The notes beneath the pieces were generated by a model. The model ran no database searches, was not told the DNA's origin, and was given only the letters and a program-made list of their open reading frames with translations. Below, one piece after another: positions 1 to 64,000 of a DNA stretch of 64,000 nucleotides. Both the position numbers and the translations under genes were made by a program. The number at the start of each line of letters is the position of its first letter. The stretch's first letter is position 1. The DNA is from Vicinamibacterales bacterium (GTDB lineage Bacteria; Acidobacteriota; Vicinamibacteria; Vicinamibacterales; UBA2999). The stretch covers positions 50-64,049 of the forward strand of contig JBOGIQ010000001.1 of NCBI GenBank assembly GCA_050742535.1, in the 5' to 3' direction.

Positions 1-304
1 CCAACATCGTCAGCTCCGGCGTGTCGAATGCGATTGCCGCCCCGCCAACGATGCGGGTCGCGAGCCGTGCCGTGAAGAGCGCCCAATTCGACAGATCGAA
101 ACGACTACCCCACTGCAATGGCCCTTCGCCCGCGAGTGCGTCGTAATCCTTTTCATAAGGCACTTCGAGGCGGCGCTCTGACAATACGAACCGACCATCG
201 TCACGATTCGTCACGTCCAGCACACGATCCACCGTGAAGACGATGGGAACGCGTGCGTACTCAGGGAGGGCAGTTCTTGCTTCCTCGGTGACCTCGATTG
301 TCAT
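1..304 (-). CDS. GNAT-family N-acetyltransferase, 5' part (gene continues past the left edge)
   Basis: Reverse-strand translation from the ATG at 302-304 reads MTIEVTEEARTALPEYARVPIVFTVDRVLDVTNRDDGRFVLSERRLEVPYEKDYDALAGEGPLQWGSRFDLSNWALFTARLATRIVGGAAIAFDTPELTML and stays open to the window edge. The pattern resembles a GNAT subfamily from memory. It is absent from the ORF track because there is no in-window stop. Confidence 0.55.
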   Translation of the reverse strand, partial: MTIEVTEEARTALPEYARVPIVFTVDRVLDVTNRDDGRFVLSERRLEVPYEKDYDALAGEGPLQWGSRFDLSNWALFTARLATRIVGGAAIAFDTPELTML

Positions 305-401
305 CGGCGAATCGTATCGCTATCGAAACATCGCCAGGCGCGGCAGCAGGTGTCCCGCGGAGGCGGGAGCGAGATACGGCTGTCGCGACTGGCTACGGGT
401 G

Positions 402-425
402 GTCCGCCTAAAGGCGGACACTACG
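402..425. repeat. REP-type hairpin, family A (GTCCGCC-N4-GGCGGAC plus ACTACG flank)
   Basis: GTCCGCC TAAA GGCGGAC ACTACG read directly. Confidence 0.85.
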
Positions 426-458
426 ACCGGCTGGTTCGCGAGGCGCGACGCTCGGTGG

Positions 459-545
459 TTATTCCATCACCACTGTGAAGACAATTCGGACGCGTGCGTA
501 CTCAGCGAGGGCTGTCATTGCTTCCTCGGTGAGCTCGATTGTCAT
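459..545 (-). pseudogene. 28-codon duplicate of the GNAT 5' end
   Basis: Reverse strand from the ATG at 543-545 gives MTIELTEEAMTALAEYARVRIVFTVVME, then a stop (TAA at 459-461). The first 24 residues parallel the GNAT N-terminus. The last residues VVME-stop equal the C-terminus of the VWA gene (FVVME-stop at 882-896), marking the duplication junction. Confidence 0.65.
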
Positions 546-783
546 CAGCGAATCGTATCGCTATCGAAATATAGCCAGGCGCGGCAACAGGTGTCTCGCG
601 GAGCCGGCCGACTCGACCGCCGGGGCCAGGTGCCACGAGTCGCATGCAGGGAAAGCTGCTCGCATCACGCCCACACGAGACCTCTGAAATGTCACTCGTG
701 CCGACCAAGCCAGTCGATCCTCGGCAGGCGTGCCGAGCGGCTGGCGGAGCGAGATACCTGCTGTCGCGACTGGCTACGGAGTG

Positions 784-845
784 GTCCGCCTACAGCGCGG
801 ACACCACGATCGTGGTTATGGGTCCGCCTAAAGGCGGACACTACG
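784..845. repeat. Two family A hairpins (degenerate copy 784-808, intact copy 822-845)
   Basis: GTCCGCC..GCGGAC ACCACG, then GTCCGCC TAAA GGCGGAC ACTACG. Confidence 0.8.
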
Positions 846-881
846 ACCGGCTGGTTCGCGAGGCGGACGCGACGATCGTGG

Positions 882-3053
882 TTATTCCATCACGACGAAT
901 GTGAGCCGCGGGAACGCGACGGTGCTCGCAATCGAGTCGATGATGTTGATCTGGCACGTGTAGGTGCCCGGCTTGAACTGCTCCGCGGGAACCTCGAACT
1001 GGAAGATGACGGCGCGGCGGTTGGGCTCGTCGATCGCCGTGCGGTCCACCACCGGCGTCTCGAACACCTTCACGCCGCCGCGGTAGAACGCGAGGCTCGT
1101 CCGCAGGTCGGGACGCTGCTCGGCGACCGCCGGGTCGTAGACCTCATAGTAGAAGTAGACCTTCTGGTTCCGCCCGACGGCGCGGGTGAGATTCGGCAGC
1201 AGCTGCACGCCGTCGCGCACCAGCGGATTCTCGGTGCGTCCGCCCGCCGCCTTCTGCACCTGCGTGCTCATCACCACCGAGCTGACCTTCATCGACGGCC
1301 CGGTCATCTGCGGCACGAAAATCGGTGCCTCGAACGACCCGATACTTCCGCCCGTGTTCTCGCGCACGACCACCTTCGCGATGAAGCGGCCCGGCGGAAG
1401 CGTCACTCCGGACTGATAGAAGACCTGCCGCCCGGCGAGCGTCTCGGCGCCGCCCGACGGCACTTTGATCGTTTCACGCAGACGGCCGATGACACGTCCC
1501 TGTTCGTCCCGCACCTCGCCCTTGACGTCCAGCTGGACCTCGGTGGCCTTGTCCGCCACCGGCACCGCAAATCCCGGGACCGCCAGCGCGATCGGCACAT
1601 AGAAGCGGTCGTTGCCGCCGCGTGGGTTGCCCCGCTCCGCGGGCCCGCCTTGCTGGCGGAAATACCCGGTGCCGACGACGAGCGGTACGTCAGTCGACGA
1701 CACAGCGGCCGAGAGTTGATCGTCGAGCAGCGCTTCGCGGTCGCGGTTGTTGGTGTTCGCGAAGCTGCGGCCGGCGTAATAGCCCGGACGTGATTCGACG
1801 CGAAGGCTCTTCAGATCCGGCCGGTTGACGCGGACCTGTATGCGCCGGAATCTCCCGTCGCGCGCCGGGTTGGTGCTCGTGTAGCCGAGGAGGTAGTAGG
1901 CAGCCAGATCGTTCTGCACGCGTGCGAACGCGTCGCCGAAGTTGTTCGAGTCGGTGAAGCTCCGCCCGCCGGTGTCGGCGGACAGCGTGGTGAGCGTCTC
2001 CTGCGTCTGGTTGAGCTGCTGAAAGCCTCGCATGCCGCCGCCGGTCAGGAGCGCGCCTCCGTTGCCGCGGTTCGCCGCCGAACCGCCGGCGGCGACAGCC
2101 TGCAGCCCGCGCGTATCGACCGCGTAGATCGACACGTTGCCGCGGTTGCAGGTGCTGGTCGCAGAACGGAGCTCGATCTGGTTGTCGTCCCCGCTTCGCC
2201 GCATGCCGGCGCTGAAGTAGAGGAGTGCCTTCTTCTGCTGAATCGGCGTCAGCTCCTGGCACACGGTCTTCAACGCCCTGAGGCGTACGTCGTTGTTGAA
2301 TTCCTGGAAGGCGTCCGCCTCGGTCGTGGCCGACGACGCTTCCGCCGACGCCGCCGCTTCCGCTTCGGTCGCCGCCGTGGCAACGGCCTGCGGATCGACC
2401 TCGGTGCCCTCGTTGTAGGCGAGCGCCTGCAGCGCGCCAAGCGCGTCTTCCTTGCTCGACGTGAAGTCGGTCAGGACGTTGAGCCGGGAACCAATCGTGA
2501 TGATGGCAACGAGGTCCGCACCGGTCATCTTGGTGCCGACCCAGTCGCGGGCGTCGACCACGGCGCGCTGCACGTCCTCGGGCTGCATCGAGCTGACGTC
2601 GAACACCATCGTGAGCATCCGCCGGTTGTTCAGGCTGGTCGTATCAGTAGCGGGCGCCGGCGCGGCGGTGGACGTGGCGCTGGCGGCACGTGCGGCCTCG
2701 GCACGCACCTTGTCCTCCAAGCCGTCGAGGAGCTGAATATCGGGCGCGCCCGCCGGAGCCGCTTCGCTGATCTCCTGGAAGGAGAAGGTCGAGATCGTCT
2801 GCGGCTTGCCGTCCTCCGAGACGACGAAGTCCTTCGCCGTCAGCCCGCGCACCACGTTTCCCGCCGCGTCGCGAACCACGACGTCCACCGACACGATGGT
2901 GACGCCGGCGGAGCTTTCGAACCGCGGTGCGTCGGGCGGCTGCTGTTGCTGCTGCTGCGCGGACGGACTGATCGTCCCGGCCGCCAGCGCGAGGATCAAC
3001 ACCATCACGGTCCACGGTCGGCGGCGATGGCGCGTCTCGAGCACGTTGGACAT
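882..3053 (-). CDS. VWA domain-containing protein (acidobacterial TIGR03436-like)
   Basis: 723-aa ORF with a signal-like N-terminus and a poly-Q stretch. FESSAGVTIVSVDVVVRDAAGNVVRGLTAKDFVVSEDGKPQTISTF is the typical N-terminal module of this family, followed by a VWA-like core. Confidence 0.8.
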   Translation of the reverse strand: MSNVLETRHRRRPWTVMVLILALAAGTISPSAQQQQQQPPDAPRFESSAGVTIVSVDVVVRDAAGNVVRGLTAKDFVVSEDGKPQTISTFSFQEISEAAPAGAPDIQLLDGLEDKVRAEAARAASATSTAAPAPATDTTSLNNRRMLTMVFDVSSMQPEDVQRAVVDARDWVGTKMTGADLVAIITIGSRLNVLTDFTSSKEDALGALQALAYNEGTEVDPQAVATAATEAEAAASAEASSATTEADAFQEFNNDVRLRALKTVCQELTPIQQKKALLYFSAGMRRSGDDNQIELRSATSTCNRGNVSIYAVDTRGLQAVAAGGSAANRGNGGALLTGGGMRGFQQLNQTQETLTTLSADTGGRSFTDSNNFGDAFARVQNDLAAYYLLGYTSTNPARDGRFRRIQVRVNRPDLKSLRVESRPGYYAGRSFANTNNRDREALLDDQLSAAVSSTDVPLVVGTGYFRQQGGPAERGNPRGGNDRFYVPIALAVPGFAVPVADKATEVQLDVKGEVRDEQGRVIGRLRETIKVPSGGAETLAGRQVFYQSGVTLPPGRFIAKVVVRENTGGSIGSFEAPIFVPQMTGPSMKVSSVVMSTQVQKAAGGRTENPLVRDGVQLLPNLTRAVGRNQKVYFYYEVYDPAVAEQRPDLRTSLAFYRGGVKVFETPVVDRTAIDEPNRRAVIFQFEVPAEQFKPGTYTCQINIIDSIASTVAFPRLTFVVME

Positions 3054-3057
3054 ATCC

Positions 3058-6000
3058 CTAGAACCGGAACTGCAGGTTCAGCGTGGCACGGCGTTGACCG
3101 GTGACGCTGCGAATCTGCCCGAAGGTCAGCGAGTTGACGTTCGTGTCCACGCCGGAATAGTTGGCGAGGTTCAGGATGTTGCTGACCCGCATATTGACGT
3201 TCACACTGCGGTTCGCACCCAGTTGGACCTGCCGGTTGAAGGTCATGCTCAGGTCCTTCGAGCCTGGGCCGATGATGATGTTGCGCGGTGACGAGCCGAA
3301 CTCGCCGGTAACAGGCACCGCAAACGCGGCGGTGTTGAACCACTGATCGATCGACGGGTCGCCAATCGAGATCGGGTCGCCGTTGTAATCCGCGCGAAGG
3401 GCTCCGTTGATGCCGCTGGCGATATCGCGCGCCGCGCCGCTCACCGTCACCGTCTGCGGCCGGCCCGAATTAGCGGTGAAGTTCGCGCTCACCCGCCAGC
3501 CGCCGGCAATCCCGCCGAACAGTCCACCGTTACGCAGCCACCGCTCGTTCGGCCCGAACGGGAAGCGATAGTTCGCGCTCGCCTGAACGCGATGCCGCTG
3601 TTCGAAGCTGGACCTCGCCCATTCGGCGTCGATGTTCCGATCGTCCTGCGCGACGTTGCCGGTGCCCCCTCCGCCGCCGCCACCACCGATGGAGGGGGAG
3701 TTGTCGCGTGACTTGGCGAACGTGTATTGGACGTCGTAGCCAAATCCGCGCGACTCGTTCTTCCGGAGCTGCAAGGTGGCTGAATCGAGCACCGACCGGC
3801 CCTCGGACGTCGTCCAGGTGAACGGCTGGACGCCTTCGATGCGCAGCCCGTCGGCGTCGCGGTTCGGCGCGCGCACGATCTCGAGATTCGAGCCGATCGT
3901 GTGCCCATACTGCGCCGAGAGCTGGTAGGTACGGAACAGCGTGCGCTGCACGCCGAACACCGCCTGCCGGACGGTGCCGACGACGTAGTCCCGGTCGATG
4001 CCGTAGTTGTTGCGGGTCTCGGTGATGGCGATGCCCGTGAGGGCGTCTTCCAGCAACAGCGCCCGGCTCAACCCGCCGATATTCGTGCCGGTCGTGGCGA
4101 ACGGGGGCTGCTGCGCGAGGCGGCGCGCGATCCCCGAGTAGGTGCTGTCGTTGTATTGAATCTCCCAGCTGCCGCGGAACTGCAGCTGCGCCGGACCTCG
4201 CCATGCGGCGGACAACCGTGGCGAGACGTTGTTGGTGTCCTTGTCGATCAGCGCCCGCGGGAACGACCCGGTGAACGCGCCGTCCGCGCCGGAGAGAACC
4301 GGCGCCGCGTCCGAGAAATCCGACGTGACGTCGAGGTTGACGAGCCGGCCGTTCTCCTCGACGAAGGGATATCGGAGATCCCAGCGCATGCCCAGGTTGA
4401 GCGTCAGGTTGCCGCGGAGCCGCCACTCATCCTGAAAGAAGAAGCCGAGGTCCCGTCCGGTCAACGTCGTCTCGCCGGGGCCGTAGGCGATCGACGCCTG
4501 CTGCGGCATCCCGAGAAGGAAATCGGCGAAGTCGAACCCGGTCAATCCGCCGAGGGCGCCGCCATTGGCCGTATAGATCCCGGTGAACACGAACGAGCCG
4601 TTGGCATTGCTCTCGTTGTTGGTCGTCGTCTTGTCGTAATTGAACACGCCGCCCGTCTGAATCTGGTGCCTGCCGAACGGGCGGCTCCAGGTCACATTGG
4701 TGCCGACGCGATCGCCGACCGAACGTGACGGGTTCACGTCGCTCAGTCCGGTAATACTCGAAAAGCTCAGTCGCGGCAGCCCCCAGGCAAATGGGCTGTC
4801 CGAGACTCCCTCGATTCCAATCGCATCGGACACGTTCGTGACGCCGCTGAACTGGTTGATCGAGCCGGACGACGAGTGGTTGTAGTTGGACGACAGGCGG
4901 AACTGATTGCGGCCCCGCTGGATGTTGAGCTGCGGCGAGATGCTGTAGTTGCGCGTTTCGCGGGCGCCTCCCAGCGTGGTGAACACGTTCAGCTGGTCGT
5001 TGTCCGACTGCTGATACTGGAAGTTCACATTCATGTTGACGTTGGTGCGCGTCGCGGCCGCGCCGCGGCCCTGCCCGCCGCGGCCGCCGTTGGCCTGTGG
5101 TCCACCGCCTCTCCCGCCCCGCCCGCCCTGCTGGCCGCTGAAGTTGTGCTGCAACCGCAGCTGCAGCTGGTTCTGGCGGGAGTAGTTCGTCGTCGCGCGG
5201 TGATAGTTGCGCGTCGTGCCGGGCAGCGTCGCCGTTGGGTAGTACTGCAGCAGCGCCAGCGCCTCCGGGCTGAGGCGGTCCAATGGAATCTGATTGCCCG
5301 CGAACGGCTGCCCGGTCAGCGGATCGATGAGCGGCGTGCTGACCGAGGAGAAGTCGCCGGCGCGCATGGCGTCGGTCGGCACCGTCGCGTACTGATCGAA
5401 CGGGTTGGTTCCCCTGTTCCCTGAAAAGGTGAACTGCACCATCGTCCGGTTGTTCGGGTTGCTGTAGATGCCGGGGATCTTGATCGGAATCTGCGACGAG
5501 ACGTTGTAGTTGTGGTTCGCGTTCTTCGGTTCGACGCCCTGGACTTCCGCGCGCAGCTGCCGCGGCGCGCTGTTCAGCGCGGAGCCGCTGAAGCCGTAGG
5601 TCGACGTCACCTGAATCCGCTGGCCGCCGCGGAAGTTCGGGTTGTTGCCGCCCCCTCGTCCCTGGGCGTTGGGATTGCCTTCGCGTCCGCCGCGCCCCTG
5701 GAAGTTCGGATTGCCACCTTCGCGTCCCCCGCGCCCCTGAAAGGCGCCTTCCAGTCCGGCGAAGCCGCCCGGGAAGTTGCGGGGATCGAAATCGGGCGGC
5801 AGGAAGTCGCCGCGGTTGATCGCATCACGGCGATCGTTGAGCACGCCGCGGTCGATGCGTGCCGCTTCGCCGGTGACGGCGAACGCGTCGGCCAATGCTT
5901 CGGTGCCGAAACCGGCCGCCAACACGTTCGAAGGATCGTTTCCGGATTCGAACAGGCTGGGGTCGAGCGAACGCGTGGCGGCGTTCTCGGTGACCTCGAG

Positions 6001-6468
6001 TGATTCGAAGCGGCGCTGCGCGGCCGCCTCCGCGGTTCCGTTTGCCGCAGGGGGACCACCGGCGCGTCCGTTCGGCGCGCCGGCACCCCGTCCGTTGCGC
6101 GGCGCGGCACTCGCCGTCCTCGGCGTCAACGTCATCGTGAAGTCAACGGTTTGCGCGCACGTCTCCTTGGCGACAACGACGTCTTTCCGGGTGCTGTCGA
6201 ATCCGGTGAGCTCGGCGGTGAGTTGATAGGACGCGTCCGGAAGGGAGAGTCTGAATCGTCCGTCGACGTCCGTGGACCCTGCCGTCTGCACGGCGTCGTC
6301 CCGCCGCACGGTGATCGAGACGCCAGGCAATGGGCCGCCGAGGCCCGTGATGGTCCCGCTAATCGTGCACGAAGCCGCCGCTGGCGGCGCCTGCTGGGCG
6401 CCCAGTGCGACGCTCGCCACCACTACGGCGACTGCTGCCGCGTTGACCGCGGTTGACCTGCTCGCCAT
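3058..6468 (-). CDS. TonB-dependent-receptor-like outer-membrane protein with N-terminal carboxypeptidase-regulatory-like domain
   Basis: 1136-aa ORF with a signal peptide. ISGTITGLGGPLPGVSITVRRDD...TDVDGRFRLSLPDASYQLTAELTGF is CarboxypepD_reg-like. A long beta-barrel-like region follows, ending in ...TLNLQFRF. AGGAGA lies just upstream of the ATG. Confidence 0.8.
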   Translation of the reverse strand: MASRSTAVNAAAVAVVVASVALGAQQAPPAAASCTISGTITGLGGPLPGVSITVRRDDAVQTAGSTDVDGRFRLSLPDASYQLTAELTGFDSTRKDVVVAKETCAQTVDFTMTLTPRTASAAPRNGRGAGAPNGRAGGPPAANGTAEAAAQRRFESLEVTENAATRSLDPSLFESGNDPSNVLAAGFGTEALADAFAVTGEAARIDRGVLNDRRDAINRGDFLPPDFDPRNFPGGFAGLEGAFQGRGGREGGNPNFQGRGGREGNPNAQGRGGGNNPNFRGGQRIQVTSTYGFSGSALNSAPRQLRAEVQGVEPKNANHNYNVSSQIPIKIPGIYSNPNNRTMVQFTFSGNRGTNPFDQYATVPTDAMRAGDFSSVSTPLIDPLTGQPFAGNQIPLDRLSPEALALLQYYPTATLPGTTRNYHRATTNYSRQNQLQLRLQHNFSGQQGGRGGRGGGPQANGGRGGQGRGAAATRTNVNMNVNFQYQQSDNDQLNVFTTLGGARETRNYSISPQLNIQRGRNQFRLSSNYNHSSSGSINQFSGVTNVSDAIGIEGVSDSPFAWGLPRLSFSSITGLSDVNPSRSVGDRVGTNVTWSRPFGRHQIQTGGVFNYDKTTTNNESNANGSFVFTGIYTANGGALGGLTGFDFADFLLGMPQQASIAYGPGETTLTGRDLGFFFQDEWRLRGNLTLNLGMRWDLRYPFVEENGRLVNLDVTSDFSDAAPVLSGADGAFTGSFPRALIDKDTNNVSPRLSAAWRGPAQLQFRGSWEIQYNDSTYSGIARRLAQQPPFATTGTNIGGLSRALLLEDALTGIAITETRNNYGIDRDYVVGTVRQAVFGVQRTLFRTYQLSAQYGHTIGSNLEIVRAPNRDADGLRIEGVQPFTWTTSEGRSVLDSATLQLRKNESRGFGYDVQYTFAKSRDNSPSIGGGGGGGGTGNVAQDDRNIDAEWARSSFEQRHRVQASANYRFPFGPNERWLRNGGLFGGIAGGWRVSANFTANSGRPQTVTVSGAARDIASGINGALRADYNGDPISIGDPSIDQWFNTAAFAVPVTGEFGSSPRNIIIGPGSKDLSMTFNRQVQLGANRSVNVNMRVSNILNLANYSGVDTNVNSLTFGQIRSVTGQRRATLNLQFRF

Positions 6469-6696
6469 GTCTCTCCTGCCGTGACGGATAGCTCATGGCA
6501 GCGTACGTGTCCCGGCCCCTCGTGCCAATGACAAAACGATGTCAGAGGGCCCTTTCGGGGTTTTTTTACCCTTTCTTTACATTTGAGTCGGTGTGAGACG
6601 CCCCAACCATGAGTCGCCAGGAAGAACACGAAGTTTTGGCCACACAGAACACAAAGATCACAATAAACGTGTCCTTCGTGGCTAGAGTTGACGGGA

Positions 6697-7656
6697 ATGA
6701 TTGATCTTGGAATGAACGAACGCGCGTGGGAGCTCGTCGATGCGGCGGCGGCACGCGCGCGCGAGCTGCGGATTGACGTGCAGACGATGCATTGCGGTGC
6801 TCGTGTGCTGGATGCCGGTGTGCACGCCGTGGGCGGACTGGCGGCCGGCCGCCTGCTCGCTGAGATCTGCATGGGCGGGTTCGGTCACATCGACTTCATC
6901 CCGCTCACCATCGGCGACGAGCCGCTGCCGGGGGTTCAGGTCTGGACGGATCATCCGGCCGAAGCGTGCATGGCGTCCCAGTACGCAGGCTGGGCCATCG
7001 ACCCGGAGGGATTCTTTGCGATGGGCTCCGGACCGCTGCGGGCGAAGGCGCGGGTGGAGAAGGAGCTCTTTGGGAAGCTCGGGTATGGGGAGGACGCGGG
7101 GCGCGGCGTGCTGGTGCTCGAGGGGCGCACGCTTCCGGGCAACGAGGTGGCAGCGTGGGTTGCGGAAAAGAGCGGCCTGACGCCGGCGGAAATCACGTTC
7201 GTGGTGGCTCCGACCGCAAGCCTCGCCGGGGGCGTGCAGATTGCGGCGCGGATCATCGAAACCGGGCTCCACAAGATGGACGCGCTGAAGTTCGACGTGA
7301 CCCGCGTGCTGAGCGCGACCGGCACTGCCCCCGTCCCGCCAGTCGCGAAGAACGACCTGCGCGCGATCGGCCGCACCAACGACTGCATTCTGTATGGAGG
7401 CCGCGCGCGCTACATCGTCCGCGCGCCAGACGAGACGCTGGCGGATCTGGCCGAGCGCCTGCCGTCGTCCGCGTCGAAGGACTACGGCACGCCGTTCCAC
7501 CAGATCTTCAAACGCTACGACAACGACTTTTATAAGATCGATCCGATGTTGTTCAGCCCGGCCGAAGTCTGGCTTACGAGCGCGATCACAGGCCGGACGT
7601 TTCATGCCGGCCGCCTCAATCCCGACGTGCTCGGCGCGTCGCTCTACGGCAACTGA
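6697..7656 (+). CDS. mch: Methenyltetrahydromethanopterin cyclohydrolase
   Basis: The translation (…VLDAGVHAVGGLAAGRLLAEICMGGFG…VWTDHPAEACMASQYAGWAI…FFAMGSGPLRAKA…YGGRARYIV…FYKIDPMLFSPAEVWL) matches Mch over its full length from memory. The start is ambiguous (TTG 6688, ATG 6697 or ATG 6712). Confidence 0.85.
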   Translation: MIDLGMNERAWELVDAAAARARELRIDVQTMHCGARVLDAGVHAVGGLAAGRLLAEICMGGFGHIDFIPLTIGDEPLPGVQVWTDHPAEACMASQYAGWAIDPEGFFAMGSGPLRAKARVEKELFGKLGYGEDAGRGVLVLEGRTLPGNEVAAWVAEKSGLTPAEITFVVAPTASLAGGVQIAARIIETGLHKMDALKFDVTRVLSATGTAPVPPVAKNDLRAIGRTNDCILYGGRARYIVRAPDETLADLAERLPSSASKDYGTPFHQIFKRYDNDFYKIDPMLFSPAEVWLTSAITGRTFHAGRLNPDVLGASLYGN

Positions 7657-8624
7657 TGCGCGTCCTGATCCTGAGCGCGCGGAGCGGATGGCACACCGAC
7701 GAGTTGTGCCGCGCCCTCACCGCGCGCGGGCATCAACCACGCATTGCTCCCTACGAATCGCTGGTGGCGGAATTCGGGGAACGTTCGAGTCGTTCGGATC
7801 GTTCGAGTCGTTCGATGACGTTCGGCCGTTCGAACGCGCACGATTCGAACGATTCGAACGTTCTCGCGTTTGACGCCGTACTCCCCCGCATCATCCCGAA
7901 CGGCTCGCTCGAGCAGATCATCTACCGTGTGGACGCGCTGCACTGGATCGAGGACCAGGGCATTCCCGTCGTGAACTCCGCGCGGGCGATCGAGCGTTCG
8001 GTGGACAAGTTCTACACGACGGCGCTCCTGCAGCAGGCGAGCCTGCCGGTGCCCGAAACGGTGGTCTGCGAGCGGGCGGATGACGCCATGGCGGCCATCC
8101 GGCGCATGCTCGACGGCGGCAGCGAGGTGATCATCAAGCCGATCTTCGGTTCGATGGGCCATGGGCTGGTCCGCGTCGCCGATGTCGAACTGGCATGGCG
8201 CGTGGTCCGTCCGCTCGAGCAGATGCGATCGGTGTTTTATGTGCAGCGCGCCATCGACCATGACGGCCGCGACGTCCGTCTCTTCGTCGTCGGCGGGCGT
8301 GTAGTGGGTGCGATCGAACGGACCGCTCCGGCCGGCGACTGGCGCACGAACGTCGCGCGCGGCGGCTCGGCGCGTGCGATCGATCCGCCGCCGGCCTGGC
8401 AGGAGCACGCGCTCATGGCGACAGCGGCAGTCGGCGCCGACTACGCCGGCGTGGACCTGTTGCTCTCGCCGAGCGGCGAGATCTTCGTGCTGGAAGTCAA
8501 CGGGATTCCCGGCTGGCAGGGACTTCAGGCCGCGACCGGTGTGGATGTTGCCGCGGCGATCGTGGAGCATGTGGAAACGCGCGCCGCCGGCATCCGCCGG
8601 TTCCGCGAACAGGTGAACGCGTGA
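7656..8624 (+). CDS. RimK-type ATP-grasp ligase (MptN/MfnD-like glutamate ligase of the H4MPT/methanofuran pathways)
   Basis: The ATG overlaps the mch stop (TGATG). It carries ATP-grasp motifs (IPVVNSARAIERSVDKFYT, VIIKPIFGSMGHGLVRV, FVLEVNGIPGW). It contains an in-frame repeat insertion at 7780-7864. Confidence 0.8.
   Translation: MRVLILSARSGWHTDELCRALTARGHQPRIAPYESLVAEFGERSSRSDRSSRSMTFGRSNAHDSNDSNVLAFDAVLPRIIPNGSLEQIIYRVDALHWIEDQGIPVVNSARAIERSVDKFYTTALLQQASLPVPETVVCERADDAMAAIRRMLDGGSEVIIKPIFGSMGHGLVRVADVELAWRVVRPLEQMRSVFYVQRAIDHDGRDVRLFVVGGRVVGAIERTAPAGDWRTNVARGGSARAIDPPPAWQEHALMATAAVGADYAGVDLLLSPSGEIFVLEVNGIPGWQGLQAATGVDVAAAIVEHVETRAAGIRRFREQVNA
7780..7864. repeat. Hexamer tandem-repeat hairpin (CGTTCGA/G units and their complement) inside the ATP-grasp CDS
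   Basis: GAACGTTCGAGTCGTTCGGATCGTTCGAGTCGTTCGATGACGTTCGGCCGTTCGAACGCGCACGATTCGAACGATTCGAACGTTC. The outer ~24 nt of each side are complementary, allowing G-U pairs. It is translated as ERSSRSDRSSRSMTFGRSNAHDSNDSN. Confidence 0.8.
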
Positions 8625-9604
8625 CGGCCGTGGCGGGCGAGCCGCAGCACCACATCGGCGTCGCACACGCATCGTGGATCATTGCCGGCCGTGCGCATCT
8701 CGCGTGCGTGCTCGAGGTCACTGCGCCGAAGCCGGGAAACGTGTCGCCCGGCCGGCCGTTCGCAGACATGCGCTACGAGGATTTTCTCCTCAGCGCCGAG
8801 GCGATTGCGCGGCCGCTCGAAGGCGCCGGCCGGCGGCCGCTCGGTGAAACCATCCTGCGGGCGGTGGAGGCAACGGCGTCCCGGACTCGCGCCAACACCA
8901 ACCTTGGCATTGTCCTGCTGCTGGCGCCGTTGGCGCGAGCCGCCATCCTGCTGCTCGATTCGCCGCCGCCGCCGGAGCGCGACCGCCGGCTGCGCAATCT
9001 GCGCACGGCAGTGGCGGGAGTGCTCGCGGACACGACGATCGACGATGCGAGGAATGCATACCGCGCGATCCGTCTCGCCAATCCGGGTGGACTCGGCACC
9101 GCCGAGGAACAGGACGTGACGGCCGAGCCGACGGTCACGCTGCTCGAGGCGATGCGGCTGGCCGCCGACCGCGACGGCATCGCGCGTGAATACGCGTCGT
9201 CGTACCAGACAACGTTTGAACGAGGTGTGCCTGCGCTGCTGCAGGCCCGTGCGGACGGGTTGGCGATGAGCGACGCGATTGTCGATTCGTACCTGACCCT
9301 TCTGGCGGGTACGCCGGACACGCACGTCGCGCGCCGGGGCGGCGACACGCTTGCCCGCCGCGTGTCGCAGCTTGCGGCCGATGCGCTGGCGGCCGGCGGA
9401 GTCCGCTCCGACGAGGGCCGGCTGCGCATCGCGGCAATGGATGCCTCGCTGCGCGATCCGCGCAACCTGGCGAATCCTGGAACCGCAGCTGACCTGACGG
9501 CCGCGGCAATTTTTGCCGCGCTCATCGTCGGTGGCTGGACCATCGGGCCGATCGACAGCGCGCGTGCTGCGGCACCGTACGAGCAAGGTTCGGAGGCATC
9601 ATGA
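8621..9604 (+). CDS. Triphosphoribosyl-dephospho-CoA synthase family protein (CitG-like, H4MPT-cluster type)
   Basis: The GTG overlaps the upstream stop (GTGA). EVTAPKPGNVSPGRPFADMRYEDFLLSAEAI and TNLGIVLLLAPLA are CitG/MdcB-like motifs. Confidence 0.75.
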   Translation: MTAVAGEPQHHIGVAHASWIIAGRAHLACVLEVTAPKPGNVSPGRPFADMRYEDFLLSAEAIARPLEGAGRRPLGETILRAVEATASRTRANTNLGIVLLLAPLARAAILLLDSPPPPERDRRLRNLRTAVAGVLADTTIDDARNAYRAIRLANPGGLGTAEEQDVTAEPTVTLLEAMRLAADRDGIAREYASSYQTTFERGVPALLQARADGLAMSDAIVDSYLTLLAGTPDTHVARRGGDTLARRVSQLAADALAAGGVRSDEGRLRIAAMDASLRDPRNLANPGTAADLTAAAIFAALIVGGWTIGPIDSARAAAPYEQGSEAS

Positions 9605-10131
9605 CGCCGCGGGGCGATTACCGCGTTTCGGTCACCAAGGACTATCTCGTCTTCTCGTCGGCCCATTTCATCACCTTCGCGGGGCATCGCTGCGAAGGCT
9701 TGCACGGTCATAACTACCGCGTGCGGGTCACGATCGAGGGCGCGCTTAACGAAGAGGCGTGGTTCGTGTTCGATTTCGTCGAGCTGAAGGGGATCATGAA
9801 ACGGCTCTGCGACGAGATCGACCATCTGGTGCTGCTGCCGCTCGACAGCGATCGCATCAAGGTCGAGGAGGAGGGCGAGATCGTCCGTGTCAGCGTGGAC
9901 GGCAAGCCGCGCTACACGTTCCCACGGCGCGATTGCGCCCTGCTGCCGATTCCGAATACCACTGTCGAGATGCTGGCGAAGCTGCTGACCGCACGCCTCA
10001 AGGACGCAATCGGCGCCGCAGCGTCGAAACCGCTGACCGCAATCGAGATGGAGGTCGAGGAGAATTTCGGGCAGACGGCGGTGTATCGGGAGGAGATAGG
10101 ACAGGAGACAAGAGACGGAGATAGGAGATAG
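9601..10131 (+). CDS. 6-pyruvoyl-tetrahydropterin synthase-like protein
   Basis: FSSAHFITFAGHRCEGLHGHNYRVRVTIEG...FVFDFVELK is the PTPS fold signature. The ATGA overlaps the upstream gene. Confidence 0.75.
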   Translation: MTPRGDYRVSVTKDYLVFSSAHFITFAGHRCEGLHGHNYRVRVTIEGALNEEAWFVFDFVELKGIMKRLCDEIDHLVLLPLDSDRIKVEEEGEIVRVSVDGKPRYTFPRRDCALLPIPNTTVEMLAKLLTARLKDAIGAAASKPLTAIEMEVEENFGQTAVYREEIGQETRDGDRR

Positions 10132-10160
10132 GAGGACCTTCCTCCTACCTCCTATCTCCC
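10088..10160. repeat. GGAGATA-type heptamer repeat forming a 20-bp hairpin (10117-10159) across two convergent gene ends
   Basis: 10117-10136 pairs with 10140-10159 with one A-C mismatch and a 3-nt loop. The stop of the PTPS-like gene (TAG 10129-10131) and the stop of the HisA/F-like gene (10152-10154) lie inside the two arms. There is no U-tract, so this is not a canonical intrinsic terminator. Confidence 0.8.
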
Positions 10161-10895
10161 ACGTTCCAGCCTCCCGGCGGCCGCAACATCGGCGGGTGTC
10201 AGCCGCCCGTCGTGCAGCGCCGTCGCGACGAGCGCGCCGTCGCACCCGATCGCCGCCAGGTCCCGCACGTCGTCGAGATGCCGGATGCCGCCGGCGGCGA
10301 TCAGTCTCGGCATGCGCACGGCCGCCCGGATTCGACGCATCATCGCCAGATCGGGTCCGGATCCGCTGCCGACGCGCGCAACGTCAAGAACGATCATTTC
10401 GAACGCCCCGGAAATAAATGCCCGCCGCGCCACCTCCTCGGGCAGCGTCGTGCCTGCGGCCTTGCCCATCGGCACGCCGCCGCGAAGATCGAGACTGAAT
10501 ACTGTCGGCCCCGGAGTGCCGAGCGTGATGTCCGCCAGCGCGTCGAACGAGGGCAGCGTCTCGAGGCCGATCACGACGGCGCGTGCCCCTGTCCGAATCA
10601 ATTGCCGCGCGTCCTCGGGCGTGGTGACGCCGCCGTCAACGTAGACCCGCATGCCGAGGCTGCTCACCGCGCGAATGACGTCGTGCTGGGGCCGGCCTGC
10701 TGCGATCGCGTTGAGGTCGGCAATGTAGACGTCGTGAATCTCGAACGTCTCCAGATACACACGCGCCAGCTTCACCGCGTCGCCGTCGATGGCGGCGCCG
10801 CCGGCCTCGCGAACGGGCGCATAGGTCTCGCGCTGTCCGCGACGCGCGTGTACGGCCAGGCCGTCCTTGAGATCGATGACGCCGATGATTCGCAC
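10152..10895 (-). CDS. HisA/HisF-family (beta/alpha)8-barrel protein of the H4MPT cluster
   Basis: The conserved part begins VRIIGVIDLKDGLAVHARRG... The GTG at 10893-10895 is preceded by AGGAGA with a 9-nt spacer. The 527-aa ORF in the track is an artefactual upstream extension. Confidence 0.75.
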   Translation of the reverse strand: MRIIGVIDLKDGLAVHARRGQRETYAPVREAGGAAIDGDAVKLARVYLETFEIHDVYIADLNAIAAGRPQHDVIRAVSSLGMRVYVDGGVTTPEDARQLIRTGARAVVIGLETLPSFDALADITLGTPGPTVFSLDLRGGVPMGKAAGTTLPEEVARRAFISGAFEMIVLDVARVGSGSGPDLAMMRRIRAAVRMPRLIAAGGIRHLDDVRDLAAIGCDGALVATALHDGRLTPADVAAAGRLERGR

Positions 10896-10913
10896 CGGAG
10901 ATATTCTCCTACT

Positions 10914-12620
10914 GTGATTCTCGGCTGGGACATTGGCGGCGTGAACACGAAGGTGGCATGCCTTGGCGACACCGGCGCGCTGACCGTCCGCTCGCGCCCC
11001 TTCGAACTGCAGCGGGAGCCAGATGCGCTCGTCCGCGTACTGCGCGATCTGGCCGCACAGGTTGGCGCAGGATCCATCGTCGAGTCCGGCTTCAGCCGGA
11101 TGACCGTATTCACGTGCGCGGTGACGATGACCGCCGAGCTCTCGCAGATGTTTCGGACCAAGCGTGAAGGGGTGCATTTCGTGCTCGACGCCGTGTCCGC
11201 CGCTTTTCCCGACGCGACGACGCGGGTGTTCACAACGGACGGCCGCTTTCTGACGATTGACACCGCTCGTGTCGAGCCGTTGGCGGTCGCCGCGGCGAAC
11301 TGGGCGGCCACGGCACGCATGGTTGCGTCCCGGTACCGCGACGCGATGCTCGTGGATGTCGGGACGACCACGACGGACATCATCCCGATCGTGAATGGGG
11401 ATGTGGTCGCCGAGGGGAAGACAGATCCGGAGCGTCTGGCGTCCGGCGAGCTGGTATATTCCGGCGCGCTGCGCACGCCGGTTGAGGCGATCGTGCACGA
11501 GGTGAGCGATCGTGGCGAGACCTTCGGCGTGTCCGCTGAAGGATTCGCGCTGATTGGCGACGTGCACGTGTGGCTGGGCCGGCTGGCGGCGGAGGACTAC
11601 ACGGTTCCGACGCCGGACGGTCGCCCTGCGACGCGCGAATTCGCCGGAGAGCGGATCGCGCGCGTGATCTGCGGCGATCGCGAGCTGGTTGGCGACTCTG
11701 CGCGCACGCACATTGCACATGCGATTGCCGCACAACAGGTGGCGGCCATCGCGGCGGCAATCCGGCGCGTGCGTTCACGTCATCCGTCTCTTCGTACAGC
11801 GGTCGTCACCGGTCTCGGTCACTTTATTGCGAGTGCGGCCGCTCGTTCTGCGTCGCTGGACGTCGTGTCGCTCGCGGACGACATCGGCGAGGATGCGGCA
11901 CGCTATGCGCCGGCAGCAGCGGTGGCGCTGTTGTGCGCGGACAGTCAGATAAGAGCGAATAGTCCGATAGAAGATCGTGGGGCAAACCGTGTCAGGCTTG
12001 CCTACCCGGACCCGACAGGGTCCGCGCCACGATCCGCGTTTGTGATCAAAGTCGGTGGCGGTCTGCTCGAACACATCGACCATCTCGATCGCGTCGTTGC
12101 GGCCATCGCCGATGTCGGCCGGACGCTGCGAGTCGTGGTCGTCCCTGGCGGCGGACCGTTCGCGGACGCGGTGCGCCGTGTCGATCGACGTCTGGCGCTC
12201 GGTGACGAGGAAGCACACTGGATGGCGATCCTCGGAATGGATCAGTACGCGCACCTGCTGGCGGCGCGAATCGATTCCGGAACCGTGGTTGCCGGACGCG
12301 AACAGATCGCGGACGCGCATCGCAGAACGCAGATTCCGGTGCTGGCTCCATCGGCATGGCTCAAGGCCGCTGACCCGCTTCCACACAGCTGGGACGTGAC
12401 GAGCGACAGCATCGCAGCCTGGGTGGCCGGCGAACTTGGCGCCGCGCGCCTGCTGTTGATCAAACCGCCCGGCGCGCGGGGTCCGGACCTCGTCGACGCG
12501 CACTTCCAGAAGACACAGCCGGCCGGGTGCGTCTGCGACTGTCTGGACGCCGATGAGGCGATCGGTCTGCTCAGCCGCGCCGCAGGGCACGACCGAGCGC
12601 ACGCACTCGACTCTCGCTGA
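10914..12620 (+). CDS. Fusion of a hydantoinase-like H4MPT-linked C1-pathway protein (MfnF-like) with an amino-acid-kinase-family protein (MfnE-like)
   Basis: The GTG at 10914 gives VILGWDIGGVNTKVA..., with GGAGA upstream. The N-terminal ~350 aa are hydantoinase_A-like (DVGTTTTDIIPI). After a repeat-containing linker the same frame continues VIKVGGGLLEH...VVVVPGGGPFAD, which is amino acid kinase-like. There is no in-frame stop between the two parts. Confidence 0.7.
   Translation: MILGWDIGGVNTKVACLGDTGALTVRSRPFELQREPDALVRVLRDLAAQVGAGSIVESGFSRMTVFTCAVTMTAELSQMFRTKREGVHFVLDAVSAAFPDATTRVFTTDGRFLTIDTARVEPLAVAAANWAATARMVASRYRDAMLVDVGTTTTDIIPIVNGDVVAEGKTDPERLASGELVYSGALRTPVEAIVHEVSDRGETFGVSAEGFALIGDVHVWLGRLAAEDYTVPTPDGRPATREFAGERIARVICGDRELVGDSARTHIAHAIAAQQVAAIAAAIRRVRSRHPSLRTAVVTGLGHFIASAAARSASLDVVSLADDIGEDAARYAPAAAVALLCADSQIRANSPIEDRGANRVRLAYPDPTGSAPRSAFVIKVGGGLLEHIDHLDRVVAAIADVGRTLRVVVVPGGGPFADAVRRVDRRLALGDEEAHWMAILGMDQYAHLLAARIDSGTVVAGREQIADAHRRTQIPVLAPSAWLKAADPLPHSWDVTSDSIAAWVAGELGAARLLLIKPPGARGPDLVDAHFQKTQPAGCVCDCLDADEAIGLLSRAAGHDRAHALDSR
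11083..11102. repeat. REP-type hairpin, family E (GAGTCCGGC-TTYA-GCCGGAT)
   Basis: GAGTCCGGCTTCAGCCGGAT lies inside the CDS and is translated ESGFSRM. Confidence 0.8.
11973..12034. repeat. Composite hairpin element, family B (GATCGTGG ... two hairpins ... CCACGATC)
   Basis: GATCGTGG GGCAAACC-GTGTCA-GGCTTGCC TAC CCGGACCC-GACA-GGGTCCGCG CCACGATC. It lies in the linker of the fused CDS. Confidence 0.85.
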
Positions 12621-13263
12621 CGACGCCGTTCCGGCCGTTGTCGCAGGCGGCGCCGCGAACGCCGGCGATATCGGCGCCGGCGTCGTGAACGCGTTCCAGA
12701 TCGTCGATCGTCAGGCTGCCCGCCACCGCAACGATTCGTCCCGATCCCCTGGCCCGCGCGACGAACGACCGGAGCGAGACGGATGTCATGAGCGTGGTGA
12801 GGCCGGGGCCGCATTTGTCGCAGGTGTCGAGCAGTACGCCGGCAGCGCGGCTGCGATCCGCAAGTGCAATCACTTCATCAGGTGTCGGCGCCGCGACTTT
12901 CTCGAAGTCTGCGTACGCAACCAGTACCAGATCCGCGGCGATGCTGTTGACCGCTTCTGACGTCAGCACGTCGGCCGCGGCATCGAGCCGTCCTCGCATC
13001 CCCGCGAACCCGACCTTGACGAACGCCGCATGTACCCGCGTCGCGGCGTGCGCGCCGCGGACGATGTCGTCGCGACCGGCTTCGCCGAGCGCCGCGCTCA
13101 CCGGGGCCCCGCCGGCGACCGCCGACGCGATTGATGCGAGGGCGGCGGGAGAAACCGGACCGAGCGGGCCGTTCGACGGCTCCTTCGCGTCGACGATGTC
13201 CGCGCCGCCGGCCAGCGCCGCTGCAGCCTCGGAGGCGTTTCGCACGCTCACCAGCAACCGCAT
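12571..13263 (-). CDS. mfnB: (5-formylfuran-3-yl)methyl phosphate synthase (MfnB, DUF556)
   Basis: MRLLVSVRNASEAAAALAGGADIVDAKEPSNGPLG...LLDTCDK.GPGL...AVAGSL...GVRGAACDNGRNG matches archaeal MfnB along its length from memory. The 3' end overlaps the convergent upstream CDS by 50 bp. Confidence 0.8.
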   Translation of the reverse strand: MRLLVSVRNASEAAAALAGGADIVDAKEPSNGPLGPVSPAALASIASAVAGGAPVSAALGEAGRDDIVRGAHAATRVHAAFVKVGFAGMRGRLDAAADVLTSEAVNSIAADLVLVAYADFEKVAAPTPDEVIALADRSRAAGVLLDTCDKCGPGLTTLMTSVSLRSFVARARGSGRIVAVAGSLTIDDLERVHDAGADIAGVRGAACDNGRNGVVSESRVRALGRALRRG

Positions 13264-13293
13264 GAGGTGGGAAGCCTACTATGATCGCCTTCC

Positions 13294-14061
13294 ATGGTGG
13301 ATTCGGCGCCGCTGGCCGGGCAAACGATGGTCATCACGGGAGCCTCGAGCGGCATCGGCCGCGGCATCGCACTCGCCGCCGCCCGCGCTGGCGCCGACGT
13401 CGCCCTCACGTACCGATCGAACGAAGCGGGCGTACGCCAGACCGCGGCGGACGTCGAGGCGATCGGCCGGCGTGCTGTCGTCACCCGCATGGATCTCGCG
13501 GACGCCCAGTCGATTCACGCGTTGGCGGACGAGGTCAGCGGGACGTTTGGCCGCATCGACGCCTGGGTGAACAACGCCGGCGCGGATATCGTGACCAGCG
13601 GCGGCGACGCCCTGTCGCGCCTCGACAAGCTCGATCTGCTGCTGCGCGTCGATCTGCGAGGCACGATGATCGCGTCGTGGAAAGCAGCGGAACTCATGGC
13701 GGCGCAATCCGATGGCGGGGTCATCATCAATCTCAGCTGGGATCACGTCGCCACCGGGATGGAAGGGTCGAACCCGCAGCTCTATTCCGCGGCCAAGGGC
13801 GCCATCACGTCGTTCAGCAAGTCGCTGGCACGCAGCGTCGCGCCGCGCGTGCGCGTGAATATCGTGGCGCCGGGCTGGATCGAAACGGCGTTCGGCTCGG
13901 GCGTCGATCGCGGCGTGTACCGCGCCGTTGCCGAGTCCACGCCGTTGAAGCGGTGGGGCAAGCCGGCCGATGTCGCCGGCGCAGTGGTGTTTCTCGCATC
14001 GGCGGCGGCGTCGTTTCTCACAGGCGAGACGATCAACGTCGGTGGGGGAGTGGTGATGTAG
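13294..14061 (+). CDS. SDR-family oxidoreductase
   Basis: TGASSGIGRG, NNAG and YSAAK motifs. The start lies only 30 bp from the divergent mfnB start. Confidence 0.8.
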   Translation: MVDSAPLAGQTMVITGASSGIGRGIALAAARAGADVALTYRSNEAGVRQTAADVEAIGRRAVVTRMDLADAQSIHALADEVSGTFGRIDAWVNNAGADIVTSGGDALSRLDKLDLLLRVDLRGTMIASWKAAELMAAQSDGGVIINLSWDHVATGMEGSNPQLYSAAKGAITSFSKSLARSVAPRVRVNIVAPGWIETAFGSGVDRGVYRAVAESTPLKRWGKPADVAGAVVFLASAAASFLTGETINVGGGVVM

Positions 14062-14100
14062 TGATGTGGGGCATCGTTGGGCGCGTTGGGAGTTTTCGAT

Positions 14101-14460
14101 ATGCCAACAAAAGAACGCACGTATAACGACACTGAGATTGCGGACCGGCTGAAAGATCTCCCCGGCTGGTATTTGGAAGACGGGTGGATCCGGCGCGTCT
14201 ACAAGACAGACGGCTGGCCGACGACGCTGATGCTGGTGAACGCCATCGGCTATCTCTCCGAAGCGGCGTACCACCATCCGGATCTGTCCGTGACCTGGGG
14301 ACGGCTGACGGTGAAGCTGTCGACGCACAGCGCCGGCGGCATCACCGACAAGGACTTCGAGCTGGCGCGCAAGATCGAGGATGTCGTCCTCTGGCGTCCG
14401 TCCGGCGGCTCGCTCGAGGGGACGCCGAACAAGTTCGTGCGGAGCGGCGATCCGCGTTGA
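14101..14460 (+). CDS. Pterin-4-alpha-carbinolamine dehydratase
   Basis: MPTKERTYNDTEIADRLKDLPGW...AAYHHPDLSVTWGRLTVKLSTHSAGGITDKDFELA is the typical PCD/DCoH pattern. Confidence 0.8.
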   Translation: MPTKERTYNDTEIADRLKDLPGWYLEDGWIRRVYKTDGWPTTLMLVNAIGYLSEAAYHHPDLSVTWGRLTVKLSTHSAGGITDKDFELARKIEDVVLWRPSGGSLEGTPNKFVRSGDPR

Positions 14461-14476
14461 TCGACCCTCAGCGATC

Positions 14477-15904
14477 GTGACAGCCAACGGGGTCACACGC
14501 GTACTGTTCGTCACCGGCAAGCTGGCAGAGCCGGCACTGCGGCGTGTGCTCTCGGAGGCGGACCTGCCGTTCAGCGTGGATGTGGCGGTGATGCGCATTA
14601 CCGTTGCCGCGCTGATGACGACGGAGTGGATCGCCCGCTTTCTGGAGGTTCCGTCCGGCACCGACCTGGTCATGATTCCCGGCCTGTGCGAAGGCGACGC
14701 CGCGGCCGTCGCTGCCAGCACGGGCGTGCGCGTCGAGAAGGGGCCCAAAGACCTGCGCGAGATCCCGCAGTATTTCGGCCGCGCCGAAGCGGCGCGCGAC
14801 TACGGCGCGTGGGACATCGAGATCCTCGCGGAAATCAACAACGCCCCGCGGCTGACACCGGCGGCCATCCGCGCGGCAGCGGAGTACTTCCGTACGTCGG
14901 GCGCCGACGTGATCGACATCGGCTGCACGCCCGGGCTGCAATTCCCAAACCTCGGCGCCATCGTTCGCGACCTCGCGTCAGCCGGGATGCGTGTGAGCAT
15001 CGACACGTTCGACCCGCACGAAATCCGCACCGCGGTCGAGGCCGGCGCCGAGCTCGTCCTCAGCGTCAACGGCACCAATATCGATGTCGCCCGCGATCTG
15101 GCCGGGTCGCCGGCGCGTGTCGTTGTCGTTCCTGATCTCGGCGCGTCGCTCGACACGATGGATCGCAGCGTCGACAAGCTGGAGGCGTGGGGCGTGCCGT
15201 ATCTGCTCGATCCGATCCTCGAGCCGATCGGGTTCGGCTTCACGGCATCGATCGAGCGCTACGCCGGGACCCGCCGCCGCTACCCGGATGCCGACATGTT
15301 GATGGGGATTGGGAACCTCACGGAACTGACGGCGGCGGATTCGACCGGCGTGAACGCGATGCTCATCGCCGTCTGTCAGGAGCTCGGCATTCGGTCCGTC
15401 CTGACGACGGAGGTCATTCCGTGGGCCAGAGGAGCCGTGCGCGAAATAGGGATCGCGCGTCAGCTGATGCACTACGCCGTCACACGCAGGACGATCCCGA
15501 AGGGCGTGGACGATCGGCTGGTGACGATCAAGGACCCGTCGGTCCTCAGCTACAGCGAGGGCGAGCTGCGTGCCCTGCAGGCGCGCATCACCGACCCGAA
15601 CTTTCGCATCTTTGCCGACGCGGACGCGATTACGGTGTTCAACAACGAGCGGTTCGTGCGCGGCACGAACATCCAGGAAATCTTCAATCAACTTGGCGTG
15701 GACGAGCCGTCGCACGCCTTCTATCTGGGCAAGGAACTGGCGCGGGCGAGTCTGGCGGTCACGCTCGGAAAGACGTACCGTCAGGAAGGATCGCTGTCGT
15801 GGGGCTATCTGACGCCGCCCGACGATGCGAAGTCCGAGCACGTGACGCTGACGCAGAAACCGGCACGCCTGAAGGGGCGCCCTACGAACGCGAACCCGTC
15901 ATGA
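14477..15904 (+). CDS. Dihydropteroate-synthase-like protein (archaeal/H4MPT type)
   Basis: GTG at 14477. The N-terminal domain (VLFVTGKLAEPALRRVL) is followed by a pterin-binding-like barrel (GADVIDIGCTPG, VSIDTF, MGIGNLTELT). The C-terminal tail is encoded by a family C hairpin. Confidence 0.75.
   Translation: MTANGVTRVLFVTGKLAEPALRRVLSEADLPFSVDVAVMRITVAALMTTEWIARFLEVPSGTDLVMIPGLCEGDAAAVAASTGVRVEKGPKDLREIPQYFGRAEAARDYGAWDIEILAEINNAPRLTPAAIRAAAEYFRTSGADVIDIGCTPGLQFPNLGAIVRDLASAGMRVSIDTFDPHEIRTAVEAGAELVLSVNGTNIDVARDLAGSPARVVVVPDLGASLDTMDRSVDKLEAWGVPYLLDPILEPIGFGFTASIERYAGTRRRYPDADMLMGIGNLTELTAADSTGVNAMLIAVCQELGIRSVLTTEVIPWARGAVREIGIARQLMHYAVTRRTIPKGVDDRLVTIKDPSVLSYSEGELRALQARITDPNFRIFADADAITVFNNERFVRGTNIQEIFNQLGVDEPSHAFYLGKELARASLAVTLGKTYRQEGSLSWGYLTPPDDAKSEHVTLTQKPARLKGRPTNANPS
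15862..15886. repeat. REP-type hairpin, family C (GGCRCCCC-TGAA-GGGGYGCC plus CTACG), degenerate copy
   Basis: GGCACGCC TGAA GGGGCGCC CTACG, translated ARLKGRPTN. Confidence 0.7.
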
Positions 15905-16515
15905 GTGAGATGCAACGAGGCAGCGACGTCCGCACGTCCGAATACCCGATCGACACGCTGTTCCTGGATCGATGGTCGCCGCGCGCGATGTCCGGCGAAG
16001 CGCTCAGCGACGCCGAGCTGCTGACGTTGTTCGAGGCGGCGCATTGGGCTCCCTCATCCGGTAATTCGCAGCCGTGGCGGTTCCTCTATGCCCGCCGCGA
16101 CACGGAGCACTGGCCGCTGTTCTTCGATTTGCTGAACGAAGGCAACAAGACCTGGTGCCATCGCGCCGCCGCGCTGCTCGTGTTCATCTCGCGCACGACG
16201 AACGAGAAGTCGGGCCGCGCGCTCGTCACCCATTCGTATGACACCGGCGCCGCCTGGATGAGCCTTGCCCTGCAGGGGTGGATCAAGGGGCTGGTCGTGC
16301 ACGGGATGGCCGGGTTCGATTACGCCCGCGCGAAAGACGCGCTGCACGTGCCGGATGACTTCACGGTCGAGGCAATGGCTGCCATCGGCCGGCTCGGGCC
16401 GAAGGAGGATCTGCCGCCGCAGCATCTCTCGCGGGAATTCCCCGGTCAGCGCCGGCCGGTCGCCGAACTCGTGTTCGCGGGACCGTTTCGCCCGGACGGT
16501 GGAGTCCGGCTTTAG
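15901..16515 (+). CDS. Nitroreductase-family protein
   Basis: The ATGA overlaps the upstream gene. RWSPRAM...AAHWAPSSGNSQPWRFLY is the nitroreductase signature. Confidence 0.75.
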   Translation: MSEMQRGSDVRTSEYPIDTLFLDRWSPRAMSGEALSDAELLTLFEAAHWAPSSGNSQPWRFLYARRDTEHWPLFFDLLNEGNKTWCHRAAALLVFISRTTNEKSGRALVTHSYDTGAAWMSLALQGWIKGLVVHGMAGFDYARAKDALHVPDDFTVEAMAAIGRLGPKEDLPPQHLSREFPGQRRPVAELVFAGPFRPDGGVRL

Positions 16516-16521
16516 CCGGAT
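16502..16521. repeat. REP-type hairpin, family E
   Basis: GAGTCCGGCTTTAGCCGGAT. The TAG in its loop (16513-16515) is the nitroreductase stop codon. Confidence 0.85.
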
Positions 16522-16534
16522 AGCCGATTAGCTC

Positions 16535-18013
16535 ATGTCCACGGTGATCGAGCTCACCGAAGCTCCAGATCCTGCACGCTGCTGCGAGCTGTTCGCCGGG
16601 CTGCCGTACCGGCTCTTCCTCGACAGCGCGACGCCGGCGACACGCCTCGGCCGCTTCTCCTTCCTGACCGCGGATCCTGTTGCGATCGTACAGAGCAAGG
16701 GCGCGCGGACCGAGGTACACGATGGGCGAAACGGCGTGCGTGTCGTTGCTGGCGACGCGCTCCTGCATGTCGGCGCGCTGCTCGGTCCATACCGGCGAAC
16801 CGCGCTCGAAGGGCTGCCGCCTTTTCAGGGCGGCGCCGCCGGCTATCTCGCCTATGACTGGGGACGGGTGGTCGAGCGCATTCCGGAGAATCGCCACGAT
16901 GATCTCGGACTGCCGGACGCGGTCTTCGGAATTTATGACTGGGTGATTGGGTGGGATCACCGCGCATCGCGCGCGTGGCTGATTTCGACTGGGATTCCTG
17001 AAACGGGGGACGCGGCGCAAGCGCGGAGGGCAGACGAGCGCGCGAAGACGATTGTGGCGAGACTAAATGGGGATCGTGGCGCGGACGTTGGTACGTCCGC
17101 GTCTGGCGAGCCTGACAAGGCTCGCCCCACGATCGCGGATGCTCCCTCGCATCCTGTCGAAGGCGGCTGGTGGGATCGACGCCTCGACGTCCGATCCTCC
17201 TTCACGCATGAGGGGTATCTCGACGCGGTCGCTCGCGTCCGCGAGTACATCCTCGCCGGGGACATCTTCCAGACCAACCTGTCGCAGCGGTTCGAGGCGC
17301 CGCTGACCGAGTCGCCGTGGCAGCTGTACCGCCGGATGCGGATTCGCAACGCCGCGCCGTTCGCCGCGTTCTTCGACACGCCGGACGTGTCCGTGGTCAG
17401 CGCGTCGCCCGAGCGTTTCCTGCGCGTGGACGAGGGCGGCCATGTCGAGACGCGGCCGATCAAGGGCACGATGCCGCGCGGCTTCGGCCCCGAGCACGAC
17501 GGCTTACTCGGTCAGGCTCTGTCGGAAAGCGCCAAGGACCGCGCCGAGAACCTGATGATCGTCGACCTGATGCGCAACGATCTGTCGCGCGTGTGCAGCG
17601 CGGGCACCGTGCGCGTGCCGGAGCTGTTTACCCTCGAACACTACGCGACGGTGCACCACCTCGTCTCGACGGTGGTCGGCGAGCTGGCGCCCGGGCGCGA
17701 TGCGCTCGACCTGCTCCGCGCCGCCTTTCCCGGCGGATCGATTACCGGCGCGCCGAAGGTCCGGGCCATGGAAATCATCGCCGAGCTCGAGCCGTCGCAG
17801 CGCAGCGTCTACTGCGGGTCCCTTGGGTACTGCAGCGTGACTGGCGCGCTCGATACCAGCATCGCCATCCGGACGGTGATCGCACCGGCAGGGCGCGGTC
17901 GCGTGTATTTCAGCGCCGGCGGCGGCATCGTGGCCGATTCGGACCCCGAGCAGGAGTACCGCGAGACGCTCCACAAGGCCCGTGGCATGATCGACGTTTT
18001 GAGGCACCCGTGA
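16535..18013 (+). CDS. pabB: Aminodeoxychorismate synthase component I
   Basis: Chorismate-binding enzyme motifs (DIFQTNLSQRF, SASPERFL, RPIKGT, AENLMIVDLMRND, PGGSITGAPK). It contains a 63-bp family B element in frame. Confidence 0.8.
   Translation: MSTVIELTEAPDPARCCELFAGLPYRLFLDSATPATRLGRFSFLTADPVAIVQSKGARTEVHDGRNGVRVVAGDALLHVGALLGPYRRTALEGLPPFQGGAAGYLAYDWGRVVERIPENRHDDLGLPDAVFGIYDWVIGWDHRASRAWLISTGIPETGDAAQARRADERAKTIVARLNGDRGADVGTSASGEPDKARPTIADAPSHPVEGGWWDRRLDVRSSFTHEGYLDAVARVREYILAGDIFQTNLSQRFEAPLTESPWQLYRRMRIRNAAPFAAFFDTPDVSVVSASPERFLRVDEGGHVETRPIKGTMPRGFGPEHDGLLGQALSESAKDRAENLMIVDLMRNDLSRVCSAGTVRVPELFTLEHYATVHHLVSTVVGELAPGRDALDLLRAAFPGGSITGAPKVRAMEIIAELEPSQRSVYCGSLGYCSVTGALDTSIAIRTVIAPAGRGRVYFSAGGGIVADSDPEQEYRETLHKARGMIDVLRHP
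17072..17134. repeat. Composite hairpin element, family B
   Basis: GATCGTGG CGCGGACG-TTGGTA-CGTCCGCG TCT GGCGAGCC-TGACAA-GGCTCGCC CCACGATC. It is exactly 63 bp and is translated as part of NGDRGADVGTSASGEPDKARPTIADA. Confidence 0.9.
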
Positions 18014-18097
18014 AGTGGAAAACTGGAAAACTGGAAAAGTAGAAAAGGTCGAAAAGTAGGAAAGTCGCCACTTTTCCACCTTTCCATTTTTCAACTT
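18014..18097. repeat. AT-rich octamer repeat (TGGAAAAC-like) forming a long imperfect hairpin between pabB and pabA
   Basis: GTGGAAAACTGGAAAACTGGAAAAGTAGAAAAGGTCGAAAAGTAGGAAAGT cgcc ACTTTTCCACCTTTCCATTTTTCAACTTTTG. The arms are complementary with several mismatches. Confidence 0.75.
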
Positions 18098-18109
18098 TTG
18101 TACTTACAA

Positions 18110-18790
18110 ATGGTTCTGCTCATCGATAACTACGACTCGTTCGTGCACAACCTCGCCCGCTACGTGCGCGAGCTGGGTTGGGAAGCCGTGGTTCATCGTA
18201 ACGACGAGATGACCGTCGAAGACGTGGAGCGGCTCGCGCCGTCGCACATCATCATCTCGCCGGGGCCGTGCACGCCGACCGAGGCCGGGATTTCGACCGA
18301 CGTTGTCCGCCGTCTCGGCCCGACCACTCCCATTCTTGGCGTCTGCCTGGGCCATCAGTGCATCGGCGCCGCGTACGGCGGCCCGATCGTCAGGGCCGGC
18401 CGTCCGGTCCACGGCAAGACCTCGGCCCTGGTGCACGATGGGACGAGCCTCTTCACCGGCCTGCCGTCGCCGATTCGCGTTGCCCGGTATCACTCGCTGG
18501 TCATCGCCAGACCCGACGTGCCGCCGGAACTGCGCGTGCTGGCGACGGCCCGCGACGATCAGGAAGTGATGGCGGTGGAGCATCGCGAGCATCCGGTGAT
18601 CGGCGTCCAGTTCCATCCGGAATCCGCGGCGACCGAATACGGCTATGCGATGCTCGATCGGTTTCTCCGCGGCGATCGGGCGCGGCTTGCGGATGTCGCC
18701 GCACGGGCCGACGGGGCGCCGGGCACGCCGCCTCCCGTCGAGGACGAACCGCGGACGTTCGTCCCTCCTCCGGTGGAGCATGTGCGGTGA
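18110..18790 (+). CDS. pabA: Aminodeoxychorismate/anthranilate synthase component II (glutamine amidotransferase)
   Basis: MVLLIDNYDSFVHNLARY, PILGVCLGHQ and VQFHPES motifs. Confidence 0.8.
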   Translation: MVLLIDNYDSFVHNLARYVRELGWEAVVHRNDEMTVEDVERLAPSHIIISPGPCTPTEAGISTDVVRRLGPTTPILGVCLGHQCIGAAYGGPIVRAGRPVHGKTSALVHDGTSLFTGLPSPIRVARYHSLVIARPDVPPELRVLATARDDQEVMAVEHREHPVIGVQFHPESAATEYGYAMLDRFLRGDRARLADVAARADGAPGTPPPVEDEPRTFVPPPVEHVR

Positions 18791-19653
18791 CCGACACGCA
18801 CACCATCGTGTGGGTCGATGGAAAGCGGTTTCCGTCGGACGGCGCGCATATCTCGGCGCGCGATCGCGGGTTTACGCTCGCCGACGGTGTCTTCGAGACG
18901 ATGAAGGCGCGGAACGGGAAGGTCTTTCATCTCGACCGTCATCTGACGCGCATCGATAGCGCGCTCCGGACCTTGGACATCCCCCCGCCGGCCGAACTGC
19001 GGGAGTGGGTGGACGCGGCGATTCACGCGGCGCACCTCCCCGAAGCCAGCATTCGCCTCACGGTGAGCCGGGGAGTCGCCCCCGGAGGCGTCGGCGCGCC
19101 GCCTGACCCCGTACCGACGGTCGTCGTGACGGTCGCGCCTCCTCCGGTGTTCGGCGCGGCAGTCTACGAGACCGGGCTGACGGCTCACGTGGCGTCGGGC
19201 CGGCGGAACGAGCATGCGATCACGGCTGGACTGAAGACGCTGGCCTACACCGATGCGATCCTGGCGCTGATTGAGGCCCGCCGGGCCGGCGCCGACGAGG
19301 TGCTGTTTCTCGACACCGCCGGGCATTGCTCGGAAGCGTCGGCCAGCAACCTCTTCGCGGTGATTGGCGGCAGGCTGGCAACGCCGCCCACGTCGTGCGC
19401 GGCGCTTCCCGGCATCACGCGCCGCGCGGTGATCGAACTGGCGGCGGAACATGGGCTGTCCGTGGACGAACGGCCGTTCGGCCTCGACGAGTTGAACGCC
19501 GCGAACGAGGCATTCCTGACCAGTTCGCTGCGCGGCATTGCGCCACTCGTGCGGGTCGGCGGTCACCCGATTGGAACAGGAACGCCAGGCGCGGTCACTC
19601 GAACGGTGATGGCGGCATATGCCGCGCTCGTCACAGCGGAGTGCGGCGAGTGA
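18787..19653 (+). CDS. pabC: Class IV aminotransferase-fold protein, probable aminodeoxychorismate lyase
   Basis: The GTG overlaps the pabA stop (GTGA). DRGFTLADGVFETM, ...EASASNLF and GITR motifs are present, in a context directly after pabB and pabA. Confidence 0.7.
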   Translation: MTDTHTIVWVDGKRFPSDGAHISARDRGFTLADGVFETMKARNGKVFHLDRHLTRIDSALRTLDIPPPAELREWVDAAIHAAHLPEASIRLTVSRGVAPGGVGAPPDPVPTVVVTVAPPPVFGAAVYETGLTAHVASGRRNEHAITAGLKTLAYTDAILALIEARRAGADEVLFLDTAGHCSEASASNLFAVIGGRLATPPTSCAALPGITRRAVIELAAEHGLSVDERPFGLDELNAANEAFLTSSLRGIAPLVRVGGHPIGTGTPGAVTRTVMAAYAALVTAECGE

Positions 19654-20225
19654 TCATCGAAACGATCGTCACCACCATTTCGGCGGATGGCGAGGTGAAC
19701 TGCGCCCCGATGGGCGTCGAATGGAATCCTGACGTTGAACCGGAGACGATTGTTCTGAAGCCGTTCCTGGAGACGGCCACGTATCGAAATGTCCTCGCCA
19801 CCCGTACCGCCGTCGTCAATCTCATCGATGATGTGCGGGTGTTTGCAAAGGCGGCGATCAGCAATCCGGCCTACGAGACGGTGCCCGCGCAGGTCGTTCG
19901 CGGCGTCGCGCTGGCCGACGCCTGTTCGTGGCGCGAGCTCGAGGTAACCGGAATCGACAGCACCCCTCCGCGATCGCGAATCGACACCCGGACCGTGCAT
20001 CGCCAGGTCAGGCGGGAGTTCATCGGCTTCAATCGCGCCCGCCACGCCGTGCTCGAGACGGCAATCTACGCGACGCGTGTCCACCTCCTGGGGCGCGAGT
20101 ATCTTCTCAGCGAGGTCGAGCGGCTGCAGGTCATCGTCGACAAGACGGCCGGTCCGCGTGAATTCGAGGCGATGGCGCTGCTGGTTGAGTACATTCGCAG
20201 CGCACCCGCGGTGGTGAAATCGTGA
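19650..20225 (+). CDS. DUF447-family protein (H4MPT-cluster associated)
   Basis: The GTG overlaps the pabC stop. VIIETIVTTISADGEVNCAPMGV...AVVNLIDDVRVFA resembles DUF447 from memory. Confidence 0.6.
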   Translation: MIIETIVTTISADGEVNCAPMGVEWNPDVEPETIVLKPFLETATYRNVLATRTAVVNLIDDVRVFAKAAISNPAYETVPAQVVRGVALADACSWRELEVTGIDSTPPRSRIDTRTVHRQVRREFIGFNRARHAVLETAIYATRVHLLGREYLLSEVERLQVIVDKTAGPREFEAMALLVEYIRSAPAVVKS

Positions 20226-20289
20226 CCCCTCTCATTACCCACGTAGTGTCCGCCTTCAGGCGGACCCCCGCGGTGGTGAAATCGTGACC
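20205..20289. mobile_element. Family A hairpin insertion (20228-20266) flanked by a perfect 23-bp direct duplication
   Basis: CCCGCGGTGGTGAAATCGTGACC occurs at 20205-20227 and again at 20267-20289. The 39 bp between them contain CGTAGT GTCCGCC TTCA GGCGGAC. Confidence 0.85.
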
Positions 20290-21273
20290 ACCACCGGACT
20301 CGAAGTCTTCGTTGAGGCGCCCGCCCGGCTGCACTTCGGCGTGCTCGATCTCCGCGGCGAACTGGGGCGGTGGTTCGGCGGCATCGGCGCGGCCGCTCCG
20401 GAGGCGACGCTGCTCGTGTCTGCGTCCAGGGCCCTGACCGTGACCGCGCATGGGCAGGACGCGCAGCGGGCCTCGGCGTTCGCGAAGCGGTTTCTCGATC
20501 ACCATCACATTCGCGAAGGCGCTCGCGTGTGCGTACACCGTTCGCTGCCGCGGCACGCCGGTCTCGGCTCCGGAACGCAGCTGGCGCTTTCCGTCGCGCG
20601 GGCGCTGGCCGAGCTGTACGGACTCGATACCGATCCGCCGACGCTGGCGCAGGCTGTCGGCCGCGCGCGCCGGTCCGCAATCGGCACGTGGATCTTTTCC
20701 GGCGGCGGTCTGGTGGTCGAAGGCGGCCGGCACACGGGATTCGACAATTGCGGGCCGTTGATTGCCCGTGTTCCGTTCCCGTCCGAATGGCGATGTGTCG
20801 TCGCGGTTCCGGGCGGCAAGGGACTCAGCGGTGTTCGCGAAGAAGAGGCCTTCTACCGGCTGCCGATGCCACGGCAGGAAGAGGTGGAGCGCGTGGCGCA
20901 TCTCGTCCTGCTGCTGCTGTTGCCGTCGGTCGTCGAAGGCGACCTCTCGAACTTCGGCCGGGCCCTCTCGCAGATCCAGGAGATTACCGGCCGCTGGTTC
21001 GCGGCCGTCCAGGGCAGCACGTTCGCCAAGGGCGTCAGCGAGGAGCTGGTGCACCGGATGCGCGAATGGCGCGCCCTGGGCGTCGGCCAGAGCTCCTGGG
21101 GTCCCGCTGTCTACGGCATCGTCGGCCGCGATGACGATGCAAAGAGGCTGGCGGACCGGGCACGGGACTTTATCGGGTCCGAGGGCGTCGTCTACGCAGG
21201 TCCGTTCCGCAGCGAAGGCGCTCGCGTGTGGACCACGACCGCCCAGCTGCCAACGCCCAACCAGACGATATGA
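20284..21273 (+). CDS. mptG: Beta-ribofuranosylaminobenzene 5'-phosphate synthase (GHMP-kinase fold)
   Basis: The translation starts VFVEAPARLHFGVLDL and contains SLPRHAGLGSGTQLALSVA. These match RFAP synthase from memory. Confidence 0.75.
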   Translation: MTTTGLEVFVEAPARLHFGVLDLRGELGRWFGGIGAAAPEATLLVSASRALTVTAHGQDAQRASAFAKRFLDHHHIREGARVCVHRSLPRHAGLGSGTQLALSVARALAELYGLDTDPPTLAQAVGRARRSAIGTWIFSGGGLVVEGGRHTGFDNCGPLIARVPFPSEWRCVVAVPGGKGLSGVREEEAFYRLPMPRQEEVERVAHLVLLLLLPSVVEGDLSNFGRALSQIQEITGRWFAAVQGSTFAKGVSEELVHRMREWRALGVGQSSWGPAVYGIVGRDDDAKRLADRARDFIGSEGVVYAGPFRSEGARVWTTTAQLPTPNQTI

Positions 21274-21284
21274 TCGCGGGCCTT

Positions 21285-21776
21285 TCAGGAGAATCGCGGC
21301 TGTAACAGATCGGCGACGACGTCCAGGCGCCGCCCGATTGCCATATAGCCGTCAGCCATCTTGTTGACGTTCTCTTGCGTGGCTTCGAGTTCGACTTTGG
21401 TTGCCATGCGTTCGCTGATGTCCGTCAACGTGCGTTCGACGCGCTCGAACCGTTGCTCGATGCGATCGAGCCGTTGGTCCACGCGATCCAGCCGTTGCTC
21501 CACGCGATCGAGTCGTTGCTCCACACGGTCGAGCCGTTGTTCTTCCCCGGAATCTCCATAGCGGTCCGTTGTTTCCCGGACGATGGAGTCCGTCGTCTCC
21601 CGCCCCCGCTCCTCATCTCCGCCGCGACGGCAGCCACGGATCGCGTCGGACCGCGCGATCGACGCCTGGATTTCCTCTCCATGTTGTCTTGCCGCCTCTT
21701 TCAGGTCATCGAGAGCGCGCACCAGTTCTCTATTGAACTCGGAATCCGTAATGGCCTTTGGCTGGATGTCCGACAT
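21285..21776 (-). CDS. Hypothetical coiled-coil protein with 7-residue tandem repeats
   Basis: The translation from the ATG at 21776 begins MSDIQPK... The 21-bp DNA repeat at about 21440-21545 encodes EQRLDRV EQRLDRV EQRLDRV DQRLDRI EQRFERV. The start is uncertain. Confidence 0.5.
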   Translation of the reverse strand: MSDIQPKAITDSEFNRELVRALDDLKEAARQHGEEIQASIARSDAIRGCRRGGDEERGRETTDSIVRETTDRYGDSGEEQRLDRVEQRLDRVEQRLDRVDQRLDRIEQRFERVERTLTDISERMATKVELEATQENVNKMADGYMAIGRRLDVVADLLQPRFS

Positions 21777-21866
21777 GACGACGACGATGCCATCGTCGAC
21801 CACCCGAATCAAGATGCATGTCGGATGCTGCAAACAACTCGCACAGTCTGTTAGCATCCGCGGCGC

Positions 21867-23207
21867 ATGGTCCCCAACCGCTGGCGCATTCCGATTGGCG
21901 CGGTGCTGGTGCACATCTGCATCGGCTCCGTTTACGCGTGGAGTACGTTCAACCGGCCCATTCAGGCGCTCTTTCCCGACAGCCCGTGGTGGTTCAGCCC
22001 GCCCTACACGACGTTTACGACCGCACTCGCGCTGCTCGGGCTGAGCGCCGCCTTCGGCGGACCCTGGGTGGAGCGCCGTGGTCCGCGCGTTGCCGCAACC
22101 TGGGCGGCGATTTTCTTCGGCGTGGGTCTACAGGTCGGCGGGGTGGGCCTCGCGCTTGGCAAGCCCTTCCTGGTGTTTTTGGGCATGGGTCTGACCGGCG
22201 GCGTCGGCTGCGGGCTCGGATACATCTCTCCGGTAAGCACGCTGGTGAAATGGTTTCCCGATCGCCGCGGGATGGCGACTGGCATGGCCATCATGGGGTT
22301 CGGCGGCGGTGCGTTCGTTGCCGGCTACCTCAACGTCTATTTGATGGACGTGTTTGGCGTCGCGCGCACCGTCATGATGCTCGGCGCGATCTACTTCGTG
22401 GTCATGGTCATCGGCTCGCGGCTGATGGAGCTGCCGCCGCCGGGATGGACGCCTGCCGGCTGGAGCCCGCCGGTGAAGGCGAACGCGATGATCGCGGATC
22501 GCAGCGTCACACGCAACGAAGCCATCGGCACCGTGCAGTTCTATCTGTTGTGGGGAATCCTCTTCATCAACGTCACGGCCGGAATCGGAATCCTCGCGCA
22601 GGCGTCGCCGATGATGCAGGACATGTTTGGCCGGACGCCGATCCAGGCTGCCGCCGTCGTCTCGCTCATCAGTCTCTTCAACGCCGGCGGGCGGTTCATG
22701 TGGGCCTCCGGCTCCGATTACATCGGGCGGCGAAACACCTACGTCATCTTCTTCGCGGTGCAGCTGATCCTGTTCCTGCTGATACCTGGCTTTGCCGCGC
22801 GCGGGCAGTGGCTGCCTTTTCAGACCAGCCTCTTCGTCATCTTCACCATGTACGGCGGCGGATTCGCCACGATCCCCGCGTTTCTGGCCGATATCTTCGG
22901 TCCGCAGAACGTCGGGGCGATCCATGGCGCGCTGCTCACGGCGTGGAGTGCCGCGGCGATCGCCGGTCCGGTCATCATCACGGAGCTCTCGAACCGCGCG
23001 AAGGCGGCGCTGCCTCCCGGAGCGAACCGCGTGAACATCTACGACACGCCGCTGCAGGTGCTGGCGGCGTTGCTTGCGGTCGGGTTTGTGATCACGTTGC
23101 TGGTGCGGCCGCTCGCGCGGCAGCAGTATGAACCCCAGCCCGTGCGCGTGCGAACCGGTCCGAAAAGCCGCTCGGGCTCCGTCGCCGTCGTCGAACCTGA
23201 AGACTGA
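21867..23207 (+). CDS. MFS transporter, oxalate/formate antiporter (OFA) family
   Basis: 446 aa with about 12 predicted TM segments. VHICIGSVYAWSTF, PDRRGMATG and GGRFMWASGSDYIGRR are OFA-family patterns. Confidence 0.8.
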   Translation: MVPNRWRIPIGAVLVHICIGSVYAWSTFNRPIQALFPDSPWWFSPPYTTFTTALALLGLSAAFGGPWVERRGPRVAATWAAIFFGVGLQVGGVGLALGKPFLVFLGMGLTGGVGCGLGYISPVSTLVKWFPDRRGMATGMAIMGFGGGAFVAGYLNVYLMDVFGVARTVMMLGAIYFVVMVIGSRLMELPPPGWTPAGWSPPVKANAMIADRSVTRNEAIGTVQFYLLWGILFINVTAGIGILAQASPMMQDMFGRTPIQAAAVVSLISLFNAGGRFMWASGSDYIGRRNTYVIFFAVQLILFLLIPGFAARGQWLPFQTSLFVIFTMYGGGFATIPAFLADIFGPQNVGAIHGALLTAWSAAAIAGPVIITELSNRAKAALPPGANRVNIYDTPLQVLAALLAVGFVITLLVRPLARQQYEPQPVRVRTGPKSRSGSVAVVEPED

Positions 23208-23234
23208 AGACTGAGGGCTGAAGACTGAAGGCTG
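23197..23234. repeat. Heptamer tandem repeat CTGAAGA (about 5 units), single arm
   Basis: CTGAAGACTGAAGACTGAGGGCTGAAGACTGAAGGCTG. It spans the MFS stop codon (23205-23207) and ends 6 nt before the next ATG. Confidence 0.85.
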
Positions 23235-23239
23235 CCACC

Positions 23240-24565
23240 ATGCGTACCGGCTTCTGCGTCGCGCTGATTGCGGTGACGTTCGGCTCGGTGCTGCCGGACG
23301 GACAGACCCGCCCGAATTCCAGCAATCGGATCGCCGAATTGCAGGAGTGGATGGCGCTTGTCTCGCAGCACACGCCGGGCCGCGTTGATGAGGCTGTCTC
23401 GAACGCGCGGTCATGGGGGCGCGAGTCGCTGCAGAACGTCCGCGACGATTTAGCCGCGCTCAGGCTGCTGATGTGCGAGCGCTGTTCCAAGCCCCAGCAG
23501 GCGGACAGATTTCGAACCGAGCCGGTGAAGATCGGCAGCCGGCACGCGTGGCGGACGGTGTACGCCTCGAGCCACGTCATGGAACTGACGGAGTTCGTCA
23601 AACGGATCGGCACGAGGTTCGACGTCAACGATCTCCTCAAGCGTGGCGCTCTTCTCCACACCGACGTCGCGCTGCGTGCGCCTCCGGTCCTGACCTTCGC
23701 GGCGAACGCCGATTACCTGCCGCTGCAGCGGACGATCGTGCAGCTTGCCGATGGCCAGCAGGCCGGTTTGGAGGCGACCGTCGATCACCTCGACATGGCG
23801 CGGCGTCTCCTCGACCTGGTGACGCCCGATCCGCGCGCCGATGTGCGCGAAACACCAGAACGGGATCAGATGGTCCGCGTGTGGTATCGCGCCACCATGT
23901 CGGCGCTGCTCGACTTGAGCCAGCTGGACGTGACACACACTGATACCGCCCTTCAGCTCCTGCCGGGTGAAACCACCGTGCTCTTTCTGGCCGGCGCCCA
24001 TCACGAAACGCTTGCCGCGCCGCGCTACCAGAGCGCGATCGCGACGCGAACGCTCGGCAACGTCTCAGTGATCGCGTCCGAACAGGAGGAGCTGCGGCGC
24101 GCCGAGGGGCTGTTCCGGCGCGCGGTGAACGCGGATCCGGAATACGTGGAAGCGCACCTGCGATTGGGCCAGGTGCTCGGCCGTCTCGGCCGCCACGACG
24201 AGGCTCTGACGGAGCTGCGAATGGCGGCGCAGGCAAGCGATCCGGTTATTACCTACTACGCGCACCTGCTGATCGGGCGCGAAGAGGACGCGCGGGGCAA
24301 CGTCCCGAACGCACGGTCGGCGTACGAGCGTGCGGCGGCGCTGGTGGCGCGAGCGCAGGCACCGCGCCTGGCCCTCAGTGAAATCGAGATGCGTTCCGGG
24401 AATCGAACGGCGGCCCGGCGATGGATGGACGAGGCGCTGGGTGCGTCGGGGTCGGCGCCGTCTGCTGACCCCTGGACGTTTTATGCGCAGTCCGCCGGCC
24501 GCTCGGCAGCCGCCCTCCTCGTGTCGGTCGGCCGGGCATTTCAGCCTGCCGGAGTACAACGATGA
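23240..24565 (+). CDS. Secreted TPR-repeat protein
   Basis: Signal-like N-terminus. The C-terminal third has TPR-like repeats (AEGLFRRAVNADPEYVEAHLRLGQVLGRLGRHDEAL...). Confidence 0.6.
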   Translation: MRTGFCVALIAVTFGSVLPDGQTRPNSSNRIAELQEWMALVSQHTPGRVDEAVSNARSWGRESLQNVRDDLAALRLLMCERCSKPQQADRFRTEPVKIGSRHAWRTVYASSHVMELTEFVKRIGTRFDVNDLLKRGALLHTDVALRAPPVLTFAANADYLPLQRTIVQLADGQQAGLEATVDHLDMARRLLDLVTPDPRADVRETPERDQMVRVWYRATMSALLDLSQLDVTHTDTALQLLPGETTVLFLAGAHHETLAAPRYQSAIATRTLGNVSVIASEQEELRRAEGLFRRAVNADPEYVEAHLRLGQVLGRLGRHDEALTELRMAAQASDPVITYYAHLLIGREEDARGNVPNARSAYERAAALVARAQAPRLALSEIEMRSGNRTAARRWMDEALGASGSAPSADPWTFYAQSAGRSAAALLVSVGRAFQPAGVQR

Positions 24566-25506
24566 TCGCTATTTGGTGCCTCGTGGGGCGAGCCTTGCAG
24601 GCTCGCCTCGCGAACCCGAAGGGTTCGCGCCACGGAATCGAAGTTCGCGCGATCCGTCTCGCCGCAACGTTTGCCATCGTTGTCGCCGCTTCCCCGACGG
24701 GAGTACGCGGTCAGGACTCGACGTTTGCCTCGAAGGCTGCCCCCGTGCGGGTTGACGTGCTCGTGACCGACAACGGCGTTGCCCTGACCGGTCTGACGGC
24801 GGCTGACTTCGAGGTGACCGACAACGGCGTCGTCCAGCAGATCGAGCTGATCGAATTCGACAAGCTGCCGTTGAACGTCATCCTGGCGCTCGACATGAGC
24901 GCCAGCACGGCGGGCGAACGGCTTCTGCACCTGCGGCTGGCCGCTCGCGCCGTGCTCGGGGGACTTGCTGCAACCGATCGCGGCGCGCTCCTCACATTCA
25001 GCGATGGCATCCAGCTGGCGCACGCGCTGTCGGCGGATGTCGCGGCGGTCCGCGCCGCGCTGGACCGGGTGTGGCCGTCCGGCGGAACGGCGCTCGTGGA
25101 TGGTGCGTACTCCGCACTCATGCTCGCCGGGCGCGACGCCGGCCGCGACCTGGTCGTTGTCTTCAGCGATGGTCTGGACACGAGCAGCATCCTGCCGCGG
25201 GAGCGGGTGCTGGAGTCGGCACGGCGCAGCGACGCGGTCGTCTACGGCGTCACCGCGGGAAACTCGGGAAAGGTCGGGTTCGTCAGCAGCCTCAGCCAGC
25301 AGACCGGCGGACAGTCGATGGAGGTCTCCTCGACGATGGATCTGCAGAAGACGTTCGTCGGAATCCTCGACGAGTTCCGGCGCCGCTACGTCCTGAGCTT
25401 CACGCCGCGCGGCGTTTCCGGCACCGGCTGGCACCGGCTGCAGGTCCGCGTCAAGGGACGCCGGGCGGTGATTACCGCGCGCCAGGGGTATACCGCCGGC
25501 GGATAA
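24562..25506 (+). CDS. VWA domain-containing protein (TIGR03436-like)
   Basis: VRVDVLVTDNGVALTGLTAADFEVTDNGVVQQIE is followed by a VWA core (ILALDMSAS, GGTALVDG). The ATGA overlaps the TPR gene. The N-terminal 25 residues are encoded by a family B element, so the true start is uncertain. Confidence 0.7.
   Translation: MIAIWCLVGRALQARLANPKGSRHGIEVRAIRLAATFAIVVAASPTGVRGQDSTFASKAAPVRVDVLVTDNGVALTGLTAADFEVTDNGVVQQIELIEFDKLPLNVILALDMSASTAGERLLHLRLAARAVLGGLAATDRGALLTFSDGIQLAHALSADVAAVRAALDRVWPSGGTALVDGAYSALMLAGRDAGRDLVVVFSDGLDTSSILPRERVLESARRSDAVVYGVTAGNSGKVGFVSSLSQQTGGQSMEVSSTMDLQKTFVGILDEFRRRYVLSFTPRGVSGTGWHRLQVRVKGRRAVITARQGYTAGG
24581..24635. repeat. Composite hairpin element, family B
   Basis: CGTGG GGCGAGCC-TTGCA-GGCTCGCC T CGCGAACCC-GAA-GGGTTCGCG CCACG. 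Confidence 0.85.
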
Positions 25507-25527
25507 CATATCGGGGATACGTCTCCG

Positions 25528-26799
25528 ATGAACCGCCCCACCAGTGAAACCTCGAATGACGTCCGCATGCGGGGGTTCGCGCGGCGCCACACGGTTGCGG
25601 CAGCGCTCGAGTGGCTCGACGCGCAGCTGCAGCCCTTCGACGTTGCTCAGGGCAGGCCTCTCGACGCCGAAACCATCCCGCTGGGTCTTGCGGCAGGCCG
25701 TGTGCTCGCCAGTTCGGTCGTCAGCGATGTCGACGTCCCGGGATTCGACCGCGCGACGATGGACGGCTATGCGGTGGACGCGGCGAGCACGGACGGTGCA
25801 GGCTCATACAATCGCCTGCCGCTGACAGTCATCGGCGACTCGATGCCGGGACGCCCGTTCGGCGGATTGCTTCGGCCCGGCGAGGCGGTGCGGGTGATGA
25901 CCGGCGCGCCGATTCCACGCGGGGCCGACGCCGTGGTGCCGGCAGAATTCGTCGAAATCGAAAGTCCAGCGCGCGTGCACGCGCTGGCGGCCGTTTCGCC
26001 AGGGAAGAACATCGGCCGAACCGGGGAAGACATCCCGCGTGGCACAACCATTCTCGAGGTTTGCCGTGTGCTGCGGCCGCAGGACATCGGCGTCCTCAGC
26101 TCCGTTGGCCACGCTCAGGTCAGCGTGCTGCGGCGGCCGCGCGTGCGGCTTGTCGTCACCGGCAACGAACTGCTGCCCGCCGGATCCCGTCCGCACGGCG
26201 TTCATATCGCCGATGCGAACGGGCCGATGCTGGCCGCGCTGGTCGAACGCGACGGCGGCGTGGTCGATTTTCCGGGCCTCGTCCGCGACGATCGGCAAGC
26301 CATCCTGGACGGCCTCACGGCCGACGCCGACATCGTGATCGTCTCCGGCGGATCGAGCGTCGGCGTCGAGGACCTCGCGCCGACGTTGGTCGCGGAGCAC
26401 GGCGACCTGGCCGTGCACGGCATCGCGATGCGGCCAAGCAGTCCGACCGGTCTTGGGACGGTCGGCCGCCGGCTGGTGTTCCTCCTTCCCGGCAACCCCG
26501 TCTCCAGCCTCTGTGCGTACGACTTTTTTGCCGGTCGCGCCGTTCGCGTCGTGGGCGGACGCGAGAAAGCCTGGCCCTACCGTGCCGTGCGAGCGGCGCT
26601 GAGCCGCAAGATCAGCTCGCCGATTGGGCGGCTCGATTATGCGCGCGTCAGGCTTGTCGAGGGCCGCGTCGATCCGATCGCCGTCGGCGGCGCGTCGGTG
26701 CTCTCGTCGACGACTCGCGCGGATGGCTTCGTGATCGTCGGCGACGACAGCGAGGGCTTCGCCGAAGGGACCGAGGTCGACGTCTGGCTGTATGCCTGA
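25528..26799 (+). CDS. moeA: Molybdopterin molybdenumtransferase
   Basis: VPGFDRATMDGYAV and VMTGAPIPRGADAVV are followed by a MoCF_biosynth domain and a C-terminal domain. Confidence 0.85.
   Translation: MNRPTSETSNDVRMRGFARRHTVAAALEWLDAQLQPFDVAQGRPLDAETIPLGLAAGRVLASSVVSDVDVPGFDRATMDGYAVDAASTDGAGSYNRLPLTVIGDSMPGRPFGGLLRPGEAVRVMTGAPIPRGADAVVPAEFVEIESPARVHALAAVSPGKNIGRTGEDIPRGTTILEVCRVLRPQDIGVLSSVGHAQVSVLRRPRVRLVVTGNELLPAGSRPHGVHIADANGPMLAALVERDGGVVDFPGLVRDDRQAILDGLTADADIVIVSGGSSVGVEDLAPTLVAEHGDLAVHGIAMRPSSPTGLGTVGRRLVFLLPGNPVSSLCAYDFFAGRAVRVVGGREKAWPYRAVRAALSRKISSPIGRLDYARVRLVEGRVDPIAVGGASVLSSTTRADGFVIVGDDSEGFAEGTEVDVWLYA
25633..25666. repeat. Short dispersed repeat, family F (CCCTTCGAC...GCTCAGGGCAGGCC)
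   Basis: It shares its core with 28760-28799. It lies in frame in MoeA (PFDVAQGRPLD). Confidence 0.6.
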
Positions 26800-28759
26800 G
26801 CAGGAACAGTTTCTTCAGGTCCTCGACCGCGACGAGGCGGAGCAGCGGTTCCGGGCGGCGCTGGATCTGACGCCGCGTGGCGTCGAGCGGATTCCGCTGG
26901 ATGCGGCGCTGGGCCGTGTGCTCGCCGCCGACGTCCTGGCGCCGGTCGACGTTCCCTCCTTCGATCGCTCCAACGTCGACGGCTTCGCCGTTGTTGCCGA
27001 AGATACGTTCGGCGCGTCCGAGGAGATGCCGCGTTCCGTGCGGCTCGTGGACGAACATATTCACACCGGGATCGTACCGGCGGCGGCGATCCACGGCGGC
27101 GACGCGGCGGCGATCGCCACCGGTGGGATGATGCCGCGCGGCGCCGACGCCGTCGTGATGGTCGAGTACGCGGAGGCGCGATCGGGCACGTTGCGGATTG
27201 CCCGCGCCGTCACGGCCGGCAGCGGCGTGTCGTTCGCCGGAACCGACATCACGGCGGGCGAGACGGTGCTGCGCCAGGGTCAGCTCCTCACCAGCCGCGA
27301 CACCGGCGTGCTGGCGGCGATTGGTGTGTTCGAGGTGGACGTGTGGCGCAAGCCCGTCGTGGCGGTTCTCTCGACCGGCGACGAGATCATCCCGCCCGGG
27401 CAGCCGATGGAGCCGGCGCGCGTCTACGACTCGAACGCACAGGTGCTCGCCGACGCCATTCGCGAAGCCGGCGGCGAGCCGGCGCGGCTGGGGATCGTTC
27501 GCGACGAGGAGAGCGCGCTGCGTGGGCATCTGCGCCAGGCGCTCGAGTTCGCCGACATCGTTCTGCTCTCCGGCGGCACCAGCAAGGGCGCCGGCGACGT
27601 GTCCTACCGCGTCGTCTCCGAGCTTGGCGATCCGGGAGTGGTCGCGCACGGCGTCGCACTCAAGCCGGGGAAGCCGATCTGTCTGGCCGCAACCGGTGGG
27701 CGCGCCGTCGTCGTGCTTCCCGGTTTTCCCACGTCGGCCATCTTCACGTTCCACGAGTTCGTGGCGCCGGTGATTCGCATGCTGGCGGGCCGCGATGCCG
27801 AAGAGCGCACGGTGGTGCCGGCGCGGCTGGCCGTGAAGGTGAACAGCGAGATCGGTCGCACGGAATACCTGCTCGTCGGCCTGGTGCAGGCGCCGGACGA
27901 TGATGTTGCTGCCGGCGACACCCGTGGCGTCCGGCTTCAGCCGGATAACCGAACATCGTTGATCGCCTATCCGATGGGCCAGGGCTCCGGCAGCGTGACG
28001 ACGTTCAGCAGGGCAGACGGGTTCGCCACAATCGATCGGCATCAGGAGATCGTCGAGGCTGGCACTGTCGTCGACGTTCAGCTGCTGGGCCGCGACCTTC
28101 GGCTGGCGGACCTGGTGTGCATCGGCAGCCATTGCATCGGTCTGGACTACCTGCTCGGCGAGCTGCAGCGCCGCGGGGTGCGTTCGAAGTTCCTGGCGGT
28201 TGGCAGCACGGCAGGCCTCGACGCCGCCCGCCGCGGCGAGTGCGACATCGCCGGCGTCCATCTCCTCGATCCGGCGAGCGGCACGTACAACCGTCCGTTT
28301 CTGAGCGGCTGGCTCGAACTGATACCTGGCTACGGCCGGCTGCAGGGGATCGTGTTCCGCCGCGGTGACGGGCGTTTCGAGGGCCGCTCGGCCGCAGACG
28401 CGATTGCCGGCGCGACCAGCGAGCCCGATTGCGTGATGGTGAACAGGAATCAGGGGAGTGGCACGCGGGCGCTGATCGATCGCCTGCTTGGCGGCGCGCG
28501 GCCGCCGGGCTACGCCGTTCAGCCGCGCAACCACAACGCCGTTGCCGCGGCCGTACGGCAGGGGCGTGCCGATTGGGGTGTGACGCTCGACACCGTTGCG
28601 CACGGAGCCGGCCTCGGCTTCATTCCGGTTCAGCCCGAGCAATTTGATTTCATCGTGCCTCGCGCTCGCGTCCAACGCGAAGCGGTCGTTGCGTTCAAGC
28701 GGCTGCTGGAAGAGCCCGACGTTCGTCTGGCGCTGCAGCGGCTCGGGATGAACCTGTGA
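26792..28759 (+). CDS. MoeA-domain protein fused to a C-terminal periplasmic-binding-protein-like domain
   Basis: The N-terminal 420 aa are MoeA-like (VPSFDRSNVDGFAV, ATGGMMPRGADAVV). The C-terminal ~230 aa are substrate-binding-like (CIGSHCIGLDYLL...VNRNQGSGTR). Confidence 0.8.
   Translation: MPEQEQFLQVLDRDEAEQRFRAALDLTPRGVERIPLDAALGRVLAADVLAPVDVPSFDRSNVDGFAVVAEDTFGASEEMPRSVRLVDEHIHTGIVPAAAIHGGDAAAIATGGMMPRGADAVVMVEYAEARSGTLRIARAVTAGSGVSFAGTDITAGETVLRQGQLLTSRDTGVLAAIGVFEVDVWRKPVVAVLSTGDEIIPPGQPMEPARVYDSNAQVLADAIREAGGEPARLGIVRDEESALRGHLRQALEFADIVLLSGGTSKGAGDVSYRVVSELGDPGVVAHGVALKPGKPICLAATGGRAVVVLPGFPTSAIFTFHEFVAPVIRMLAGRDAEERTVVPARLAVKVNSEIGRTEYLLVGLVQAPDDDVAAGDTRGVRLQPDNRTSLIAYPMGQGSGSVTTFSRADGFATIDRHQEIVEAGTVVDVQLLGRDLRLADLVCIGSHCIGLDYLLGELQRRGVRSKFLAVGSTAGLDAARRGECDIAGVHLLDPASGTYNRPFLSGWLELIPGYGRLQGIVFRRGDGRFEGRSAADAIAGATSEPDCVMVNRNQGSGTRALIDRLLGGARPPGYAVQPRNHNAVAAAVRQGRADWGVTLDTVAHGAGLGFIPVQPEQFDFIVPRARVQREAVVAFKRLLEEPDVRLALQRLGMNL
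27929..27946. repeat. REP-type hairpin, family E
   Basis: GTCCGGCTTCAGCCGGAT, translated GVRLQPDN. Confidence 0.8.
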
Positions 28760-29394
28760 CCCTTCGACTCGCCCCCTCGGGGCTCGCTCAGGGCAGGCCC
28801 GCAGGAATCGTCCTGTGCGGCGGGAGGTCCACCCGCATGGGCGTTCCCAAGGCCACGCTGCCCTTCGGTCCCGAGACGATGCTGCAGCGGGTCGTCAGGC
28901 TTCTGGGAACGGTGGTCGATCCGATCGTGGTGGTCGGCGCCAGGGACCAGGAACTGCCGGCGCTGCCTCCCGCGGTGCTGATCACGCGCGACGAACGGGA
29001 CGCGCGCGGCCCGCTGGAAGGACTGCGCGCGGGCCTGCAGGCGTTACCCGCCGACGCGGATGCCGCGTACGCCACGAGCTGCGACGTTCCGTTGCTGGTG
29101 CCCGCGTTCGTGCGGCGCATGATCGAGTTGCTCGGGGACCACGACATCGCCGTCATCGCGATCGACGGCTTCACGCATCCGCTGTCGGCCGTCTATCGGA
29201 GGGCGACGCTGCCGCACATCGACGCGCTGCTCGCGCAGGATCGGCTGCGGCCCGCGTATCTGTTCGAGGCTGTCCGTACGCGGCGCGTTACGCCTGACGA
29301 GATGCGGGATGTGGATCCCGAGCTCCGCACGCTGCGGAACCTCAACACGCGCGAGGATTATCTGACGGCGCTCGCGGAGGCTGGCCTGTCGTAG
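28756..29394 (+). CDS. mobA: Molybdenum cofactor guanylyltransferase
   Basis: GIVLCGGRSTRMG and GPLEGLRAGL motifs. The GTGA overlaps the upstream gene. The stop TAG lies in the flank of the following repeat. Confidence 0.8.
   Translation: MTLRLAPSGLAQGRPAGIVLCGGRSTRMGVPKATLPFGPETMLQRVVRLLGTVVDPIVVVGARDQELPALPPAVLITRDERDARGPLEGLRAGLQALPADADAAYATSCDVPLLVPAFVRRMIELLGDHDIAVIAIDGFTHPLSAVYRRATLPHIDALLAQDRLRPAYLFEAVRTRRVTPDEMRDVDPELRTLRNLNTREDYLTALAEAGLS
28760..28799. repeat. Short dispersed repeat, family F
   Basis: CCCTTCGACTCGCCCCCTCGGGGCTCGCTCAGGGCAGGCC, translated LRLAPSGLAQGRP at the MobA N-terminus. Confidence 0.6.
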
Positions 29395-29459
29395 TGTCCG
29401 CCGTGGGGCGCGCCTTGTCAGGCGCGCCAGGCGGACGTGACAACGTCCGCCCCACGATC
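29390..29459. repeat. Family A flank (CGTAGT GTCCGCC) joined to a family B composite element
   Basis: CGTAGTGTCCGCC GTGG GGCGCGCC-TTGTCA-GGCGCGCC A GGCGGACG-TGACAA-CGTCCGCC CCACGATC. Confidence 0.85.
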
Positions 29460-29482
29460 GTTATTCGGTGTCCGTTTAGCGC

Positions 29483-30841
29483 TCATTGCGGCGGAAACGC
29501 CTGCCGTGCGCCGTCGACCACGAGCACGACGCCCTGCCGCATCACGAACCGCATCCGCTCGAGCACGGTCACGTCGTCGAGCGGGCTGCCGCTCACGGCG
29601 ATGATGTCCGCATCCTTCCCGGGCTCCAGCGATCCGATGCGGCTCGCGCGGTCGAGGAGCGTCGCCGCGTCGATTGTTGCCGCGCGGATCGCGGCCGCCG
29701 GCCTCATCCCCGCCTTGACGAGAAGAGCAAACTCCTTTGCGTTCTTCCCGTGATCCGATACGCCGGAGTCGGTGCCGAGCGCGATCTTGACGCCGTCGCG
29801 AATCGCCCTGGCGATATTCTCGCCGTGCGCGACGACGGCTTCCTCAGCCTTGGCCAGGGTGAGCGCGCTGCGTGCGCCGGCGCGCGCCTGCGCGAGCGCG
29901 GCATGAGGCGCGACCATCGTCGGCACGAGCCACGCCCCGGTCTGTTTGAACTGCGCGTTCGTCGCCGGACTGGTGAACGTGCCGTGCTCGATTGAATCCA
30001 CGCCGGCCTTCAGCGCGGCGGCGATGCCGTCTTCACCATGCGCGTGCGCGGCGACCTTTCGTCCAAACAGATGGGCCGTGTCGACAATGGCCTTCATCTC
30101 GTCGTCGAACAGCTGCTGACCCAGCCCGCCGGCGATGTTGCTGTTCACGCCGCCGGTGGCGGTGAACTTGATGACGTCGGCACCCTGCGAGATCTGATCG
30201 CGGACGGCGCGGCGGCAGTCGTCCGCGCCGCTGCACAAGTGGGTCGAGCGGGCGCGCCGCACCTCCGCAATGTCACGGTTCGTGTTGTTGGACGAATCGC
30301 CGTGCCCTCCCGGCCCGGAGATGCCGCGGCCGGCGGCGACGATGGTCGGCCCCGAGACGAGCCCGGCGAGGATTGCGTCGCGCAGGGCGGTGACGCTGTG
30401 GACGTCCGACCCGAGGTCGCGGACGGTCGTGAACCCGGCCTCGAGGGTGCGCCGGGCGTTGTCCACGCCAATCAGCAGCTCGTCTTCCACGTCTCGGTTA
30501 AGCAGTTCCAGCCTCGCGCGCATCTTGTCGTCGTCGCTGAAGATGTGCACGTGCGCGTCGATCATTCCCGGCAGCACGAAGTCCTTCTTCAGGTCAATCA
30601 GCCGTGCACCCGGCGCGGGCGCGACGAACCCGTCGCGAATGGAGTCGATCCGATTGTTCCTGACGACGACGGTAGACGGGCCGCGCGGCGCCTGGGCGGG
30701 ACGATCGAGCAGCGCTCCGGCGTGGATGTAGACGACGCGATCTGGCGGCGCCTGCGCACTCAGCCTGACCGTGTGCGCGCGCTCAGGCAGACCCGCCGCA
30801 ATGGCACTGGCGAGGACGATGCCCGGAAGTATTCTGCGCAT
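29483..30841 (-). CDS. Secreted amidohydrolase-family metallo-hydrolase
   Basis: Signal peptide. PGMIDAHVHI and the ...HAHG... metal-binding pattern are typical of the amidohydrolase superfamily. Confidence 0.8.
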   Translation of the reverse strand: MRRILPGIVLASAIAAGLPERAHTVRLSAQAPPDRVVYIHAGALLDRPAQAPRGPSTVVVRNNRIDSIRDGFVAPAPGARLIDLKKDFVLPGMIDAHVHIFSDDDKMRARLELLNRDVEDELLIGVDNARRTLEAGFTTVRDLGSDVHSVTALRDAILAGLVSGPTIVAAGRGISGPGGHGDSSNNTNRDIAEVRRARSTHLCSGADDCRRAVRDQISQGADVIKFTATGGVNSNIAGGLGQQLFDDEMKAIVDTAHLFGRKVAAHAHGEDGIAAALKAGVDSIEHGTFTSPATNAQFKQTGAWLVPTMVAPHAALAQARAGARSALTLAKAEEAVVAHGENIARAIRDGVKIALGTDSGVSDHGKNAKEFALLVKAGMRPAAAIRAATIDAATLLDRASRIGSLEPGKDADIIAVSGSPLDDVTVLERMRFVMRQGVVLVVDGARQAFPPQ

Positions 30842-31779
30842 CAGTAATTCTTGCGCAGATCCATCCCCTTATACAGGCTGGCGACCTCGTCGCCGTATCC
30901 GTTGAACATCTGCGTCCGCGTCGACCGGAAGAGCGACGGCAGACGCGCCTCGGTTGCCTGGCTGTGCCGCGGATGAGCGACAGTCGGGTTCACGTTGGAG
31001 TAGAAGCCGTAGGCTTCCGGCCAGTTGATCATCCATGACGTCTGCGGCTGCTTCTCGACGAAACGGATCCGGACGATGGACTTGATGCCCTTGAACCCGT
31101 ACTTCCAGGGCACCACCAGACGCAGCGGCGCACCGTTCTGGTTCGGCAGCACCTCCCCGTAGATACCGACGGCAAGAATGGTCAGCGGATGGAGCGCTTC
31201 ATCCAGCCGCAGGCCCTCGACGTATGGCCACTCGAGCACGTCGCTGCGCTGACCGCGCATCTGCCCCGTATCGTGGGCAGTGGTGAACTCGACGAATCGA
31301 GCCTTCGACGTCGGCTCCACTCGCTTGATCAGATTGGCGAGCGGGAAGCCGACCCAGGGAATCACCATCGACCAGCCTTCGACGCAGCGCATGCGATAGA
31401 TCCGGTCCTCGAGCGTTTCGCCTTTGAGGATGTCCTCGAGGTTCAGGCGGCCCCGTTTCGCGCACTCGCCGTCGATGGCCACGGTCCAGGGCTGCGGCGG
31501 ACGGTACCGTGGCGCGTAGACGGCCGGGTCGCTCTTATCCGTGCCGAACTCATAGAAGTTGTTGTAGGTGGTGACCTGCTCCCAGGTGTTGGGCTTTTCG
31601 GTCGTGCTCAGCGCGCTGCGGATGGTGGTGAGCTTGCGCCCGTGCGCCGCCGGCTGCTGGGCGGACACGGAATCGGCGAGCACGGTTGCGCCCCCCGCAA
31701 CCATCATGCTTTGCATGAACGACCGGCGGTTCAGATACACCCGGCGTGCGGTGATCTCCGAGCTGGGAATCCTTGCCAT
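30841..31779 (-). CDS. msrP: Protein-methionine-sulfoxide reductase catalytic subunit (YedY)
   Basis: Twin-arginine signal (NRRSFMQ). TTYNNFYEFGTDK, YRMRCVEGWSMVIPW and PLRLVVPWKYGFKGIKS motifs. Confidence 0.85.
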   Translation of the reverse strand: MARIPSSEITARRVYLNRRSFMQSMMVAGGATVLADSVSAQQPAAHGRKLTTIRSALSTTEKPNTWEQVTTYNNFYEFGTDKSDPAVYAPRYRPPQPWTVAIDGECAKRGRLNLEDILKGETLEDRIYRMRCVEGWSMVIPWVGFPLANLIKRVEPTSKARFVEFTTAHDTGQMRGQRSDVLEWPYVEGLRLDEALHPLTILAVGIYGEVLPNQNGAPLRLVVPWKYGFKGIKSIVRIRFVEKQPQTSWMINWPEAYGFYSNVNPTVAHPRHSQATEARLPSLFRSTRTQMFNGYGDEVASLYKGMDLRKNY

Positions 31780-31848
31780 GCTGCCTCCAGCCGTTTAGAC
31801 GCCGTCGGCGTCTATTTGTCCGGGGTCCCGTGCTATAAGGTGCGCGCC

Positions 31849-32490
31849 ATGCTCGTGAGCCGTTCCGTTCTCATTCTGCTGACGGTGACCCTGAGTGCTT
31901 CTCCGTTACAGGCTCAGGAGCCAGACGCATACAGTCAGCTCGTGGAACGGCTGAAATCCGGCGATCGCACGGTGGATTTTACCGAGTTGCGGATGGCTTT
32001 TACCGAGACGGCCAACTACAACGGGATGATGATGGGCGTCTACCGGCAGCTCTGGAACCCGCTCAACACAAAGGACTTCGAAGGCGCACTGAAGGTGGTC
32101 GACGTCGTGCTCCGAAGGAATTACGCGGAGCCGAACGCTCACATGGTGGCTGCGATTGCCCATTCCCAGCTTGGACGCCAGGAGGAGTCGCAGTTTCACC
32201 GTTTCGTTGCCGAGGGCCTGGTGCGGTCGATCATGTCGCAGGGTGACGGCAAGACGCAGGAGACCGCATACCAGGTGATCGACATCAGCGAGGAGTATGC
32301 GGTCTTCCGGATGATGGGTCTGACCCTGCGGTCACAAGGAGCCTCTGCACCGAAGGACGGAGAACCGATCGTCGATACGATGACCCTTCTCGACAATCGG
32401 ACGAAGGAAGAGCGGGTGATGTATTTCGCGGTGGAGAATCGCGCGTCGCTGGCGAAGAAGCGAGCCGCCGCGGCTCAGGCTCCCCGCTGA
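31849..32490 (+). CDS. Secreted hypothetical protein
   Basis: The ATG at 31849 gives a signal peptide (MLVSRSVLILLTVTLSASPLQAQ). The ORF codon usage looks coding. Family uncertain (possibly DUF4919-like). Confidence 0.5.
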   Translation: MLVSRSVLILLTVTLSASPLQAQEPDAYSQLVERLKSGDRTVDFTELRMAFTETANYNGMMMGVYRQLWNPLNTKDFEGALKVVDVVLRRNYAEPNAHMVAAIAHSQLGRQEESQFHRFVAEGLVRSIMSQGDGKTQETAYQVIDISEEYAVFRMMGLTLRSQGASAPKDGEPIVDTMTLLDNRTKEERVMYFAVENRASLAKKRAAAAQAPR

Positions 32491-32502
32491 CCGTCCTTGG
32501 TA

Positions 32503-32526
32503 CGTAGTGTCCGCCTTCAGGCGGAC
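32503..32526. repeat. REP-type hairpin, family A
   Basis: CGTAGT GTCCGCC TTCA GGCGGAC, between convergent gene ends. Confidence 0.85.
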
Positions 32527-32535
32527 GACGGGGTC

Positions 32536-33366
32536 TCAGTCTGGCGTTGGGCGTTCGACGCCCTCCACGACCAGAAACTCCACCGGCCCTGTCGTTGACT
32601 CCAGCTTCAGTCCGAGCTGCTCGTGGAGTGCGGCGAACAGCGTCGGCAGATTGTTGTCTGGTCCCGCCGCCGCCTGCAGACCCATGCGGGCGAACCGGAG
32701 GTCGAGGTCGTAAGTCCCGGTCAGCCCAGTGCGATCCACGACCATTCGTCCGGCGCTGCCGCCGAGCGATCCTGCCAGGTTCGCCAGACTTACGGCGCCG
32801 CCCTGGATGATCGAACCGGTCGCGTCTGTGAACATGGAGCGCATGCCGCACACCATGAGCTCGCCGGCCTGCGGCGGCGGAATCGTAACCCCGGGCCCAC
32901 CGGAGACGCCCCCCTCCCGGCACTCGCTGGACAGCTTCAGATTTGGGCCGAGACGCCGGTCCGACCGGGCCACGACCAGGGCGTAGATGGGCTGATCGCG
33001 CATTTCCATACGCGCCACGAGCCTGAACCGATCCGCAAGCAGCGCGCGCAGCATAAGTGAAAGCTGATTGTCCGGGGCGCCGGCCGGCGCGCGCGCGATG
33101 ACGTCGAACCGCTCGGAGTCCATCCACGAGGGTCCGCCAACGACGCGCTCGAGGCGCAGCCCGTACGCACTCGAGATCAGCATCCGTAGCGGATAGTTCG
33201 TGAACGTCATCGACCCATTGCCGAACCGGGCCGACTGGCTGCCAGCGCCCGTGTTCGGCCTCACCGACGCGACCTCGAACGCGGGGGCCGGAGACTGCGC
33301 CTGTCCAGCGATTGTCACGAGACGCCCGCTGGCCAGCAGGACTGTCAATGCGGCGATTCGACGCAT
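32536..33366 (-). CDS. TIGR03435-family secreted protein
   Basis: The ATG at 33366 gives a signal peptide, then PAFEVASVRPN. It ends VVDRTGLTGTYDLDLRF...EQLGLKLES...VEFLVVEGVERPTPD. Confidence 0.75.
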   Translation of the reverse strand: MRRIAALTVLLASGRLVTIAGQAQSPAPAFEVASVRPNTGAGSQSARFGNGSMTFTNYPLRMLISSAYGLRLERVVGGPSWMDSERFDVIARAPAGAPDNQLSLMLRALLADRFRLVARMEMRDQPIYALVVARSDRRLGPNLKLSSECREGGVSGGPGVTIPPPQAGELMVCGMRSMFTDATGSIIQGGAVSLANLAGSLGGSAGRMVVDRTGLTGTYDLDLRFARMGLQAAAGPDNNLPTLFAALHEQLGLKLESTTGPVEFLVVEGVERPTPD

Positions 33367-33416
33367 AGAGTCTCCGTGATGCCTTAGACGAGCGCCGCCG
33401 GTGCCGGTTGGTGCGG

Positions 33417-35258
33417 TCAGACTCCGCGCTGACGGTGATATTCCGCAACAAGCTCGTTGAGGCGGTTGCGGCTCAGTGAAGCCGCCGGGTCGTCCGGCAG
33501 CGGCGTAGTCAGGAAGCGCTCCGGCAGCGTGTCCTCCGCAGGCGTCCACCCGGCGAGAAGATTGAACCGGCGCTTGGCTGCGACGATGCGTTTGGCCGTC
33601 TCGCGGAGTTCGCCGGCCGTGGCATCCCATCCAGTGACGGCACGGAGCATCACGGCGGCTTCCGCGTAGAAATCCTCGAACACGCCGCGCAGGAACTTGC
33701 AGACGATGAGCGAGTCCATCAGCGCGGCCTTGTCCTCGGTCTCGATGGCGTGGCGGACCGCGTCGAGCGTCACGTTCCGGCGATCGACCTTGTCCGAGAA
33801 GTCCACCTCGTAGGCGCCGCTGCGGTTGTGGTCGGCGCCGCGCGGGCCGACGGCGAATCCAAGCGCCATCGTCTGCAGCGCCCGCGGTTCGTACCCGGGA
33901 ATCTCCAGCCCCTTGACCTGTGGGGCGATGGAGAGGCTGTCGTGCCCGATGGCCTGGGCGGCGCGGCGGCTGCCTTCGGCGAGCACGCGACCGATTCCCA
34001 TGCGCGACCCGATCAGCTCGATGGCTCGCAGCAGCGCGCCGCCGCTGCCGAAACGCAGCCACGGCTCGTCCAGCCATCCGCGCTCGACGCACTCCATCGC
34101 GAAGGCGATTGTTCCGCCCGCGCTGATCGTGTCGAGGCCGAGCTCGTCGCAGCGGCGGGATGCGCGCAGGACGACGTCGGGATCGCCGATGCCGCAGAGC
34201 GAACCGAGCGCGAACAGGCTCTCGTATTCGACGCGAACGCCGTCGTTCTGGTCCGCCTGAAGGCGGACACTACGGCCATCGTCGTTCCGGTCCGCCTGAA
34301 GGCGGACACTACGTACGCCGTCGTAGTGTCCGCCTTTAGGCGGACCCAACGAATAAATATGCTCACAGCCGATCGTGCACGTCACGCAGCTCTCGCGCGT
34401 CTTCGAGCGCGTCGCCGTCAGCTGCTCGGGCGAGAGATTGACGGCGTCCTCGAACGTGCCGCTCTGAAAGTTTCGCGTCGGCAGCGCGTTGAAGCGGTTG
34501 AATGTCAGGAGGTTGGTCGCCGTCCCGAGCTCGCGGTACTTCGCCGTCGCCGGGCCGAACGACCGCTTCGAGAGGTCGCGACTGAGGGCCGTCAGTTCCT
34601 GCGGATGGGCCCACTCGACGCGGAGCGTGCCGCGGACGGCAATCGCCTTGATGTTCTTCGCTCCGAGCACGGCTCCGCTTCCACCTCGTCCCGCGTGCCG
34701 GCCGTCGTGCGAGATGGTCGCGTACCGAACGAGCTGCTCGCCGGCTGGACCGATCGAGGCGACGCGGTACTCCGGACCAAGCTCGGCTCGCAGGCGAGAC
34801 TCGGTGTCCTGGCACGTCGCTCCGCGATACGCGGCTGCCGGTACAACACGCACCCGCGCCTGTTCCTCGCGTCCGTCCTGTTCGACGACGAGCACCGAGA
34901 GCTCTGCGGCGCGGCCGACGATCATCAACGCATCGCAGCCGCAGCGCTTTCCGGCCACCGCAAAGCCGCTGCTGGCCAGCGAGTCGTTGATTCGCTCGGT
35001 GAGCGGGCTCTTGCTGACGACGGCGAACTTGGCGGAGGTCGTCAAGGGGCTGCCCACAAGCGGGCTGAACGCGAACACGAGCGGGGCCTCAGGCGCCAGT
35101 GGATCGACGTTCGCCGCACCTTCGTCGAGCAGCAGCCGGACGCCAAGACCGCTGCCGCCGAGAAACTGACGGAGCGTCGCGTCGTCGAGAGGTACGCGCG
35201 TGGCCGAACCGGCCGTGACGTCTATGCGGAGGTAGGAGCCGTGGTAGCCATGAGGCAT
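33417..35258 (-). CDS. Aldehyde:ferredoxin oxidoreductase family (tungsto/molybdopterin) enzyme
   Basis: The translation from the ATG at 35258 begins MPHGYHGSYLRIDVT...; it contains GGSGLG, the AOR N-terminal domain, CVTCTIGCEHIY and VEYESLFALGSLCGI. It carries three family A hairpins in frame. Confidence 0.85.
   Translation of the reverse strand: MPHGYHGSYLRIDVTAGSATRVPLDDATLRQFLGGSGLGVRLLLDEGAANVDPLAPEAPLVFAFSPLVGSPLTTSAKFAVVSKSPLTERINDSLASSGFAVAGKRCGCDALMIVGRAAELSVLVVEQDGREEQARVRVVPAAAYRGATCQDTESRLRAELGPEYRVASIGPAGEQLVRYATISHDGRHAGRGGSGAVLGAKNIKAIAVRGTLRVEWAHPQELTALSRDLSKRSFGPATAKYRELGTATNLLTFNRFNALPTRNFQSGTFEDAVNLSPEQLTATRSKTRESCVTCTIGCEHIYSLGPPKGGHYDGVRSVRLQADRNDDGRSVRLQADQNDGVRVEYESLFALGSLCGIGDPDVVLRASRRCDELGLDTISAGGTIAFAMECVERGWLDEPWLRFGSGGALLRAIELIGSRMGIGRVLAEGSRRAAQAIGHDSLSIAPQVKGLEIPGYEPRALQTMALGFAVGPRGADHNRSGAYEVDFSDKVDRRNVTLDAVRHAIETEDKAALMDSLIVCKFLRGVFEDFYAEAAVMLRAVTGWDATAGELRETAKRIVAAKRRFNLLAGWTPAEDTLPERFLTTPLPDDPAASLSRNRLNELVAEYHRQRGV
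34251..34345. repeat. Three family A hairpins (two direct, one inverted) inside the AOR CDS
   Basis: GTCCGCC TGAA GGCGGAC ACTACG (34251-34274), the same again (34290-34313), then CGTAGT GTCCGCC TTTA GGCGGAC (34322-34345). Confidence 0.9.
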
Positions 35259-35259
35259 C

Positions 35260-35514
35260 TCAGCCTCCGGCGTCGGCGGACAGGATAAGCACGCAGTCAT
35301 CGGCGCCGAGCGGCGTCCCGGGGTCGCTGATGAATTCGTCGCCGTTGAGATTGGCCGCGAACGAGGGATGCAGGCGGTCGCCGGCGATAACCTCGGCGAG
35401 GGCAGGCAGCCGGCTGGAGAGCGTTTCCAGCAGCTGGCCCAGCGTCCGGGCTTCGACAACCATCTCGGCCACGCCAGCGCGCTGGCGTGGGACTCCCAGG
35501 AACTCGACGTACAT
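35260..35514 (-). CDS. MoaD/ThiS-family small sulfur-carrier-like protein
   Basis: The 84-aa ORF from the ATG at 35514 runs MYVEFLGVPRQRAG...ILSADAGG, with a C-terminal GG. The stop lies directly upstream of the AOR start. Confidence 0.7.
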   Translation of the reverse strand: MYVEFLGVPRQRAGVAEMVVEARTLGQLLETLSSRLPALAEVIAGDRLHPSFAANLNGDEFISDPGTPLGADDCVLILSADAGG

Positions 35515-35533
35515 CGCTTGGTCTATTGTCCTA

Positions 35534-35555
35534 GCTTCCGGCGTCGGCCGGAAGC
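35534..35555. repeat. Hairpin related to family E (GCTTCCGGC-GTC-GCCGGAAGC)
   Basis: Perfect 9-bp stem in the 83-bp divergent region between the MoaD-like gene and fdsB. Confidence 0.75.
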
Positions 35556-35597
35556 CACGTGATAGCATTGCAAAAAACCCAATGAATATTGAGAGTT

Positions 35598-37379
35598 ATG
35601 AGCAGTCCGACATCCCAGCCGCCGATCAAGCCGACCGCTAAAAGTGGCAGAGGTGGCAAGCGGGGGAAGGTTCGCGCGACGCCCAAGGGGCGGGTCGTCG
35701 ATCCGAAAGCCCGCGAGGAAGTGCGTGCGCTGCTTGGCGACGCCCCCCGCCGCCGCGACCTGCTGATCGAGCACCTGCACAAGATCCAGGACCGGTACCA
35801 CTGTCTGTCGGCCCCGCATCTCGTCGCGCTCGCCGCCGAGATGAAGCTGGCGATGACCGAGGTGTACGAGGTGGCGACCTTCTATCACCACTTCGACGTG
35901 GTCAAGGAGGGCGACGCGGCGCCGCCGTCGATCACCGTGCGGGTGTGCGATTCGATCGCCTGTGAGCTTGCGGGCTCGCACCAGCTGCTGGAGAAGCTGC
36001 CGTCGCTCCTCGGCGCTGGCATCAGGGTGCTTCACGCTCCGTGTGTTGGACGCTGCGAGACCGCTCCCGTGGCGGTTGTCGGGCAGAACCCGATTCCCAA
36101 CGCCACCACCGAACAGGTGGTGTCCGTGGTGCGGCAGGGTCACGTGACGCACCCGCGAGACGACGAAGCGGCGATGCACCCGCATTTCAGCGTCGTCACA
36201 CCGGGGCATATCGACTACAAGGCATACCGCGCGGCGGGTGGTTATGCGCTGGCTGCCGCGTGCAGCGCAGGCACGCGCACGCCGGCGGATGTCATCGCCT
36301 TGATGGAAGATTCGGGGCTCCGCGGGCTCGGCGGCGCGGGATTCCCGGCGGGCCGCAAGTGGAAGCTGGTCTCCGCGGAGCCGGCGCCGCGGCTGATGGC
36401 GATCAACATCGACGAAGGGGAGCCGGGCACGTTCAAGGATCGCTACTACCTCGAGCGCGATCCGCATCGATTCATCGAAGGCGCGCTCATCGCGGCATGG
36501 GCCGTCGGCATCGACGCGATCTACATCTATCTGCGCGACGAGTATCACGGCTGCCGCGCCATCCTCGAACGCGAGGTTGCGGCCCTGCAGGCGGATCCGC
36601 CATGCACGCTGCCCGAGATTCATCTTCGCCGCGGCGCCGGCGCGTACATCTGCGGCGAAGAGTCGTCGATGATCGAGTCGATCGAAGGCAAACGCGGCGA
36701 GCCGCGGCTGCGGCCGCCCTACGTGGCGCAAGTCGGTCTGTTCGGACGTCCCACGCTCGAGCACAACATGGAAACGCTCCACTGGGTGCGCGAGATCATC
36801 GAGAAGGGCCCCGGCTGGTTTTCCGGCCACGGCCGCCACGGGCGCACGGGACTGCGCTCGTTTTCCGTCAGCGGCCGGGTCGTCAAACCCGGGGTGCACC
36901 TCGCGCCCGCCGGCATCACGCTGCGCGAGCTGGTGGACGAATACTGCGGCGGCATGCTGCCCGGCCACGAGCTCTACGGCTATCTGCCGGGCGGCGCATC
37001 GGGCGGAATTCTCCCCGCGTCGATGGCCGACATTCCGCTCGACTTCGATACGCTGAATCAGTACGGCTGCTTCATCGGTTCGGCCGCCATCGTCGTGTTA
37101 TCGAATCACGATACGGCCGCGGCGGCGGCCCGCAACGTGATGAAGTTCTTCGCCGACGAGTCGTGCGGTCAGTGCACGCCGTGCCGTGTCGGCACGGCAA
37201 AGGCGTTGCAGCTCATGGGCGAGAAACGCTGGGATCAGCCACTCATTCAGGAGCTGTCGCAGGCGATGATGGACGCATCGATTTGCGGCCTCGGCCAGGC
37301 GGCCCCGAATCCGGCGTTAAGCGTGTTGAAATACTTTCCCCAGGAAGTGGGCGATCCTTTCAGGGGGACTAAACAGTAG
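35598..37379 (+). CDS. fdsB: NAD-dependent formate dehydrogenase diaphorase subunit (fused NuoE-like and NuoF-like domains)
   Basis: A 2Fe-2S thioredoxin-like part (CDSIACELAG...CVGRCETAP) is followed by a NuoF-like part (GLRGLGGAGFPAGRKW, ESCGQCTPCR). Confidence 0.8.
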   Translation: MSSPTSQPPIKPTAKSGRGGKRGKVRATPKGRVVDPKAREEVRALLGDAPRRRDLLIEHLHKIQDRYHCLSAPHLVALAAEMKLAMTEVYEVATFYHHFDVVKEGDAAPPSITVRVCDSIACELAGSHQLLEKLPSLLGAGIRVLHAPCVGRCETAPVAVVGQNPIPNATTEQVVSVVRQGHVTHPRDDEAAMHPHFSVVTPGHIDYKAYRAAGGYALAAACSAGTRTPADVIALMEDSGLRGLGGAGFPAGRKWKLVSAEPAPRLMAINIDEGEPGTFKDRYYLERDPHRFIEGALIAAWAVGIDAIYIYLRDEYHGCRAILEREVAALQADPPCTLPEIHLRRGAGAYICGEESSMIESIEGKRGEPRLRPPYVAQVGLFGRPTLEHNMETLHWVREIIEKGPGWFSGHGRHGRTGLRSFSVSGRVVKPGVHLAPAGITLRELVDEYCGGMLPGHELYGYLPGGASGGILPASMADIPLDFDTLNQYGCFIGSAAIVVLSNHDTAAAAARNVMKFFADESCGQCTPCRVGTAKALQLMGEKRWDQPLIQELSQAMMDASICGLGQAAPNPALSVLKYFPQEVGDPFRGTKQ

Positions 37380-37405
37380 GGCGCCCATTTATGGGTGCCA
37401 CATAG
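37376..37405. repeat. REP-type hairpin, family C
   Basis: GTAG GGCGCCCA TTTA TGGGTGCC. The TAG of the flank (37377-37379) is the fdsB stop codon. Confidence 0.8.
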
Positions 37406-37410
37406 TCACC

Positions 37411-40224
37411 ATGCTGCAAAAGAACACTGCGGTGCCGGTCGTGACGCCGGTTTCCTTCAGGCTGAACGGACAGGCCGTCGTCGGCAGCTCGGACGAGACG
37501 ATTCTGCAGACAGCTGATCGGCTCGGTGTCGAGATTCCCCGCCTCTGCTACATGGAGGGCATGCGCGCGGACGGCAACTGCCGGACGTGCATGGTGGAGA
37601 TCAAGGGCGAGCGCGTGCTCGCGCCGTCGTGCTGCCGCTATCCGAAAGAGGGGATGGAGGTCACCACCAACAACCAGCGCGCGCTGATCAGTCAGAAGAT
37701 GTCGATCGAGCTGCTGCTCGCCGACATGCCCGAGACGGAGTACACACGCAATTCCGAGCTCGATTTCTGGGCGAAGAAGCTGGACATCGGCAAGCCGCGG
37801 TTCAAGTCGCGGCAGCAGCCCGTGGAAGACCTCTCACACCCGGCCATGGCGGTGCACCTCGATGCCTGCATTCAGTGCAAGCGGTGCGTGCGCGCCTGCC
37901 GTGAGGAACAGGTCAACGACGTCATCGGCTACGCCTTCCGCGCCGGCGCCTCGAAGATCGTGTTCGACCTCGACGACCCGATGGGCGATTCCACGTGCGT
38001 GGCGTGCGGCGAGTGCGTCCAGGCGTGCCCGACCGGCGCGCTGATGCCGGCGCGCGACGTCGGCAAGGTCGTTCCGGATACGCAGGTCGAGTCCGTCTGC
38101 CCGTACTGCGGCGTCGGCTGCCAGTTGACCTACAACGTCAAGGACAACCAGATCATCTACGTGCAGGGCAAGGACGGTCCGGCCAACTCGAGCCGCCTGT
38201 GCGTGAAGGGCCGCTACGGCTTCGACTACGTCCATCACAAGCAGCGGCTCACCACTCCTCTGATCCGGAAAGAGGGCGTACCCAAGCACAAGGACTTCGT
38301 CGTCGATCCCGACAACTGGCGCGACGTGTTCCGCGAAGCGACCTGGGACGAGGCGCTGGACCGCGCCGCCGGCGGCCTGCGGACAATCCGCGACACCTAC
38401 GGGAAGCGCGCCCTGGCCGGCTTCGGCTCCGCGAAAGGGACCAACGAAGAGGCCTATTTATTCCAGAAACTCGTGCGCACCGGGTTCGGCTCGAACAACG
38501 TGGACCATTGCACGCGCTTGTGCCATGCGTCGAGCGTCGCCGCGCTGATGGAAGGCATCAACTCGGGCGCGGTGTCCAATCAGGTGCGCGACGTCGCCAA
38601 TTCCGAGGTCATCTTCGTCATCGGCGCCAATCCGACGGTGAACCATCCCGTCGCGGCAACGTTCATCAAGAACGCCGCCAAAGCCGGGAAGACACTCATC
38701 GTCGCGGATCCCCGCAGGAGCGATCTCGCTCGCCACGCGAAGTACTACCTGCAGTTCAATCCGGACACCGATGTGGCGCTGCTCAACGCGATGCTGCACG
38801 TGATCGTCGAGGAAGGCCTCGTCGACAAGGCCTTCGTGGCGAGCCGTACGTCCGGTTACGACGCCCTGGCCGAGAACGTCAAGAAGTTCTCGCCCGAGAA
38901 GATGGCGCCGATCTGCGGTATTCCCGCGGAGACGATTCGCGACGTCGCGCGGGCGTACGCGACGTCCGCCGCCTCGATCATCCTGTGGGGCATGGGCATC
39001 TCGCAGCATGTGCACGGCACCGACAACGCGCGCTGCCTGATCGCATTGGCGCTCTCGACCGGGCAGATCGGCAAGCCGGGTTCCGGCCTGCATCCGCTGC
39101 GCGGACAGAACAACGTCCAGGGCGCGTCGGACTCGGGACTGATTCCGATGTTCTACCCGGACTATCAGCGCGTGAATACACCCGAAGCGCGTCAGCGGTT
39201 TGAAATATTGTGGAAGACCCCACTCGACCCCGATCCGGGCCTGACCGTCGTCGAGATCATGAACGCCGCCAAGAAGCGCGAGATTCGCGGCATGTACATC
39301 ATGGGCGAGAACCCCGCGATGTCGGATCCGGACGTCGATCACGCGCGCGAGGCGATGGCCGCGCTCGACCACCTGGTGGTGCAGGACATCTTCCTGACGG
39401 AGACGGCGTATCTGGCGGACGTCATTCTGCCCGCCACCGCGTGGCCGGAGAAGGTCGGCACCGTCACGAATACCGACCGCATGGTCCAGCTCGGACGCAA
39501 AGCGATCGAACCTCCGGGCGACGCACGCGAGGACTTCTGGATCATCAACGAGCTTGGCCGGCGCATCGGTCTCGACTGGAACTATGCGCATCCGCGCGAT
39601 GCGTTCAACGAGATGCGGACGTGCATGGATTCGATCGCCGGCATTACCTGGGACCGGCTCGAACGCGAATCGTCCGTCACGTATCCGTGCGTCGAGGAGG
39701 GCGATCCCGGCGATCCGGTGGTCTTCATCGAAAACTTTCCCACGCCGTCGGGCCGTGGCAAGTTCGTCCCGGCGGACCTCATCTCCGCGGCCGAGCAGCC
39801 GAACGCCGAATACCCGATGGTGCTCATCACCGGCCGGCAGCTCGAGCACTGGCATACCGGCTCGATGACACGCCGCGCCAGCAACCTCGACGCGCTCGAG
39901 CCGGAACCGGTCGCGTCGGTGCACCCGCTCGACCTCGAAGACATGGGTGCCGCCCCGGGCGACGTCGTCACGATCGCGTCGCGCCGCGGAACGATCTCCC
40001 TCTACGCGCGTGCGGACGATGGGACGCCGCGCGGGACCGTATTCGTGCCGTTCTGCTTCTACGAGGCGGCGGCGAACATGCTGACCAATCCGGTGCTCGA
40101 TCCGTTCGGGAAGATTCCGGAGTTCAAGTACTGCGCGGTGAAGGTGACGAAGGGCGGCGTGGTGCCGGAGCACATGAGCTTCGGCGGAGGAGTGCTGCTC
40201 GACGAAGTGGCCCCAGGGCGCTGA
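37411..40224 (+). CDS. fdsA: Formate dehydrogenase alpha subunit (molybdopterin, NAD-linked type)
   Basis: An N-terminal 2Fe-2S region and 4Fe-4S motifs (CIQCKRCVRAC, CVACGECVQACP, CPYCGVGCQ) are followed by a MopB domain. The active-site region NVDHCTRLCHASSV has Cys, not an in-frame TGA. Confidence 0.85.
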   Translation: MLQKNTAVPVVTPVSFRLNGQAVVGSSDETILQTADRLGVEIPRLCYMEGMRADGNCRTCMVEIKGERVLAPSCCRYPKEGMEVTTNNQRALISQKMSIELLLADMPETEYTRNSELDFWAKKLDIGKPRFKSRQQPVEDLSHPAMAVHLDACIQCKRCVRACREEQVNDVIGYAFRAGASKIVFDLDDPMGDSTCVACGECVQACPTGALMPARDVGKVVPDTQVESVCPYCGVGCQLTYNVKDNQIIYVQGKDGPANSSRLCVKGRYGFDYVHHKQRLTTPLIRKEGVPKHKDFVVDPDNWRDVFREATWDEALDRAAGGLRTIRDTYGKRALAGFGSAKGTNEEAYLFQKLVRTGFGSNNVDHCTRLCHASSVAALMEGINSGAVSNQVRDVANSEVIFVIGANPTVNHPVAATFIKNAAKAGKTLIVADPRRSDLARHAKYYLQFNPDTDVALLNAMLHVIVEEGLVDKAFVASRTSGYDALAENVKKFSPEKMAPICGIPAETIRDVARAYATSAASIILWGMGISQHVHGTDNARCLIALALSTGQIGKPGSGLHPLRGQNNVQGASDSGLIPMFYPDYQRVNTPEARQRFEILWKTPLDPDPGLTVVEIMNAAKKREIRGMYIMGENPAMSDPDVDHAREAMAALDHLVVQDIFLTETAYLADVILPATAWPEKVGTVTNTDRMVQLGRKAIEPPGDAREDFWIINELGRRIGLDWNYAHPRDAFNEMRTCMDSIAGITWDRLERESSVTYPCVEEGDPGDPVVFIENFPTPSGRGKFVPADLISAAEQPNAEYPMVLITGRQLEHWHTGSMTRRASNLDALEPEPVASVHPLDLEDMGAAPGDVVTIASRRGTISLYARADDGTPRGTVFVPFCFYEAAANMLTNPVLDPFGKIPEFKYCAVKVTKGGVVPEHMSFGGGVLLDEVAPGR

Positions 40225-40380
40225 TCATGCCGTTCGTCATCCAGCCGCACACCGGCGGCTGATCGGCAAGACGTTAGGCAAGGGTGGTCACGACTGAGGT
40301 GGAGAACGCGCGCCCTGCATTCGAAGAGGCGACGCAGGCGAACGATGTCTCAGTGACGGATTTCTGAAACTCGCGTTGGG

Positions 40381-41325
40381 TTAATTGGCCGGCGGCGTCT
40401 GCACATGATCTATTGAGAGAATCTCGAACGGAGCGGTCGTCGATTCGACCTTCAAACCGACGCCCTCGAATGCCATCGTCAATCGAGCGGCATCGAATCC
40501 CGCCATCAGCAGTGGCAGGCCTCCTCGTAGCCCCGGGGCACGACGATTTCCTTTGAACTCGAGGGTGAAGTTGTATTCGCCGTCGAGACCGGTCCGGTCG
40601 ATCACGGGGCGGTCCAGGTAGAACGAGAAGAAGTCGGCAGCATCCTTGACGCTGCTCCCCTCGAACACCAACTGGACAGAGCCGTCGGGAGCGAAAAGCG
40701 GGGGACCAGGCAGGAGCTTCGCGAACACGAGTCCGTTCATGCCCATGCCAGTAGTCGCTGCGGCGGACGAACGGATCAGCGCCGGTTCGTTGGCCCCAGC
40801 CGTGATCGCCCACACGGGTATCTCTTTGCGTTCGCGGCGCACCTTGAGATCGAACGTCTCCTCCAATAGTCGCTGGAGCATCAAGCGGACCGGCAACGGA
40901 TAGACGTCCTTTCGAGCAGAGCTTGTGAACCGGAAATCCCGCAGGCGAACGATGTCTTCGGCCGTGACTGCCGCAGACGAGAATCTGGCTGCGACCTCGA
41001 ACTTGTAGGCCCTCATCCACTCAGGCACCGGGCCAACAATCGGCGAACATTCGTACCCGAACGCGATCTTCATTGCACACGCACCCGCGCCGTCGGCATC
41101 GACATAGGCGCTGACGATGAGCTGGAGGAGATCGCTCTGGTCGCGCAAGGTCGTCGTGGTGAGTTGCCGCCTGTCATGATGACGAATCGACGGATCGATG
41201 CCCGCCACCGTTGCCTCTTCGAACGCAGGGCGCGCATGGTCGATCTGAGTCGTGACCACGACCTGCCCGGACAGCAGAGACAGGACGATCATCGGCGCGA
41301 GAATCCTGGTCGAGACTCGGGTCAT
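40381..41325 (-). CDS. TIGR03435-family secreted protein
   Basis: The translation from the ATG at 41325 begins MTRVSTRILAPMIVLSLL and contains ...PAFEEATV... The C-terminus is VIDRTGLDGEYNFTLEF...GVGLKVES. Confidence 0.7.
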   Translation of the reverse strand: MTRVSTRILAPMIVLSLLSGQVVVTTQIDHARPAFEEATVAGIDPSIRHHDRRQLTTTTLRDQSDLLQLIVSAYVDADGAGACAMKIAFGYECSPIVGPVPEWMRAYKFEVAARFSSAAVTAEDIVRLRDFRFTSSARKDVYPLPVRLMLQRLLEETFDLKVRRERKEIPVWAITAGANEPALIRSSAAATTGMGMNGLVFAKLLPGPPLFAPDGSVQLVFEGSSVKDAADFFSFYLDRPVIDRTGLDGEYNFTLEFKGNRRAPGLRGGLPLLMAGFDAARLTMAFEGVGLKVESTTAPFEILSIDHVQTPPAN

Positions 41326-41344
41326 TTCGATCTCAGGGCGCGTG

Positions 41345-42271
41345 TCAGTTCTCACCTGGCCGTTCAAGTCGATCGACTATCAATGTGTCGCGCAACACGC
41401 GCGACGGCTTGAGTTTCAAGCCGAGTTGCTGTTCGACGGCGGCGAAGACGGATGACGCGACATCCTGCGATGGCGTGAGGCTCGGCCCCCTGAGTTGCCG
41501 CAGCATGTCGAAGTTCATGGCGACACGGTACGTTCCTGTGAGGCCGGTTTTATCCATGACCGGACGGTCTGCCCAGCCACGGAGTTGCTCCGCAAGAGCA
41601 GCCATCGTTCCCTCACCCTCCAGCAAATCACCCAACTTGCCTCGACCGTCGCCGAACCGGTCGCGCACCACGGCGCCAACGGTCCGGAACGTGCACGGTA
41701 ACGGCGGCTGCTTCAAGTCGACAGCCATTTGCGGTAACGAAGCCGGCGGCTCTGTCGACGCCTCGGGCACGGCAGCTTTCACCGGGCAAGCCACGCTCAT
41801 CGGCGTGAGACCGGAACCCAACTTCCCGTCGGGTCGCGCCAAGACGAGATCGAATGCCGGCTGCTCGCGCTTCTCGAAATGCACGGTCAGCTTGAAGCGA
41901 TCGGCGAGCATCGAGCGCATCATCGCCAGGTGATCGTCGCGTGTTGCCGACGACAACGAAGACGTGGCGCTCACGTTGTAACGGCCGCTCCGCGCCCACT
42001 TGGGAAGGCCGACGATTTCTTTGGGAAGCGTCGGCGGGTACGCGCGGGCGATGAGGTTTGCCACCAGAGCATTTGTCATGGTGACTCCGCCATCAGGGCG
42101 TTGTTGAACGCGATAGCCTGGGGAGGGAGGTCCGCCGGGAGCCGCAGGTCGGTTTCGCCGAATGGAGACGACTTCAAAAGCAGGTGCCGGACCTAACGCT
42201 TGGCCGAACACCTCGGCCAAGCCAGCGACACTCACGATGACGCCTATGGACGCAACAAACCCCGTGCGCAT
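41345..42271 (-). CDS. TIGR03435-family secreted protein
   Basis: The ORF has a signal peptide, then PAFEVVSIRRN and VMDKTGLTGTYRVAMNF...EQQLGLKLKP. Confidence 0.75.
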   Translation of the reverse strand: MRTGFVASIGVIVSVAGLAEVFGQALGPAPAFEVVSIRRNRPAAPGGPPSPGYRVQQRPDGGVTMTNALVANLIARAYPPTLPKEIVGLPKWARSGRYNVSATSSLSSATRDDHLAMMRSMLADRFKLTVHFEKREQPAFDLVLARPDGKLGSGLTPMSVACPVKAAVPEASTEPPASLPQMAVDLKQPPLPCTFRTVGAVVRDRFGDGRGKLGDLLEGEGTMAALAEQLRGWADRPVMDKTGLTGTYRVAMNFDMLRQLRGPSLTPSQDVASSVFAAVEQQLGLKLKPSRVLRDTLIVDRLERPGEN

Positions 42272-42344
42272 CCGTCACCTCGGTCAGATGGTCGCGTGCG
42301 TGGCGCGTACGGGAGACTCACCAAACTCAAGAAACGAACGATCT

Positions 42345-42605
42345 TCATGAGGCGCACCAATCGCACGCACTGTAAATAGGACCGTAGGTGCAATGATACA
42401 CACACGTCGAACAATTTTCGTTCCCCGGCCACGGCGAGCAGTTCCACTGCTCCATTTGGCCCTCACCGTCGCCACAATCGTCCAAGGCCTGAGTGCACGT
42501 GTTAATAGGATCGGCCTTTGAAGCTGGAACAAACAGAGCTGACACACTAAACACAACGGCTGTGGCCAAGCGAATAGATGGACGCCAAAAATCAGCGCGT
42601 GACAT
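42345..42605 (-). CDS. Small secreted cysteine-rich protein (86-aa precursor, about 55-aa mature, 8 Cys)
   Basis: A canonical AAGGAGG lies 5 nt upstream of the ATG at 42605. The signal peptide is MSRADFWRPSIRLATAVVFSVSALFVPASKA. The mature part is DPINTCTQALDDCGDGEGQMEQWNCSPWPGNENCSTCVYHCTYGPIYSACDWCAS. G+C is visibly lower than in neighbouring genes. Confidence 0.6.
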   Translation of the reverse strand: MSRADFWRPSIRLATAVVFSVSALFVPASKADPINTCTQALDDCGDGEGQMEQWNCSPWPGNENCSTCVYHCTYGPIYSACDWCAS

Positions 42606-43461
42606 AGAACCCTCCTTTCGTGAGGCTGGTGTTTTCGCGAAACGCAACGTCACTCTTTCTACGCATCCGCAATTGCTTCTGCACAGGTCTCGAAGGTCAC
42701 ACGTTTCCCCTCTTCGAGATCGACCTTACAGCTTCCGCAGCCTCCTTGGCTGTACACGCTTTGAAACGTCTTGGGTCGAGGCAGACCGCTCTTTTTACGG
42801 TCTTTGCACGACGAGCAAAGGACACGCGGCTACCTCGGGTCCGACTGTGAAACTCGCTGGAGGATAGATACGGAGCCTGCACCTCGTCAACGCAAGAACT
42901 GTCCAAATCGCGCACCGCAGTGGTCATTGACATTGATCCGCGGCCAGGGGAATCACGCGGTTGCCGGAACAGCGTGGAACGGACGCCACTGACCTGGCGG
43001 AACTGGAGCGGACGTCTGCGTTAGCTCTCTGTTGAAGGCGAGTGTTTGCGCTCGCGGTTTCCCGGGCCTTAATTCATGCGCGAATTGAGAAAAGCACTCA
43101 ACCTCAAGTTCGGGCTGCCGGCCGCAAGCTGGATGGTTCGCGTTGCCAGGCGGCGCTTGCCCGTGCGGCGAATGTGACGGCGCACCTGCCGCGGCAGTTC
43201 GCCACGCTTCGTGAAGGTCCTGCTCGACGAGAACTTGCGCGGCCGATACGGCGCCTCAACCCGTGCCGCGGACGCCTGCGCTGGCTCGAGCGTGGACTGC
43301 CCAAACACCGGAGGGCTGAGCCAGAATCCCGGCCACGGACGCGAACGTGCACAAGAATCGCGTGTTGTGCCCTTAGACGCCGCCGTCAACGATGTCAGTC
43401 CCGGCCGACGAACGTTCGCAGAATTGGCAATCACCTTGCTCCGCACGGGGGCGGGGGAAAT

Positions 43462-44058
43462 ATGCCGACGGCTCGACGATCCAGCAAAACAGCAACCAGA
43501 ACCAGCTCACGAAAGACGACCACTGTGCAGTGCGCGTCGAGGACGGCGCGTCGGGCGGCGCGTGAGGTCGTCAAGTCCGTGTCCGCGCGCGTGCTGCCGG
43601 CGCTGCCGCACGACGCCGTCAAGCTGCTCGAAAAAGATCACCGGCGGTTTGAACGCCTGATGAAGGAAGGCGAACAGACGACGGCGAGAGCGCGCGTGCG
43701 CCGCCGCGAGATTCTCAACACGCTGGCTGCCGGGATCGCGGCACACGAGCGCAGAGAAGAGAAGCTGCTCTACCCGGCGCTGAAGCGCCATCGCGACGCG
43801 CGCGACATCGTGCTGGAGGGCTACCAGGAACACCATGTTGCCGACGTCCTCATCGGCGAACTGAAGAATCTGGACCCGGCGGACGAACGGTGGGGCGCGA
43901 AGTTCAAGGTCCTGAAGGAAAGCCTCGACCATCACATCGAAGAAGAAGAGGGTCACATGTTCAGGACGGCGCGATCCGTGCTCGGCCGCGACACGCTCGA
44001 AGAACTCGGTCGCCGGATGCGGGCGATGCCCGGTACCCGCAAAAAGACCCGCCGCTAG
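43462..44058 (+). CDS. Hemerythrin-domain protein
   Basis: ATG at 43462. H/E metal-ligand pattern (LLEKDHRRFERL, HERREEKLLYPAL, YQEHHVAD, LDHHIEEEEGHMF). Confidence 0.75.
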   Translation: MPTARRSSKTATRTSSRKTTTVQCASRTARRAAREVVKSVSARVLPALPHDAVKLLEKDHRRFERLMKEGEQTTARARVRRREILNTLAAGIAAHERREEKLLYPALKRHRDARDIVLEGYQEHHVADVLIGELKNLDPADERWGAKFKVLKESLDHHIEEEEGHMFRTARSVLGRDTLEELGRRMRAMPGTRKKTRR

Positions 44059-44067
44059 CGCGGATTT

Positions 44068-44125
44068 CGTCGTGGCGCGAACCTTCGGGTTCGCGAGGGC
44101 GAGCCTGACAAGGCTCGCCCCACGG
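44068..44125. repeat. Composite hairpin element, family B
   Basis: CGTGG CGCGAACC-TTC-GGGTTCGCG A GGGCGAGCC-TGACAA-GGCTCGCCC CACG. Confidence 0.85.
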
Positions 44126-44162
44126 CGCGCCACGTGACCGATGTCACAATTGGCGGCGACCC

Positions 44163-45446
44163 GTGTCCTTTCAACAACAGAACGTGGAACCGCTCAATCA
44201 ACTGGTGAACCGGGCACGTCGTGGCGACGTGGCGGCGTACGGCCGGCTCGTGAACGCGACGGAACGCATGGTATTTGGCGTCGCGCTGCGGGTACTGCGA
44301 GACCAAGCGCTGGCCGAAGACGCCGCCCAGGAAACCTTCTTGCGCGCATTCCGGCGCATCGGGGATCTCGGCGAGGACGCCGCATTCCTGACGTGGCTGC
44401 GGAGGATCGCCGTGACCGTCGCCATCAACCTGCGACGTGCGCGGCGGACGACCTTCCTGCGCCTCGACGATGGGGTGGACGTGCCGATCCTCGACGAGAT
44501 CGAGGCGCGCTGGTCCGACGCGCAACGGCTGCAGCTGGCCGCTGCGCTGTTGATCCTGACCCCTGAGGAGCGCCGTCTCTGCGACCGCCGCTACCACGGC
44601 GGCTGGAGTGTCGGCCGCCTGGCACAGGACGCCGGCGTGGACGAAGCGGCGATGCGCAAGCGGCTGCAGCGGGTCCGCGACAAGCTGCGAAAGGACATCG
44701 AGATGTCGGAACAGAGCGAAATCAGGACGGGCCAGTCGCCGCGCGATCTTCCAGGACGGATTGTCGAACTGCTCTCGCGGCCGCAGCTGACCAACCTGCC
44801 GGAAAATCCTGTTGGCGTGGTGACGCAGATCCTGCGCGGCGTGTTCTCGAAGTTTGCGCCCGTGGAGTTGCCGGAATTCGTCGACCTGCCGGCGGCTCGC
44901 GACAGCGTGACGAGCGACGCGATCTATGTCGATGAATCCGAGCTGCATCACGTCGACGATCGCCGCATCCTGCGCTACGACATGACGCTCCCGCTGCTGA
45001 TGACGAAGCGGTACGAAGGCAAGCCGATGAACCTCTGGGTCGAAGGCAAGGCCTATCGGCGCGGAAAGCTCGACGCCACGCATCTCGAAGCGTTCCACCA
45101 GGCGGAGGTCTTTTGGCTGGGCGATCGCGGCGAGGTCGACCCATGGCGGTTGACGACGCTGGTGCTGCAGTCCGTGGACGCGGTGCTGCCCGGTTCAACG
45201 GTGCGGATCGTGCCGACGACGTACTCGATGTGTTCCCAGGCGTGGGACCTGGAAGTCGAGGTCGACGGCCGCCTGCACGAGGTGCTGGCGTGGGGCGTCT
45301 TCACCGACCGGATCGTCCGGCACCTCGGCGCCGATCCGTCGCGGCACGTCGCCGTCGGCGCCGGCTACGGGCTGGAACGGCTTGCCGCGCTGCGCTACGG
45401 GATCGACGACATCCGGAAGATCGAGGCGGCGACGGTCCCGCAGTAG
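44163..45446 (+). CDS. ECF-type sigma-70 factor fused to a PheS-like class II aminoacyl-tRNA-synthetase catalytic core
   Basis: Single 427-aa ORF. Residues 1-185 carry sigma region 2 and region 4 motifs (AEDAAQETFLRAF, FLTWLRRIAVTVAINLRR, LTPEERRLCDRRYHGGWSVGRLAQDAGVDEAAMRKRLQRVRDKLR). Residues 205-427 carry PheS-like motifs (ILRYDMTLPLL, GKAYRRGKLDATHLEAFHQAEV, GAGYGLERLAALRYGIDDIRKI). Confidence 0.8.
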   Translation: MSFQQQNVEPLNQLVNRARRGDVAAYGRLVNATERMVFGVALRVLRDQALAEDAAQETFLRAFRRIGDLGEDAAFLTWLRRIAVTVAINLRRARRTTFLRLDDGVDVPILDEIEARWSDAQRLQLAAALLILTPEERRLCDRRYHGGWSVGRLAQDAGVDEAAMRKRLQRVRDKLRKDIEMSEQSEIRTGQSPRDLPGRIVELLSRPQLTNLPENPVGVVTQILRGVFSKFAPVELPEFVDLPAARDSVTSDAIYVDESELHHVDDRRILRYDMTLPLLMTKRYEGKPMNLWVEGKAYRRGKLDATHLEAFHQAEVFWLGDRGEVDPWRLTTLVLQSVDAVLPGSTVRIVPTTYSMCSQAWDLEVEVDGRLHEVLAWGVFTDRIVRHLGADPSRHVAVGAGYGLERLAALRYGIDDIRKIEAATVPQ

Positions 45447-45453
45447 ATCCGAT

Positions 45454-45855
45454 CTACTTGCGGAACGTCTGTCGGTCTTTGAACTCCACCATGATGAACT
45501 CGGCCGCCGCGGCGCCGACGTTCTCGGGAAGATGGACGTTGCCGTCGCTGCACCCGAGCGCTCCGGCGGGAACCGAGGCCGGCTCGGTGGTGCCGTCGGG
45601 AACCGTGAAGTTGAACGTCTGATCGGTCAGGAAGATCACGCACCCGGGGAGATGGCGGTGCATCACCGACCTCTCGCCCGGGCCGTAGCGGACGCGCAGA
45701 AACCGCGCGACGTCGTTCTCAAACGAGACGGAGTAATGTTTCGGATCCGCCGTGACCGCATCGGGAAACTTGTTGGCCCCTCGCTGTGCCAGCGCTGAGG
45801 TCGCAGCGACGCCGAGCATGGTCCCCATCGCTACACCGAGCAGCAGATTCCGCAT
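45454..45855 (-). CDS. Secreted cupin-like protein
   Basis: The ATG at 45855 gives a signal peptide (MRNLLLGVAMGTMLGVAATSALA). ERSVMHRHLPGCVIFL resembles a cupin metal site. Confidence 0.55.
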   Translation of the reverse strand: MRNLLLGVAMGTMLGVAATSALAQRGANKFPDAVTADPKHYSVSFENDVARFLRVRYGPGERSVMHRHLPGCVIFLTDQTFNFTVPDGTTEPASVPAGALGCSDGNVHLPENVGAAAAEFIMVEFKDRQTFRK

Positions 45856-45993
45856 GATCCACCCTCTGATTGCACCGACCAGCGAAGGAATCTTTGCCCC
45901 GACCCGCGAAAGGACCCCTCGCACCGACCCGCGAAGTAACCTCGCACCAACCAGCGAAGTGACTTCGCACCGACCCGCGAAGAAACGTCGCAC
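45856..45993. repeat. Solo array of about 6 family D units (TCGCACCGACC plus short variable hairpin, 22-25 bp each)
   Basis: ...TCGCACCGACCCGCGAAGTAACC TCGCACCAACCAGCGAAGTGACT TCGCACCGACCCGCGAAGAAACG TCGCACC... It fills the whole gap between the glcG stop and the cupin start. Confidence 0.85.
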
Positions 45994-46467
45994 CTATTTG
46001 AGCGCGTTGACCGCCGCCTGCGCCACGACTCCGTCCTGCTGGCTCGTGCCGCCGGACGCCCCGATCGCGCCGACGATCTTCCCGCCCGACACGAGCGGTA
46101 TTCCGCCTTCCACCGGAATGGCGCCGTCGAGGGCGAGAATCCGCAGCCCCTCGCCGCCGGCAGCCAGCGCGTCCTGAAACGCCTTCGTCGGCCGCTTGAA
46201 GCGCGCCGCCGATCGCGCCTTCGACTGCGCGACCTGGACGCTTCCGACCTGCGTGTCGTCCATCTTTTCGAAGTAGACGAGGTCGCCACCGGTATCGACG
46301 ATGGCGATGGCCATGTTCCAGTTGTTCTTGCGCGCCTCGGCGATGGCCGGCGTGGCGATCTTCTTTGCGGTCTCGAGGTTGATGTTCGGTCCGTAGCTCA
46401 TAGTTTGTGAGGCGGCAGGCAGGACGCACGCGAGCGTCGCTGCTGCCGCGAAAAGAAACTGCTTCAT
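45994..46467 (-). CDS. GlcG/HbpS-family (DUF336) heme-binding protein
   Basis: The ORF has a signal peptide. It contains AIAIVDTGGDLVYFEKMD...SKARSAARF...GGIPL..GGKIVGAIGASGG. Confidence 0.75.
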   Translation of the reverse strand: MKQFLFAAAATLACVLPAASQTMSYGPNINLETAKKIATPAIAEARKNNWNMAIAIVDTGGDLVYFEKMDDTQVGSVQVAQSKARSAARFKRPTKAFQDALAAGGEGLRILALDGAIPVEGGIPLVSGGKIVGAIGASGGTSQQDGVVAQAAVNALK

Positions 46468-46475
46468 GGCGGGAG

Positions 46476-46492
46476 ATTATAGCCTTCATAAT
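46476..46492. promoter_or_regulatory. Back-to-back -10-like hexamers in a 33-bp divergent gap (candidate leaderless promoters)
   Basis: ATTATA (46476-46481, = TATAAT on the minus strand) lies 8 nt from the glcG ATG at 46467. CATAAT (46487-46492) lies 8 nt from the ATG at 46501. No Shine-Dalgarno motif is present on either side. Confidence 0.25.
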
Positions 46493-46500
46493 CGGCAGCA

Positions 46501-47157
46501 ATGGCCGCATATGCGCTTCTCGCTGAAGTCTCCGATCGCCGGGGCATGCTGTCGGATCTGACGCGTGTCCTGGCCGACCATCACGCCAACATCACCTACG
46601 TCGATATTCACGACGCCGGCGAGCCGGTCGCGGACATCTACTTCGAGTTCACGGTCGAGGAGCCGTCGATTGAAGCGGTGCTGATCGCCATGCGCAAGGT
46701 GGACGGCGTCCGGCTGGTGGAGGAGACGCCGAACTTCGCCCGCATCTACGGCAAGCGGATCATCGTCATGGGCGGCGGCGCCCAGGTTGGCTTCGTCGCG
46801 ATGGGCGCCATCACGGAAGCCGACCGCCACAACATCCGTGGCGAGCGCATCTCGATCGACACCATCCCGCTGGTCGGCGAGCAGGAGCTGGCGGCCGCGG
46901 TCCGCGCCACGGCACGGCTGCCGCGGGTGAAGATGCTCGTCCTCGCCGGCTCGATCATGGGCGGTGCGATTACCGACGCCGTGAAAGAGGTGCAGAGCTA
47001 CGGCCTGCGGGTGATTTCGCTGAATCAGGCCGGCAGCGTGCCCGATGCGGCCGACCTGGTTGTCAGCGATCCGGTTCAGGCCGGCGTGATGGCCGTGATG
47101 GCGGTGGCCGACACCGCGAAGTTCGATCTCATGAAACAGCTCAAGCGGCGGTATTGA
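46501..47157 (+). CDS. ACT-domain protein with a C-terminal Rossmann-like domain
   Basis: The N-terminal ACT-like region is AEVSDRRGMLSDLTRVLADHHANITYVDIH. The C-terminal part contains IIVMGGGAQVG... The family of the C-terminal part is uncertain. Confidence 0.6.
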   Translation: MAAYALLAEVSDRRGMLSDLTRVLADHHANITYVDIHDAGEPVADIYFEFTVEEPSIEAVLIAMRKVDGVRLVEETPNFARIYGKRIIVMGGGAQVGFVAMGAITEADRHNIRGERISIDTIPLVGEQELAAAVRATARLPRVKMLVLAGSIMGGAITDAVKEVQSYGLRVISLNQAGSVPDAADLVVSDPVQAGVMAVMAVADTAKFDLMKQLKRRY

Positions 47158-47412
47158 GTCCGCCGTCAGACAGCGCAGGCCGCGCCGGAACGGCATAGCT
47201 CGCCGCCTCGTCGCGTGGTCACGACCCGCTGTTATCGCTGCGCGCCAATCCGGCCGCGCTCCATCCCGTCACAGCGATTTCGCCCGTTTCCTGCGCCGGC
47301 GCGGGGTCCGCTTTTTGCGCTTGTTCAGGGCAGCAGGTCCGAGTGCAAACCGGATGGCCCAGCGCTTCGCACCTGCCGCACTGCGGTTCCTGTGGTGCTC
47401 AGGAGGTGTGTT

Positions 47413-48006
47413 ATGACGGCTCTATCCTTCAACCGCGTCTTCGTGCTGGCACTGGCGCTTGCGCTGATGTCCGTGCCGGCCCGGGCGCAATCGGTCGACG
47501 TCGACGTCGACAAGTCGGTCGACTTCAGGGCGTTCAAGACGTACGCGTTGGGAACGGTCAAGATGCAAGATGACGCAAATCCGCTCATGGTGCAGCGCAT
47601 CATCTCTGCGGTGGACAGCCACATGGCGGCCATCGGCTTCCGGAAGGTCGAGCGGGCGCCGGACGTCCGCATCTCGATTCAGGGCACCACTCGGGAAGAG
47701 TATGCGTACAACACCTGGGGCTATGACTACGGCCCGCATTTCTGGGGGGGGCCGTACCCATACCTGGGGGGCGGCTGGTACCCCTACTGGTGGGGCCTCG
47801 GCTACTCGGGGGTGGACGTGCAGCGGATTCTCGTCGGGACGCTGACGTTGGACATGATCGACAGCCGGACGGACAGGGTGGTGATGCACGCCACGGCGGT
47901 CGACAGGGTCAGCCGCAAGGCGGCGAAGAACGAACGGAAGGCCTACGACGCGGTGGCCGAGATCTTCGAGGAGTCGCCCTATGGGGCGGACTTCGACGAC
48001 GATTGA
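47413..48006 (+). CDS. Secreted DUF4136-like protein
   Basis: AGGAGG lies 6 nt upstream of the ATG at 47413. Signal peptide present. VDKSVDFRAFKTYALG and LTLDMIDSRTDRVVMHA resemble DUF4136 from memory. Confidence 0.6.
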   Translation: MTALSFNRVFVLALALALMSVPARAQSVDVDVDKSVDFRAFKTYALGTVKMQDDANPLMVQRIISAVDSHMAAIGFRKVERAPDVRISIQGTTREEYAYNTWGYDYGPHFWGGPYPYLGGGWYPYWWGLGYSGVDVQRILVGTLTLDMIDSRTDRVVMHATAVDRVSRKAAKNERKAYDAVAEIFEESPYGADFDDD

Positions 48007-48019
48007 TCGTCTTTGACGC

Positions 48020-48254
48020 TGACCGGTGCGAGGTTGCTGCGCCTGATCAGTGCGATCGTGGGGCGGGCCTTGTCAGGCCCGCCTGGGTCGGTGCGAAGTC
48101 GCTTCGCCTGGTCGGTGCGAGGTGGCCGCGCTGGTCGGTGCGAGGTGGCCGCGCTGGTCGGTTCGCCTGGTTAGTGCGAAGTCGCTTCGCCTGGTCGGTG
48201 CGAGTGTTCCGACTATGGCCCGTTCTAGGGTGCGCCTGGTCGGGGTCCACGATC
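48020..48254. repeat. Family D array (GGTCGGTGCGA orientation, about 7 units) bounded by family B termini GATCGTGG (48054-48061) and CCACGATC (48247-48254)
   Basis: GATCGTGG GGCGGGCC-TTGTCA-GGCCCGCC TGGGTCGGTGCGAAGTCGCTTCGC CTGGTCGGTGCGAGGTGGCCGCG CTGGTCGGTGCGAGGTGGCCGCG ... GGTCGGGGT CCACGATC. It overlaps the last ~10 codons of the four-helix-bundle gene. Confidence 0.85.
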
Positions 48255-48662
48255 ACGGCCGTTACGTCGATCCAAGTGCCTCAGCAGTGACGACAGTGCG
48301 GGAAAGATCCGGCGCAGCAGCGAACGCGCGGGCCTGAGGTCGGCGTCGGATACGTATTCCTTCAGTCGAGCGCTGCGAAAACCGTCCTGCACTTCATTTA
48401 GTGACCGCCGGGCGATGCGGAGAAACTTCGCGAACTCGGGGTCGGTTCCTCCGAAGCCTTCCGCGATATTGCGGCACGCTGAGTCCGCCGCGTCGTCCAG
48501 CTGTGACCTCAGCTTCCAGTCGACATGAAAGCGCTCTCGTTTCGTCAGCTGGAAGACTTCAATGCGGAGCTGGTCCGCCAACTGCCAGACGATCAACTCG
48601 GTGAAGTGCCGCGCAACAGCCACACACGCCGTCGAGCATTCCGCGTACCGCCTGCGGACCAA
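48225..48662 (-). CDS. Four-helix-bundle protein (23S rRNA intervening-sequence protein / Avd-like family)
   Basis: The translation contains HFTELIVWQLADQLRIEVFQLT. It continues through RSQLDDAADSACRNIAEGFG...FLRIARRSLNEVQDGF. Start uncertain (TTG 48662 or the internal GTG). Confidence 0.75.
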   Translation of the reverse strand: MVRRRYAECSTACVAVARHFTELIVWQLADQLRIEVFQLTKRERFHVDWKLRSQLDDAADSACRNIAEGFGGTDPEFAKFLRIARRSLNEVQDGFRSARLKEYVSDADLRPARSLLRRIFPALSSLLRHLDRRNGRDRGPRPGAP

Positions 48663-48711
48663 TAACTTACGGGTGATGTACGCAGAAACCGCAACGCTTG
48701 GCGGTCAAAGA

Positions 48712-49062
48712 GATCGTAGAAATATCGCACCGACCGCGCAGCCTGTTCGCACCGACCGCGAAGTCCCTTCGCACCGCCCCGGCGCAGCCTCTTCGCACCG
48801 ACCGCGAAGCCCGTTCGCACCAACCCGGCGCAGCCTCCTCGCACCGACCGCGAAGCCCAATCGCACCGACCCGGCGCAGCCTCCTCGCACCGACCGCGAA
48901 GCCCAATCGCACCAACCCGGCGCAGCCTCCTCGCACCGACCGCGAAGTCCAATCGCACCAACCCGGCGCAGCCTCCTCGCACCGACCGCGAAGTCGCGTT
49001 CGCACCGACCCCGGCGCAGCCTCCTCGCACCGCCCCGCGTCAGCTTGCTCGCACCTCCCGGT
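48712..49062. repeat. Family D array in inverted orientation (TCGCACCGACC, about 15 units; alternating two subtypes give a 46-bp higher-order period)
   Basis: Units alternate between TCGCACCGACCGCGAAGYCCNN and TCGCACCRACCCGGCGCAGCCTCC. The array begins with GATCGTAG (48712-48719). Its last units overlap the final codons of nrtD. Confidence 0.85.
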
Positions 49063-49894
49063 GCAACACCGTGTCGAGCGCACTCGCCCGCGATTGATGT
49101 GCGTGGTGATCCAGGAAATCAATGACACGCCGCCGGCACGCCTGATACTCCGGATGCGCGAGCACTGCCGCGCGAACCCGGGGACGGGGGAAGGGCACCC
49201 GCAGCACCTCGCCGACGGTCGCTTCCGGACCATCCGTCATCAGGATCAGCCGATCGGCGAGGTAGAGCGCCTCGTCGATGTCGTGCGTCACCATCAGCAC
49301 GGTCGTTCTGAAGCCCTGCCGACGCCCGGACGAGGCCGGGTCCCAGATACGCAGCAGCAGATCCTGAAGCTCGAACCGCGTGAGCGAGTCGAGCTGCGAG
49401 AACGGCTCGTCGAGCAGCAGAAAGCGCGGCTCGACGGCAAGCGCCCGCGCCAGCGAGACGCACTGCTGCGTGCCGAGCGAGAGCTGTGTCGGCAGTTGCG
49501 CGGCTGCGTCGCTGACGCCAACGAGCTCCAGATATTCATCCGCGGCGGCCGCCGCCTCGCGCCGCGTGCGCGGCGTGAGCCCCTGTGAGGCAGCGATCTG
49601 GACGTTCTGCCGCGCCGTGAGCCACGGCAGCAGGCATGGCGCCTGGAAGACGATTGCACGCTCGGGCCCGGGCCCGGTGACTTCCTTGCCGTCGATGACG
49701 ACTCCGCCAAGCGTCGCCCGATCGAGCCCGGCCACGATGGACAGGACGGTCGACTTGCCGCACCCGGAGTGGCCGAGAATGGCGACGAACTCGCCCGCCT
49801 CCACCATCGCGTTGACATCTTTGACGGCGATGAACGGTCCGTCGGGCGTCGGAAAGACGCGGCTTAGTCCGGTGAGTTCGAGTGGCGGAATCAA
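49040..49894 (-). CDS. nrtD: Nitrate/sulfonate/bicarbonate-type ABC transporter ATP-binding protein
   Basis: Walker A GHSGCGKST, signature LSLGTQQ and Walker B LLLDEPFS. It is last in the nrtABCD-like operon. Confidence 0.8.
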   Translation of the reverse strand: MIPPLELTGLSRVFPTPDGPFIAVKDVNAMVEAGEFVAILGHSGCGKSTVLSIVAGLDRATLGGVVIDGKEVTGPGPERAIVFQAPCLLPWLTARQNVQIAASQGLTPRTRREAAAAADEYLELVGVSDAAAQLPTQLSLGTQQCVSLARALAVEPRFLLLDEPFSQLDSLTRFELQDLLLRIWDPASSGRRQGFRTTVLMVTHDIDEALYLADRLILMTDGPEATVGEVLRVPFPRPRVRAAVLAHPEYQACRRRVIDFLDHHAHQSRASALDTVLHREVRAS

Positions 49895-50763
49895 CGGACT
49901 TCCTCCGCGATGGTTCGCAGCTCTCCCGGCCCGATCGTGGCGCGGACATGGTCACGTCCGCGAGGCGAGCCTGGCAAGGCTCGCCCCACGACGGCCTCTG
50001 TCAACGTCGCGATGACATGTGTCCGTACCTGCGCTGCGGCGTCGTCATAGACGAGCTGCGCAGCACTCCTTGGCCGCGGAAGCGGGACCTCGATGGGCGT
50101 GCCCAGCGTGGCGGGCGGGCCGGGCAGGATGGGCACGATCCTGTCGGACAGCAGGATGGCTTCGTCCACGCTGTTCGTAATCATCACCGTCGTCACGCGC
50201 CCGTCGCCCTCGCCGCAGAGGCGCGCCAGCTCGCCCTGGAGCGACTCGCGGGTGAGGGCGTCGAGCGCACCGAGCGGCTCGTCGAGAAACATGACCCGCG
50301 GTTCGGTGGCCAGCGCCCTCGCGATTGCCACGCGCTGACGCATGCCGCCCGACAGCTGTCGTGGACGACGCGCGATCGCATTGCCGAGCCCGACTTTCTC
50401 GAGCGTCCGCAGCGCACGCGTCCGCTGCTCGTCGCGCGACAGTTCCGGAAACGCGGCGCCAACCGCGAGCCGGACATTGTCGAGCGCCGTCAGCCAGGGC
50501 AGCAGCGAATAGTTCTGGAACACGAACGCCGCGTCGCGGCGGATCTCCGTCAGCGGCTCGCCGCCGATGTGGATCGTTCCCGTGTCGGGCGCGGTCAGCC
50601 CGGCCAGCATGCTCAGGAGCGTCGATTTACCGCTGCCCATCGCGCCGACAATGGCGACGAACTCGCCCTGCTCGACGGCAAGCGATACGTTCTGCAGCAC
50701 GTGTCGTGTGCCGCCCTTCGAGGAAAACGACTTCGAAACCCCGGTCACCTCGATGAACGGCAT
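49891..50763 (-). CDS. nrtC: Nitrate ABC transporter ATP-binding protein
   Basis: The translation from the ATG at 50763 begins MPFIEVTGVSKSF... Walker A GAMGSGKST, signature LSGGMRQR and Walker B MFLDEPLG. The C-terminal region contains a family B element in frame. Confidence 0.8.
   Translation of the reverse strand: MPFIEVTGVSKSFSSKGGTRHVLQNVSLAVEQGEFVAIVGAMGSGKSTLLSMLAGLTAPDTGTIHIGGEPLTEIRRDAAFVFQNYSLLPWLTALDNVRLAVGAAFPELSRDEQRTRALRTLEKVGLGNAIARRPRQLSGGMRQRVAIARALATEPRVMFLDEPLGALDALTRESLQGELARLCGEGDGRVTTVMITNSVDEAILLSDRIVPILPGPPATLGTPIEVPLPRPRSAAQLVYDDAAAQVRTHVIATLTEAVVGRALPGSPRGRDHVRATIGPGELRTIAEEVR
49933..49992. repeat. Composite hairpin element, family B
   Basis: GATCGTGG CGCGGAC-ATGGTCA-CGTCCGCG A GGCGAGCC-TGGCAA-GGCTCGCC CCACGA, translated (minus strand) as VVGRALPGSPRGRDHVRATIG. 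Confidence 0.85.
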
Positions 50764-51527
50764 CACGCGGCCCGAAGCCTGGCTTCGGCCATCCCCATCA
50801 GCCGATCCAGAGCAAAGCCGACGATGCCGATGGTCAGGATCGCCAGCAGGATGTGCGCGTAGACGAGGCTGTTGTATTCCTGCCACAGGAAGCCGCCGAC
50901 GCCCGGCGTTCCTGTCAGCATCTCGCTGGCAACGATGACGAGCCAGGCGATGCCGAGGCTGAGCCGATAGCCGGTGAACATGTAGGGGAGCGTCGCCGGG
51001 ATGATGATCCGCGTGAAGGTCGTCAGCTTCGAGAGCCGCAGAACCCGGGCGACGTTCCAGTAGTCCTGCGGGATCGCGCGAACCCCGACCATCGTGTTGA
51101 TCACCGTCGGCCACATCGAGCAGACCGCAATGGCGAAGAGCGCCGCCGGCTCGGACTTCTGGAACAGCACCAGTCCCAGCGGCAGCCAGGCCAGCGGCGA
51201 GATCGGCCGCAGAATCTGCATGATCGGATCGAACATGCGGGTCAGCGTCGACGACACGCCCAGCAGGAACCCGAGCGGCGTGGCAATCGCGATCCCCAGC
51301 AGGAAACCACGCGCCACCCGCAGCAGGCTGTAGTAGGCGAGCCGGACGATGCCCTGATCCATCTCGCCGCGCTTCGCCAGCGGCTCGACGATGTAGATCT
51401 TGCTTTCCTCCCACGTGCGGGCGGGCGACGGGAGGTCGGGCACCGCTTTGCTTGCGCCCCACCAGACCAGGAGCGCAAGCCCGACACCGCACAACGGCAA
51501 CAACATATTGACAAGACGTCTCAGCAA
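50763..51527 (-). CDS. nrtB: Nitrate ABC transporter permease
   Basis: ABC permease with the EAA-like region (RLSKLTTFTRIIIPATLPYMFTG). The TTG start at 51527 is preceded by GGAGG. An ATG 7 codons downstream is the alternative. Confidence 0.8.
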   Translation of the reverse strand: MLRRLVNMLLPLCGVGLALLVWWGASKAVPDLPSPARTWEESKIYIVEPLAKRGEMDQGIVRLAYYSLLRVARGFLLGIAIATPLGFLLGVSSTLTRMFDPIMQILRPISPLAWLPLGLVLFQKSEPAALFAIAVCSMWPTVINTMVGVRAIPQDYWNVARVLRLSKLTTFTRIIIPATLPYMFTGYRLSLGIAWLVIVASEMLTGTPGVGGFLWQEYNSLVYAHILLAILTIGIVGFALDRLMGMAEARLRAA

Positions 51528-51545
51528 ACAGCCTCCGTTTTCTCA

Positions 51546-51609
51546 ACTACCCAGGCAACCCAGGCAACCCAGGCAACCCAGGCAACCCAGGCAACCCAGC
51601 TACCCAGCC
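51546..51609. repeat. Nonamer tandem repeat CCCAGGCAA (about 7 units), single arm
   Basis: CTACCCAGGCAACCCAGGCAACCCAGGCAACCCAGGCAACCCAGGCAACCCAGCTACCCAGCC. It spans the nrtA stop (51600-51602) and ends near the nrtB ribosome-binding site. Confidence 0.9.
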
Positions 51610-52841
51610 ACGCTGTGAATCGGGAACGACTTTGCGTACTTCTCAGGATCCCTGCCGTCGAACACGCCGTCGAAGAGCGTGATTTTCTGTTCCTCGGCGA
51701 CGCTGACCTTGACGCCGAGCTCTTTCATCGCCTCGAGGTACATGTCCGGACGCATCACGCGCTTCGGAATGGCGTTGTAATCCGGCGCGCCCTTCGTGAA
51801 GCCCCATCGCCGCAGCTGTGTCAGCCACCACTTCCCGTAGATCTGATGCGGGTAGTTGGTGTTGCGCTGCGAATAGATCATGTAGAACGGGTCCTGTTCG
51901 GAGCGGCCGTCGCCGTAGTCGTACTTGCCCATCAAGCGCTCGAGGATGATGGCCGGCGGGCAATTGATGTAGGTCGGCCGCGCGATCACCTCGGCAAACT
52001 TCGGCCGGTTTTCCATCTTGTCGAGATCGACGCTGGCCAGGTGCAGCGCTTTCAACACCGCCTTCACCGCTTTGGGGTTCTTCGTGGCGAAGTCCTCCGT
52101 GAACGCGCAGACCTTTTCCGGGTGGTCCTTCCACATCTGCTGTGTCGTGACGGCGGTGAAGCCGATGCCGTCCTCGATGGCGCGGTTGTTCCACGGCTCG
52201 CCGACGCAGAAGCCGTCCATCTTGTCGACCTTCATGTTCGCCACCATCTGCGCGGGCGGGATGGTGATCAGGCTGACGTCCTTGTCCGGATGAATCCCTC
52301 CCGAGGCGAGCCAGTAGCGGATCCACATCGCGTGGGTTCCCGGCGGGAAGGTCATCGCAAACGTCAGCGGCTCGCCGCTTGCCTTCGCTTTGTCGGCCAA
52401 TGGCTTTATCTGCGCGGGTTGTCTGACGCCCGCCTGTTTGAGCTTGTTGTTCAGCGTGATGGCCTGGCCGTTCCGGTTCAGCACCCACGGAATCACCATC
52501 GGCTTCACCGGCGAGCCGGCCAGCCCCATCGTCGAGGCGATGGGCATGCCGATCAGCATGTGCGTCGCGTGGTTCTCGCCGAGCGAGAGCTTGTCGCGGA
52601 TCACCGCCCACGATGCTTCCTTGGAGATCGTCGAGTCGATGCCGAACTTCTTGAAGTAGCCGAGCTCGTGCGCCATGACAATCGGTGCGCAGTCGGTGAG
52701 GGCGATCATCCCGAACCGCATCGCTTTGACTTCGGGCGAATCGTCCGCGTAGACGGAGCCGACCCACCCGGCAGGCAGCCCCGACATGAGCGTGGCAGCG
52801 GAACTGACGCCTGCCGCTTTGATAAACGTTCGTCTCTTCAT
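51600..52841 (-). CDS. nrtA: Nitrate ABC transporter substrate-binding protein (CmpA/NrtA family)
   Basis: Twin-arginine signal MKRRTFIKAAG. FGMIALTDCAPIVMAHELGYFKKFG is typical of NrtA. Confidence 0.8.
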   Translation of the reverse strand: MKRRTFIKAAGVSSAATLMSGLPAGWVGSVYADDSPEVKAMRFGMIALTDCAPIVMAHELGYFKKFGIDSTISKEASWAVIRDKLSLGENHATHMLIGMPIASTMGLAGSPVKPMVIPWVLNRNGQAITLNNKLKQAGVRQPAQIKPLADKAKASGEPLTFAMTFPPGTHAMWIRYWLASGGIHPDKDVSLITIPPAQMVANMKVDKMDGFCVGEPWNNRAIEDGIGFTAVTTQQMWKDHPEKVCAFTEDFATKNPKAVKAVLKALHLASVDLDKMENRPKFAEVIARPTYINCPPAIILERLMGKYDYGDGRSEQDPFYMIYSQRNTNYPHQIYGKWWLTQLRRWGFTKGAPDYNAIPKRVMRPDMYLEAMKELGVKVSVAEEQKITLFDGVFDGRDPEKYAKSFPIHSVAG

Positions 52842-52844
52842 CGA

Positions 52845-54206
52845 CTATTTCTCCGCAAGGAATACGTACGTGAGCATCACGTAGGGGTGGCTGTACGACG
52901 CGCCGGGCGTCGCTTCCTTCAGGAACCCGCCAGGGACGATGTGGGCGTACCCGGCCGCGGCCTGAAGCTGTGGCGTCAGCGCGCGGCTGACCTGGAAGTC
53001 GATCTCCTGGCCAACGTGTCGGTCGGCGGCGCCGGTTGCGACCCGCGCGAGCACCGCGCTGCCGGCGTTGTAGATGGCGTCGTTCGCCTCCGCCAGCCAC
53101 CACGAGTGGTAATTGGTCGTGAACGGCAGCCCTTTCAGCGGCGTGATTTCGAATCCCGCCCGGGCGTGATGCACGTTCTTCCACCCGATCTGATCGGCGA
53201 GGCCGTACTTATCGTGAGGCGTCGGATACAGCTGGTCGAACGTGCCGCGGACGTTGTCGGCCGGGTCCTCGTCGCCCGACGCGAAGTTGTATTCGCCGGT
53301 CAGTTTCACCGCGCCCGGGCCGGGGAGCGATTCGCGCAGCTGCCAGTGACCGGCCCACGCGCTGAGGTCATCCGTCCCGAGAGAGCCGCGCTGCAGCGCC
53401 ATTTCCACGCCGTAGTCGAGGCGCGCAGGGAGCTTCCCGGCGACCCGAACGCCGGTGGTCGTCTGCGTCAGTGTGCCGAGTCCGCCTGCTTCCGCGCGCA
53501 GGTTCACGTCGCGCTTGAACAGAACGTAGGGCTCGACCGTGGCGCCAGGAATCAGCTTCGCGGTTGTGCCGTAGACGCCTGCGAACCGGTTGCCATTACC
53601 GCTCTTGTCGAACTCGCCGTCGAGGATGCGCACGACGGACGCGGCGAAGACATCGACGGCGAAGGTTTTCGTTCGAACGGTGGTTTTGACACCGTCGAAC
53701 GTGCGGGCGGCGTTGAGCCAGCTGACGTGACCGATCAGGCGCTGTTCGCCGTAGACGAGTTCCTGCCGTCCGGCACGGACTGTAACCGGACCCGTTGACG
53801 AGCCCACGTCCGCGAAACCCATTCGCAGATCGATCGGCGCCTTGAACGGGGCTCCAGTCGGGCCCACTGTTTTCTTCGTGACGCGCGCGTCCTGCACCTG
53901 CGCTTGGAAGCTCAGTTGCTTCGACGGCGTCACGGTCGCGTTCAGACGCAGGCGGCTCAGCCAGTAGAGATCCTCACGCGTGGAGTTGAAGCCGAGCCCG
54001 TCGAATCCTTCGAGACGCTCGCGAAACTCGCCGCGCAGACGGAACCACTGAGGAAGAAGCTCGTTGGCGCGATTGAGGACGGGAGGTTTTGCGGCGACGC
54101 CTGGCGGTGCGGGTGCAGGCGGCTGCTGGGCGGCGGCGTTCAGCGGAACTGCGATGGATACGACAGTCAGACAGGCGCGGATCGCGCGGAGAGATCGATG
54201 GACCAT
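52845..54206 (-). CDS. Alginate-export-family outer-membrane porin
   Basis: The ATG at 54206 is preceded by GAAGGAG with a 5-nt spacer. Signal peptide present. WFRLRGEFRERLE and a beta-barrel-like repeat pattern. It is first in the nrt operon. Confidence 0.7.
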   Translation of the reverse strand: MVHRSLRAIRACLTVVSIAVPLNAAAQQPPAPAPPGVAAKPPVLNRANELLPQWFRLRGEFRERLEGFDGLGFNSTREDLYWLSRLRLNATVTPSKQLSFQAQVQDARVTKKTVGPTGAPFKAPIDLRMGFADVGSSTGPVTVRAGRQELVYGEQRLIGHVSWLNAARTFDGVKTTVRTKTFAVDVFAASVVRILDGEFDKSGNGNRFAGVYGTTAKLIPGATVEPYVLFKRDVNLRAEAGGLGTLTQTTTGVRVAGKLPARLDYGVEMALQRGSLGTDDLSAWAGHWQLRESLPGPGAVKLTGEYNFASGDEDPADNVRGTFDQLYPTPHDKYGLADQIGWKNVHHARAGFEITPLKGLPFTTNYHSWWLAEANDAIYNAGSAVLARVATGAADRHVGQEIDFQVSRALTPQLQAAAGYAHIVPGGFLKEATPGASYSHPYVMLTYVFLAEK

Positions 54207-54709
54207 GACGCTCCTTCTGTGTGCGATCGCACCGGCGCGGGTGGCGCGACGGTGGACCACCATGAGTGCGCCGAACGGGGCGCCGCAGTGAGGGCGTCAT
54301 GGCCTCAAGAGTCGAACGGGGATTCGTGCGGCGACGAAGCCGCGCCAGATCGACGAGCAAACGCTGTTCCGATGAAATCTGTGCGCAAAACGACGCGTCG
54401 CGGAATGGAGAGCAACAACTCCGTGGCTATGTCCACGCGTTTTCAACATTTATGTCGGGTGTATCCGCCAGGCGTGCGCTCGACCGGCTCCGGACGATCC
54501 GCGCGTCGAGCGCGGGGCCTTGTCAGCGTGATTCTTCGGCAACGGAATCATTCAAATATGTCGGCGCGATCGCGGTGAACCACACAAACGTCTGGCCTCA
54601 CCCTATTGCTCTCCGCGCCGCGGGTGTGTATCTTCGTTGTCGTGATGCGCGCCCGGACGCGCGCATCGATGACCTGCAGGCCCCGCCGCCTCTGTGACTT
54701 CCGCGTGTG

Positions 54710-54731
54710 GCTTCCGGCTTAAGCCGGAAGC
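54710..54731. repeat. Hairpin related to family E (GCTTCCGGC-TTAA-GCCGGAAGC)
   Basis: Perfect 9-bp stem in the nas leader region, flanked by CTTCCGC (54698-54704) and GCGGAAG (54742-54748). Confidence 0.8.
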
Positions 54732-54968
54732 TGCGAAAGGTGCGGAAGCGACGAGTTCAACGCTCCCAGTCGAGCCAGAGCTGTTTCTCCGACTGTTGGG
54801 GGCGCTGTGCCTTTACCGCTTCTCGAACGAGCCACACCCGACGGCCTCACATTTGCGTTAACGAAACGCAGTGCGGGTGCAAGCGCCCGGCATCTGAATC
54901 GCGCCGATATCAGCACTCCGCCTGCGTTGCGTCGCCGCTACGGCGAGACGCCCGCCGACGGCGGGCTC

Positions 54969-56468
54969 ATGCCGACGCGAGCGCCGTCGGCGGGCGAGCA
55001 GTACCGCTTCCACTTCGACATGACGAAGTGCATCGGTTGCAAGTGCTGCGTGGTGGCGTGCAACGAGCAGAACGGAAACCCGGCGGCAATCAACTGGCGG
55101 CGTGTTGGCGAGATCGAAGGCGGATGGTTCCCGAATACCACGCGCTCATATCTGTCGATGGGATGCAACCACTGTGTCGAGCCGTCGTGTCTCGAGGGCT
55201 GCCCGGTGGATGCCTACAGCAAGGATCCGGTGACCGGCATCGTGCGCCACAGCGCGGATGCGTGCATCGGCTGTCAGTACTGCACCTGGAACTGCTCGTA
55301 TGGGGTGCCGCAATACAACGCCGATCGTGGCGTCGTCGGCAAGTGCGACATGTGCCACGGCCGCCTTTCGCTTGGCCAGGCTCCGGCCTGTGTCAGCGCG
55401 TGTCCTGAGGGCGCCATCGCCATCGAGATCGTCAACATCGACGAGTGGCGGACCGCTGTGGTGGCAACGGACGTCCCCGAGCCCAGTCGAGGAATCACGT
55501 TCGCCGGCCTGCCCATCGCTGACGGCAGTCTGTCCACCACGCGAATCACCATGCCGGCGGACCTCGCGCCCAACACCAAGCCGCGCGATATCACCCACGT
55601 CAGGCCCGAACATCCGCACTGGCCGCTGGTGGTGATGACCGTGCTGACGCAGCTGTCGGTGGGCGCGTTCACGACGATCTGGCTGCTCCAGCTCGTTGGC
55701 GCCTCGTCGGGGCTCGGCGTCGCGGCGATGGCTTCTCTGCTCGTGGGCGCGCTCGCGTTGAACGCCTCGACGCTCCATCTCGGTCGTCCCGTGCATGCCT
55801 ACCGTGCGCTGCGGATGTGGCGGCGATCGTGGCTCAGCCGCGAAGTGCTTCTCTTCACGAGTTTCTCCCTCGTGGCCGGACTCTACGCAGCGCTGCTCTG
55901 GTTCGGTGGTGGCACCCCTGAAGGGGTGCCCTACGTGACGGGTGGCATGAGCGGGCGGCTGACAACAGCAGTGGGAGCGCTCACCGTTGCTCTCGGCATT
56001 GCGGGCGTCACCGCAAGCGCATGCATCTATCGCGTTCCATCACGTCCGGCCTGGAATACCCGCTACACGCTGCTCCAGTTCAACCTGACGGGTGCGCTGC
56101 TCGGCCCGCTGTTCGCGATGGCTGTTGGTGTTGGTGATCACCAGTGGCTCGCGATTGCAGCGGCGACGATGGCCGGCGCCCAGTTCGTGCTCCTGGCCGT
56201 CCGCTTCCTGCGTTGCATTGCATCGGACAGCCTCGAGCTGAAAGGAACGGCCCGGCTGCTCTCTACGGTATTTGCGAAGCACCTGGTCGCGCGAGGTGTC
56301 CTGCTGGCCGCCGGCGCCATTGTCCTACCCCTGATCGTCGCTCCGCCCGCGATCGCGTTGGCGTTGGCGGTGGGCGCGGAAATCCTCGGCCGCTATCTGT
56401 TCTTCGTCAGCGTCGTTCCGAAGCACATGGCGACGCCGTACGTCCCGGTGGAAGGCGAGGCCGCATGA
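54969..56468 (+). CDS. Fusion of a 4Fe-4S ferredoxin (DmsB-like) with a DmsC-like membrane anchor
   Basis: The cluster motifs are CIGCKCCVVAC, CNHCVEPSCLEGCP, CIGCQYCTWNC and CDMCHGR...C..ACP. About 8 hydrophobic segments follow. The start is uncertain (ATG 54969, or upstream GTG 54807). Confidence 0.7.
   Translation: MPTRAPSAGEQYRFHFDMTKCIGCKCCVVACNEQNGNPAAINWRRVGEIEGGWFPNTTRSYLSMGCNHCVEPSCLEGCPVDAYSKDPVTGIVRHSADACIGCQYCTWNCSYGVPQYNADRGVVGKCDMCHGRLSLGQAPACVSACPEGAIAIEIVNIDEWRTAVVATDVPEPSRGITFAGLPIADGSLSTTRITMPADLAPNTKPRDITHVRPEHPHWPLVVMTVLTQLSVGAFTTIWLLQLVGASSGLGVAAMASLLVGALALNASTLHLGRPVHAYRALRMWRRSWLSREVLLFTSFSLVAGLYAALLWFGGGTPEGVPYVTGGMSGRLTTAVGALTVALGIAGVTASACIYRVPSRPAWNTRYTLLQFNLTGALLGPLFAMAVGVGDHQWLAIAAATMAGAQFVLLAVRFLRCIASDSLELKGTARLLSTVFAKHLVARGVLLAAGAIVLPLIVAPPAIALALAVGAEILGRYLFFVSVVPKHMATPYVPVEGEAA
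55911..55935. repeat. REP-type hairpin, family C
   Basis: GGCACCCC TGAA GGGGTGCC CTACG with a perfect 8-bp stem, translated GTPEGVPYV. Confidence 0.9.
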
Positions 56469-58750
56469 GGAGTCGTAGTGTCCGCCTTCAGGCGGACGTG
56501 AAGCGCCTTATCGGCCTCGACACTCGCGCGGACGAGTACGCCTATGCCGTCGATCCGGACGCGGGGTACGTCTCGGCGCAGAAGGTCCCCGACCGGTGGG
56601 TGAAGACGACATGTGGGTACTGCTCCGTCGGCTGCGGCATGTTCATCGGCGTCAAGGACGGTCGTGCCGTGGCCGTGCGCGGCAACCCCGATCATCCGGT
56701 GAGCCGCGGTCTCCTGTGCCCGAAGGGGCTGTCCGAGCACCACACGATTGACGCCACCAACCGGGCCCGATACCCCCTTCTGAAGAAGAACGGCGGGATG
56801 GCGCGCGTGTCGTGGCCGGACGCGCTCGACACGATGGCCGCCAGGTTCCGGGACGTGCAGGCTCGTTACGGAAGCCAGTCGGTTGGCGTCATCAGCACGG
56901 GACAGCTCGTCACCGAGGAGTTCTACACGCTTGGAAAGCTGGTGCAGCTCGGCATCGGGACGCCGAATTACGACGGCAACACCACGCTGTGCATGTCCAC
57001 AGCGGTGGCCGGCTACAAGCGATCGTTCGGCAGCGACGGGCCGCCGGCCGCGTACGAAGACTTCGAGGTTGCCGATCTCATCCTGCTGATTGGCGCGAAC
57101 ATCGCCGACAACCACCCGATTCTGTGCCGTCGTCTGCAGTCGAATCCCGACAAGACGTTGATCGTGGTCGATCCACGCGTCACCAAGACGGCCATGCTCG
57201 CGGATCTGCATCTGCCGATCCGTCCGCGCGCCGATCTCGCGCTCATCAATGCCCTGATTCACGTCGTCATCGACAACGGCCTCATCGACCGCGAGTACGT
57301 CGAACGCCACACGACGGGTTTCGAGGAGCTGCGAGAGTCGGTGCGCGACTACACGCCACAGCACGCGGCCACCATCACCGGCCTCGCCCCCGAGGTGATT
57401 TATCGAACGGCCTGGCTCTACGCCAGCGCCGGGCGAGCGCTCATCGCCTGGACGATGGGCGTGAATCACAGCACCAAGGGCACCGAGACCGTCAACGCCA
57501 TCAACAACCTGGCGCTCATCACGGGCAACATCGGACGCGCCGGGGCGGCGCCGTTCTCCATCACCGGCCAGTGCAACGCGATGGGAACACGGGAGGCCGG
57601 TTTCGCCTCGAGCCTGCCCGGCTACCGCAAGTTCGAGAGCGAGACGGACCGTGCCGAGCTTGCAGCGATCTGGAACGTGCCGGTGGAGCGGATTCCTTCC
57701 GCCCGCGGCCTCGCCTATCCGGACATCATCGAGGCCGCCCTTGAAAAGCGGATCCGCGCGCTGTGGATCATTGCCACCAATCCGATCGTTTCTTTCCCGA
57801 ATCTTGGCGTTCTCCAGCAGGCGCTCGAAGGGCTCGAGTTCCTCGTCGTCCAGGACGGTTTCCATCCGACGCCGACGTCGGCGTACGCGGATCTCGTGCT
57901 GCCTGCCGCCATCTGGGGTGAGAAGGACGGGACCTACACCAACTCCGAGCGCCGGGTCAGCAAGGCCAATAAGGCCGTGGATCCGCCGGGTGAGGCGAAG
58001 GCCGACTTCGAGATTTTCCTCGGGCTTGCGGATGCGCTCGGGGTTCGCGAGGAGCTGTTCCCTGGATGGACGACGGCAGGCGACGCGTTCGAGGAATGGA
58101 AGCGCGTGTCGGCCGGCCGTCTCTGCGATTACTCCGGGATGACCTACGACGCGATCGAGGAACACGGTGGCATCCAGTGGCCGTTTCCCGACGGGGCCGC
58201 GGATCCGACGGAGTGCCGCCGCCTCTACGCCGACGGAATCTTTCAGACCGACGACGGCAGGGCGCGGTTGCTGCCGGTGGCGTGGGAACCGTTTCCCGAA
58301 CAGCCAACACCGGCGTTTCCGTTCGTGCTCAACACCGGCCGGACCGTCGAGCACTGGCACACGCGCACGAAAACCGCGAACGTGCCGATCCTCGAGCACC
58401 TCTCGCCGAACGCCTGGCTCGAGATGAACCCGCGCGACGCCAGAGGCCTCGGCCTCAAGGCGCACGATCGCGTTGACCTCGTCTCGCAGCGGGGCAGGGT
58501 GCGGAACGTCGAACTCCGGGTGACCGAGACGATCGCTCCAGGCCAGGTCTTCGTGCCGTTCCACTACGCCGAAGCCAATGCCAATCAGGTGACGCAGAGC
58601 GCGTTCGATCCGATTTCGCGCGAGCCGAACTACAAGCAGGCCGCCGTACGGGTGGAAAGAGCAGATGGGATCAGGGATCAGGGATCAGGGATCCGTTCTT
58701 CCCGATCCCCGATCCCTGATCCCCGATCCCCGCATGGAGCCGCCCGATGA
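56465..58750 (+). CDS. nasA: Assimilatory-type nitrate reductase catalytic subunit (molybdopterin oxidoreductase)
   Basis: KTTCGYCSVGCGM...GLLCPKG is an N-terminal 4Fe-4S motif, and TGQCNAMGTRE is also present. No twin-arginine motif. The ATGA overlaps the upstream gene (GTG 56498 is the alternative start). The C-terminal ~30 aa are encoded by a repeat hairpin. Confidence 0.75.
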   Translation: MRSRSVRLQADVKRLIGLDTRADEYAYAVDPDAGYVSAQKVPDRWVKTTCGYCSVGCGMFIGVKDGRAVAVRGNPDHPVSRGLLCPKGLSEHHTIDATNRARYPLLKKNGGMARVSWPDALDTMAARFRDVQARYGSQSVGVISTGQLVTEEFYTLGKLVQLGIGTPNYDGNTTLCMSTAVAGYKRSFGSDGPPAAYEDFEVADLILLIGANIADNHPILCRRLQSNPDKTLIVVDPRVTKTAMLADLHLPIRPRADLALINALIHVVIDNGLIDREYVERHTTGFEELRESVRDYTPQHAATITGLAPEVIYRTAWLYASAGRALIAWTMGVNHSTKGTETVNAINNLALITGNIGRAGAAPFSITGQCNAMGTREAGFASSLPGYRKFESETDRAELAAIWNVPVERIPSARGLAYPDIIEAALEKRIRALWIIATNPIVSFPNLGVLQQALEGLEFLVVQDGFHPTPTSAYADLVLPAAIWGEKDGTYTNSERRVSKANKAVDPPGEAKADFEIFLGLADALGVREELFPGWTTAGDAFEEWKRVSAGRLCDYSGMTYDAIEEHGGIQWPFPDGAADPTECRRLYADGIFQTDDGRARLLPVAWEPFPEQPTPAFPFVLNTGRTVEHWHTRTKTANVPILEHLSPNAWLEMNPRDARGLGLKAHDRVDLVSQRGRVRNVELRVTETIAPGQVFVPFHYAEANANQVTQSAFDPISREPNYKQAAVRVERADGIRDQGSGIRSSRSPIPDPRSPHGAAR
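56474..56497. repeat. REP-type hairpin, family A
   Basis: CGTAGT GTCCGCC TTCA GGCGGAC, between the ATG at 56465 and the GTG at 56498, translated RSVRLQAD. Confidence 0.9.
58667..58730. repeat. Heptamer repeat hairpin (GGGATCA x4 paired with YGATCCC x4)
   Basis: 58667-58693 pairs with 58704-58730, giving 27 bp with two A-C mismatches and a 10-nt loop. It lies inside the nasA reading frame, 17 nt upstream of the nirB ATG. Confidence 0.9.
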
Positions 58751-61182
58751 CGCGACTCGTCGTCGTCGGCAACGGCATGGCGGGCATGGCGTGCCTCGAG
58801 CAGATCCTCAAGTACGCGCCGCGTTTCGCGATCACCGTGTTCGGTGACGAGACGCACGTGAACTACAACCGGATCATGCTGTCGTCCGTCCTGGCCGGCG
58901 AAAAGGCCGCGGACGACATCGTCCTGAATCCGATCGAGTGGTATCAGCGGCACAACATCGATCTGCGTGTCGGCGTGCGCATCGTGGGCGTCGACGCGGA
59001 CGCGAAGACCGTGACCGGCAGCGACGGCAGCGTCACGCCCTACGACGCCTTGCTGCTCGCCACGGGCAGCTCCGCCTGGCTGCCGCCAATCGACGGCGTC
59101 GAGAAGGACGGCGTGTTCGTCTTCCGCACGCTCGACGACACCCGCGCGCTGCTGGAGCGGGCGGGGCCAGGCGTCAAGGCCGTGGTGATCGGCGGTGGCC
59201 TGCTTGGCCTCGAAGCCGCGCGCGGGCTGCAGGTGCAGGGCTGCGACGTCACCGTCGTCCACTTGATGTCGACGTTGATGGAGCGTCAGCTCGATCCCGA
59301 CGGCGGCTACTACCTGCTCGGCAAGATGGAAGAGCTGGGGATCCGCGTGCTGCTCGGGCGGACGACGACGGCGATTCTTGGCAACGGGCATGTCGAGGGC
59401 GTCGCGCTGTCCGACGACACCTGCATGGACGCCGACCTGGTCGTGGTGGCCGCCGGCATCCGGCCCAATATCGACCTCGCACTCAACGGTGGAATCGCGG
59501 CGAATCGCGGAATCCTCGTCAACGACTACATGGAGACGTCGCACCCCGACATCTACGCGGTTGGCGAGTGCGTCGAGCATCGCGGCGTCTGCTACGGGCT
59601 GGTGGCTCCGCTCTACGAGCAGGGGAAAGTGCTCGCGGCGACGATCACCGGCAATCGCGGACCTGCGTACGAAGGCACGGTGCAGGCGGCGAAGCTCAAG
59701 ATCATGGGCGTCGACGTGTTCTCCGCCGGCGATTGGAGCGAGCAGAACGCGGAGCCGGTCCGGTTCGAGGATCGTGCATTAGGCATCTACAAGAAGCTGA
59801 CGGTGCGCGACGGCAGGCTGGTCGGCGCCATCCTGGTCGGCGATACGTCCGACAGCCATCGCTACATGGAGTGGCTGCGCGGCAGCGCGGACATCAGCGC
59901 GCAGCGCAAGCATCTGCTGTTTCCGCCGCCGTCTCCGGACGCAGGCCTCGACATCGCGCAGATGGCGGACGGCGAGACCGTTTGCGGCTGCCTCGGCGTC
60001 ACGAAGGGCACGATCATCGCCGCGATTCACGAGCAGGGCGTCAACTCGCTCTCGCAGCTCAAGGAGTGCACGCGCGCAAGCACGAGCTGCGGCAGCTGCA
60101 CGAGTCTCTGCCAGGGTCTGCTGCGTGCCGTGGCGCCGGAATTCGAGGACGAGCGGAAGACGGTCATCTGCGCCTGCGTGCCGTTTGCCGAAGACCAGCT
60201 GCGCGACATCCTCCGCAGCCAGAAGCTGCGTGCCGTCCAGGACGTGCTCGAGATCTACGGCAACGGCGTTGGCTGCGAAGTCTGCAAGCCGGCGCTCAGC
60301 TACATGCTCGACATGCTCTGGTGCGGCGACCACGAGGAAGACCGGTCGGCGCGGTTCATCAACGACCGTGTCCACGCCAACATCCAGAAGGACGGGACCT
60401 TCTCCGTCATCCCACGCATCCATGGCGGCGTGACGTCGGCGGATCAATTACGGCGCATCGCTGACGTCGCGGACAAATACAAGGTGCCGATGGTGAAGAT
60501 CACCGGCAGCCAGCGCATCGATCTGCTCGGCATCAAGAAGGCCGACCTCCCGAAGGTCTGGGCCGACCTCGGCATGCCGTCCGGCCAGGCGTACACCAAG
60601 GGCGTCCGCATGGTGAAGACGTGCGTGGGCACCGATTTCTGCCGATTCGGCACGCAGGATTCGACGTCCGCCGGCGTCGAGATGGAGCGGCGGTTCGAGC
60701 ACCTGTTCACGCCGCACAAAGTGAAGATGGCCGCCGTCGGCTGCCCGCGGAACTGCGCGGAAGCGACGGTCAAGGACATCGGTCTCGTTGGCGTCGAAGG
60801 CGGATGGCAGGTTGTCGTCGGCGGCGCGGCAGGGAAGTCCGTGCGCAAGGCCGATCTGCTGACGACCGTGGAGACGACGGCACAGGCGCTGGAAGCGTCC
60901 GAGCTGTTCTTCCAGTACTACCGGGAGAACGCGAATTACCTGGAGCGCACCTACGACTTCGTCGAGCGGCTGGGCATCGAGAAGGTCCGCAAGGAGACCG
61001 TCTATGCCCCCGACGCCGTGCGCGACGCGCTGCTCGATCGGCTGCGCAAGTCCAAGGCACGGTCGCGCGACGCGTGGCAGGAAGGGATCGACCCGAAGAC
61101 GCCGGCACAGTTCATCCCCCTAATTCCACTCGATCCCGTGGAGTCCGGCTTTAGCCGGATCATGCCGGAGACGACCGCATGA
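58747..61182 (+). CDS. nirB: NAD(P)H-dependent nitrite reductase large subunit
   Basis: MTRLVVVGNGMAGMA marks the FAD/NAD domains. A BFD-like 2Fe-2S region and a sirohaem/4Fe-4S domain (CVGTDFCRFG...CPRNCAE) follow. Confidence 0.9.
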   Translation: MTRLVVVGNGMAGMACLEQILKYAPRFAITVFGDETHVNYNRIMLSSVLAGEKAADDIVLNPIEWYQRHNIDLRVGVRIVGVDADAKTVTGSDGSVTPYDALLLATGSSAWLPPIDGVEKDGVFVFRTLDDTRALLERAGPGVKAVVIGGGLLGLEAARGLQVQGCDVTVVHLMSTLMERQLDPDGGYYLLGKMEELGIRVLLGRTTTAILGNGHVEGVALSDDTCMDADLVVVAAGIRPNIDLALNGGIAANRGILVNDYMETSHPDIYAVGECVEHRGVCYGLVAPLYEQGKVLAATITGNRGPAYEGTVQAAKLKIMGVDVFSAGDWSEQNAEPVRFEDRALGIYKKLTVRDGRLVGAILVGDTSDSHRYMEWLRGSADISAQRKHLLFPPPSPDAGLDIAQMADGETVCGCLGVTKGTIIAAIHEQGVNSLSQLKECTRASTSCGSCTSLCQGLLRAVAPEFEDERKTVICACVPFAEDQLRDILRSQKLRAVQDVLEIYGNGVGCEVCKPALSYMLDMLWCGDHEEDRSARFINDRVHANIQKDGTFSVIPRIHGGVTSADQLRRIADVADKYKVPMVKITGSQRIDLLGIKKADLPKVWADLGMPSGQAYTKGVRMVKTCVGTDFCRFGTQDSTSAGVEMERRFEHLFTPHKVKMAAVGCPRNCAEATVKDIGLVGVEGGWQVVVGGAAGKSVRKADLLTTVETTAQALEASELFFQYYRENANYLERTYDFVERLGIEKVRKETVYAPDAVRDALLDRLRKSKARSRDAWQEGIDPKTPAQFIPLIPLDPVESGFSRIMPETTA
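61141..61160. repeat. REP-type hairpin, family E
   Basis: GAGTCCGGCTTTAGCCGGAT, translated ESGFSRI in the NirB tail. Confidence 0.85.
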
Positions 61183-61577
61183 CCTTTCAGTGGATTCGGG
61201 TGACGCCGACCGGAAACATTCCGCCTCGCGAGGGACGGGCGGTGCTGATCGGCGATCGCGAGATCGCGCTCTTCAATCTTGGAGACGAGTTCCTCGCCAC
61301 CGACAACCAGTGTCCGCACAAGGGCGGTCCACTGTGCGACGGCATCGTCACCGGCACGTCCGTCGTCTGCCCGCTGCACGCGTGGAAGGTCAATCTCGCG
61401 ACGGGCGAGGTCGAGCGGCCCGCGCATGGCAAGGAGCACTGCGTGACGACGTATCCGACGCGCATCGAGGATGGCGTGGTGCTGATCGGATTGCCGGCGG
61501 CACGCGAAGGCACCCCTGAAGGGGCGCCCTACGTAGGGCACCCTTTCAAGGGTGCCGATCCAGAGGCCGCGGCATGA
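61179..61577 (+). CDS. nirD: Nitrite reductase small subunit (Rieske-like)
   Basis: CPHKGGPLCDGIV...VVCPLHAWKV. The ATGA overlaps nirB. The last ~25 residues are encoded by two family C hairpins. Confidence 0.85.
   Translation: MTFQWIRVTPTGNIPPREGRAVLIGDREIALFNLGDEFLATDNQCPHKGGPLCDGIVTGTSVVCPLHAWKVNLATGEVERPAHGKEHCVTTYPTRIEDGVVLIGLPAAREGTPEGAPYVGHPFKGADPEAAA
61509..61556. repeat. Two family C hairpins in inverted orientation sharing a CTACGTAG centre
   Basis: GGCACCCC TGAA GGGGCGCC CTACGTAG GGCACCC TTTCAA GGGTGCC. Confidence 0.85.
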
Positions 61578-62830
61578 GCCTGAAAGGCTTCACGCGCGCC
61601 GGGCACTTCCCGACACTGATCGCCGCGTTGCTCTACTTCGACGTCAGCTTCATGACGTGGGTAATGCTCGGACCTCTCGCCCCGTTTCTGCGCGACGAGC
61701 TTGGGCTCTCCTCCACGCAGCAGGGACTGCTGACGGCCATTCCGCTGCTCGGCGGCTCGCTGTTCCGCCCCGTGATGGGGATGCTCGCCGACCGGATCGG
61801 CGGCCGCCGCACCGGGTTGATCGGCATGGTGCTGACTCTCCTCACGCTGCTCGGCGGCTGGCAACTCGCCACAAGCGTCGCACACTTCTACATCCTCGGA
61901 TTCTTCCTCGGCCTCGCCGGCGCGAGTTTCGCCGTGGCGCTGCCGCTGGCGAGCCGCTGGTATCCCCCCGAATATCAAGGGCTCGCGATGGGAATCGCCG
62001 GCGCCGGCAACTCCGGGACGCTGATGGCGACGCTGTTCGCGCCACGCCTGGCCGAAGCGTTCGGGTGGTCCGCCACGTTCGGGATCGCGATGCTGCCGGT
62101 GGCGTCGGTGTTTCTGCTGTTTGCGTGGCTGGCGAAGGACAGTCCGAAGCGCGCCGCGCCGACGTCGATCGGCGCCTACGGCGCCGTGCTGCGCGAGCAC
62201 GACACGCTGTGGCTCTCGTTCCTGTACAGCCTGACGTTCGGCGGCTTCGTCGGGTTTGCCAGCTTTCTGACGACGTTCTTTCACGAGCAGTATCAGGTGT
62301 CGCGAGTGTCGGCAGGCGATTTCACGACGCTGGTCGTCGTCTCGGGAAGCCTGCTGCGGCCCGTCGGCGGCTGGCTGGCCGATCGTGTCGGCGGCTACCG
62401 CCTGCTGGTGCTGCTGCTGGCGGGCGGCGCGGTGTGCATCGGATCAGTGGCGATGCTGCCGCACGTGCGCGCGGCGGTGGCCCTGCTGTTCGTCGGCATG
62501 GGCCTGCTGGGAATGGGCAACGGCGCGGTGTTCCAGCTGGTACCGCAGCGCTTTCCCGAGCGCATCGGCATCGTCACCGGCGTGGTCGGGGCGGCGGGCG
62601 GGCTCGGCGGCTTCTTCCTGCCGTCGGTGCTTGGCGCGGTGCGCGAGCTGACCGGCTCGTACGCGCTGGGATTGTTCGGCTGCGCGGGCGTGTTCGTTGC
62701 CGGCACCGTCGTGCTGCTGGAACTCGGCGCGCGGTGGTCGCTGCGCTGGGACGTGCACGCGGTCAGACAGGCCGGCGTCTATTCATACCGGAGCGCATTA
62801 TTCGGCGTTGACGAGGAACGCGCCGCGTGA
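61574..62830 (+). CDS. narK: MFS nitrate/nitrite transporter (NNP family)
   Basis: 418 aa with 12 TM-like segments. GPLAPFLRDELGLS and GGSLFRPVMGMLADRIGGRR patterns. Confidence 0.85.
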   Translation: MSLKGFTRAGHFPTLIAALLYFDVSFMTWVMLGPLAPFLRDELGLSSTQQGLLTAIPLLGGSLFRPVMGMLADRIGGRRTGLIGMVLTLLTLLGGWQLATSVAHFYILGFFLGLAGASFAVALPLASRWYPPEYQGLAMGIAGAGNSGTLMATLFAPRLAEAFGWSATFGIAMLPVASVFLLFAWLAKDSPKRAAPTSIGAYGAVLREHDTLWLSFLYSLTFGGFVGFASFLTTFFHEQYQVSRVSAGDFTTLVVVSGSLLRPVGGWLADRVGGYRLLVLLLAGGAVCIGSVAMLPHVRAAVALLFVGMGLLGMGNGAVFQLVPQRFPERIGIVTGVVGAAGGLGGFFLPSVLGAVRELTGSYALGLFGCAGVFVAGTVVLLELGARWSLRWDVHAVRQAGVYSYRSALFGVDEERAA

Positions 62831-62841
62831 CGCCCCCACGT

Positions 62842-62897
62842 TTTTGCATTTTGCATTTTGCATTTTGAATTTTGCATTCTGCATTCTGCATTTCATA
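62842..62897. repeat. AT-rich heptamer tandem repeat TTTTGCA (about 8 units), single arm
   Basis: TTTTGCATTTTGCATTTTGCATTTTGAATTTTGCATTCTGCATTCTGCATTTCATA, between the narK stop and the GAF-ANTAR start. Confidence 0.9.
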
Positions 62898-62905
62898 GGC
62901 CACCC

Positions 62906-63670
62906 ATGAACACACACGCAGTCAGGGTTCGAACCGTAATGACAACCGACAACGTCGACGGCGACACCGACGCCAAGGACAAGACGGACATCGACGTCCT
63001 GCACGAGATCGGCAGCCGTATCGCGGCGGCGGATCCGCTGCACGGCGTGCTCGGACGTGTCGTCGAGTTCGTGGCGAGCGTCGTGCCGTGCGACTCGTGC
63101 TTCGTGTACGTGCTGGAGGAGGACGATCTCGTTCTGCGCGCCTCGAAGACGCCGCATCCGGACGTGATCGATCGTCTCAAGTTGCGGGTTGGCCAGGGCA
63201 TCACGGGATGGGTGGCGGAGCATCGCCAGCCGGTTGCCGTCGGGCATAACGCCTACAAGGATCCACGGTTCCAGACGTTCAACGAGCTGCCGGAAGACCG
63301 GTACGAAGCATTCCTGTCCGTGCCGGTGCTCTCGCGCGGAAAGCTCGTCGGCGTCATCAACCTGCAGCATCGTCAGCCGCACGACTACAGCCGGCAGGAC
63401 ATTCAGCTCATCTCCACCGTCGGGTTTCTGGTCGGCGCCGAAATCGAGATGGCGCGACTCGAGGTCGAGAACACGCAGCTGTCCGAGCGGCTCGAAACGC
63501 GCAAGATCGTCGAGCGCGCGAAGGGTATTCTGCAGCGCGACCTCGGCGTGACCGAGGAAGAGGCCTACCTCACCATCCAGCGGCAGAGCCGCCAGCGGCG
63601 CAAGTCAAAGAAGGAGATCGCGGAAGCGATCGTCCTCGGCGACGACCTCCGACGCGGAAAACAGGCGTAA
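62906..63670 (+). CDS. GAF and ANTAR domain protein (probable RNA-binding antiterminator of nitrate assimilation)
   Basis: A GAF-like region (CDSCFVYVLEEDDLVLRAS...GQGITGWVAEHRQPVAV...LSVPVLSRGKLVGVINLQH) is followed by ANTAR (RKIVERAKGILQRDLGVTEEEAYLTIQRQSRQRRKSKKEIAEAIV). Confidence 0.8.
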   Translation: MNTHAVRVRTVMTTDNVDGDTDAKDKTDIDVLHEIGSRIAAADPLHGVLGRVVEFVASVVPCDSCFVYVLEEDDLVLRASKTPHPDVIDRLKLRVGQGITGWVAEHRQPVAVGHNAYKDPRFQTFNELPEDRYEAFLSVPVLSRGKLVGVINLQHRQPHDYSRQDIQLISTVGFLVGAEIEMARLEVENTQLSERLETRKIVERAKGILQRDLGVTEEEAYLTIQRQSRQRRKSKKEIAEAIVLGDDLRRGKQA

Positions 63671-63671
63671 G

Positions 63672-63780
63672 GGTGCGAGGCGTCTTCGCTGGTCGGTGCG
63701 AGGAGGCTTCGCCAAGTCGGTGCAAGCAGGCTGCGCCGGGTGGGTGCAAGCACGCTGACGCCTGGTCGGTCCAAGCACGC
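63672..63780. repeat. Family D array (GGTCGGTGCGA orientation, about 4.5 units)
   Basis: GGGTGCGAGGCGTCTTCGCTGGTC GGTGCGAGGAGGCTTCGCCAAGTC GGTGCAAGCAGGCTGCGCCGGGTG GGTGCAAGCACGCTGACGCCTGGTC GGTCCAAGC. It lies directly upstream of the second four-helix-bundle gene. Confidence 0.8.
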
Positions 63781-63781
63781 G

Positions 63782-64000
63782 TCATTTCACGAACTGATCA
63801 TCTGGCAGCTGGGAGGCAAAATTCGCCAGCACGTTTTCGCGCTGACGAAAAAGCATCCCGTCGCGGCTGATTTCACGCTGCGATCTCAACTCGACGACGC
63901 GGCAGAGTCAGTGTGTCGGAATATCGCTGAGAGATTCGCGTGCAAGAGCGACAGGGAGTCTGCGAAGTGTGGCCGAATCGTACGCCGTTCAAGGCAACCT
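63782..64000 (+). CDS. Four-helix-bundle protein (23S rRNA IVS / Avd-like family), partial at the right edge
   Basis: The frame starting at 63782 reads SFHELIIWQLGGKIRQHVFALTKKHPVAADFTLRSQLDDAAESVCRNIAERFA..., about half identical to the 48225-48662 protein by eye. The start codon is not identified (candidate GTG 63740). It is not in the ORF track. Confidence 0.6.

What the first reader, a model, noticed from the sequence alone, without database searches (positions are those of the whole stretch)
20205..20289. Hairpin-repeat insertion with a perfect 23-bp flanking duplication that regenerates a stop/start overlap
CCCGCGGTGGTGAAATCGTGACC occurs at 20205-20227 and again at 20267-20289. The two copies flank a 39-bp insert, CCTCTCATTACCCACGTAGTGTCCGCCTTCAGGCGGACC, which carries a family A hairpin.

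The duplicated segment contains the GTGA where the DUF447 stop and the RFAP-synthase GTG start would have overlapped. Copy 1 now provides the stop, at 20223-20225. Copy 2 now provides the start, at 20284.

This looks like a recent insertion footprint and gives a concrete handle on the mobilisation mechanism. A 23-bp duplication is much longer than typical transposase target-site duplications. That argues for a replication-linked or repair-linked mechanism, or a staggered-nick mechanism.
Basis: seen in the sequence. Interest (0 to 1): 0.65.

Follow-up and report, generated by a model that had tools for sequence, protein, structure and literature searches.

The report
Hairpin repeat splitting two overlapping genes
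A small mobile hairpin repeat (REP) landed where two operon genes overlapped by four bases; a 23-base duplication of that junction gives both genes intact ends again and creates an unstable 62-base unit found in zero, one or two copies in close relatives, so it is a real but old and locus-specific oddity rather than a clue to how these repeats move.

Summary
CCCGCGGTGGTGAAATCGTGACC occurs exactly twice (20205-20227, 20267-20289) around a 39-bp insert that carries a GTAG-headed REP hairpin.

It is a true insertion. More than ten related lineages keep a single GTGA or ATGA stop/start overlap between DUF447 and RFAP synthase. An independent assembly reproduces the arrangement base for base.

It is not recent. 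The same insert and duplication occur in lineages only about 84-90% identical in DNA. There the two copies differ (17-18/23), so the window's perfect identity reflects homogenisation.

The 62-bp unit (insert plus one copy) varies in number:
- absent in the window's sister lineage;
- single in the window, L122 and L001;
- double in L123.

The unit forms a 21-codon bridging ORF joined to both genes by GTGA overlaps. This resembles mycobacterial MIRUs in architecture.

None of about 140 other REP copies has a comparable flanking duplication, and 1.37 Mb of related DNA holds no second case. The duplication is therefore not the family's insertion footprint. It is most likely a rare junction duplication that survived because a stand-alone insertion into a 4-nt overlap needs it. 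How it arose is unresolved.

The parts
19650..20225 (+). DUF447 gene (191 codons). Its last six codons and its stop (TGA 20223-20225) lie in duplication copy 1.
   Evidence: Pfam DUF447_N and DUF447_C. Gene calls on the twin contig L214. Tail YIRSAPAVVKS*.
20205..20227 (+). Duplication copy 1 (D1): CCCGCGGTGGTGAAATCGTGACC. It holds the DUF447 stop and a GTGA whose GTG (20222) now opens the bridging mini-ORF.
20228..20242 (+). 15-nt non-REP 'filler' (CCTCTCATTACCCAC). It is homologous in L001, L122 and L123, with a conserved CATT core. It might be a 5' extension of the inserted unit, a decayed copy of upstream DUF447 codons, or a partner for the downstream SD-like GGTGG.
   Evidence: Junction alignments. 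10-11/16 collinear match to the upstream sequence in L001 but 7/16 in the window. Only L074 shares CCCATTTCC next to REPs. Folding.
20243..20265 (+). REP core GTAGTGTCCGCCTTCAGGCGGAC: GTAG head plus a 7-bp GC-rich stem (20248-20254 / 20259-20265) and a TTCA loop.
   Evidence: More than 113 stretches with the exact core in Vicinamibacterales and other Acidobacteriota MAGs. The orthologous alleles carry the GTCCGGC/GCCGGAC stem variant.
20267..20289 (+). Duplication copy 2 (D2), identical to D1. It supplies the SD-like GGTGGTGA (20272-20279) and the GTG start (20284) of RFAP synthase. Its TGA (20285-20287) ends the mini-ORF.
20222..20287 (+). Bridging mini-ORF of 21 codons (VTPLITHVVSAFRRTPAVVKS*). 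Its start overlaps the DUF447 stop as GTGA and its stop overlaps the RFAP-synthase start as GTGA. The REP is read as VVSAFRRT.
   Evidence: The same chain occurs in L122, two chained ORFs occur in L123, and L001 has a frame-shifted but still GTGA-chained version.
20284..21273 (+). beta-RFAP synthase gene (329 codons; GHMP-kinase fold family).
   Evidence: identical to NCBI MGH9236411.1.

Best explanation
**What it is.** A GTAG-type REP hairpin unit (39 bp) sits at what was ancestrally a 4-nt GTGA stop/start overlap between DUF447 and RFAP synthase, in a pABA/methanopterin-type operon of a soil Vicinamibacterales bacterium. A 23-bp duplication of the junction brackets it.
- Copy 1 keeps the DUF447 C-terminus and stop.
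- Copy 2 keeps the SD-like sequence and GTG start of RFAP synthase.

**Bridging ORF.** Insert plus one copy is 62 bp, which is 2 mod 3. The GTG left in copy 1 therefore opens a 21-codon ORF that runs through the hairpin and ends at the TGA overlapping the RFAP-synthase start. The three reading frames are chained by GTGA overlaps.

**Dynamics.** The two copies also make the locus a minisatellite. Recombination or slippage between them deletes the unit precisely, doubles it, or homogenises the copies.

**Shown**
- The anatomy, the empty sites and the shared ancestry of the insert.
- The 0/1/2 copy-number states.
- Divergence of the copies in relatives and their identity in the window.
- The absence of such duplications at other REP copies.

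**Inferred**
- The chained mini-ORF preserves translational coupling.
- The duplication was not made by the REP-mobilising enzyme. It was a rare junction duplication, either a small tandem duplication that the REP then entered or a single replication/repair template-switch event.
- It persisted because a stand-alone insertion into a 4-nt overlap is viable only if both gene ends are regenerated.
For: **Real insertion**
- Empty single-overlap junctions occur in L118, L119, L004, L125, L120/L128, L126, L127, L002, L003 and L198-L213.
- The same insert and duplication occur in L001, L122 and L123, and in the near-identical independent assembly L214.

**History**
- Bootstrapped NJ tree on 1,356 alignment columns: the clade holding all D-I-D alleles has 100% support, window+L118(empty) 100%, and L122+L123 100%. 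This implies one gain and at least two precise losses.
- L122 (one unit) and L123 (two units) are 100% identical over 611 nt of RFAP synthase.

**Concerted evolution**
- D1 versus D2 is 17/23 in L001 and 18/23 in L122. The orthologous D1 copies match at 21/23. The window's copies match at 23/23, and both are 22/23 to L119's single copy.

**Bridging ORF**
- Present in the window and L122, two in series in L123, and chained through a second GTGA in L001.

**Not a family footprint**
- Longest flanking repeats at about 19 other hairpins in the window are background-like, except one local tandem duplication.
- 0 of 124 exact REP cores from 113 genome stretches has a unique long flanking repeat.
- A scan of 1.37 Mb finds this architecture only here.

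**Selection-filter idea**
- Other REPs at tight junctions are all translation-compatible without a duplication. They lie in frame in the DUF447 tail in L124 and L153. They lie in frame after the nasA-like start codon at window 56465-56497, with 0 to about 4 units in relatives.
Against: - Translation of the mini-ORF and any coupling role are untested. A 62-bp unit gives the right phase by chance one time in three, and only three independent filled lineages are available.
- L001 has lost the exact phase. It is rescued only by a second GTGA inside the duplicated segment.
- The origin of the duplication is not resolved, and no intermediate allele was found. Neither a duplication without the REP nor a REP without the duplication turned up in this clade.
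- Precise loss in L118 and L119 is inferred from the tree. Allele exchange between strains cannot be excluded, although the flanks of the window's junction are L118-like right up to the repeat.
- No RAYT gene was found in the DNA held, so the REP-family assignment rests on sequence form and copy number alone.
Confidence: 0.6

Rival explanations
1. Recent transposition with a genuine 23-bp target-site duplication. A staggered-cut enzyme inserted the REP unit, and fill-in of 23-nt overhangs produced the two copies.
For: The structure is formally copy-insert-copy with exact 23-bp repeats abutting the insert. It needs only one event. The boundaries of the duplication are the same in all filled alleles.
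Against: - 0 of 124 plus about 19 other REP copies have such a duplication.
- Three other junction insertions of the same family lack any duplication.
- The insertion is old and the copies have diverged in relatives, so perfect identity here does not indicate recency.
- Known HUH/Y1 (IS200/IS605-type) transposition, the model for REP mobilisation, makes no sizeable target duplication (PMC2817692, Background).
Confidence: 0.07
2. One-step replication or repair accident. During replication the nascent strand left the junction after GTGACC and copied about 39 nt from a REP-bearing template elsewhere. It then returned 23 nt upstream of where it left and re-copied the junction. The hairpin and short C-rich microhomologies guided the switches.
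For: - A single event explains insert plus duplication without requiring a transposase footprint.
- REP neighbourhoods in these genomes show other local duplications and arrays: window 770-890, 34237-34345, and L074 and L110.
- The L074 array spacer CAACCCATTTCCC resembles the filler, hinting at a donor-type sequence.
Against: No donor locus with the full 39-nt insert was found (only one partial resemblance). The microhomologies are too short and GC-rich to be informative. The idea is not distinguishable from the two-step route with the present data.
Confidence: 0.25
3. Independent, recurrent insertions at a hot spot. The window, L122/L123 and L001 each acquired the unit separately, and L118 and L119 never had it.
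For: REPs did enter this DUF447 tail or junction independently in other clades (L124, L153), so the site is insertion-prone. The window's copies are identical, as expected for a young event.
Against: The filled alleles share the same 15-nt non-REP filler (10/15 identical between the window and either L001 or L122), the same orientation, the same duplication boundaries and the same 61-62-bp unit. Three identical complex events are far less parsimonious than one gain plus repeat-mediated losses. L122 versus L123 shows that copy number does change rapidly.
Confidence: 0.08
4. The unit is functionally neutral for translation. The ORF compatibility is coincidental. The hairpin acts, if at all, as classical REPs do, as an mRNA decay barrier or a protein-binding site between cistrons.
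For: - The correct phase has a one-in-three chance.
- The unit is dispensable, since the window's sister lineage lacks it.
- The hairpin is stable and not followed by a T-run.
- About 75% of REP copies surveyed are plainly extragenic.
Against: - All REPs seen at 4-nt-overlap junctions are in translation-compatible configurations.
- The mini-ORF stays open across about 20% sequence divergence of the insert.
- Both units of L123 keep the chain.
Confidence: 0.3
5. Assembly artefact: mis-joined or expanded reads at the hairpin.
For: Short repeats and hairpins can confuse assemblers. All the data are from metagenome assemblies.
Against: An identical junction occurs in an independent assembly (L214). 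Diverged versions occur in three other assemblies from different samples. Both flanking genes remain intact.
Confidence: 0.01

Closest known systems
Mycobacterial interspersed repetitive units (MIRUs; Supply et al. 1997, as summarised in Delihas 2011, PMC3184786 section 9)
   Same: - Unit of 40-100 bp lying between genes of a polycistronic operon.
- The unit carries a small ORF whose ends overlap the stop and start of the flanking genes.
- Filled and empty sites differ by a direct repeat that contains the overlap.
- Units occur in tandem, with copy number varying between close relatives (here 0, 1 or 2).
   Different: - The flanking repeat here is 23 bp, not a tetranucleotide.
- The core is a GTAG-headed perfect hairpin of a REP family.
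- The 62-bp unit as a whole is found at one locus only in 1.37 Mb, not dispersed at tens of loci.
- Different phylum, and no sequence relationship was tested or expected.
REP / REPIN elements associated with RAYT (Y1 HUH) transposases (Nunvar et al. 2010, PMC2817692; Bertels and Rainey 2011, PMC3116915)
   Same: - GTAG head followed by a short GC-rich palindrome of about 23 nt.
- Many copies (8 in 64 kb), mostly extragenic, as singlets, inverted pairs and arrays.
- The core is conserved across many species of one order.
   Different: - No RAYT gene was found in the DNA available.
- Known REPs are not reported with long flanking duplications, and this copy is the only one here that has one.
- This copy is embedded in a translated-looking bridging ORF.
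BIME / REP tandem amplification in enterobacteria (own knowledge of Bachellier, Gilson and colleagues; not re-read here)
   Same: REP-containing units change copy number in tandem between strains, by slippage or unequal exchange between repeated flanks.
   Different: In BIMEs the repeated flanks are parts of the mosaic element itself, not duplicated gene ends. No coupling-preserving ORF is involved.
In-frame palindromic element insertions in genes, such as Rickettsia palindromic elements (own knowledge)
   Same: The sister solutions seen here are hairpin repeats tolerated inside coding sequence when in frame. Examples are the REP read as VVSGFSRT in the DUF447 tail of L124 and L153, REP units in the N-terminus of the nasA-like gene, and a family-B element in the pabB-like linker.
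   Different: The finding itself is not in frame with either neighbour. It is a separate mini-ORF made possible by the duplication.

Membership tests
REP (RAYT-type repetitive extragenic palindrome) | Conserved GTAG/GTGG head followed by a short GC-rich imperfect or perfect palindrome, 20-35 nt | tested here: met
   GTAG + GTCCGCC-TTCA-GGCGGAC. The form matches the REP table in PMC2817692.
REP (RAYT-type repetitive extragenic palindrome) | High copy number, predominantly extragenic, conserved within a lineage | tested here: met
   8 exact-core copies in 64 kb against 0.97 expected. 143 of 190 copies are extragenic by an ORF heuristic.
REP (RAYT-type repetitive extragenic palindrome) | A cognate RAYT (Y1 HUH transposase) gene in the genome, typically flanked by REPs | tested here: inconclusive
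   tblastn with a remembered E. coli RayT sequence found nothing in the window or in about 0.9 Mb of loci. ORFs bracketed by REP pairs do not look like RAYT. The full genome was not available and the bait was weak.
REP (RAYT-type repetitive extragenic palindrome) | Occurrence as inverted doublets (REPIN) or arrays (BIME) | tested here: met
   34237-34345 holds two direct copies plus one inverted copy at a 39-nt period. Arrays occur in L074 and L110. The copy in question is a singlet.
MIRU-type intercistronic minisatellite | 40-100-bp unit between co-oriented genes of an operon | tested here: met
   62-bp unit between DUF447 and RFAP synthase in a pabB-pabA-pabC-like-DUF447-RFAPS operon.
MIRU-type intercistronic minisatellite | Unit contains a small ORF whose start and stop overlap the flanking genes' stop and start | tested here: met
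   GTG 20222 overlaps TGA 20223-25, and TGA 20285-87 overlaps GTG 20284. The same holds in L122, twice in L123, and in modified form in L001.
MIRU-type intercistronic minisatellite | Variable number of tandem units between close relatives | tested here: met
   0 units (L118, L119), 1 unit (window, L214, L122, L001) and 2 units (L123) within one 100%-supported clade.
MIRU-type intercistronic minisatellite | The same unit dispersed at tens of loci in the genome | tested here: not met
   The 39-nt insert is unique in the window. Only the 23-nt REP core is dispersed. A scan of 1.37 Mb finds the architecture at this locus only.
MIRU-type intercistronic minisatellite | Sequence homology to mycobacterial MIRU consensus, or mycobacterial host | not tested
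   No MIRU consensus was available in the tools. The host is an acidobacterium, so family membership is not claimed.
Transposable element insertion with target-site duplication (IS/MITE type) | Direct repeats of fixed length flank most or all copies of the element | tested here: not met
   1 of about 144 copies is flanked.
Transposable element insertion with target-site duplication (IS/MITE type) | Terminal inverted repeats at the ends of the inserted unit | tested here: not met
   The insert ends (CCTCTCATT... and ...GGCGGACC) are not inverted repeats. The only palindrome is the internal REP stem.

The most novel reading that the evidence does not exclude
REP hairpins can seed MIRU-type intercistronic minisatellites. 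A REP that enters a stop/start overlap together with a duplication of the junction creates a translationally chained unit. That unit then expands, contracts and homogenises by repeat-mediated exchange. If this is general, the locus captures the birth of a MIRU-like element. It would link two repeat classes, REPs and MIRUs, whose origins have been treated separately, and it suggests that selection for translational coupling shapes where and how REPs can persist inside operons.
Probability: 0.2. Interest if true: 0.6.

Novelty: new variant of a known kind. Interest (0 to 1): 0.42.

Why it matters
**What it shows.** This is a well-documented natural example, with empty, single and double alleles and a dated history. 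A selfish hairpin repeat has been accommodated inside a tightly coupled operon junction. A duplicated stop/SD/start segment restores both genes and makes a chained mini-ORF.

**Practical cautions**
- A perfect flanking repeat need not mean a recent insertion, because short repeats can be homogenised.
- A flanking repeat need not be a transposase footprint.

**Testable questions**
- The locus offers a model for how MIRU-like intercistronic minisatellites might arise.
- It offers a small system for asking whether translational coupling constrains REP persistence.

It does not reveal the REP mobilisation mechanism, and it appears to be a single-locus event.

Tried and rejected
1. **Long duplication as a family footprint.** Tested on about 19 hairpins in the window and on 124 exact cores from reference MAGs. 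Rejected.
2. **The 14-bp flank at REP 822.** It proved to be a local tandem duplication that includes a degenerate REP, not a target duplication.
3. **Filler as a decayed copy of upstream DUF447 codons, implying an original duplication of 40 bp or more.** L001 gives 11/16 at the collinear, in-frame register (background about 6e-4). The window gives only 7/16 by script; L122 also gave 7/16, but only on a hand comparison, not a tool run. Left as a possibility, not adopted.
4. **Filler as a copy of the RFAP-synthase 5' codons (rightward extension).** On a comparison by eye of the sequences printed I saw no similarity; this was not scored by a script.
5. **Filler as a conserved 5' extension of the REP unit.** Only L074 shares CCCATTTCC, and the overall hit rate is at background.
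6. **Filler as an anti-SD partner of GGTGG in copy 2.** It recurs in isolated folds of the window, L122 and L123. It relies on G.U pairs, competes with other pairings in longer contexts, and rests on only three independent lineages. Kept as a hypothesis.
7. **RAYT search.** tblastn with a bait recalled from memory, and inspection of REP-bracketed ORFs, found nothing. Inconclusive.
8. **Rfam.** No family hit in the window at gathering thresholds.
9. **More alleles from the 227-member protein cluster.** The members fetched (L198-L213) all lie outside the filled clade and are empty. One further filled allele (P0128) could be seen only as a 58-nt gene gap, without DNA.
11. **Literature.** I found no report of REPs with long flanking duplications or of REP-cored bridging ORFs in the searchable library. 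Absence there is not proof of absence.

Full report
**1. The observation**

The 23-mer CCCGCGGTGGTGAAATCGTGACC occurs at 20205-20227 and 20267-20289 and nowhere else in the window, even with three mismatches. None occurred in 100 shuffles.

The 39 bp between the copies are unique as a whole. They contain GTAG followed by a perfect 7-bp stem and 4-nt loop, GTCCGCC-TTCA-GGCGGAC.

The core GTAGTGTCCGCCTTYAGGCGGAC has eight copies in the window. Sister hairpin families are also present.

The upstream ORF is DUF447 by Pfam. The downstream ORF has GHMP-kinase domains by Pfam and is named beta-RFAP synthase in source annotations of its homologues. They close an operon of pabB-like, pabA-like and class-IV aminotransferase genes. 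The DUF447 stop (TGA 20223-20225) is in copy 1. The RFAP-synthase GTG (20284) is in copy 2. The description is therefore accurate.

**2. It is a real insertion**

RFAP-synthase relatives were fetched from assemblies and metagenomes.
- More than ten lineages have a single junction with a 4-nt GTGA or ATGA overlap. These are L118, L119, L004, L125, L120/L128, L126, L127, L002, L003 and L198-L213.
- L001 and L122 carry the same architecture: copy, 15-nt filler, REP, copy.
- L123 carries it twice in tandem.
- L214 comes from a different NCBI assembly and is 99.975% identical to the window over 12 kb. Its junction is identical.
- A further JGI contig shows the same 58-nt gene gap, but no DNA could be read.

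An assembly artefact is excluded.

**3. It is not recent**

The window and L001 are about 84% identical in DNA, and the window and L122 about 90%.

A bootstrapped NJ tree was built on 1,356 aligned columns of DUF447 and RFAP synthase, with the junction excluded.
- All filled alleles fall in one clade with 100% support.
- The window's sister lineage, L118, is empty (100% support), and L119 is also empty.
- L122 and L123 are sisters with 100% support.

The filled alleles share the non-REP filler, orientation, boundaries and unit length. The economical history is therefore one gain at the base of the clade and at least two precise losses.

L122 (one unit) and L123 (two units) are identical over 611 nt of RFAP synthase. 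Copy number therefore changes on very short timescales.

**4. Why the copies are identical here**

- In L001 the two copies match at 17/23, and in L122 at 18/23.
- The orthologous first copies of L001 and L122 match at 21/23. The duplication therefore predates their split.
- In the window the copies match at 23/23, and both are 22/23 to the single copy of L119.
- The window's DUF447 tail (APAVVKS) is also one to two codons shorter than in its relatives (APSAVVNS, APSSAVVKS, APTSSVVKS, APSSPVVKA). This fits copy 1 having been overwritten by copy 2.

Perfect identity here reflects concerted evolution between the repeats. The same exchange explains precise loss and doubling. It does not reflect youth.

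**5. The unit is a chained mini-ORF**

Insert (39 nt, 0 mod 3) plus one copy (23 nt, 2 mod 3) gives 62 nt.

The GTG of the GTGA in copy 1 (20222) opens a 21-codon frame, VTPLITHVVSAFRRTPAVVKS. This frame reads through the hairpin. It stops at the TGA (20285-20287) that overlaps the RFAP-synthase GTG.
- L122 has the same chain.
- L123 has two such ORFs in series.
- L001 has a 1-nt deletion, so its mini-ORF ends at an earlier TGA. That TGA is itself overlapped by a GTG opening a 3-codon ORF, which ends on the RFAP-synthase start.

This is the architecture described for mycobacterial MIRUs: 40-100-bp units in operons, small ORFs overlapping the flanking genes, direct repeats at filled sites and variable tandem copy number (PMC3184786, section 9). 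That the chain preserves translational coupling is my inference. It has not been tested.

**6. The duplication is not the family's footprint**

- Flanking-repeat lengths at about 19 other REP-like hairpins in the window match the random-position background. The one exception is a local tandem duplication that includes a REP.
- The exact REP core occurs in more than 113 stretches from many Vicinamibacterales and other Acidobacteriota MAGs. None of 124 such copies has a unique long flanking repeat, and the only long matches are REP arrays.
- A direct scan of all 1.37 Mb held looked for a repeat of 12 nt or more whose first copy holds a long ORF's stop and whose second copy holds the next ORF's start. 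It returns only this locus.

**7. Other REPs at tight junctions show the selection filter**

- In L124 and L153, which lie in different clades, the same REP family sits in the DUF447 tail. It is read in frame as VVSGFSRT, with the ATGA or TAATG overlap intact and no duplication.
- In the window, REP 56475 lies between an Fe-S/DmsC-like gene and a nasA-like molybdopterin oxidoreductase. The empty allele (L216) reads gcATGAGCAGGCTT.
- The window has a REP-bearing in-frame insertion just after the ATG that adds 11 codons before the GTG at 56498 (MRSRSVRLQADVKRLIGLD).
- L215 has about four in-frame REP units at that junction. The N-termini of twenty relatives show zero to four units.

REPs at 4-nt overlaps therefore persist in three translation-compatible ways. 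They can lie in frame in the upstream tail or in frame after the downstream start. Or, as here, they form a separate ORF bracketed by a duplicated junction. Only the third way needs a duplication long enough to carry the stop, the SD-like GGTGGTGA and the start.

**8. Origin of the duplication (unresolved)**

Three routes remain:
- a small neutral tandem duplication of the junction that a REP later entered (23 nt also keeps the GTGA chain);
- a one-step template switch or gap repair that copied a REP-bearing stretch and re-copied 23 nt;
- a true staggered-cut insertion.

The third is disfavoured by section 6 and by what is known of IS200/IS605-type enzymes (PMC2817692).

Hints exist but are weak.
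- L001's filler matches the upstream DUF447 codons at 11/16 in the collinear, in-frame register. The window matches at only 7/16, and a hand comparison of L122 gave the same.
- One unrelated REP array (L074) has spacers resembling the filler.
- No intermediate allele was found.

**9. Other points**

- The REP stem differs between orthologous alleles by a paired change: GTCCGCC/GGCGGAC in the window and GTCCGGC/GCCGGAC in L001, L122 and L123. This could be compensatory substitution, or conversion from the other REP subfamily, which is also present in the window.
- Folding suggests the filler's CCATT core can pair with GGTGG of copy 2 and so extend the hairpin over the SD-like sequence. This pairing recurs in the window, L122 and L123 but rests on G.U pairs and few lineages.
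- Rfam has no match in the window.
- No RAYT gene was found in the DNA held, which is inconclusive.

**10. Verdict**

'Recent' and 'handle on the mobilisation mechanism' are not supported.

The feature is a REP-cored, MIRU-like, copy-number-variable bridging unit at one operon junction. It is a new variant of known kinds and of moderate interest. Its main value is as a clean evolutionary example and a caution about reading flanking repeats as young transposase footprints.

Noticed in passing
window 56465-56497 (with L215 1501-1670 and L216 971-1030): A second tight junction holds REPs. The REP lies in frame just after the ATG of a nasA-like molybdopterin oxidoreductase, and the ATGA overlap with the upstream Fe-S/DmsC-like gene is kept. 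Relatives carry 0 to about 4 in-frame REP units, giving N-termini such as MSDSNPAKAGLYG...GVRLQADFKRL. The true start may instead be the GTG at 56498.
   Followed up: partly
window 17072-17135: A 'family B' double-hairpin element with GATCGTGG...CCACGATC ends lies in frame inside the pabB-like gene. Other copies start near 24587, 29407, 44076, 48054 and 49933. It encodes the inter-domain linker DRGADVGTSASGEPDKARPTIAD. The relative L211 has an unrelated linker of the same length.
   Followed up: partly
L124 about 370-415; L153 about 600-655: Independent insertions of the same REP family lie inside the DUF447 C-terminal tail. They are read in frame as VVSGFSRT, with no duplication. The REP head GTAGTG sits where related tails have GTGGTG, which hints at a target resembling the REP head.
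   Followed up: partly
window 229-607 and 390-890: Two segments about 88% identical (229-366 and 470-607) are each followed by a REP. Around 770-890 a local tandem duplication includes a degenerate REP copy and leaves 14-bp direct repeats (ACGATCGTGGTTAT).
   Followed up: partly
window 34237-34345: A REP cluster with a 39-nt period holds two copies in one orientation and one inverted copy. It resembles a BIME or REPIN.
   Followed up: no
window 48724-49032; also 45872-45994, 48086-48203, 63691-63780: A 46-nt tandem array (6.7 copies, 91% matches) and several arrays of 23-24-nt period share GGTCGGTGCGA-type units. Their nature is unknown, and the period is too short for CRISPR.
   Followed up: no
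window 21288-21914 (- strand), repeat 21439-21539: An ORF with weak XhlA-like coiled-coil hits contains a 21-nt repeat (4.8 copies) encoding (E/D)QRLDRV heptads. This gene sits between RFAP synthase and the MFS gene in the window and in its twin L214. It is absent from the gene calls at the same position in the relatives L001, L002, L003 and L211.
   Followed up: no
L136, L167, L173 (about 60-90 nt upstream of the RFAP-synthase start): In more distant relatives, where a different gene precedes RFAP synthase, another GTAG-hairpin family (GTAGAGGCGGGTCTTCAGACCCGCC) sits directly before the RFAP-synthase start.
   Followed up: no
L074, about positions 2740-2880 on the reverse strand: A head-to-tail array of three REPs with CAACCCAT(C/T)TCCC spacers lies immediately upstream of a sequence that looks like the 5' end of tmRNA (GGGGGCGAAACGGCTTCGACGG).
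   Followed up: no
loci L005-L117 (genome-contig scan): The exact 23-nt REP core is conserved across dozens of Vicinamibacterales and other Acidobacteriota MAG species. A few hits are in MAGs labelled Gemmatimonadales, Pyrinomonadaceae and Bifidobacterium. The Bifidobacterium ones could be chance matches or binning contamination.
   Followed up: no

What the first reader, a model, noticed from the sequence alone, without database searches (positions are those of the whole stretch)
48020..49062. Four-helix-bundle (23S-rRNA-IVS / Avd-like) gene embedded between inverted arrays of 22-25-bp hairpin units
**Architecture.** The gene at 48225-48662 (minus strand) is flanked by two arrays of the same unit, a conserved GGTCGGTGCGA followed by a short variable 6-bp-stem hairpin.
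- The left array (48020-48254) reads GGTCGGTGCGA on the plus strand and has about 7 units.
- The right array (48712-49062) reads the reverse complement, TCGCACCGACC. It has about 15 units with a 46-bp two-unit higher-order period.

A transcript spanning the locus could therefore pair the two arrays into a long imperfect stem with the ORF in the loop. That is the architecture of rRNA intervening sequences, which RNase III excises. Here it occurs outside any rRNA gene.

**Other copies in the window.**
- The same polarity recurs at the right edge: an array in GGTCGGTGCGA orientation at 63672-63780 lies directly upstream of a second, roughly half-identical four-helix-bundle gene at 63782-64000.
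- A solo array fills the glcG-cupin gap at 45856-45993.

**Background and inference.** Proteins of this family are homologous to the Avd accessory protein of diversity-generating retroelements. No reverse transcriptase is present in the window. The element may be a selfish or RNA-processing module.
Basis: partly seen in the sequence, partly recalled or inferred. Interest (0 to 1): 0.65.

Follow-up and report, generated by a model that had tools for sequence, protein, structure and literature searches.

The report
Four-helix-bundle gene inside tandem-repeat foldback arms
A small gene of the "23S rRNA intervening-sequence / Avd" family sits between two complementary arms made of short tandem repeats, and I found the same layout around relatives of this gene in at least four bacterial phyla, so it looks like a widespread and apparently undescribed cassette related to the stem-loop inserts that RNase III cuts out of ribosomal RNA.

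Summary
A PF05635/TIGR02436 four-helix-bundle (4HB) gene (48225-48623, minus strand) lies between inverted arrays of GGTCGGTGCGA units.

- **Source.** The window is chromosomal DNA of a Vicinamibacterales (Acidobacteriota) bacterium.
- **The gene is always in arrays.** In 22 of 24 related loci the gene has a G-rich array upstream and its complement just after the stop codon. When the unit sequence differs, both arms change together.
- **Arrays are not always with the gene.** Among arrays found by pattern alone, 22 of 94 have a 4HB gene on the side they point to, and 0 of 113 on the other side. Arms occur as convergent pairs (27 of 62), never divergent (0 of 82).
- **Variable content.** Pairs can be empty or hold other cargo, such as Uma2 or a toxin-antitoxin pair at this same chromosomal site. 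In a close relative the cassette is flipped.
- **Other phyla.** 15 of 18 plasmid-borne PF05635 genes show purine-rich 7-8-nt repeats upstream and the complement downstream.

Best reading: an IVS-like foldback cassette whose arms pair in RNA and are probably bound by the basic pentameric protein. That mechanism is inferred, not shown.

The parts
48712..49062 (-). 5' arm. About 15 units reading GGTCGGTGCGA plus a 12-nt spacer on the gene's strand, with a 46-nt two-unit higher-order period. The outermost degenerate units overlap the last ~7 codons of the nrtD-like ABC ATPase gene (49040-49894).
48624..48711 (-). Leader between the arm and the start codon. It is conserved among relatives and contains the sigma-54-type -24/-12 motif GGTACGCGGAATGC at 48649-48636, 26 nt before the GTG start. 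This predicts a nearly leaderless mRNA that starts downstream of the 5' arm.
48225..48623 (-). Four-helix-bundle gene (PF05635 / TIGR02436): 132 aa, pI 10.7, GTG start. The last ~10 codons run into the 3' arm.
48020..48254 (-). 3' arm. About 8 units reading TCGCACCGACC on the gene's strand (GGTCGGTGCGA on the + strand), complementary to the 5' arm.
63672..63780 (+). 5' arm of a second cassette (units GGTGCGA / GGTGCAA / GGTCCAA). It abuts the ORF directly, with no leader or promoter motif.
63782..64000 (+). Second four-helix-bundle gene, cut by the window end. It is 55% identical to the main copy, with nearest relative L006 (67%). Several family-invariant residues are changed, so it may be decaying.
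45856..45993 (-). Solo array of the same unit (about 6 units) between the HbpS/GlcG-like gene and the next gene on the minus strand. No partner arm, and no self-structure beyond chance.

Best explanation
The locus is one copy of an IVS-like 'foldback' cassette. A gene for a small, basic protein of the Avd / S23p four-helix-bundle family is enclosed by two complementary arms. Each arm is a tandem array of a short unit, and the G/purine-rich arm comes first on either strand.

**Shown here.**
- The architecture is conserved around this gene family within Vicinamibacterales and recurs, with unrelated unit sequences, in Cyanobacteriota, Gemmatimonadota and Alphaproteobacteria.
- The two arms always change together.
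- The arms recombine at the DNA level. The cassette is flipped in a close relative, and the same chromosomal slot holds other cargo elsewhere.
- Gene-less arm pairs exist.

**Inferred.**
- Any transcript that crosses the cassette carries both arms and folds into a long imperfect stem with the ORF looped out. This is the arrangement that RNase III excises from 23S rRNA, and it would make the insertion tolerable inside operons.
- The pentameric protein binds the repeated arms. The basis is homology with Avd, which grips an RNA stem-loop with all five protomers.
- In Vicinamibacterales the gene is also transcribed from its own sigma-54-type promoter inside the loop, as a nearly leaderless mRNA that carries only the 3' arm.
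For: **Gene-array association.**
- 22 of 24 related loci have arrays on both sides with the same polarity, the same period on both arms, and correlated arm lengths (rho 0.73, p 1e-4). The upstream arm ends a median 126 nt before the start codon. The downstream arm starts a median 4.5 nt after the stop.
- Arms co-vary: GGTGCGA/TCGCACC, GGTCCAA/TTGGACC, GAACGGAC/GTCCGTTC, GGTGCT/AGCACC.
- Ascertained by array alone, a 4HB gene lies on the pointing side in 22 of 94 arrays and on the back side in 0 of 113. Convergent partners occur in 27 of 62, divergent in 0 of 82.

**RNA pairing.** MFE is -581 against -484 +/- 6 kcal/mol for shuffled arrays. Cofolding the arms gives -396 against -261 for the arms folded separately.

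**Other phyla.**
- 15 of 18 plasmid PF05635 genes have purine-rich 7-8-nt repeats upstream and their complement at the stop codon, with a median of ~4 units per arm.
- In 50 kb of Nostoc punctiforme pNPUN01, the only strong heptamer arrays flank the two 4HB genes, each with its own private repeat.
- A similar pattern holds for Anabaena sp. 90 and Gemmatirosa.

**Literature.**
- The Coxiella IVS has a 28-bp terminal stem cut by RNase III and tandem heptamers before the S23p ORF (PMC4990558).
- The Avd pentamer binds an 11-bp stem-loop, with flipped bases held between protomers (bioRxiv 10.1101/2023.10.23.563531).

**Protein.** Mean pI is 10.2. The fold matches 2GSC, 2RLD, 4DWL and 8UB7.

**DNA-level events.** The cassette is inverted in L090/L058. 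Uma2 or Xre-RES-type cargo sits at the same site in L086/L087.
Against: - No expression or processing data exist. RNase III cleavage and protein binding are inferred only.
- Arm duplex stability shows no sense-versus-antisense bias (13 of 22, p 0.5). Nothing therefore singles out RNA over DNA as the pairing species.
- The internal promoter motif means the gene's own transcript lacks the 5' arm in this lineage.
- The 11-nt core is conserved across species while the spacer varies. This points to sequence-specific recognition rather than pairing alone.
- About 77% of arrays have no 4HB gene next to them, and other cargo occurs, so the arms do not need this gene in cis.
- Exceptions exist: Pseudanabaena galeata has arrays in direct orientation, and L157 has none.
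Confidence: 0.5

Rival explanations
1. DNA-level site arrays. The units are double-stranded binding sites (iteron or enhancer-like) for a sequence-specific protein, either the 4HB protein itself or an enhancer-binding protein serving the sigma-54 promoter. The arms are complementary only because the sites are placed in inverted orientation on the two sides.
For: - An 11-nt core is conserved across many species, while the 12-nt spacer is free to vary.
- The upstream arm ends about 100 nt before the -24 element, a typical enhancer distance.
- There is no strand-specific RNA signature.
- GAFTGA enhancer-binding proteins occur on two array-bearing contigs.
- Single arrays have no self-structure.
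Against: - In cyanobacteria (by general knowledge, a phylum that lacks sigma-54) the arms abut the start and stop codons, leaving no room for a promoter, yet the layout is the same.
- Arrays occur inside operons and as gene-less hairpins.
- Enhancer sites downstream of the stop codon have no obvious role.
- The rule 'convergent, never divergent' (27 of 62 against 0 of 82) is not predicted by binding sites alone.
Confidence: 0.2
2. Foldback-type mobile element. The arms are terminal inverted repeats recognised by a recombinase or transposase encoded elsewhere. The 4HB gene is merely the commonest passenger, and gene-less pairs are MITE-like derivatives.
For: - There are many copies, and most homologues sit on ~1-kb contigs, as expected if assemblies break at repeats.
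- The cassette occupies different genomic contexts.
- Cargo varies at one site.
- Empty pairs exist.
- Arms are built of tandem sub-repeats of variable length, as in Drosophila FB elements (my recollection).
Against: - No transposase is associated, and no target-site duplication was identified.
- The cassette has stayed at the same chromosomal site across species whose proteins are only 43-68% identical.
- Cargo exchange and inversion are explained by homologous recombination between arms.
- In Nostoc each 4HB paralogue has a private repeat that is not dispersed elsewhere in 50 kb.
Confidence: 0.15
3. Chance neighbourhood. The arrays are generic intergenic repeats (REP-like) of this genome, and the 4HB gene merely lies between two of them.
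For: - Most arrays are not next to a 4HB gene.
- One solo array lies in the window.
- The genome carries other unrelated tandem-repeat hairpins.
Against: - 22 of 24 relatives have arrays on both sides with strict polarity.
- 22 of 94 arrays have the gene on the pointing side, against 0 of 113 on the back side.
- The same layout appears with unrelated repeats in other phyla.
Confidence: 0.03
4. Remnant or satellite of a diversity-generating retroelement. The gene is an Avd serving a reverse transcriptase encoded elsewhere, and the arrays are template-related repeats.
For: - The fold and family are shared with Avd.
- The protein is basic, like Avd (PMC5758913).
Against: - No reverse transcriptase lies in the window or in the flanks of 24 related loci.
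- The arrays are short tandem units, not a template/variable repeat pair.
- The bona fide DGR avd on Anabaena sp. 90 pANA02 lacks complementary arms, while the stand-alone 4HB gene on the same plasmid has them.
Confidence: 0.02

Closest known systems
23S rRNA intervening sequences carrying an S23p ORF (Coxiella burnetii, Leptospira; PMC4990558)
   Same: - The ORF belongs to the same protein family.
- The ORF is enclosed by complementary termini that form a stem.
- In Coxiella, purine-rich tandem heptamers precede the ORF, and the stem is 28 bp (four heptamers).
   Different: - This cassette is not in an rRNA gene. It lies between protein-coding genes.
- The arms are 235-350 nt arrays of a 23-nt unit, not a ~28-bp stem.
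- It carries its own promoter-like motif.
- The protein is well conserved here, whereas the Coxiella ORF is reported as decaying.
- RNase III excision is not shown here.
Avd, the accessory protein of diversity-generating retroelements (PDB 4DWL, 8UB7)
   Same: - Both have the four-helix-bundle fold (TM about 0.7-0.8).
- Both are basic.
- Avd is a pentamer that binds an RNA stem-loop.
   Different: - There is no reverse transcriptase and no template/variable repeats.
- Sequence identity to Avd is only about 10%.
- The closest solved relatives are the stand-alone proteins XCC0516 (2GSC) and BT_0352 (2RLD).
REP / RAYT (REPIN) systems
   Same: The gene is always flanked by inverted copies of a repeat that is far more numerous elsewhere in the genome.
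   Different: - The gene is not an HUH/Y1 transposase.
- The repeats are tandem arrays rather than single palindromes.
Foldback (FB) transposable elements of Drosophila (from memory)
   Same: - Long inverted arms are built from short tandem sub-repeats.
- Arm length varies between copies.
- Copies exist with or without a central coding segment.
   Different: - This is bacterial.
- No transposase and no target-site duplication were found.
- Movement is not demonstrated.
Intergenic heptanucleotide tandem repeats of cyanobacteria and Beggiatoaceae (STRR from memory; TAACTGA repeats, PMC4679880)
   Same: Both are short (7-nt) tandem repeats in intergenic DNA, often directly upstream of start codons, with no known function.
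   Different: In what I could read, those repeats were described as direct repeats without a partner arm and were not linked to PF05635 genes.

Membership tests
PF05635 / TIGR02436 four-helix-bundle (S23p, 'IVS protein') family | Profile score above the curated cut-off | tested here: met
   PF05635 scores 72.1 bits against a cut-off of 33.8. TIGR02436 scores 67.3 against 24. The second copy scores 43.9 and 37.4 bits.
PF05635 / TIGR02436 four-helix-bundle (S23p, 'IVS protein') family | Four-helix-bundle fold like XCC0516 / BT_0352 | tested here: met
   The AlphaFold2 model has pLDDT 89.8 and four long helices. Foldseek top hits are 2GSC (TM 0.73-0.86) and 2RLD, followed by Avd.
PF05635 / TIGR02436 four-helix-bundle (S23p, 'IVS protein') family | Homopentameric ring | not testable with these tools
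   Known only for the homologues 2GSC and 4DWL (PMC4990558).
23S rRNA intervening sequence (IVS) | Inserted in a helix of a 23S rRNA gene | tested here: not met
   Rfam finds no family in the window. The flanks are an ABC ATPase gene and a DUF4136 gene.
23S rRNA intervening sequence (IVS) | Complementary termini forming a stem that encloses the ORF | tested here: met
   The stem is much longer here and built of tandem units.
23S rRNA intervening sequence (IVS) | Excision by RNase III | not testable with these tools
   Needs RNA end mapping.
Diversity-generating retroelement | Adjacent reverse transcriptase | tested here: not met
   No RT domain in the scanned ORFs of the window or in the called genes of L001-L005.
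Diversity-generating retroelement | Template/variable repeat pair differing at adenines | not tested
   Only tandem and inverted repeats were examined. Nothing resembling such a pair was seen.
REP / RAYT | Flanking gene is a Y1/HUH transposase | tested here: not met
   The gene is PF05635.
Foldback-type transposable element | Inverted arms made of short tandem sub-repeats, variable between copies, with gene-less copies | tested here: met
Foldback-type transposable element | Evidence of transposition (target-site duplication, empty sites, transposase) | tested here: inconclusive
   Cargo differs at one site and the cassette is inverted in a relative. No duplication, empty site or transposase was identified.
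Sigma-54-dependent promoter | GG-N10-GC elements matching TGGCACG-N4-TTGCW at a fixed distance from the gene | tested here: met
   GG[CT]A[CT][GA]-N4-NTGC occurs in 19 of 26 loci at -26 to -36 (mode -27) from the start codon. My estimate of the chance expectation is about 0.007 per locus.
Sigma-54-dependent promoter | Organism encodes sigma-54 and an enhancer-binding protein | tested here: inconclusive
   GAFTGA enhancer-binding proteins occur on two array-bearing contigs, L046 and L076. No rpoN was seen in the DNA at hand.

The most novel reading that the evidence does not exclude
PF05635 proteins are ring-shaped readers of their own flanking tandem repeats. About four to five units per arm would match the five protomers, as TRAP matches its GAG repeats. 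Under this reading, the gene plus its complementary repeat arms is a single ancient, self-contained element found across bacteria. It would unify the ORF-bearing rRNA intervening sequences, many of the unexplained intergenic heptamer repeats of cyanobacteria and other phyla, and the long arrays of Vicinamibacterales. The gene-less hairpins would be its relics.
Probability: 0.3. Interest if true: 0.85.

Novelty: new variant of a known kind. Interest (0 to 1): 0.7.

Why it matters
The PF05635 family is very common, has solved structures, and has had no assigned function outside DGRs for about thirty years. Short intergenic heptamer repeats are likewise common and unexplained.

A fixed, cross-phylum pairing of the two gives both a testable hypothesis: a pentameric nucleic-acid binder and its cognate repeats. 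It also suggests where ORF-bearing rRNA intervening sequences came from.

Nostoc punctiforme offers a ready specificity experiment, because two paralogues on one plasmid each have a private repeat.

Practically, these arms break short-read assemblies, flip, and exchange cargo. They therefore mark small hotspots of genome variation in abundant soil Acidobacteriota.

Tried and rejected
- **Rfam.** The whole window gave nothing at gathering threshold.
- **Exact-sequence look-up.** The 145-aa ORF was not on record. The start codon was wrong; homologues start 13 codons further in.
- **Per-unit hairpins.** Single arrays fold no better than shuffles. Rejected.
- **Strand-specific RNA selection.** I compared sense and antisense duplex energy of the arms in 22 loci and found no bias. 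The test cannot separate RNA-level from DNA-level pairing.
- **Arms as Rho-loading (C-rich, G-poor) tracts.** The idea was that these tracts are masked only when the G-rich arm is transcribed first. The 3' arm has C>G in 24 of 29 loci, with a median C/G of 2.0. About six Vicinamibacterales loci are unskewed. I kept this only as speculation about the 'never divergent' rule.
- **Upstream arm as an NtrC-type enhancer.** The core resembles a GGTGCA half-site, from memory. The same architecture exists, with unrelated units, in cyanobacteria, which by general knowledge lack sigma-54. Demoted to a rival.
- **IHF-like site in the leader.** It is present in only some loci. Not pursued.
- **HEPN-like reading of the conserved CRNIAEGF motif.** Not pursued. 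The fold search gives only the S23p/Avd family.
- **Protein-motif co-variation within Vicinamibacterales.** This is suggestive only. The three GGTCCAA-type cassettes (L006, L020 and the window's second copy) have related proteins. However, GGTGCGA is shared by proteins down to about 40% identity.
- **Literature.** Searches for PF05635, TIGR02436, 'S23 ribosomal', STRR, Avd-like and foldback found no description of this architecture. Papers in subscription journals were not searchable.
Full report
**1.

The sequence at 48020-49062 is as described.
- The motif GGTCGGTGCGA, allowing one mismatch, occurs 24 times in the window against 5.2 +/- 2.4 expected.
- Tandem Repeats Finder reports a 46-nt, 6.7-copy array at 48724-49032 with 91% matches. 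It also reports 23-24-nt arrays at 48086-48203, 45872-45994 and 63691-63780.
- The two arrays around the gene are inverted and complementary: 46 nt at 78% and many 25-nt stretches at 88%.
- The ORF between them is a clear member of PF05635 (72.1 bits, cut-off 33.8) and TIGR02436 (67.3 bits, cut-off 24).
- Homologues are 120-132 aa and begin at the position of the GTG at 48623, so that is the likely start.
- The right-edge ORF is a second family member, 55% identical.
- Rfam finds no RNA family in the window.
- Pfam scans of the plausible genes show ordinary chromosomal genes and no reverse transcriptase.

**2. Where the window comes from**

A scan of species-representative genomes with an alignment of the protein returned 22 loci. 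All are from Acidobacteriota MAGs, mostly labelled Vicinamibacterales. One of them, L007, shares 89% nucleotide identity over the neighbouring ABC ATPase gene and has a 94-95% identical 4HB protein.

The region 49-63.7 kb of the window is a nitrate-assimilation locus. It holds an NrtABCD-like transporter, a porin, nasA, nirBD, an MFS transporter and a GAF-ANTAR regulator. The two 4HB cassettes sit at its two ends, both pointing outward.

**3. The gene-array association is real and polar**

I oriented every related locus with the gene on the + strand.
- GGTGCGA occurs within 500 nt upstream in 18 of 24 loci. The reverse complement is essentially never upstream.
- TCGCACC occurs downstream in 17 of 24, and GGTGCGA almost never does.
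- The apparent exceptions have the same architecture with a different unit, and the unit is changed on both sides together:
  - GGTCGGTCCAA / TTGGACCGAC in L006 and L020.
  - GTGAACGGAC / GTCCGTTCAC in L024.
  - GGTGCT / AGCACC in L025 and L026.
- By Tandem Repeats Finder, 22 of 24 loci carry an array on each side. One of the other two (L007) is cut by a contig end. The other (L021) lacks a complementary downstream array.
- The period is the same on the two arms (8, 9, 13 or 20-24 nt).
- Arm lengths correlate (Spearman 0.73, p 1e-4).
- The upstream arm ends a median 126 nt before the start codon. The downstream arm begins a median 4.5 nt after the stop, sometimes inside the last codons.
- Most of the 505 homologues in the protein collection sit on contigs of about 1 kb, as expected if assemblies break in the arms.

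**4. The arrays are a wider family than the gene**

I scanned metagenome contigs for two adjacent units and obtained 120 loci with 159 arrays.
- An array 'points' toward the side where a cassette interior would lie. Of 94 arrays with at least 700 nt of sequence on that side, 22 have a 4HB gene there. Of 113 with room on the other side, none does.
- Arrays with 1.5 kb of room have an opposite-orientation partner on the pointing side in 27 of 62 cases. They never have one on the back side (0 of 82). The two arms are 22 to 1399 nt apart.
- Some pairs enclose nothing (L115, L081). Others enclose unrelated small genes.

The picture is that the gene is always in arrays, but arrays are mostly without the gene. 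This resembles REP/RAYT or autonomous/non-autonomous element pairs.

**5. DNA-level dynamics at this very site**

Several loci are syntenic with the window.
- In L090 and L058 the flanks are collinear with the window at 84-85% identity. The central 717 nt (leader plus gene, window 48801-48090) is inverted. This is the expected product of recombination between the inverted arms, and it leaves the polarity rule intact.
- In L086 the same slot, directly after the ABC ATPase gene and between a G-rich and a C-rich arm, holds a Uma2-family nuclease gene.
- In L087 the slot holds an Xre/MbcA/ParS-type antitoxin gene followed by a truncated ORF that looks like a RES toxin by eye but has no Pfam hit.

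The arms therefore bracket a variable slot.

**6. A promoter inside the cassette**

The ~100-130 nt between the upstream arm and the start codon is conserved among relatives. In 19 of 26 loci it contains GG[CT]A[CT][GA]-N4-NTGC at -26 to -36 from the start codon, most often at -27.
- This matches the sigma-54 -24/-12 consensus (TGGCACG-N4-TTGCW, from established knowledge). It places the predicted start 1-3 nt before the start codon, which would give a nearly leaderless mRNA.
- By my estimate, chance would give about 0.007 such matches per locus.
- Two array-bearing contigs encode GAFTGA enhancer-binding proteins. No rpoN was in the DNA at hand.
- If the promoter is real, the gene's own transcript lacks the 5' arm. 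Only transcripts reading in from the neighbouring operon would contain both arms.
- The second copy, at the window's right edge, lacks this leader and has changes at family-invariant residues. It may be decaying.

**7. RNA folding**

For the sense strand of 48010-49070 the minimum free energy is -581 kcal/mol. With both arrays dinucleotide-shuffled it is -484 +/- 6, and with one array flipped it is -527.
- 144 of 351 upstream-arm bases pair with the downstream arm.
- The two arms cofold at -396, against -261 for their separate folds.

But this is what any inverted repeat gives.
- Across 22 loci the sense and antisense versions of the arm duplex are equally stable (13 of 22, p 0.5). There is thus no G:U-type evidence for selection on one transcript.
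- Single arrays have no structure beyond chance (z = -0.07 and -1.4).

**8. The architecture recurs in other phyla**

A tblastn search of a PF05635 protein (XCC0516) against plasmids found family members in Cyanobacteriota, Gemmatimonadota, Alphaproteobacteria and Bacteroidota. I read 18 of these loci.

Fifteen have a purine-rich tandem repeat of 7-8 nt upstream and its complement at or just after the stop codon. Examples:

| Organism | Upstream unit | Downstream unit |
|---|---|---|
| Gemmatirosa | GAGGGCAG | CTCCTGCC |
| Picosynechococcus | AGGAGATA | ATCTCCTA |
| Calothrix | AGGGTGT | CTACACC |
| Nostoc sp. C052 | GGGAACA | CTGTTCC |
| Azospirillum | CAGAGGACGGATGA | TCCGTCCTCTGTCT |

- The median is about four units per arm.
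- In many cyanobacterial copies the upstream repeat ends 2-5 nt before the ATG and contains GGAG. There both arms must be in the mRNA.
- In 50 kb of Nostoc punctiforme pNPUN01 (35 genes), the only strong heptamer arrays flank the two 4HB genes. Each has its own private repeat, and a Uma2 gene in the same stretch has none.
- On Anabaena sp. 90 pANA02 the stand-alone 4HB gene has the arms. The bona fide DGR avd has only a one-sided repeat.
- Exceptions: Pseudanabaena galeata has arrays on both sides in direct orientation. Nostoc 7120 has a downstream array only, next to an IS. Pseudanabaena 7367 has none.
- The genes often sit inside operons, co-oriented with their neighbours: cas6-4HB-cas4 twice, and cmr2-4HB-cmr3 once.

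**9. Link to what is known**

- The Coxiella burnetii IVS is bordered by inverted repeats forming a 28-bp stem. RNase III cuts that stem in the middle. Three to four tandem heptamers (GACAGAT) lie just upstream of the S23p ORF (PMC4990558). Twenty-eight base pairs is four heptamers, the same size as the arms of the plasmid cassettes.
- Avd, the DGR relative, is a positively charged pentameric barrel. All five protomers contact an 11-bp RNA stem-loop, and flipped-out bases insert between protomers (bioRxiv 10.1101/2023.10.23.563531).
- The proteins here are basic (mean pI 10.2).
- The AlphaFold2 model (pLDDT 89.8) matches XCC0516, BT_0352 and Avd.
- I found no paper that describes complementary tandem-repeat arms around PF05635 genes outside rRNA. 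Intergenic heptamer repeats themselves are known and unexplained (PMC4679880).

**10. Interpretation**

Shown:
- A conserved cassette consisting of a G/purine-rich tandem-repeat arm, a 4HB gene and a complementary arm.
- Co-variation of the arms.
- Strict 'purine arm first' polarity.
- Inversion and cargo exchange at the DNA level.
- Gene-less versions.
- Recurrence across phyla.

Inferred:
- Pairing of the arms in read-through RNA.
- RNase III processing as in rRNA IVSs.
- Binding of the arms by the pentameric protein.
- Sigma-54 dependence of the internal promoter.

The conservation of an 11-nt core with a free spacer, and the private repeats of paralogues, argue that a sequence-specific reader is involved and not pairing alone. 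The encoded protein is the obvious candidate.

Why divergent pairs never occur is unexplained. One possibility is that a C-rich arm transcribed first would load Rho. This has only partial support (C>G in 24 of 29 3' arms).

**11. Verdict**

The finding is real, and it is not ordinary.

I file the cassette as a new variant of a known kind: an IVS-like element outside rRNA with tandem-array arms. It cannot be filed as an rRNA IVS, a DGR, a REP/RAYT system or a proven transposon, because a defining feature of each was tested and not met, or could not be shown.

Noticed in passing
window 7778-7860, 10090-10159, 18013-18099, 58667-58732: These are gene-less hairpins made of short tandem repeats, with the purine-rich arm first. 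Examples are (GGGATCA)4 / (CCCGATC)4 and (GGAGATA)n / CCTCCTATCTCC. They fold with z = -3 to -6. One sits in the trpE-trpG spacer. Another lies inside the 3' tail of the nasA reading frame, 15 nt before the nirB start. They resemble the arms of 4HB cassettes from other phyla and may be empty versions.
   Followed up: partly
window 34237-34345: Three copies of a 39-nt unit contain the hairpin GGTCCGCCTGAAGGCGGAC, the last copy inverted. Together they fold very stably (-77 kcal/mol, z = -10). This is a REP-like element inside or beside the aldehyde:ferredoxin oxidoreductase gene region.
   Followed up: partly
window 23197-23234, 51549-51607, 62842-62893: One-armed short tandem repeats lie directly upstream of start codons: (CTGAAGA)5, (ACCCAGGCA)6.7 on the + strand before the nrt permease gene, and (TTTTGCA)7 before the GAF-ANTAR gene. 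They are similar in kind to the intergenic heptamer repeats reported for Beggiatoaceae and cyanobacteria.
   Followed up: no
window 44109-45446 (+): One ORF combines a Sigma-70 region 2 domain with a class II aminoacyl-tRNA synthetase (PheS-like) core domain. This is an unusual fusion.
   Followed up: no
window 49040-63670: A complete nitrate-assimilation locus (ABC transporter, porin, nasA, nirBD, MFS, GAF-ANTAR) is bracketed by the two 4HB cassettes in opposite orientation, both pointing outward.
   Followed up: partly
window 6667-7656, 9493-10131, 12571-13275, 14315-15904: These are genes typical of tetrahydromethanopterin/methanofuran-linked C1 metabolism (MCH cyclohydrolase, PTPS, 4-HFC-P synthase, a DUF6513/pterin-binding protein), here in an acidobacterial chromosome.
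   Followed up: no
L150 1189-1548; L153 986-1354; L155 983-1339: In cyanobacterial plasmids the 4HB cassette sits inside CRISPR-cas operons, co-oriented with the cas genes. It lies between cas6 and cas4 of type I-D loci in two genera, each with a different repeat unit. It lies between cmr2 and cmr3 in Picosynechococcus.
   Followed up: partly
L086 222-944; L087 2-730: At the chromosomal site that holds the 4HB gene in the window, other Vicinamibacterales-like contigs carry different cargo between the same kind of arms. L086 carries a Uma2-family nuclease gene. L087 carries an Xre/MbcA/ParS antitoxin gene plus a truncated RES-like ORF. L086 also has a -24/-12-like motif (GGGCACGCAACTCGCA) before its cargo.
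   Followed up: partly
L161 2403-2575, 11186-11308, 20526-20617: The Gemmatirosa plasmid has gene-less 9-mer hairpins, such as (CACGGAGGA)3 / (TCCTCCGTG)3. Several are followed by a (CGCGACATCT)n array. The second repeat is unexplained.
   Followed up: no
L162 4137-4176: A (TTCATCCTG)4.4 tandem repeat fills the 85-nt gap between the avd and reverse-transcriptase genes of a bona fide DGR on Anabaena sp. 90 pANA02. No complementary partner was seen.
   Followed up: no
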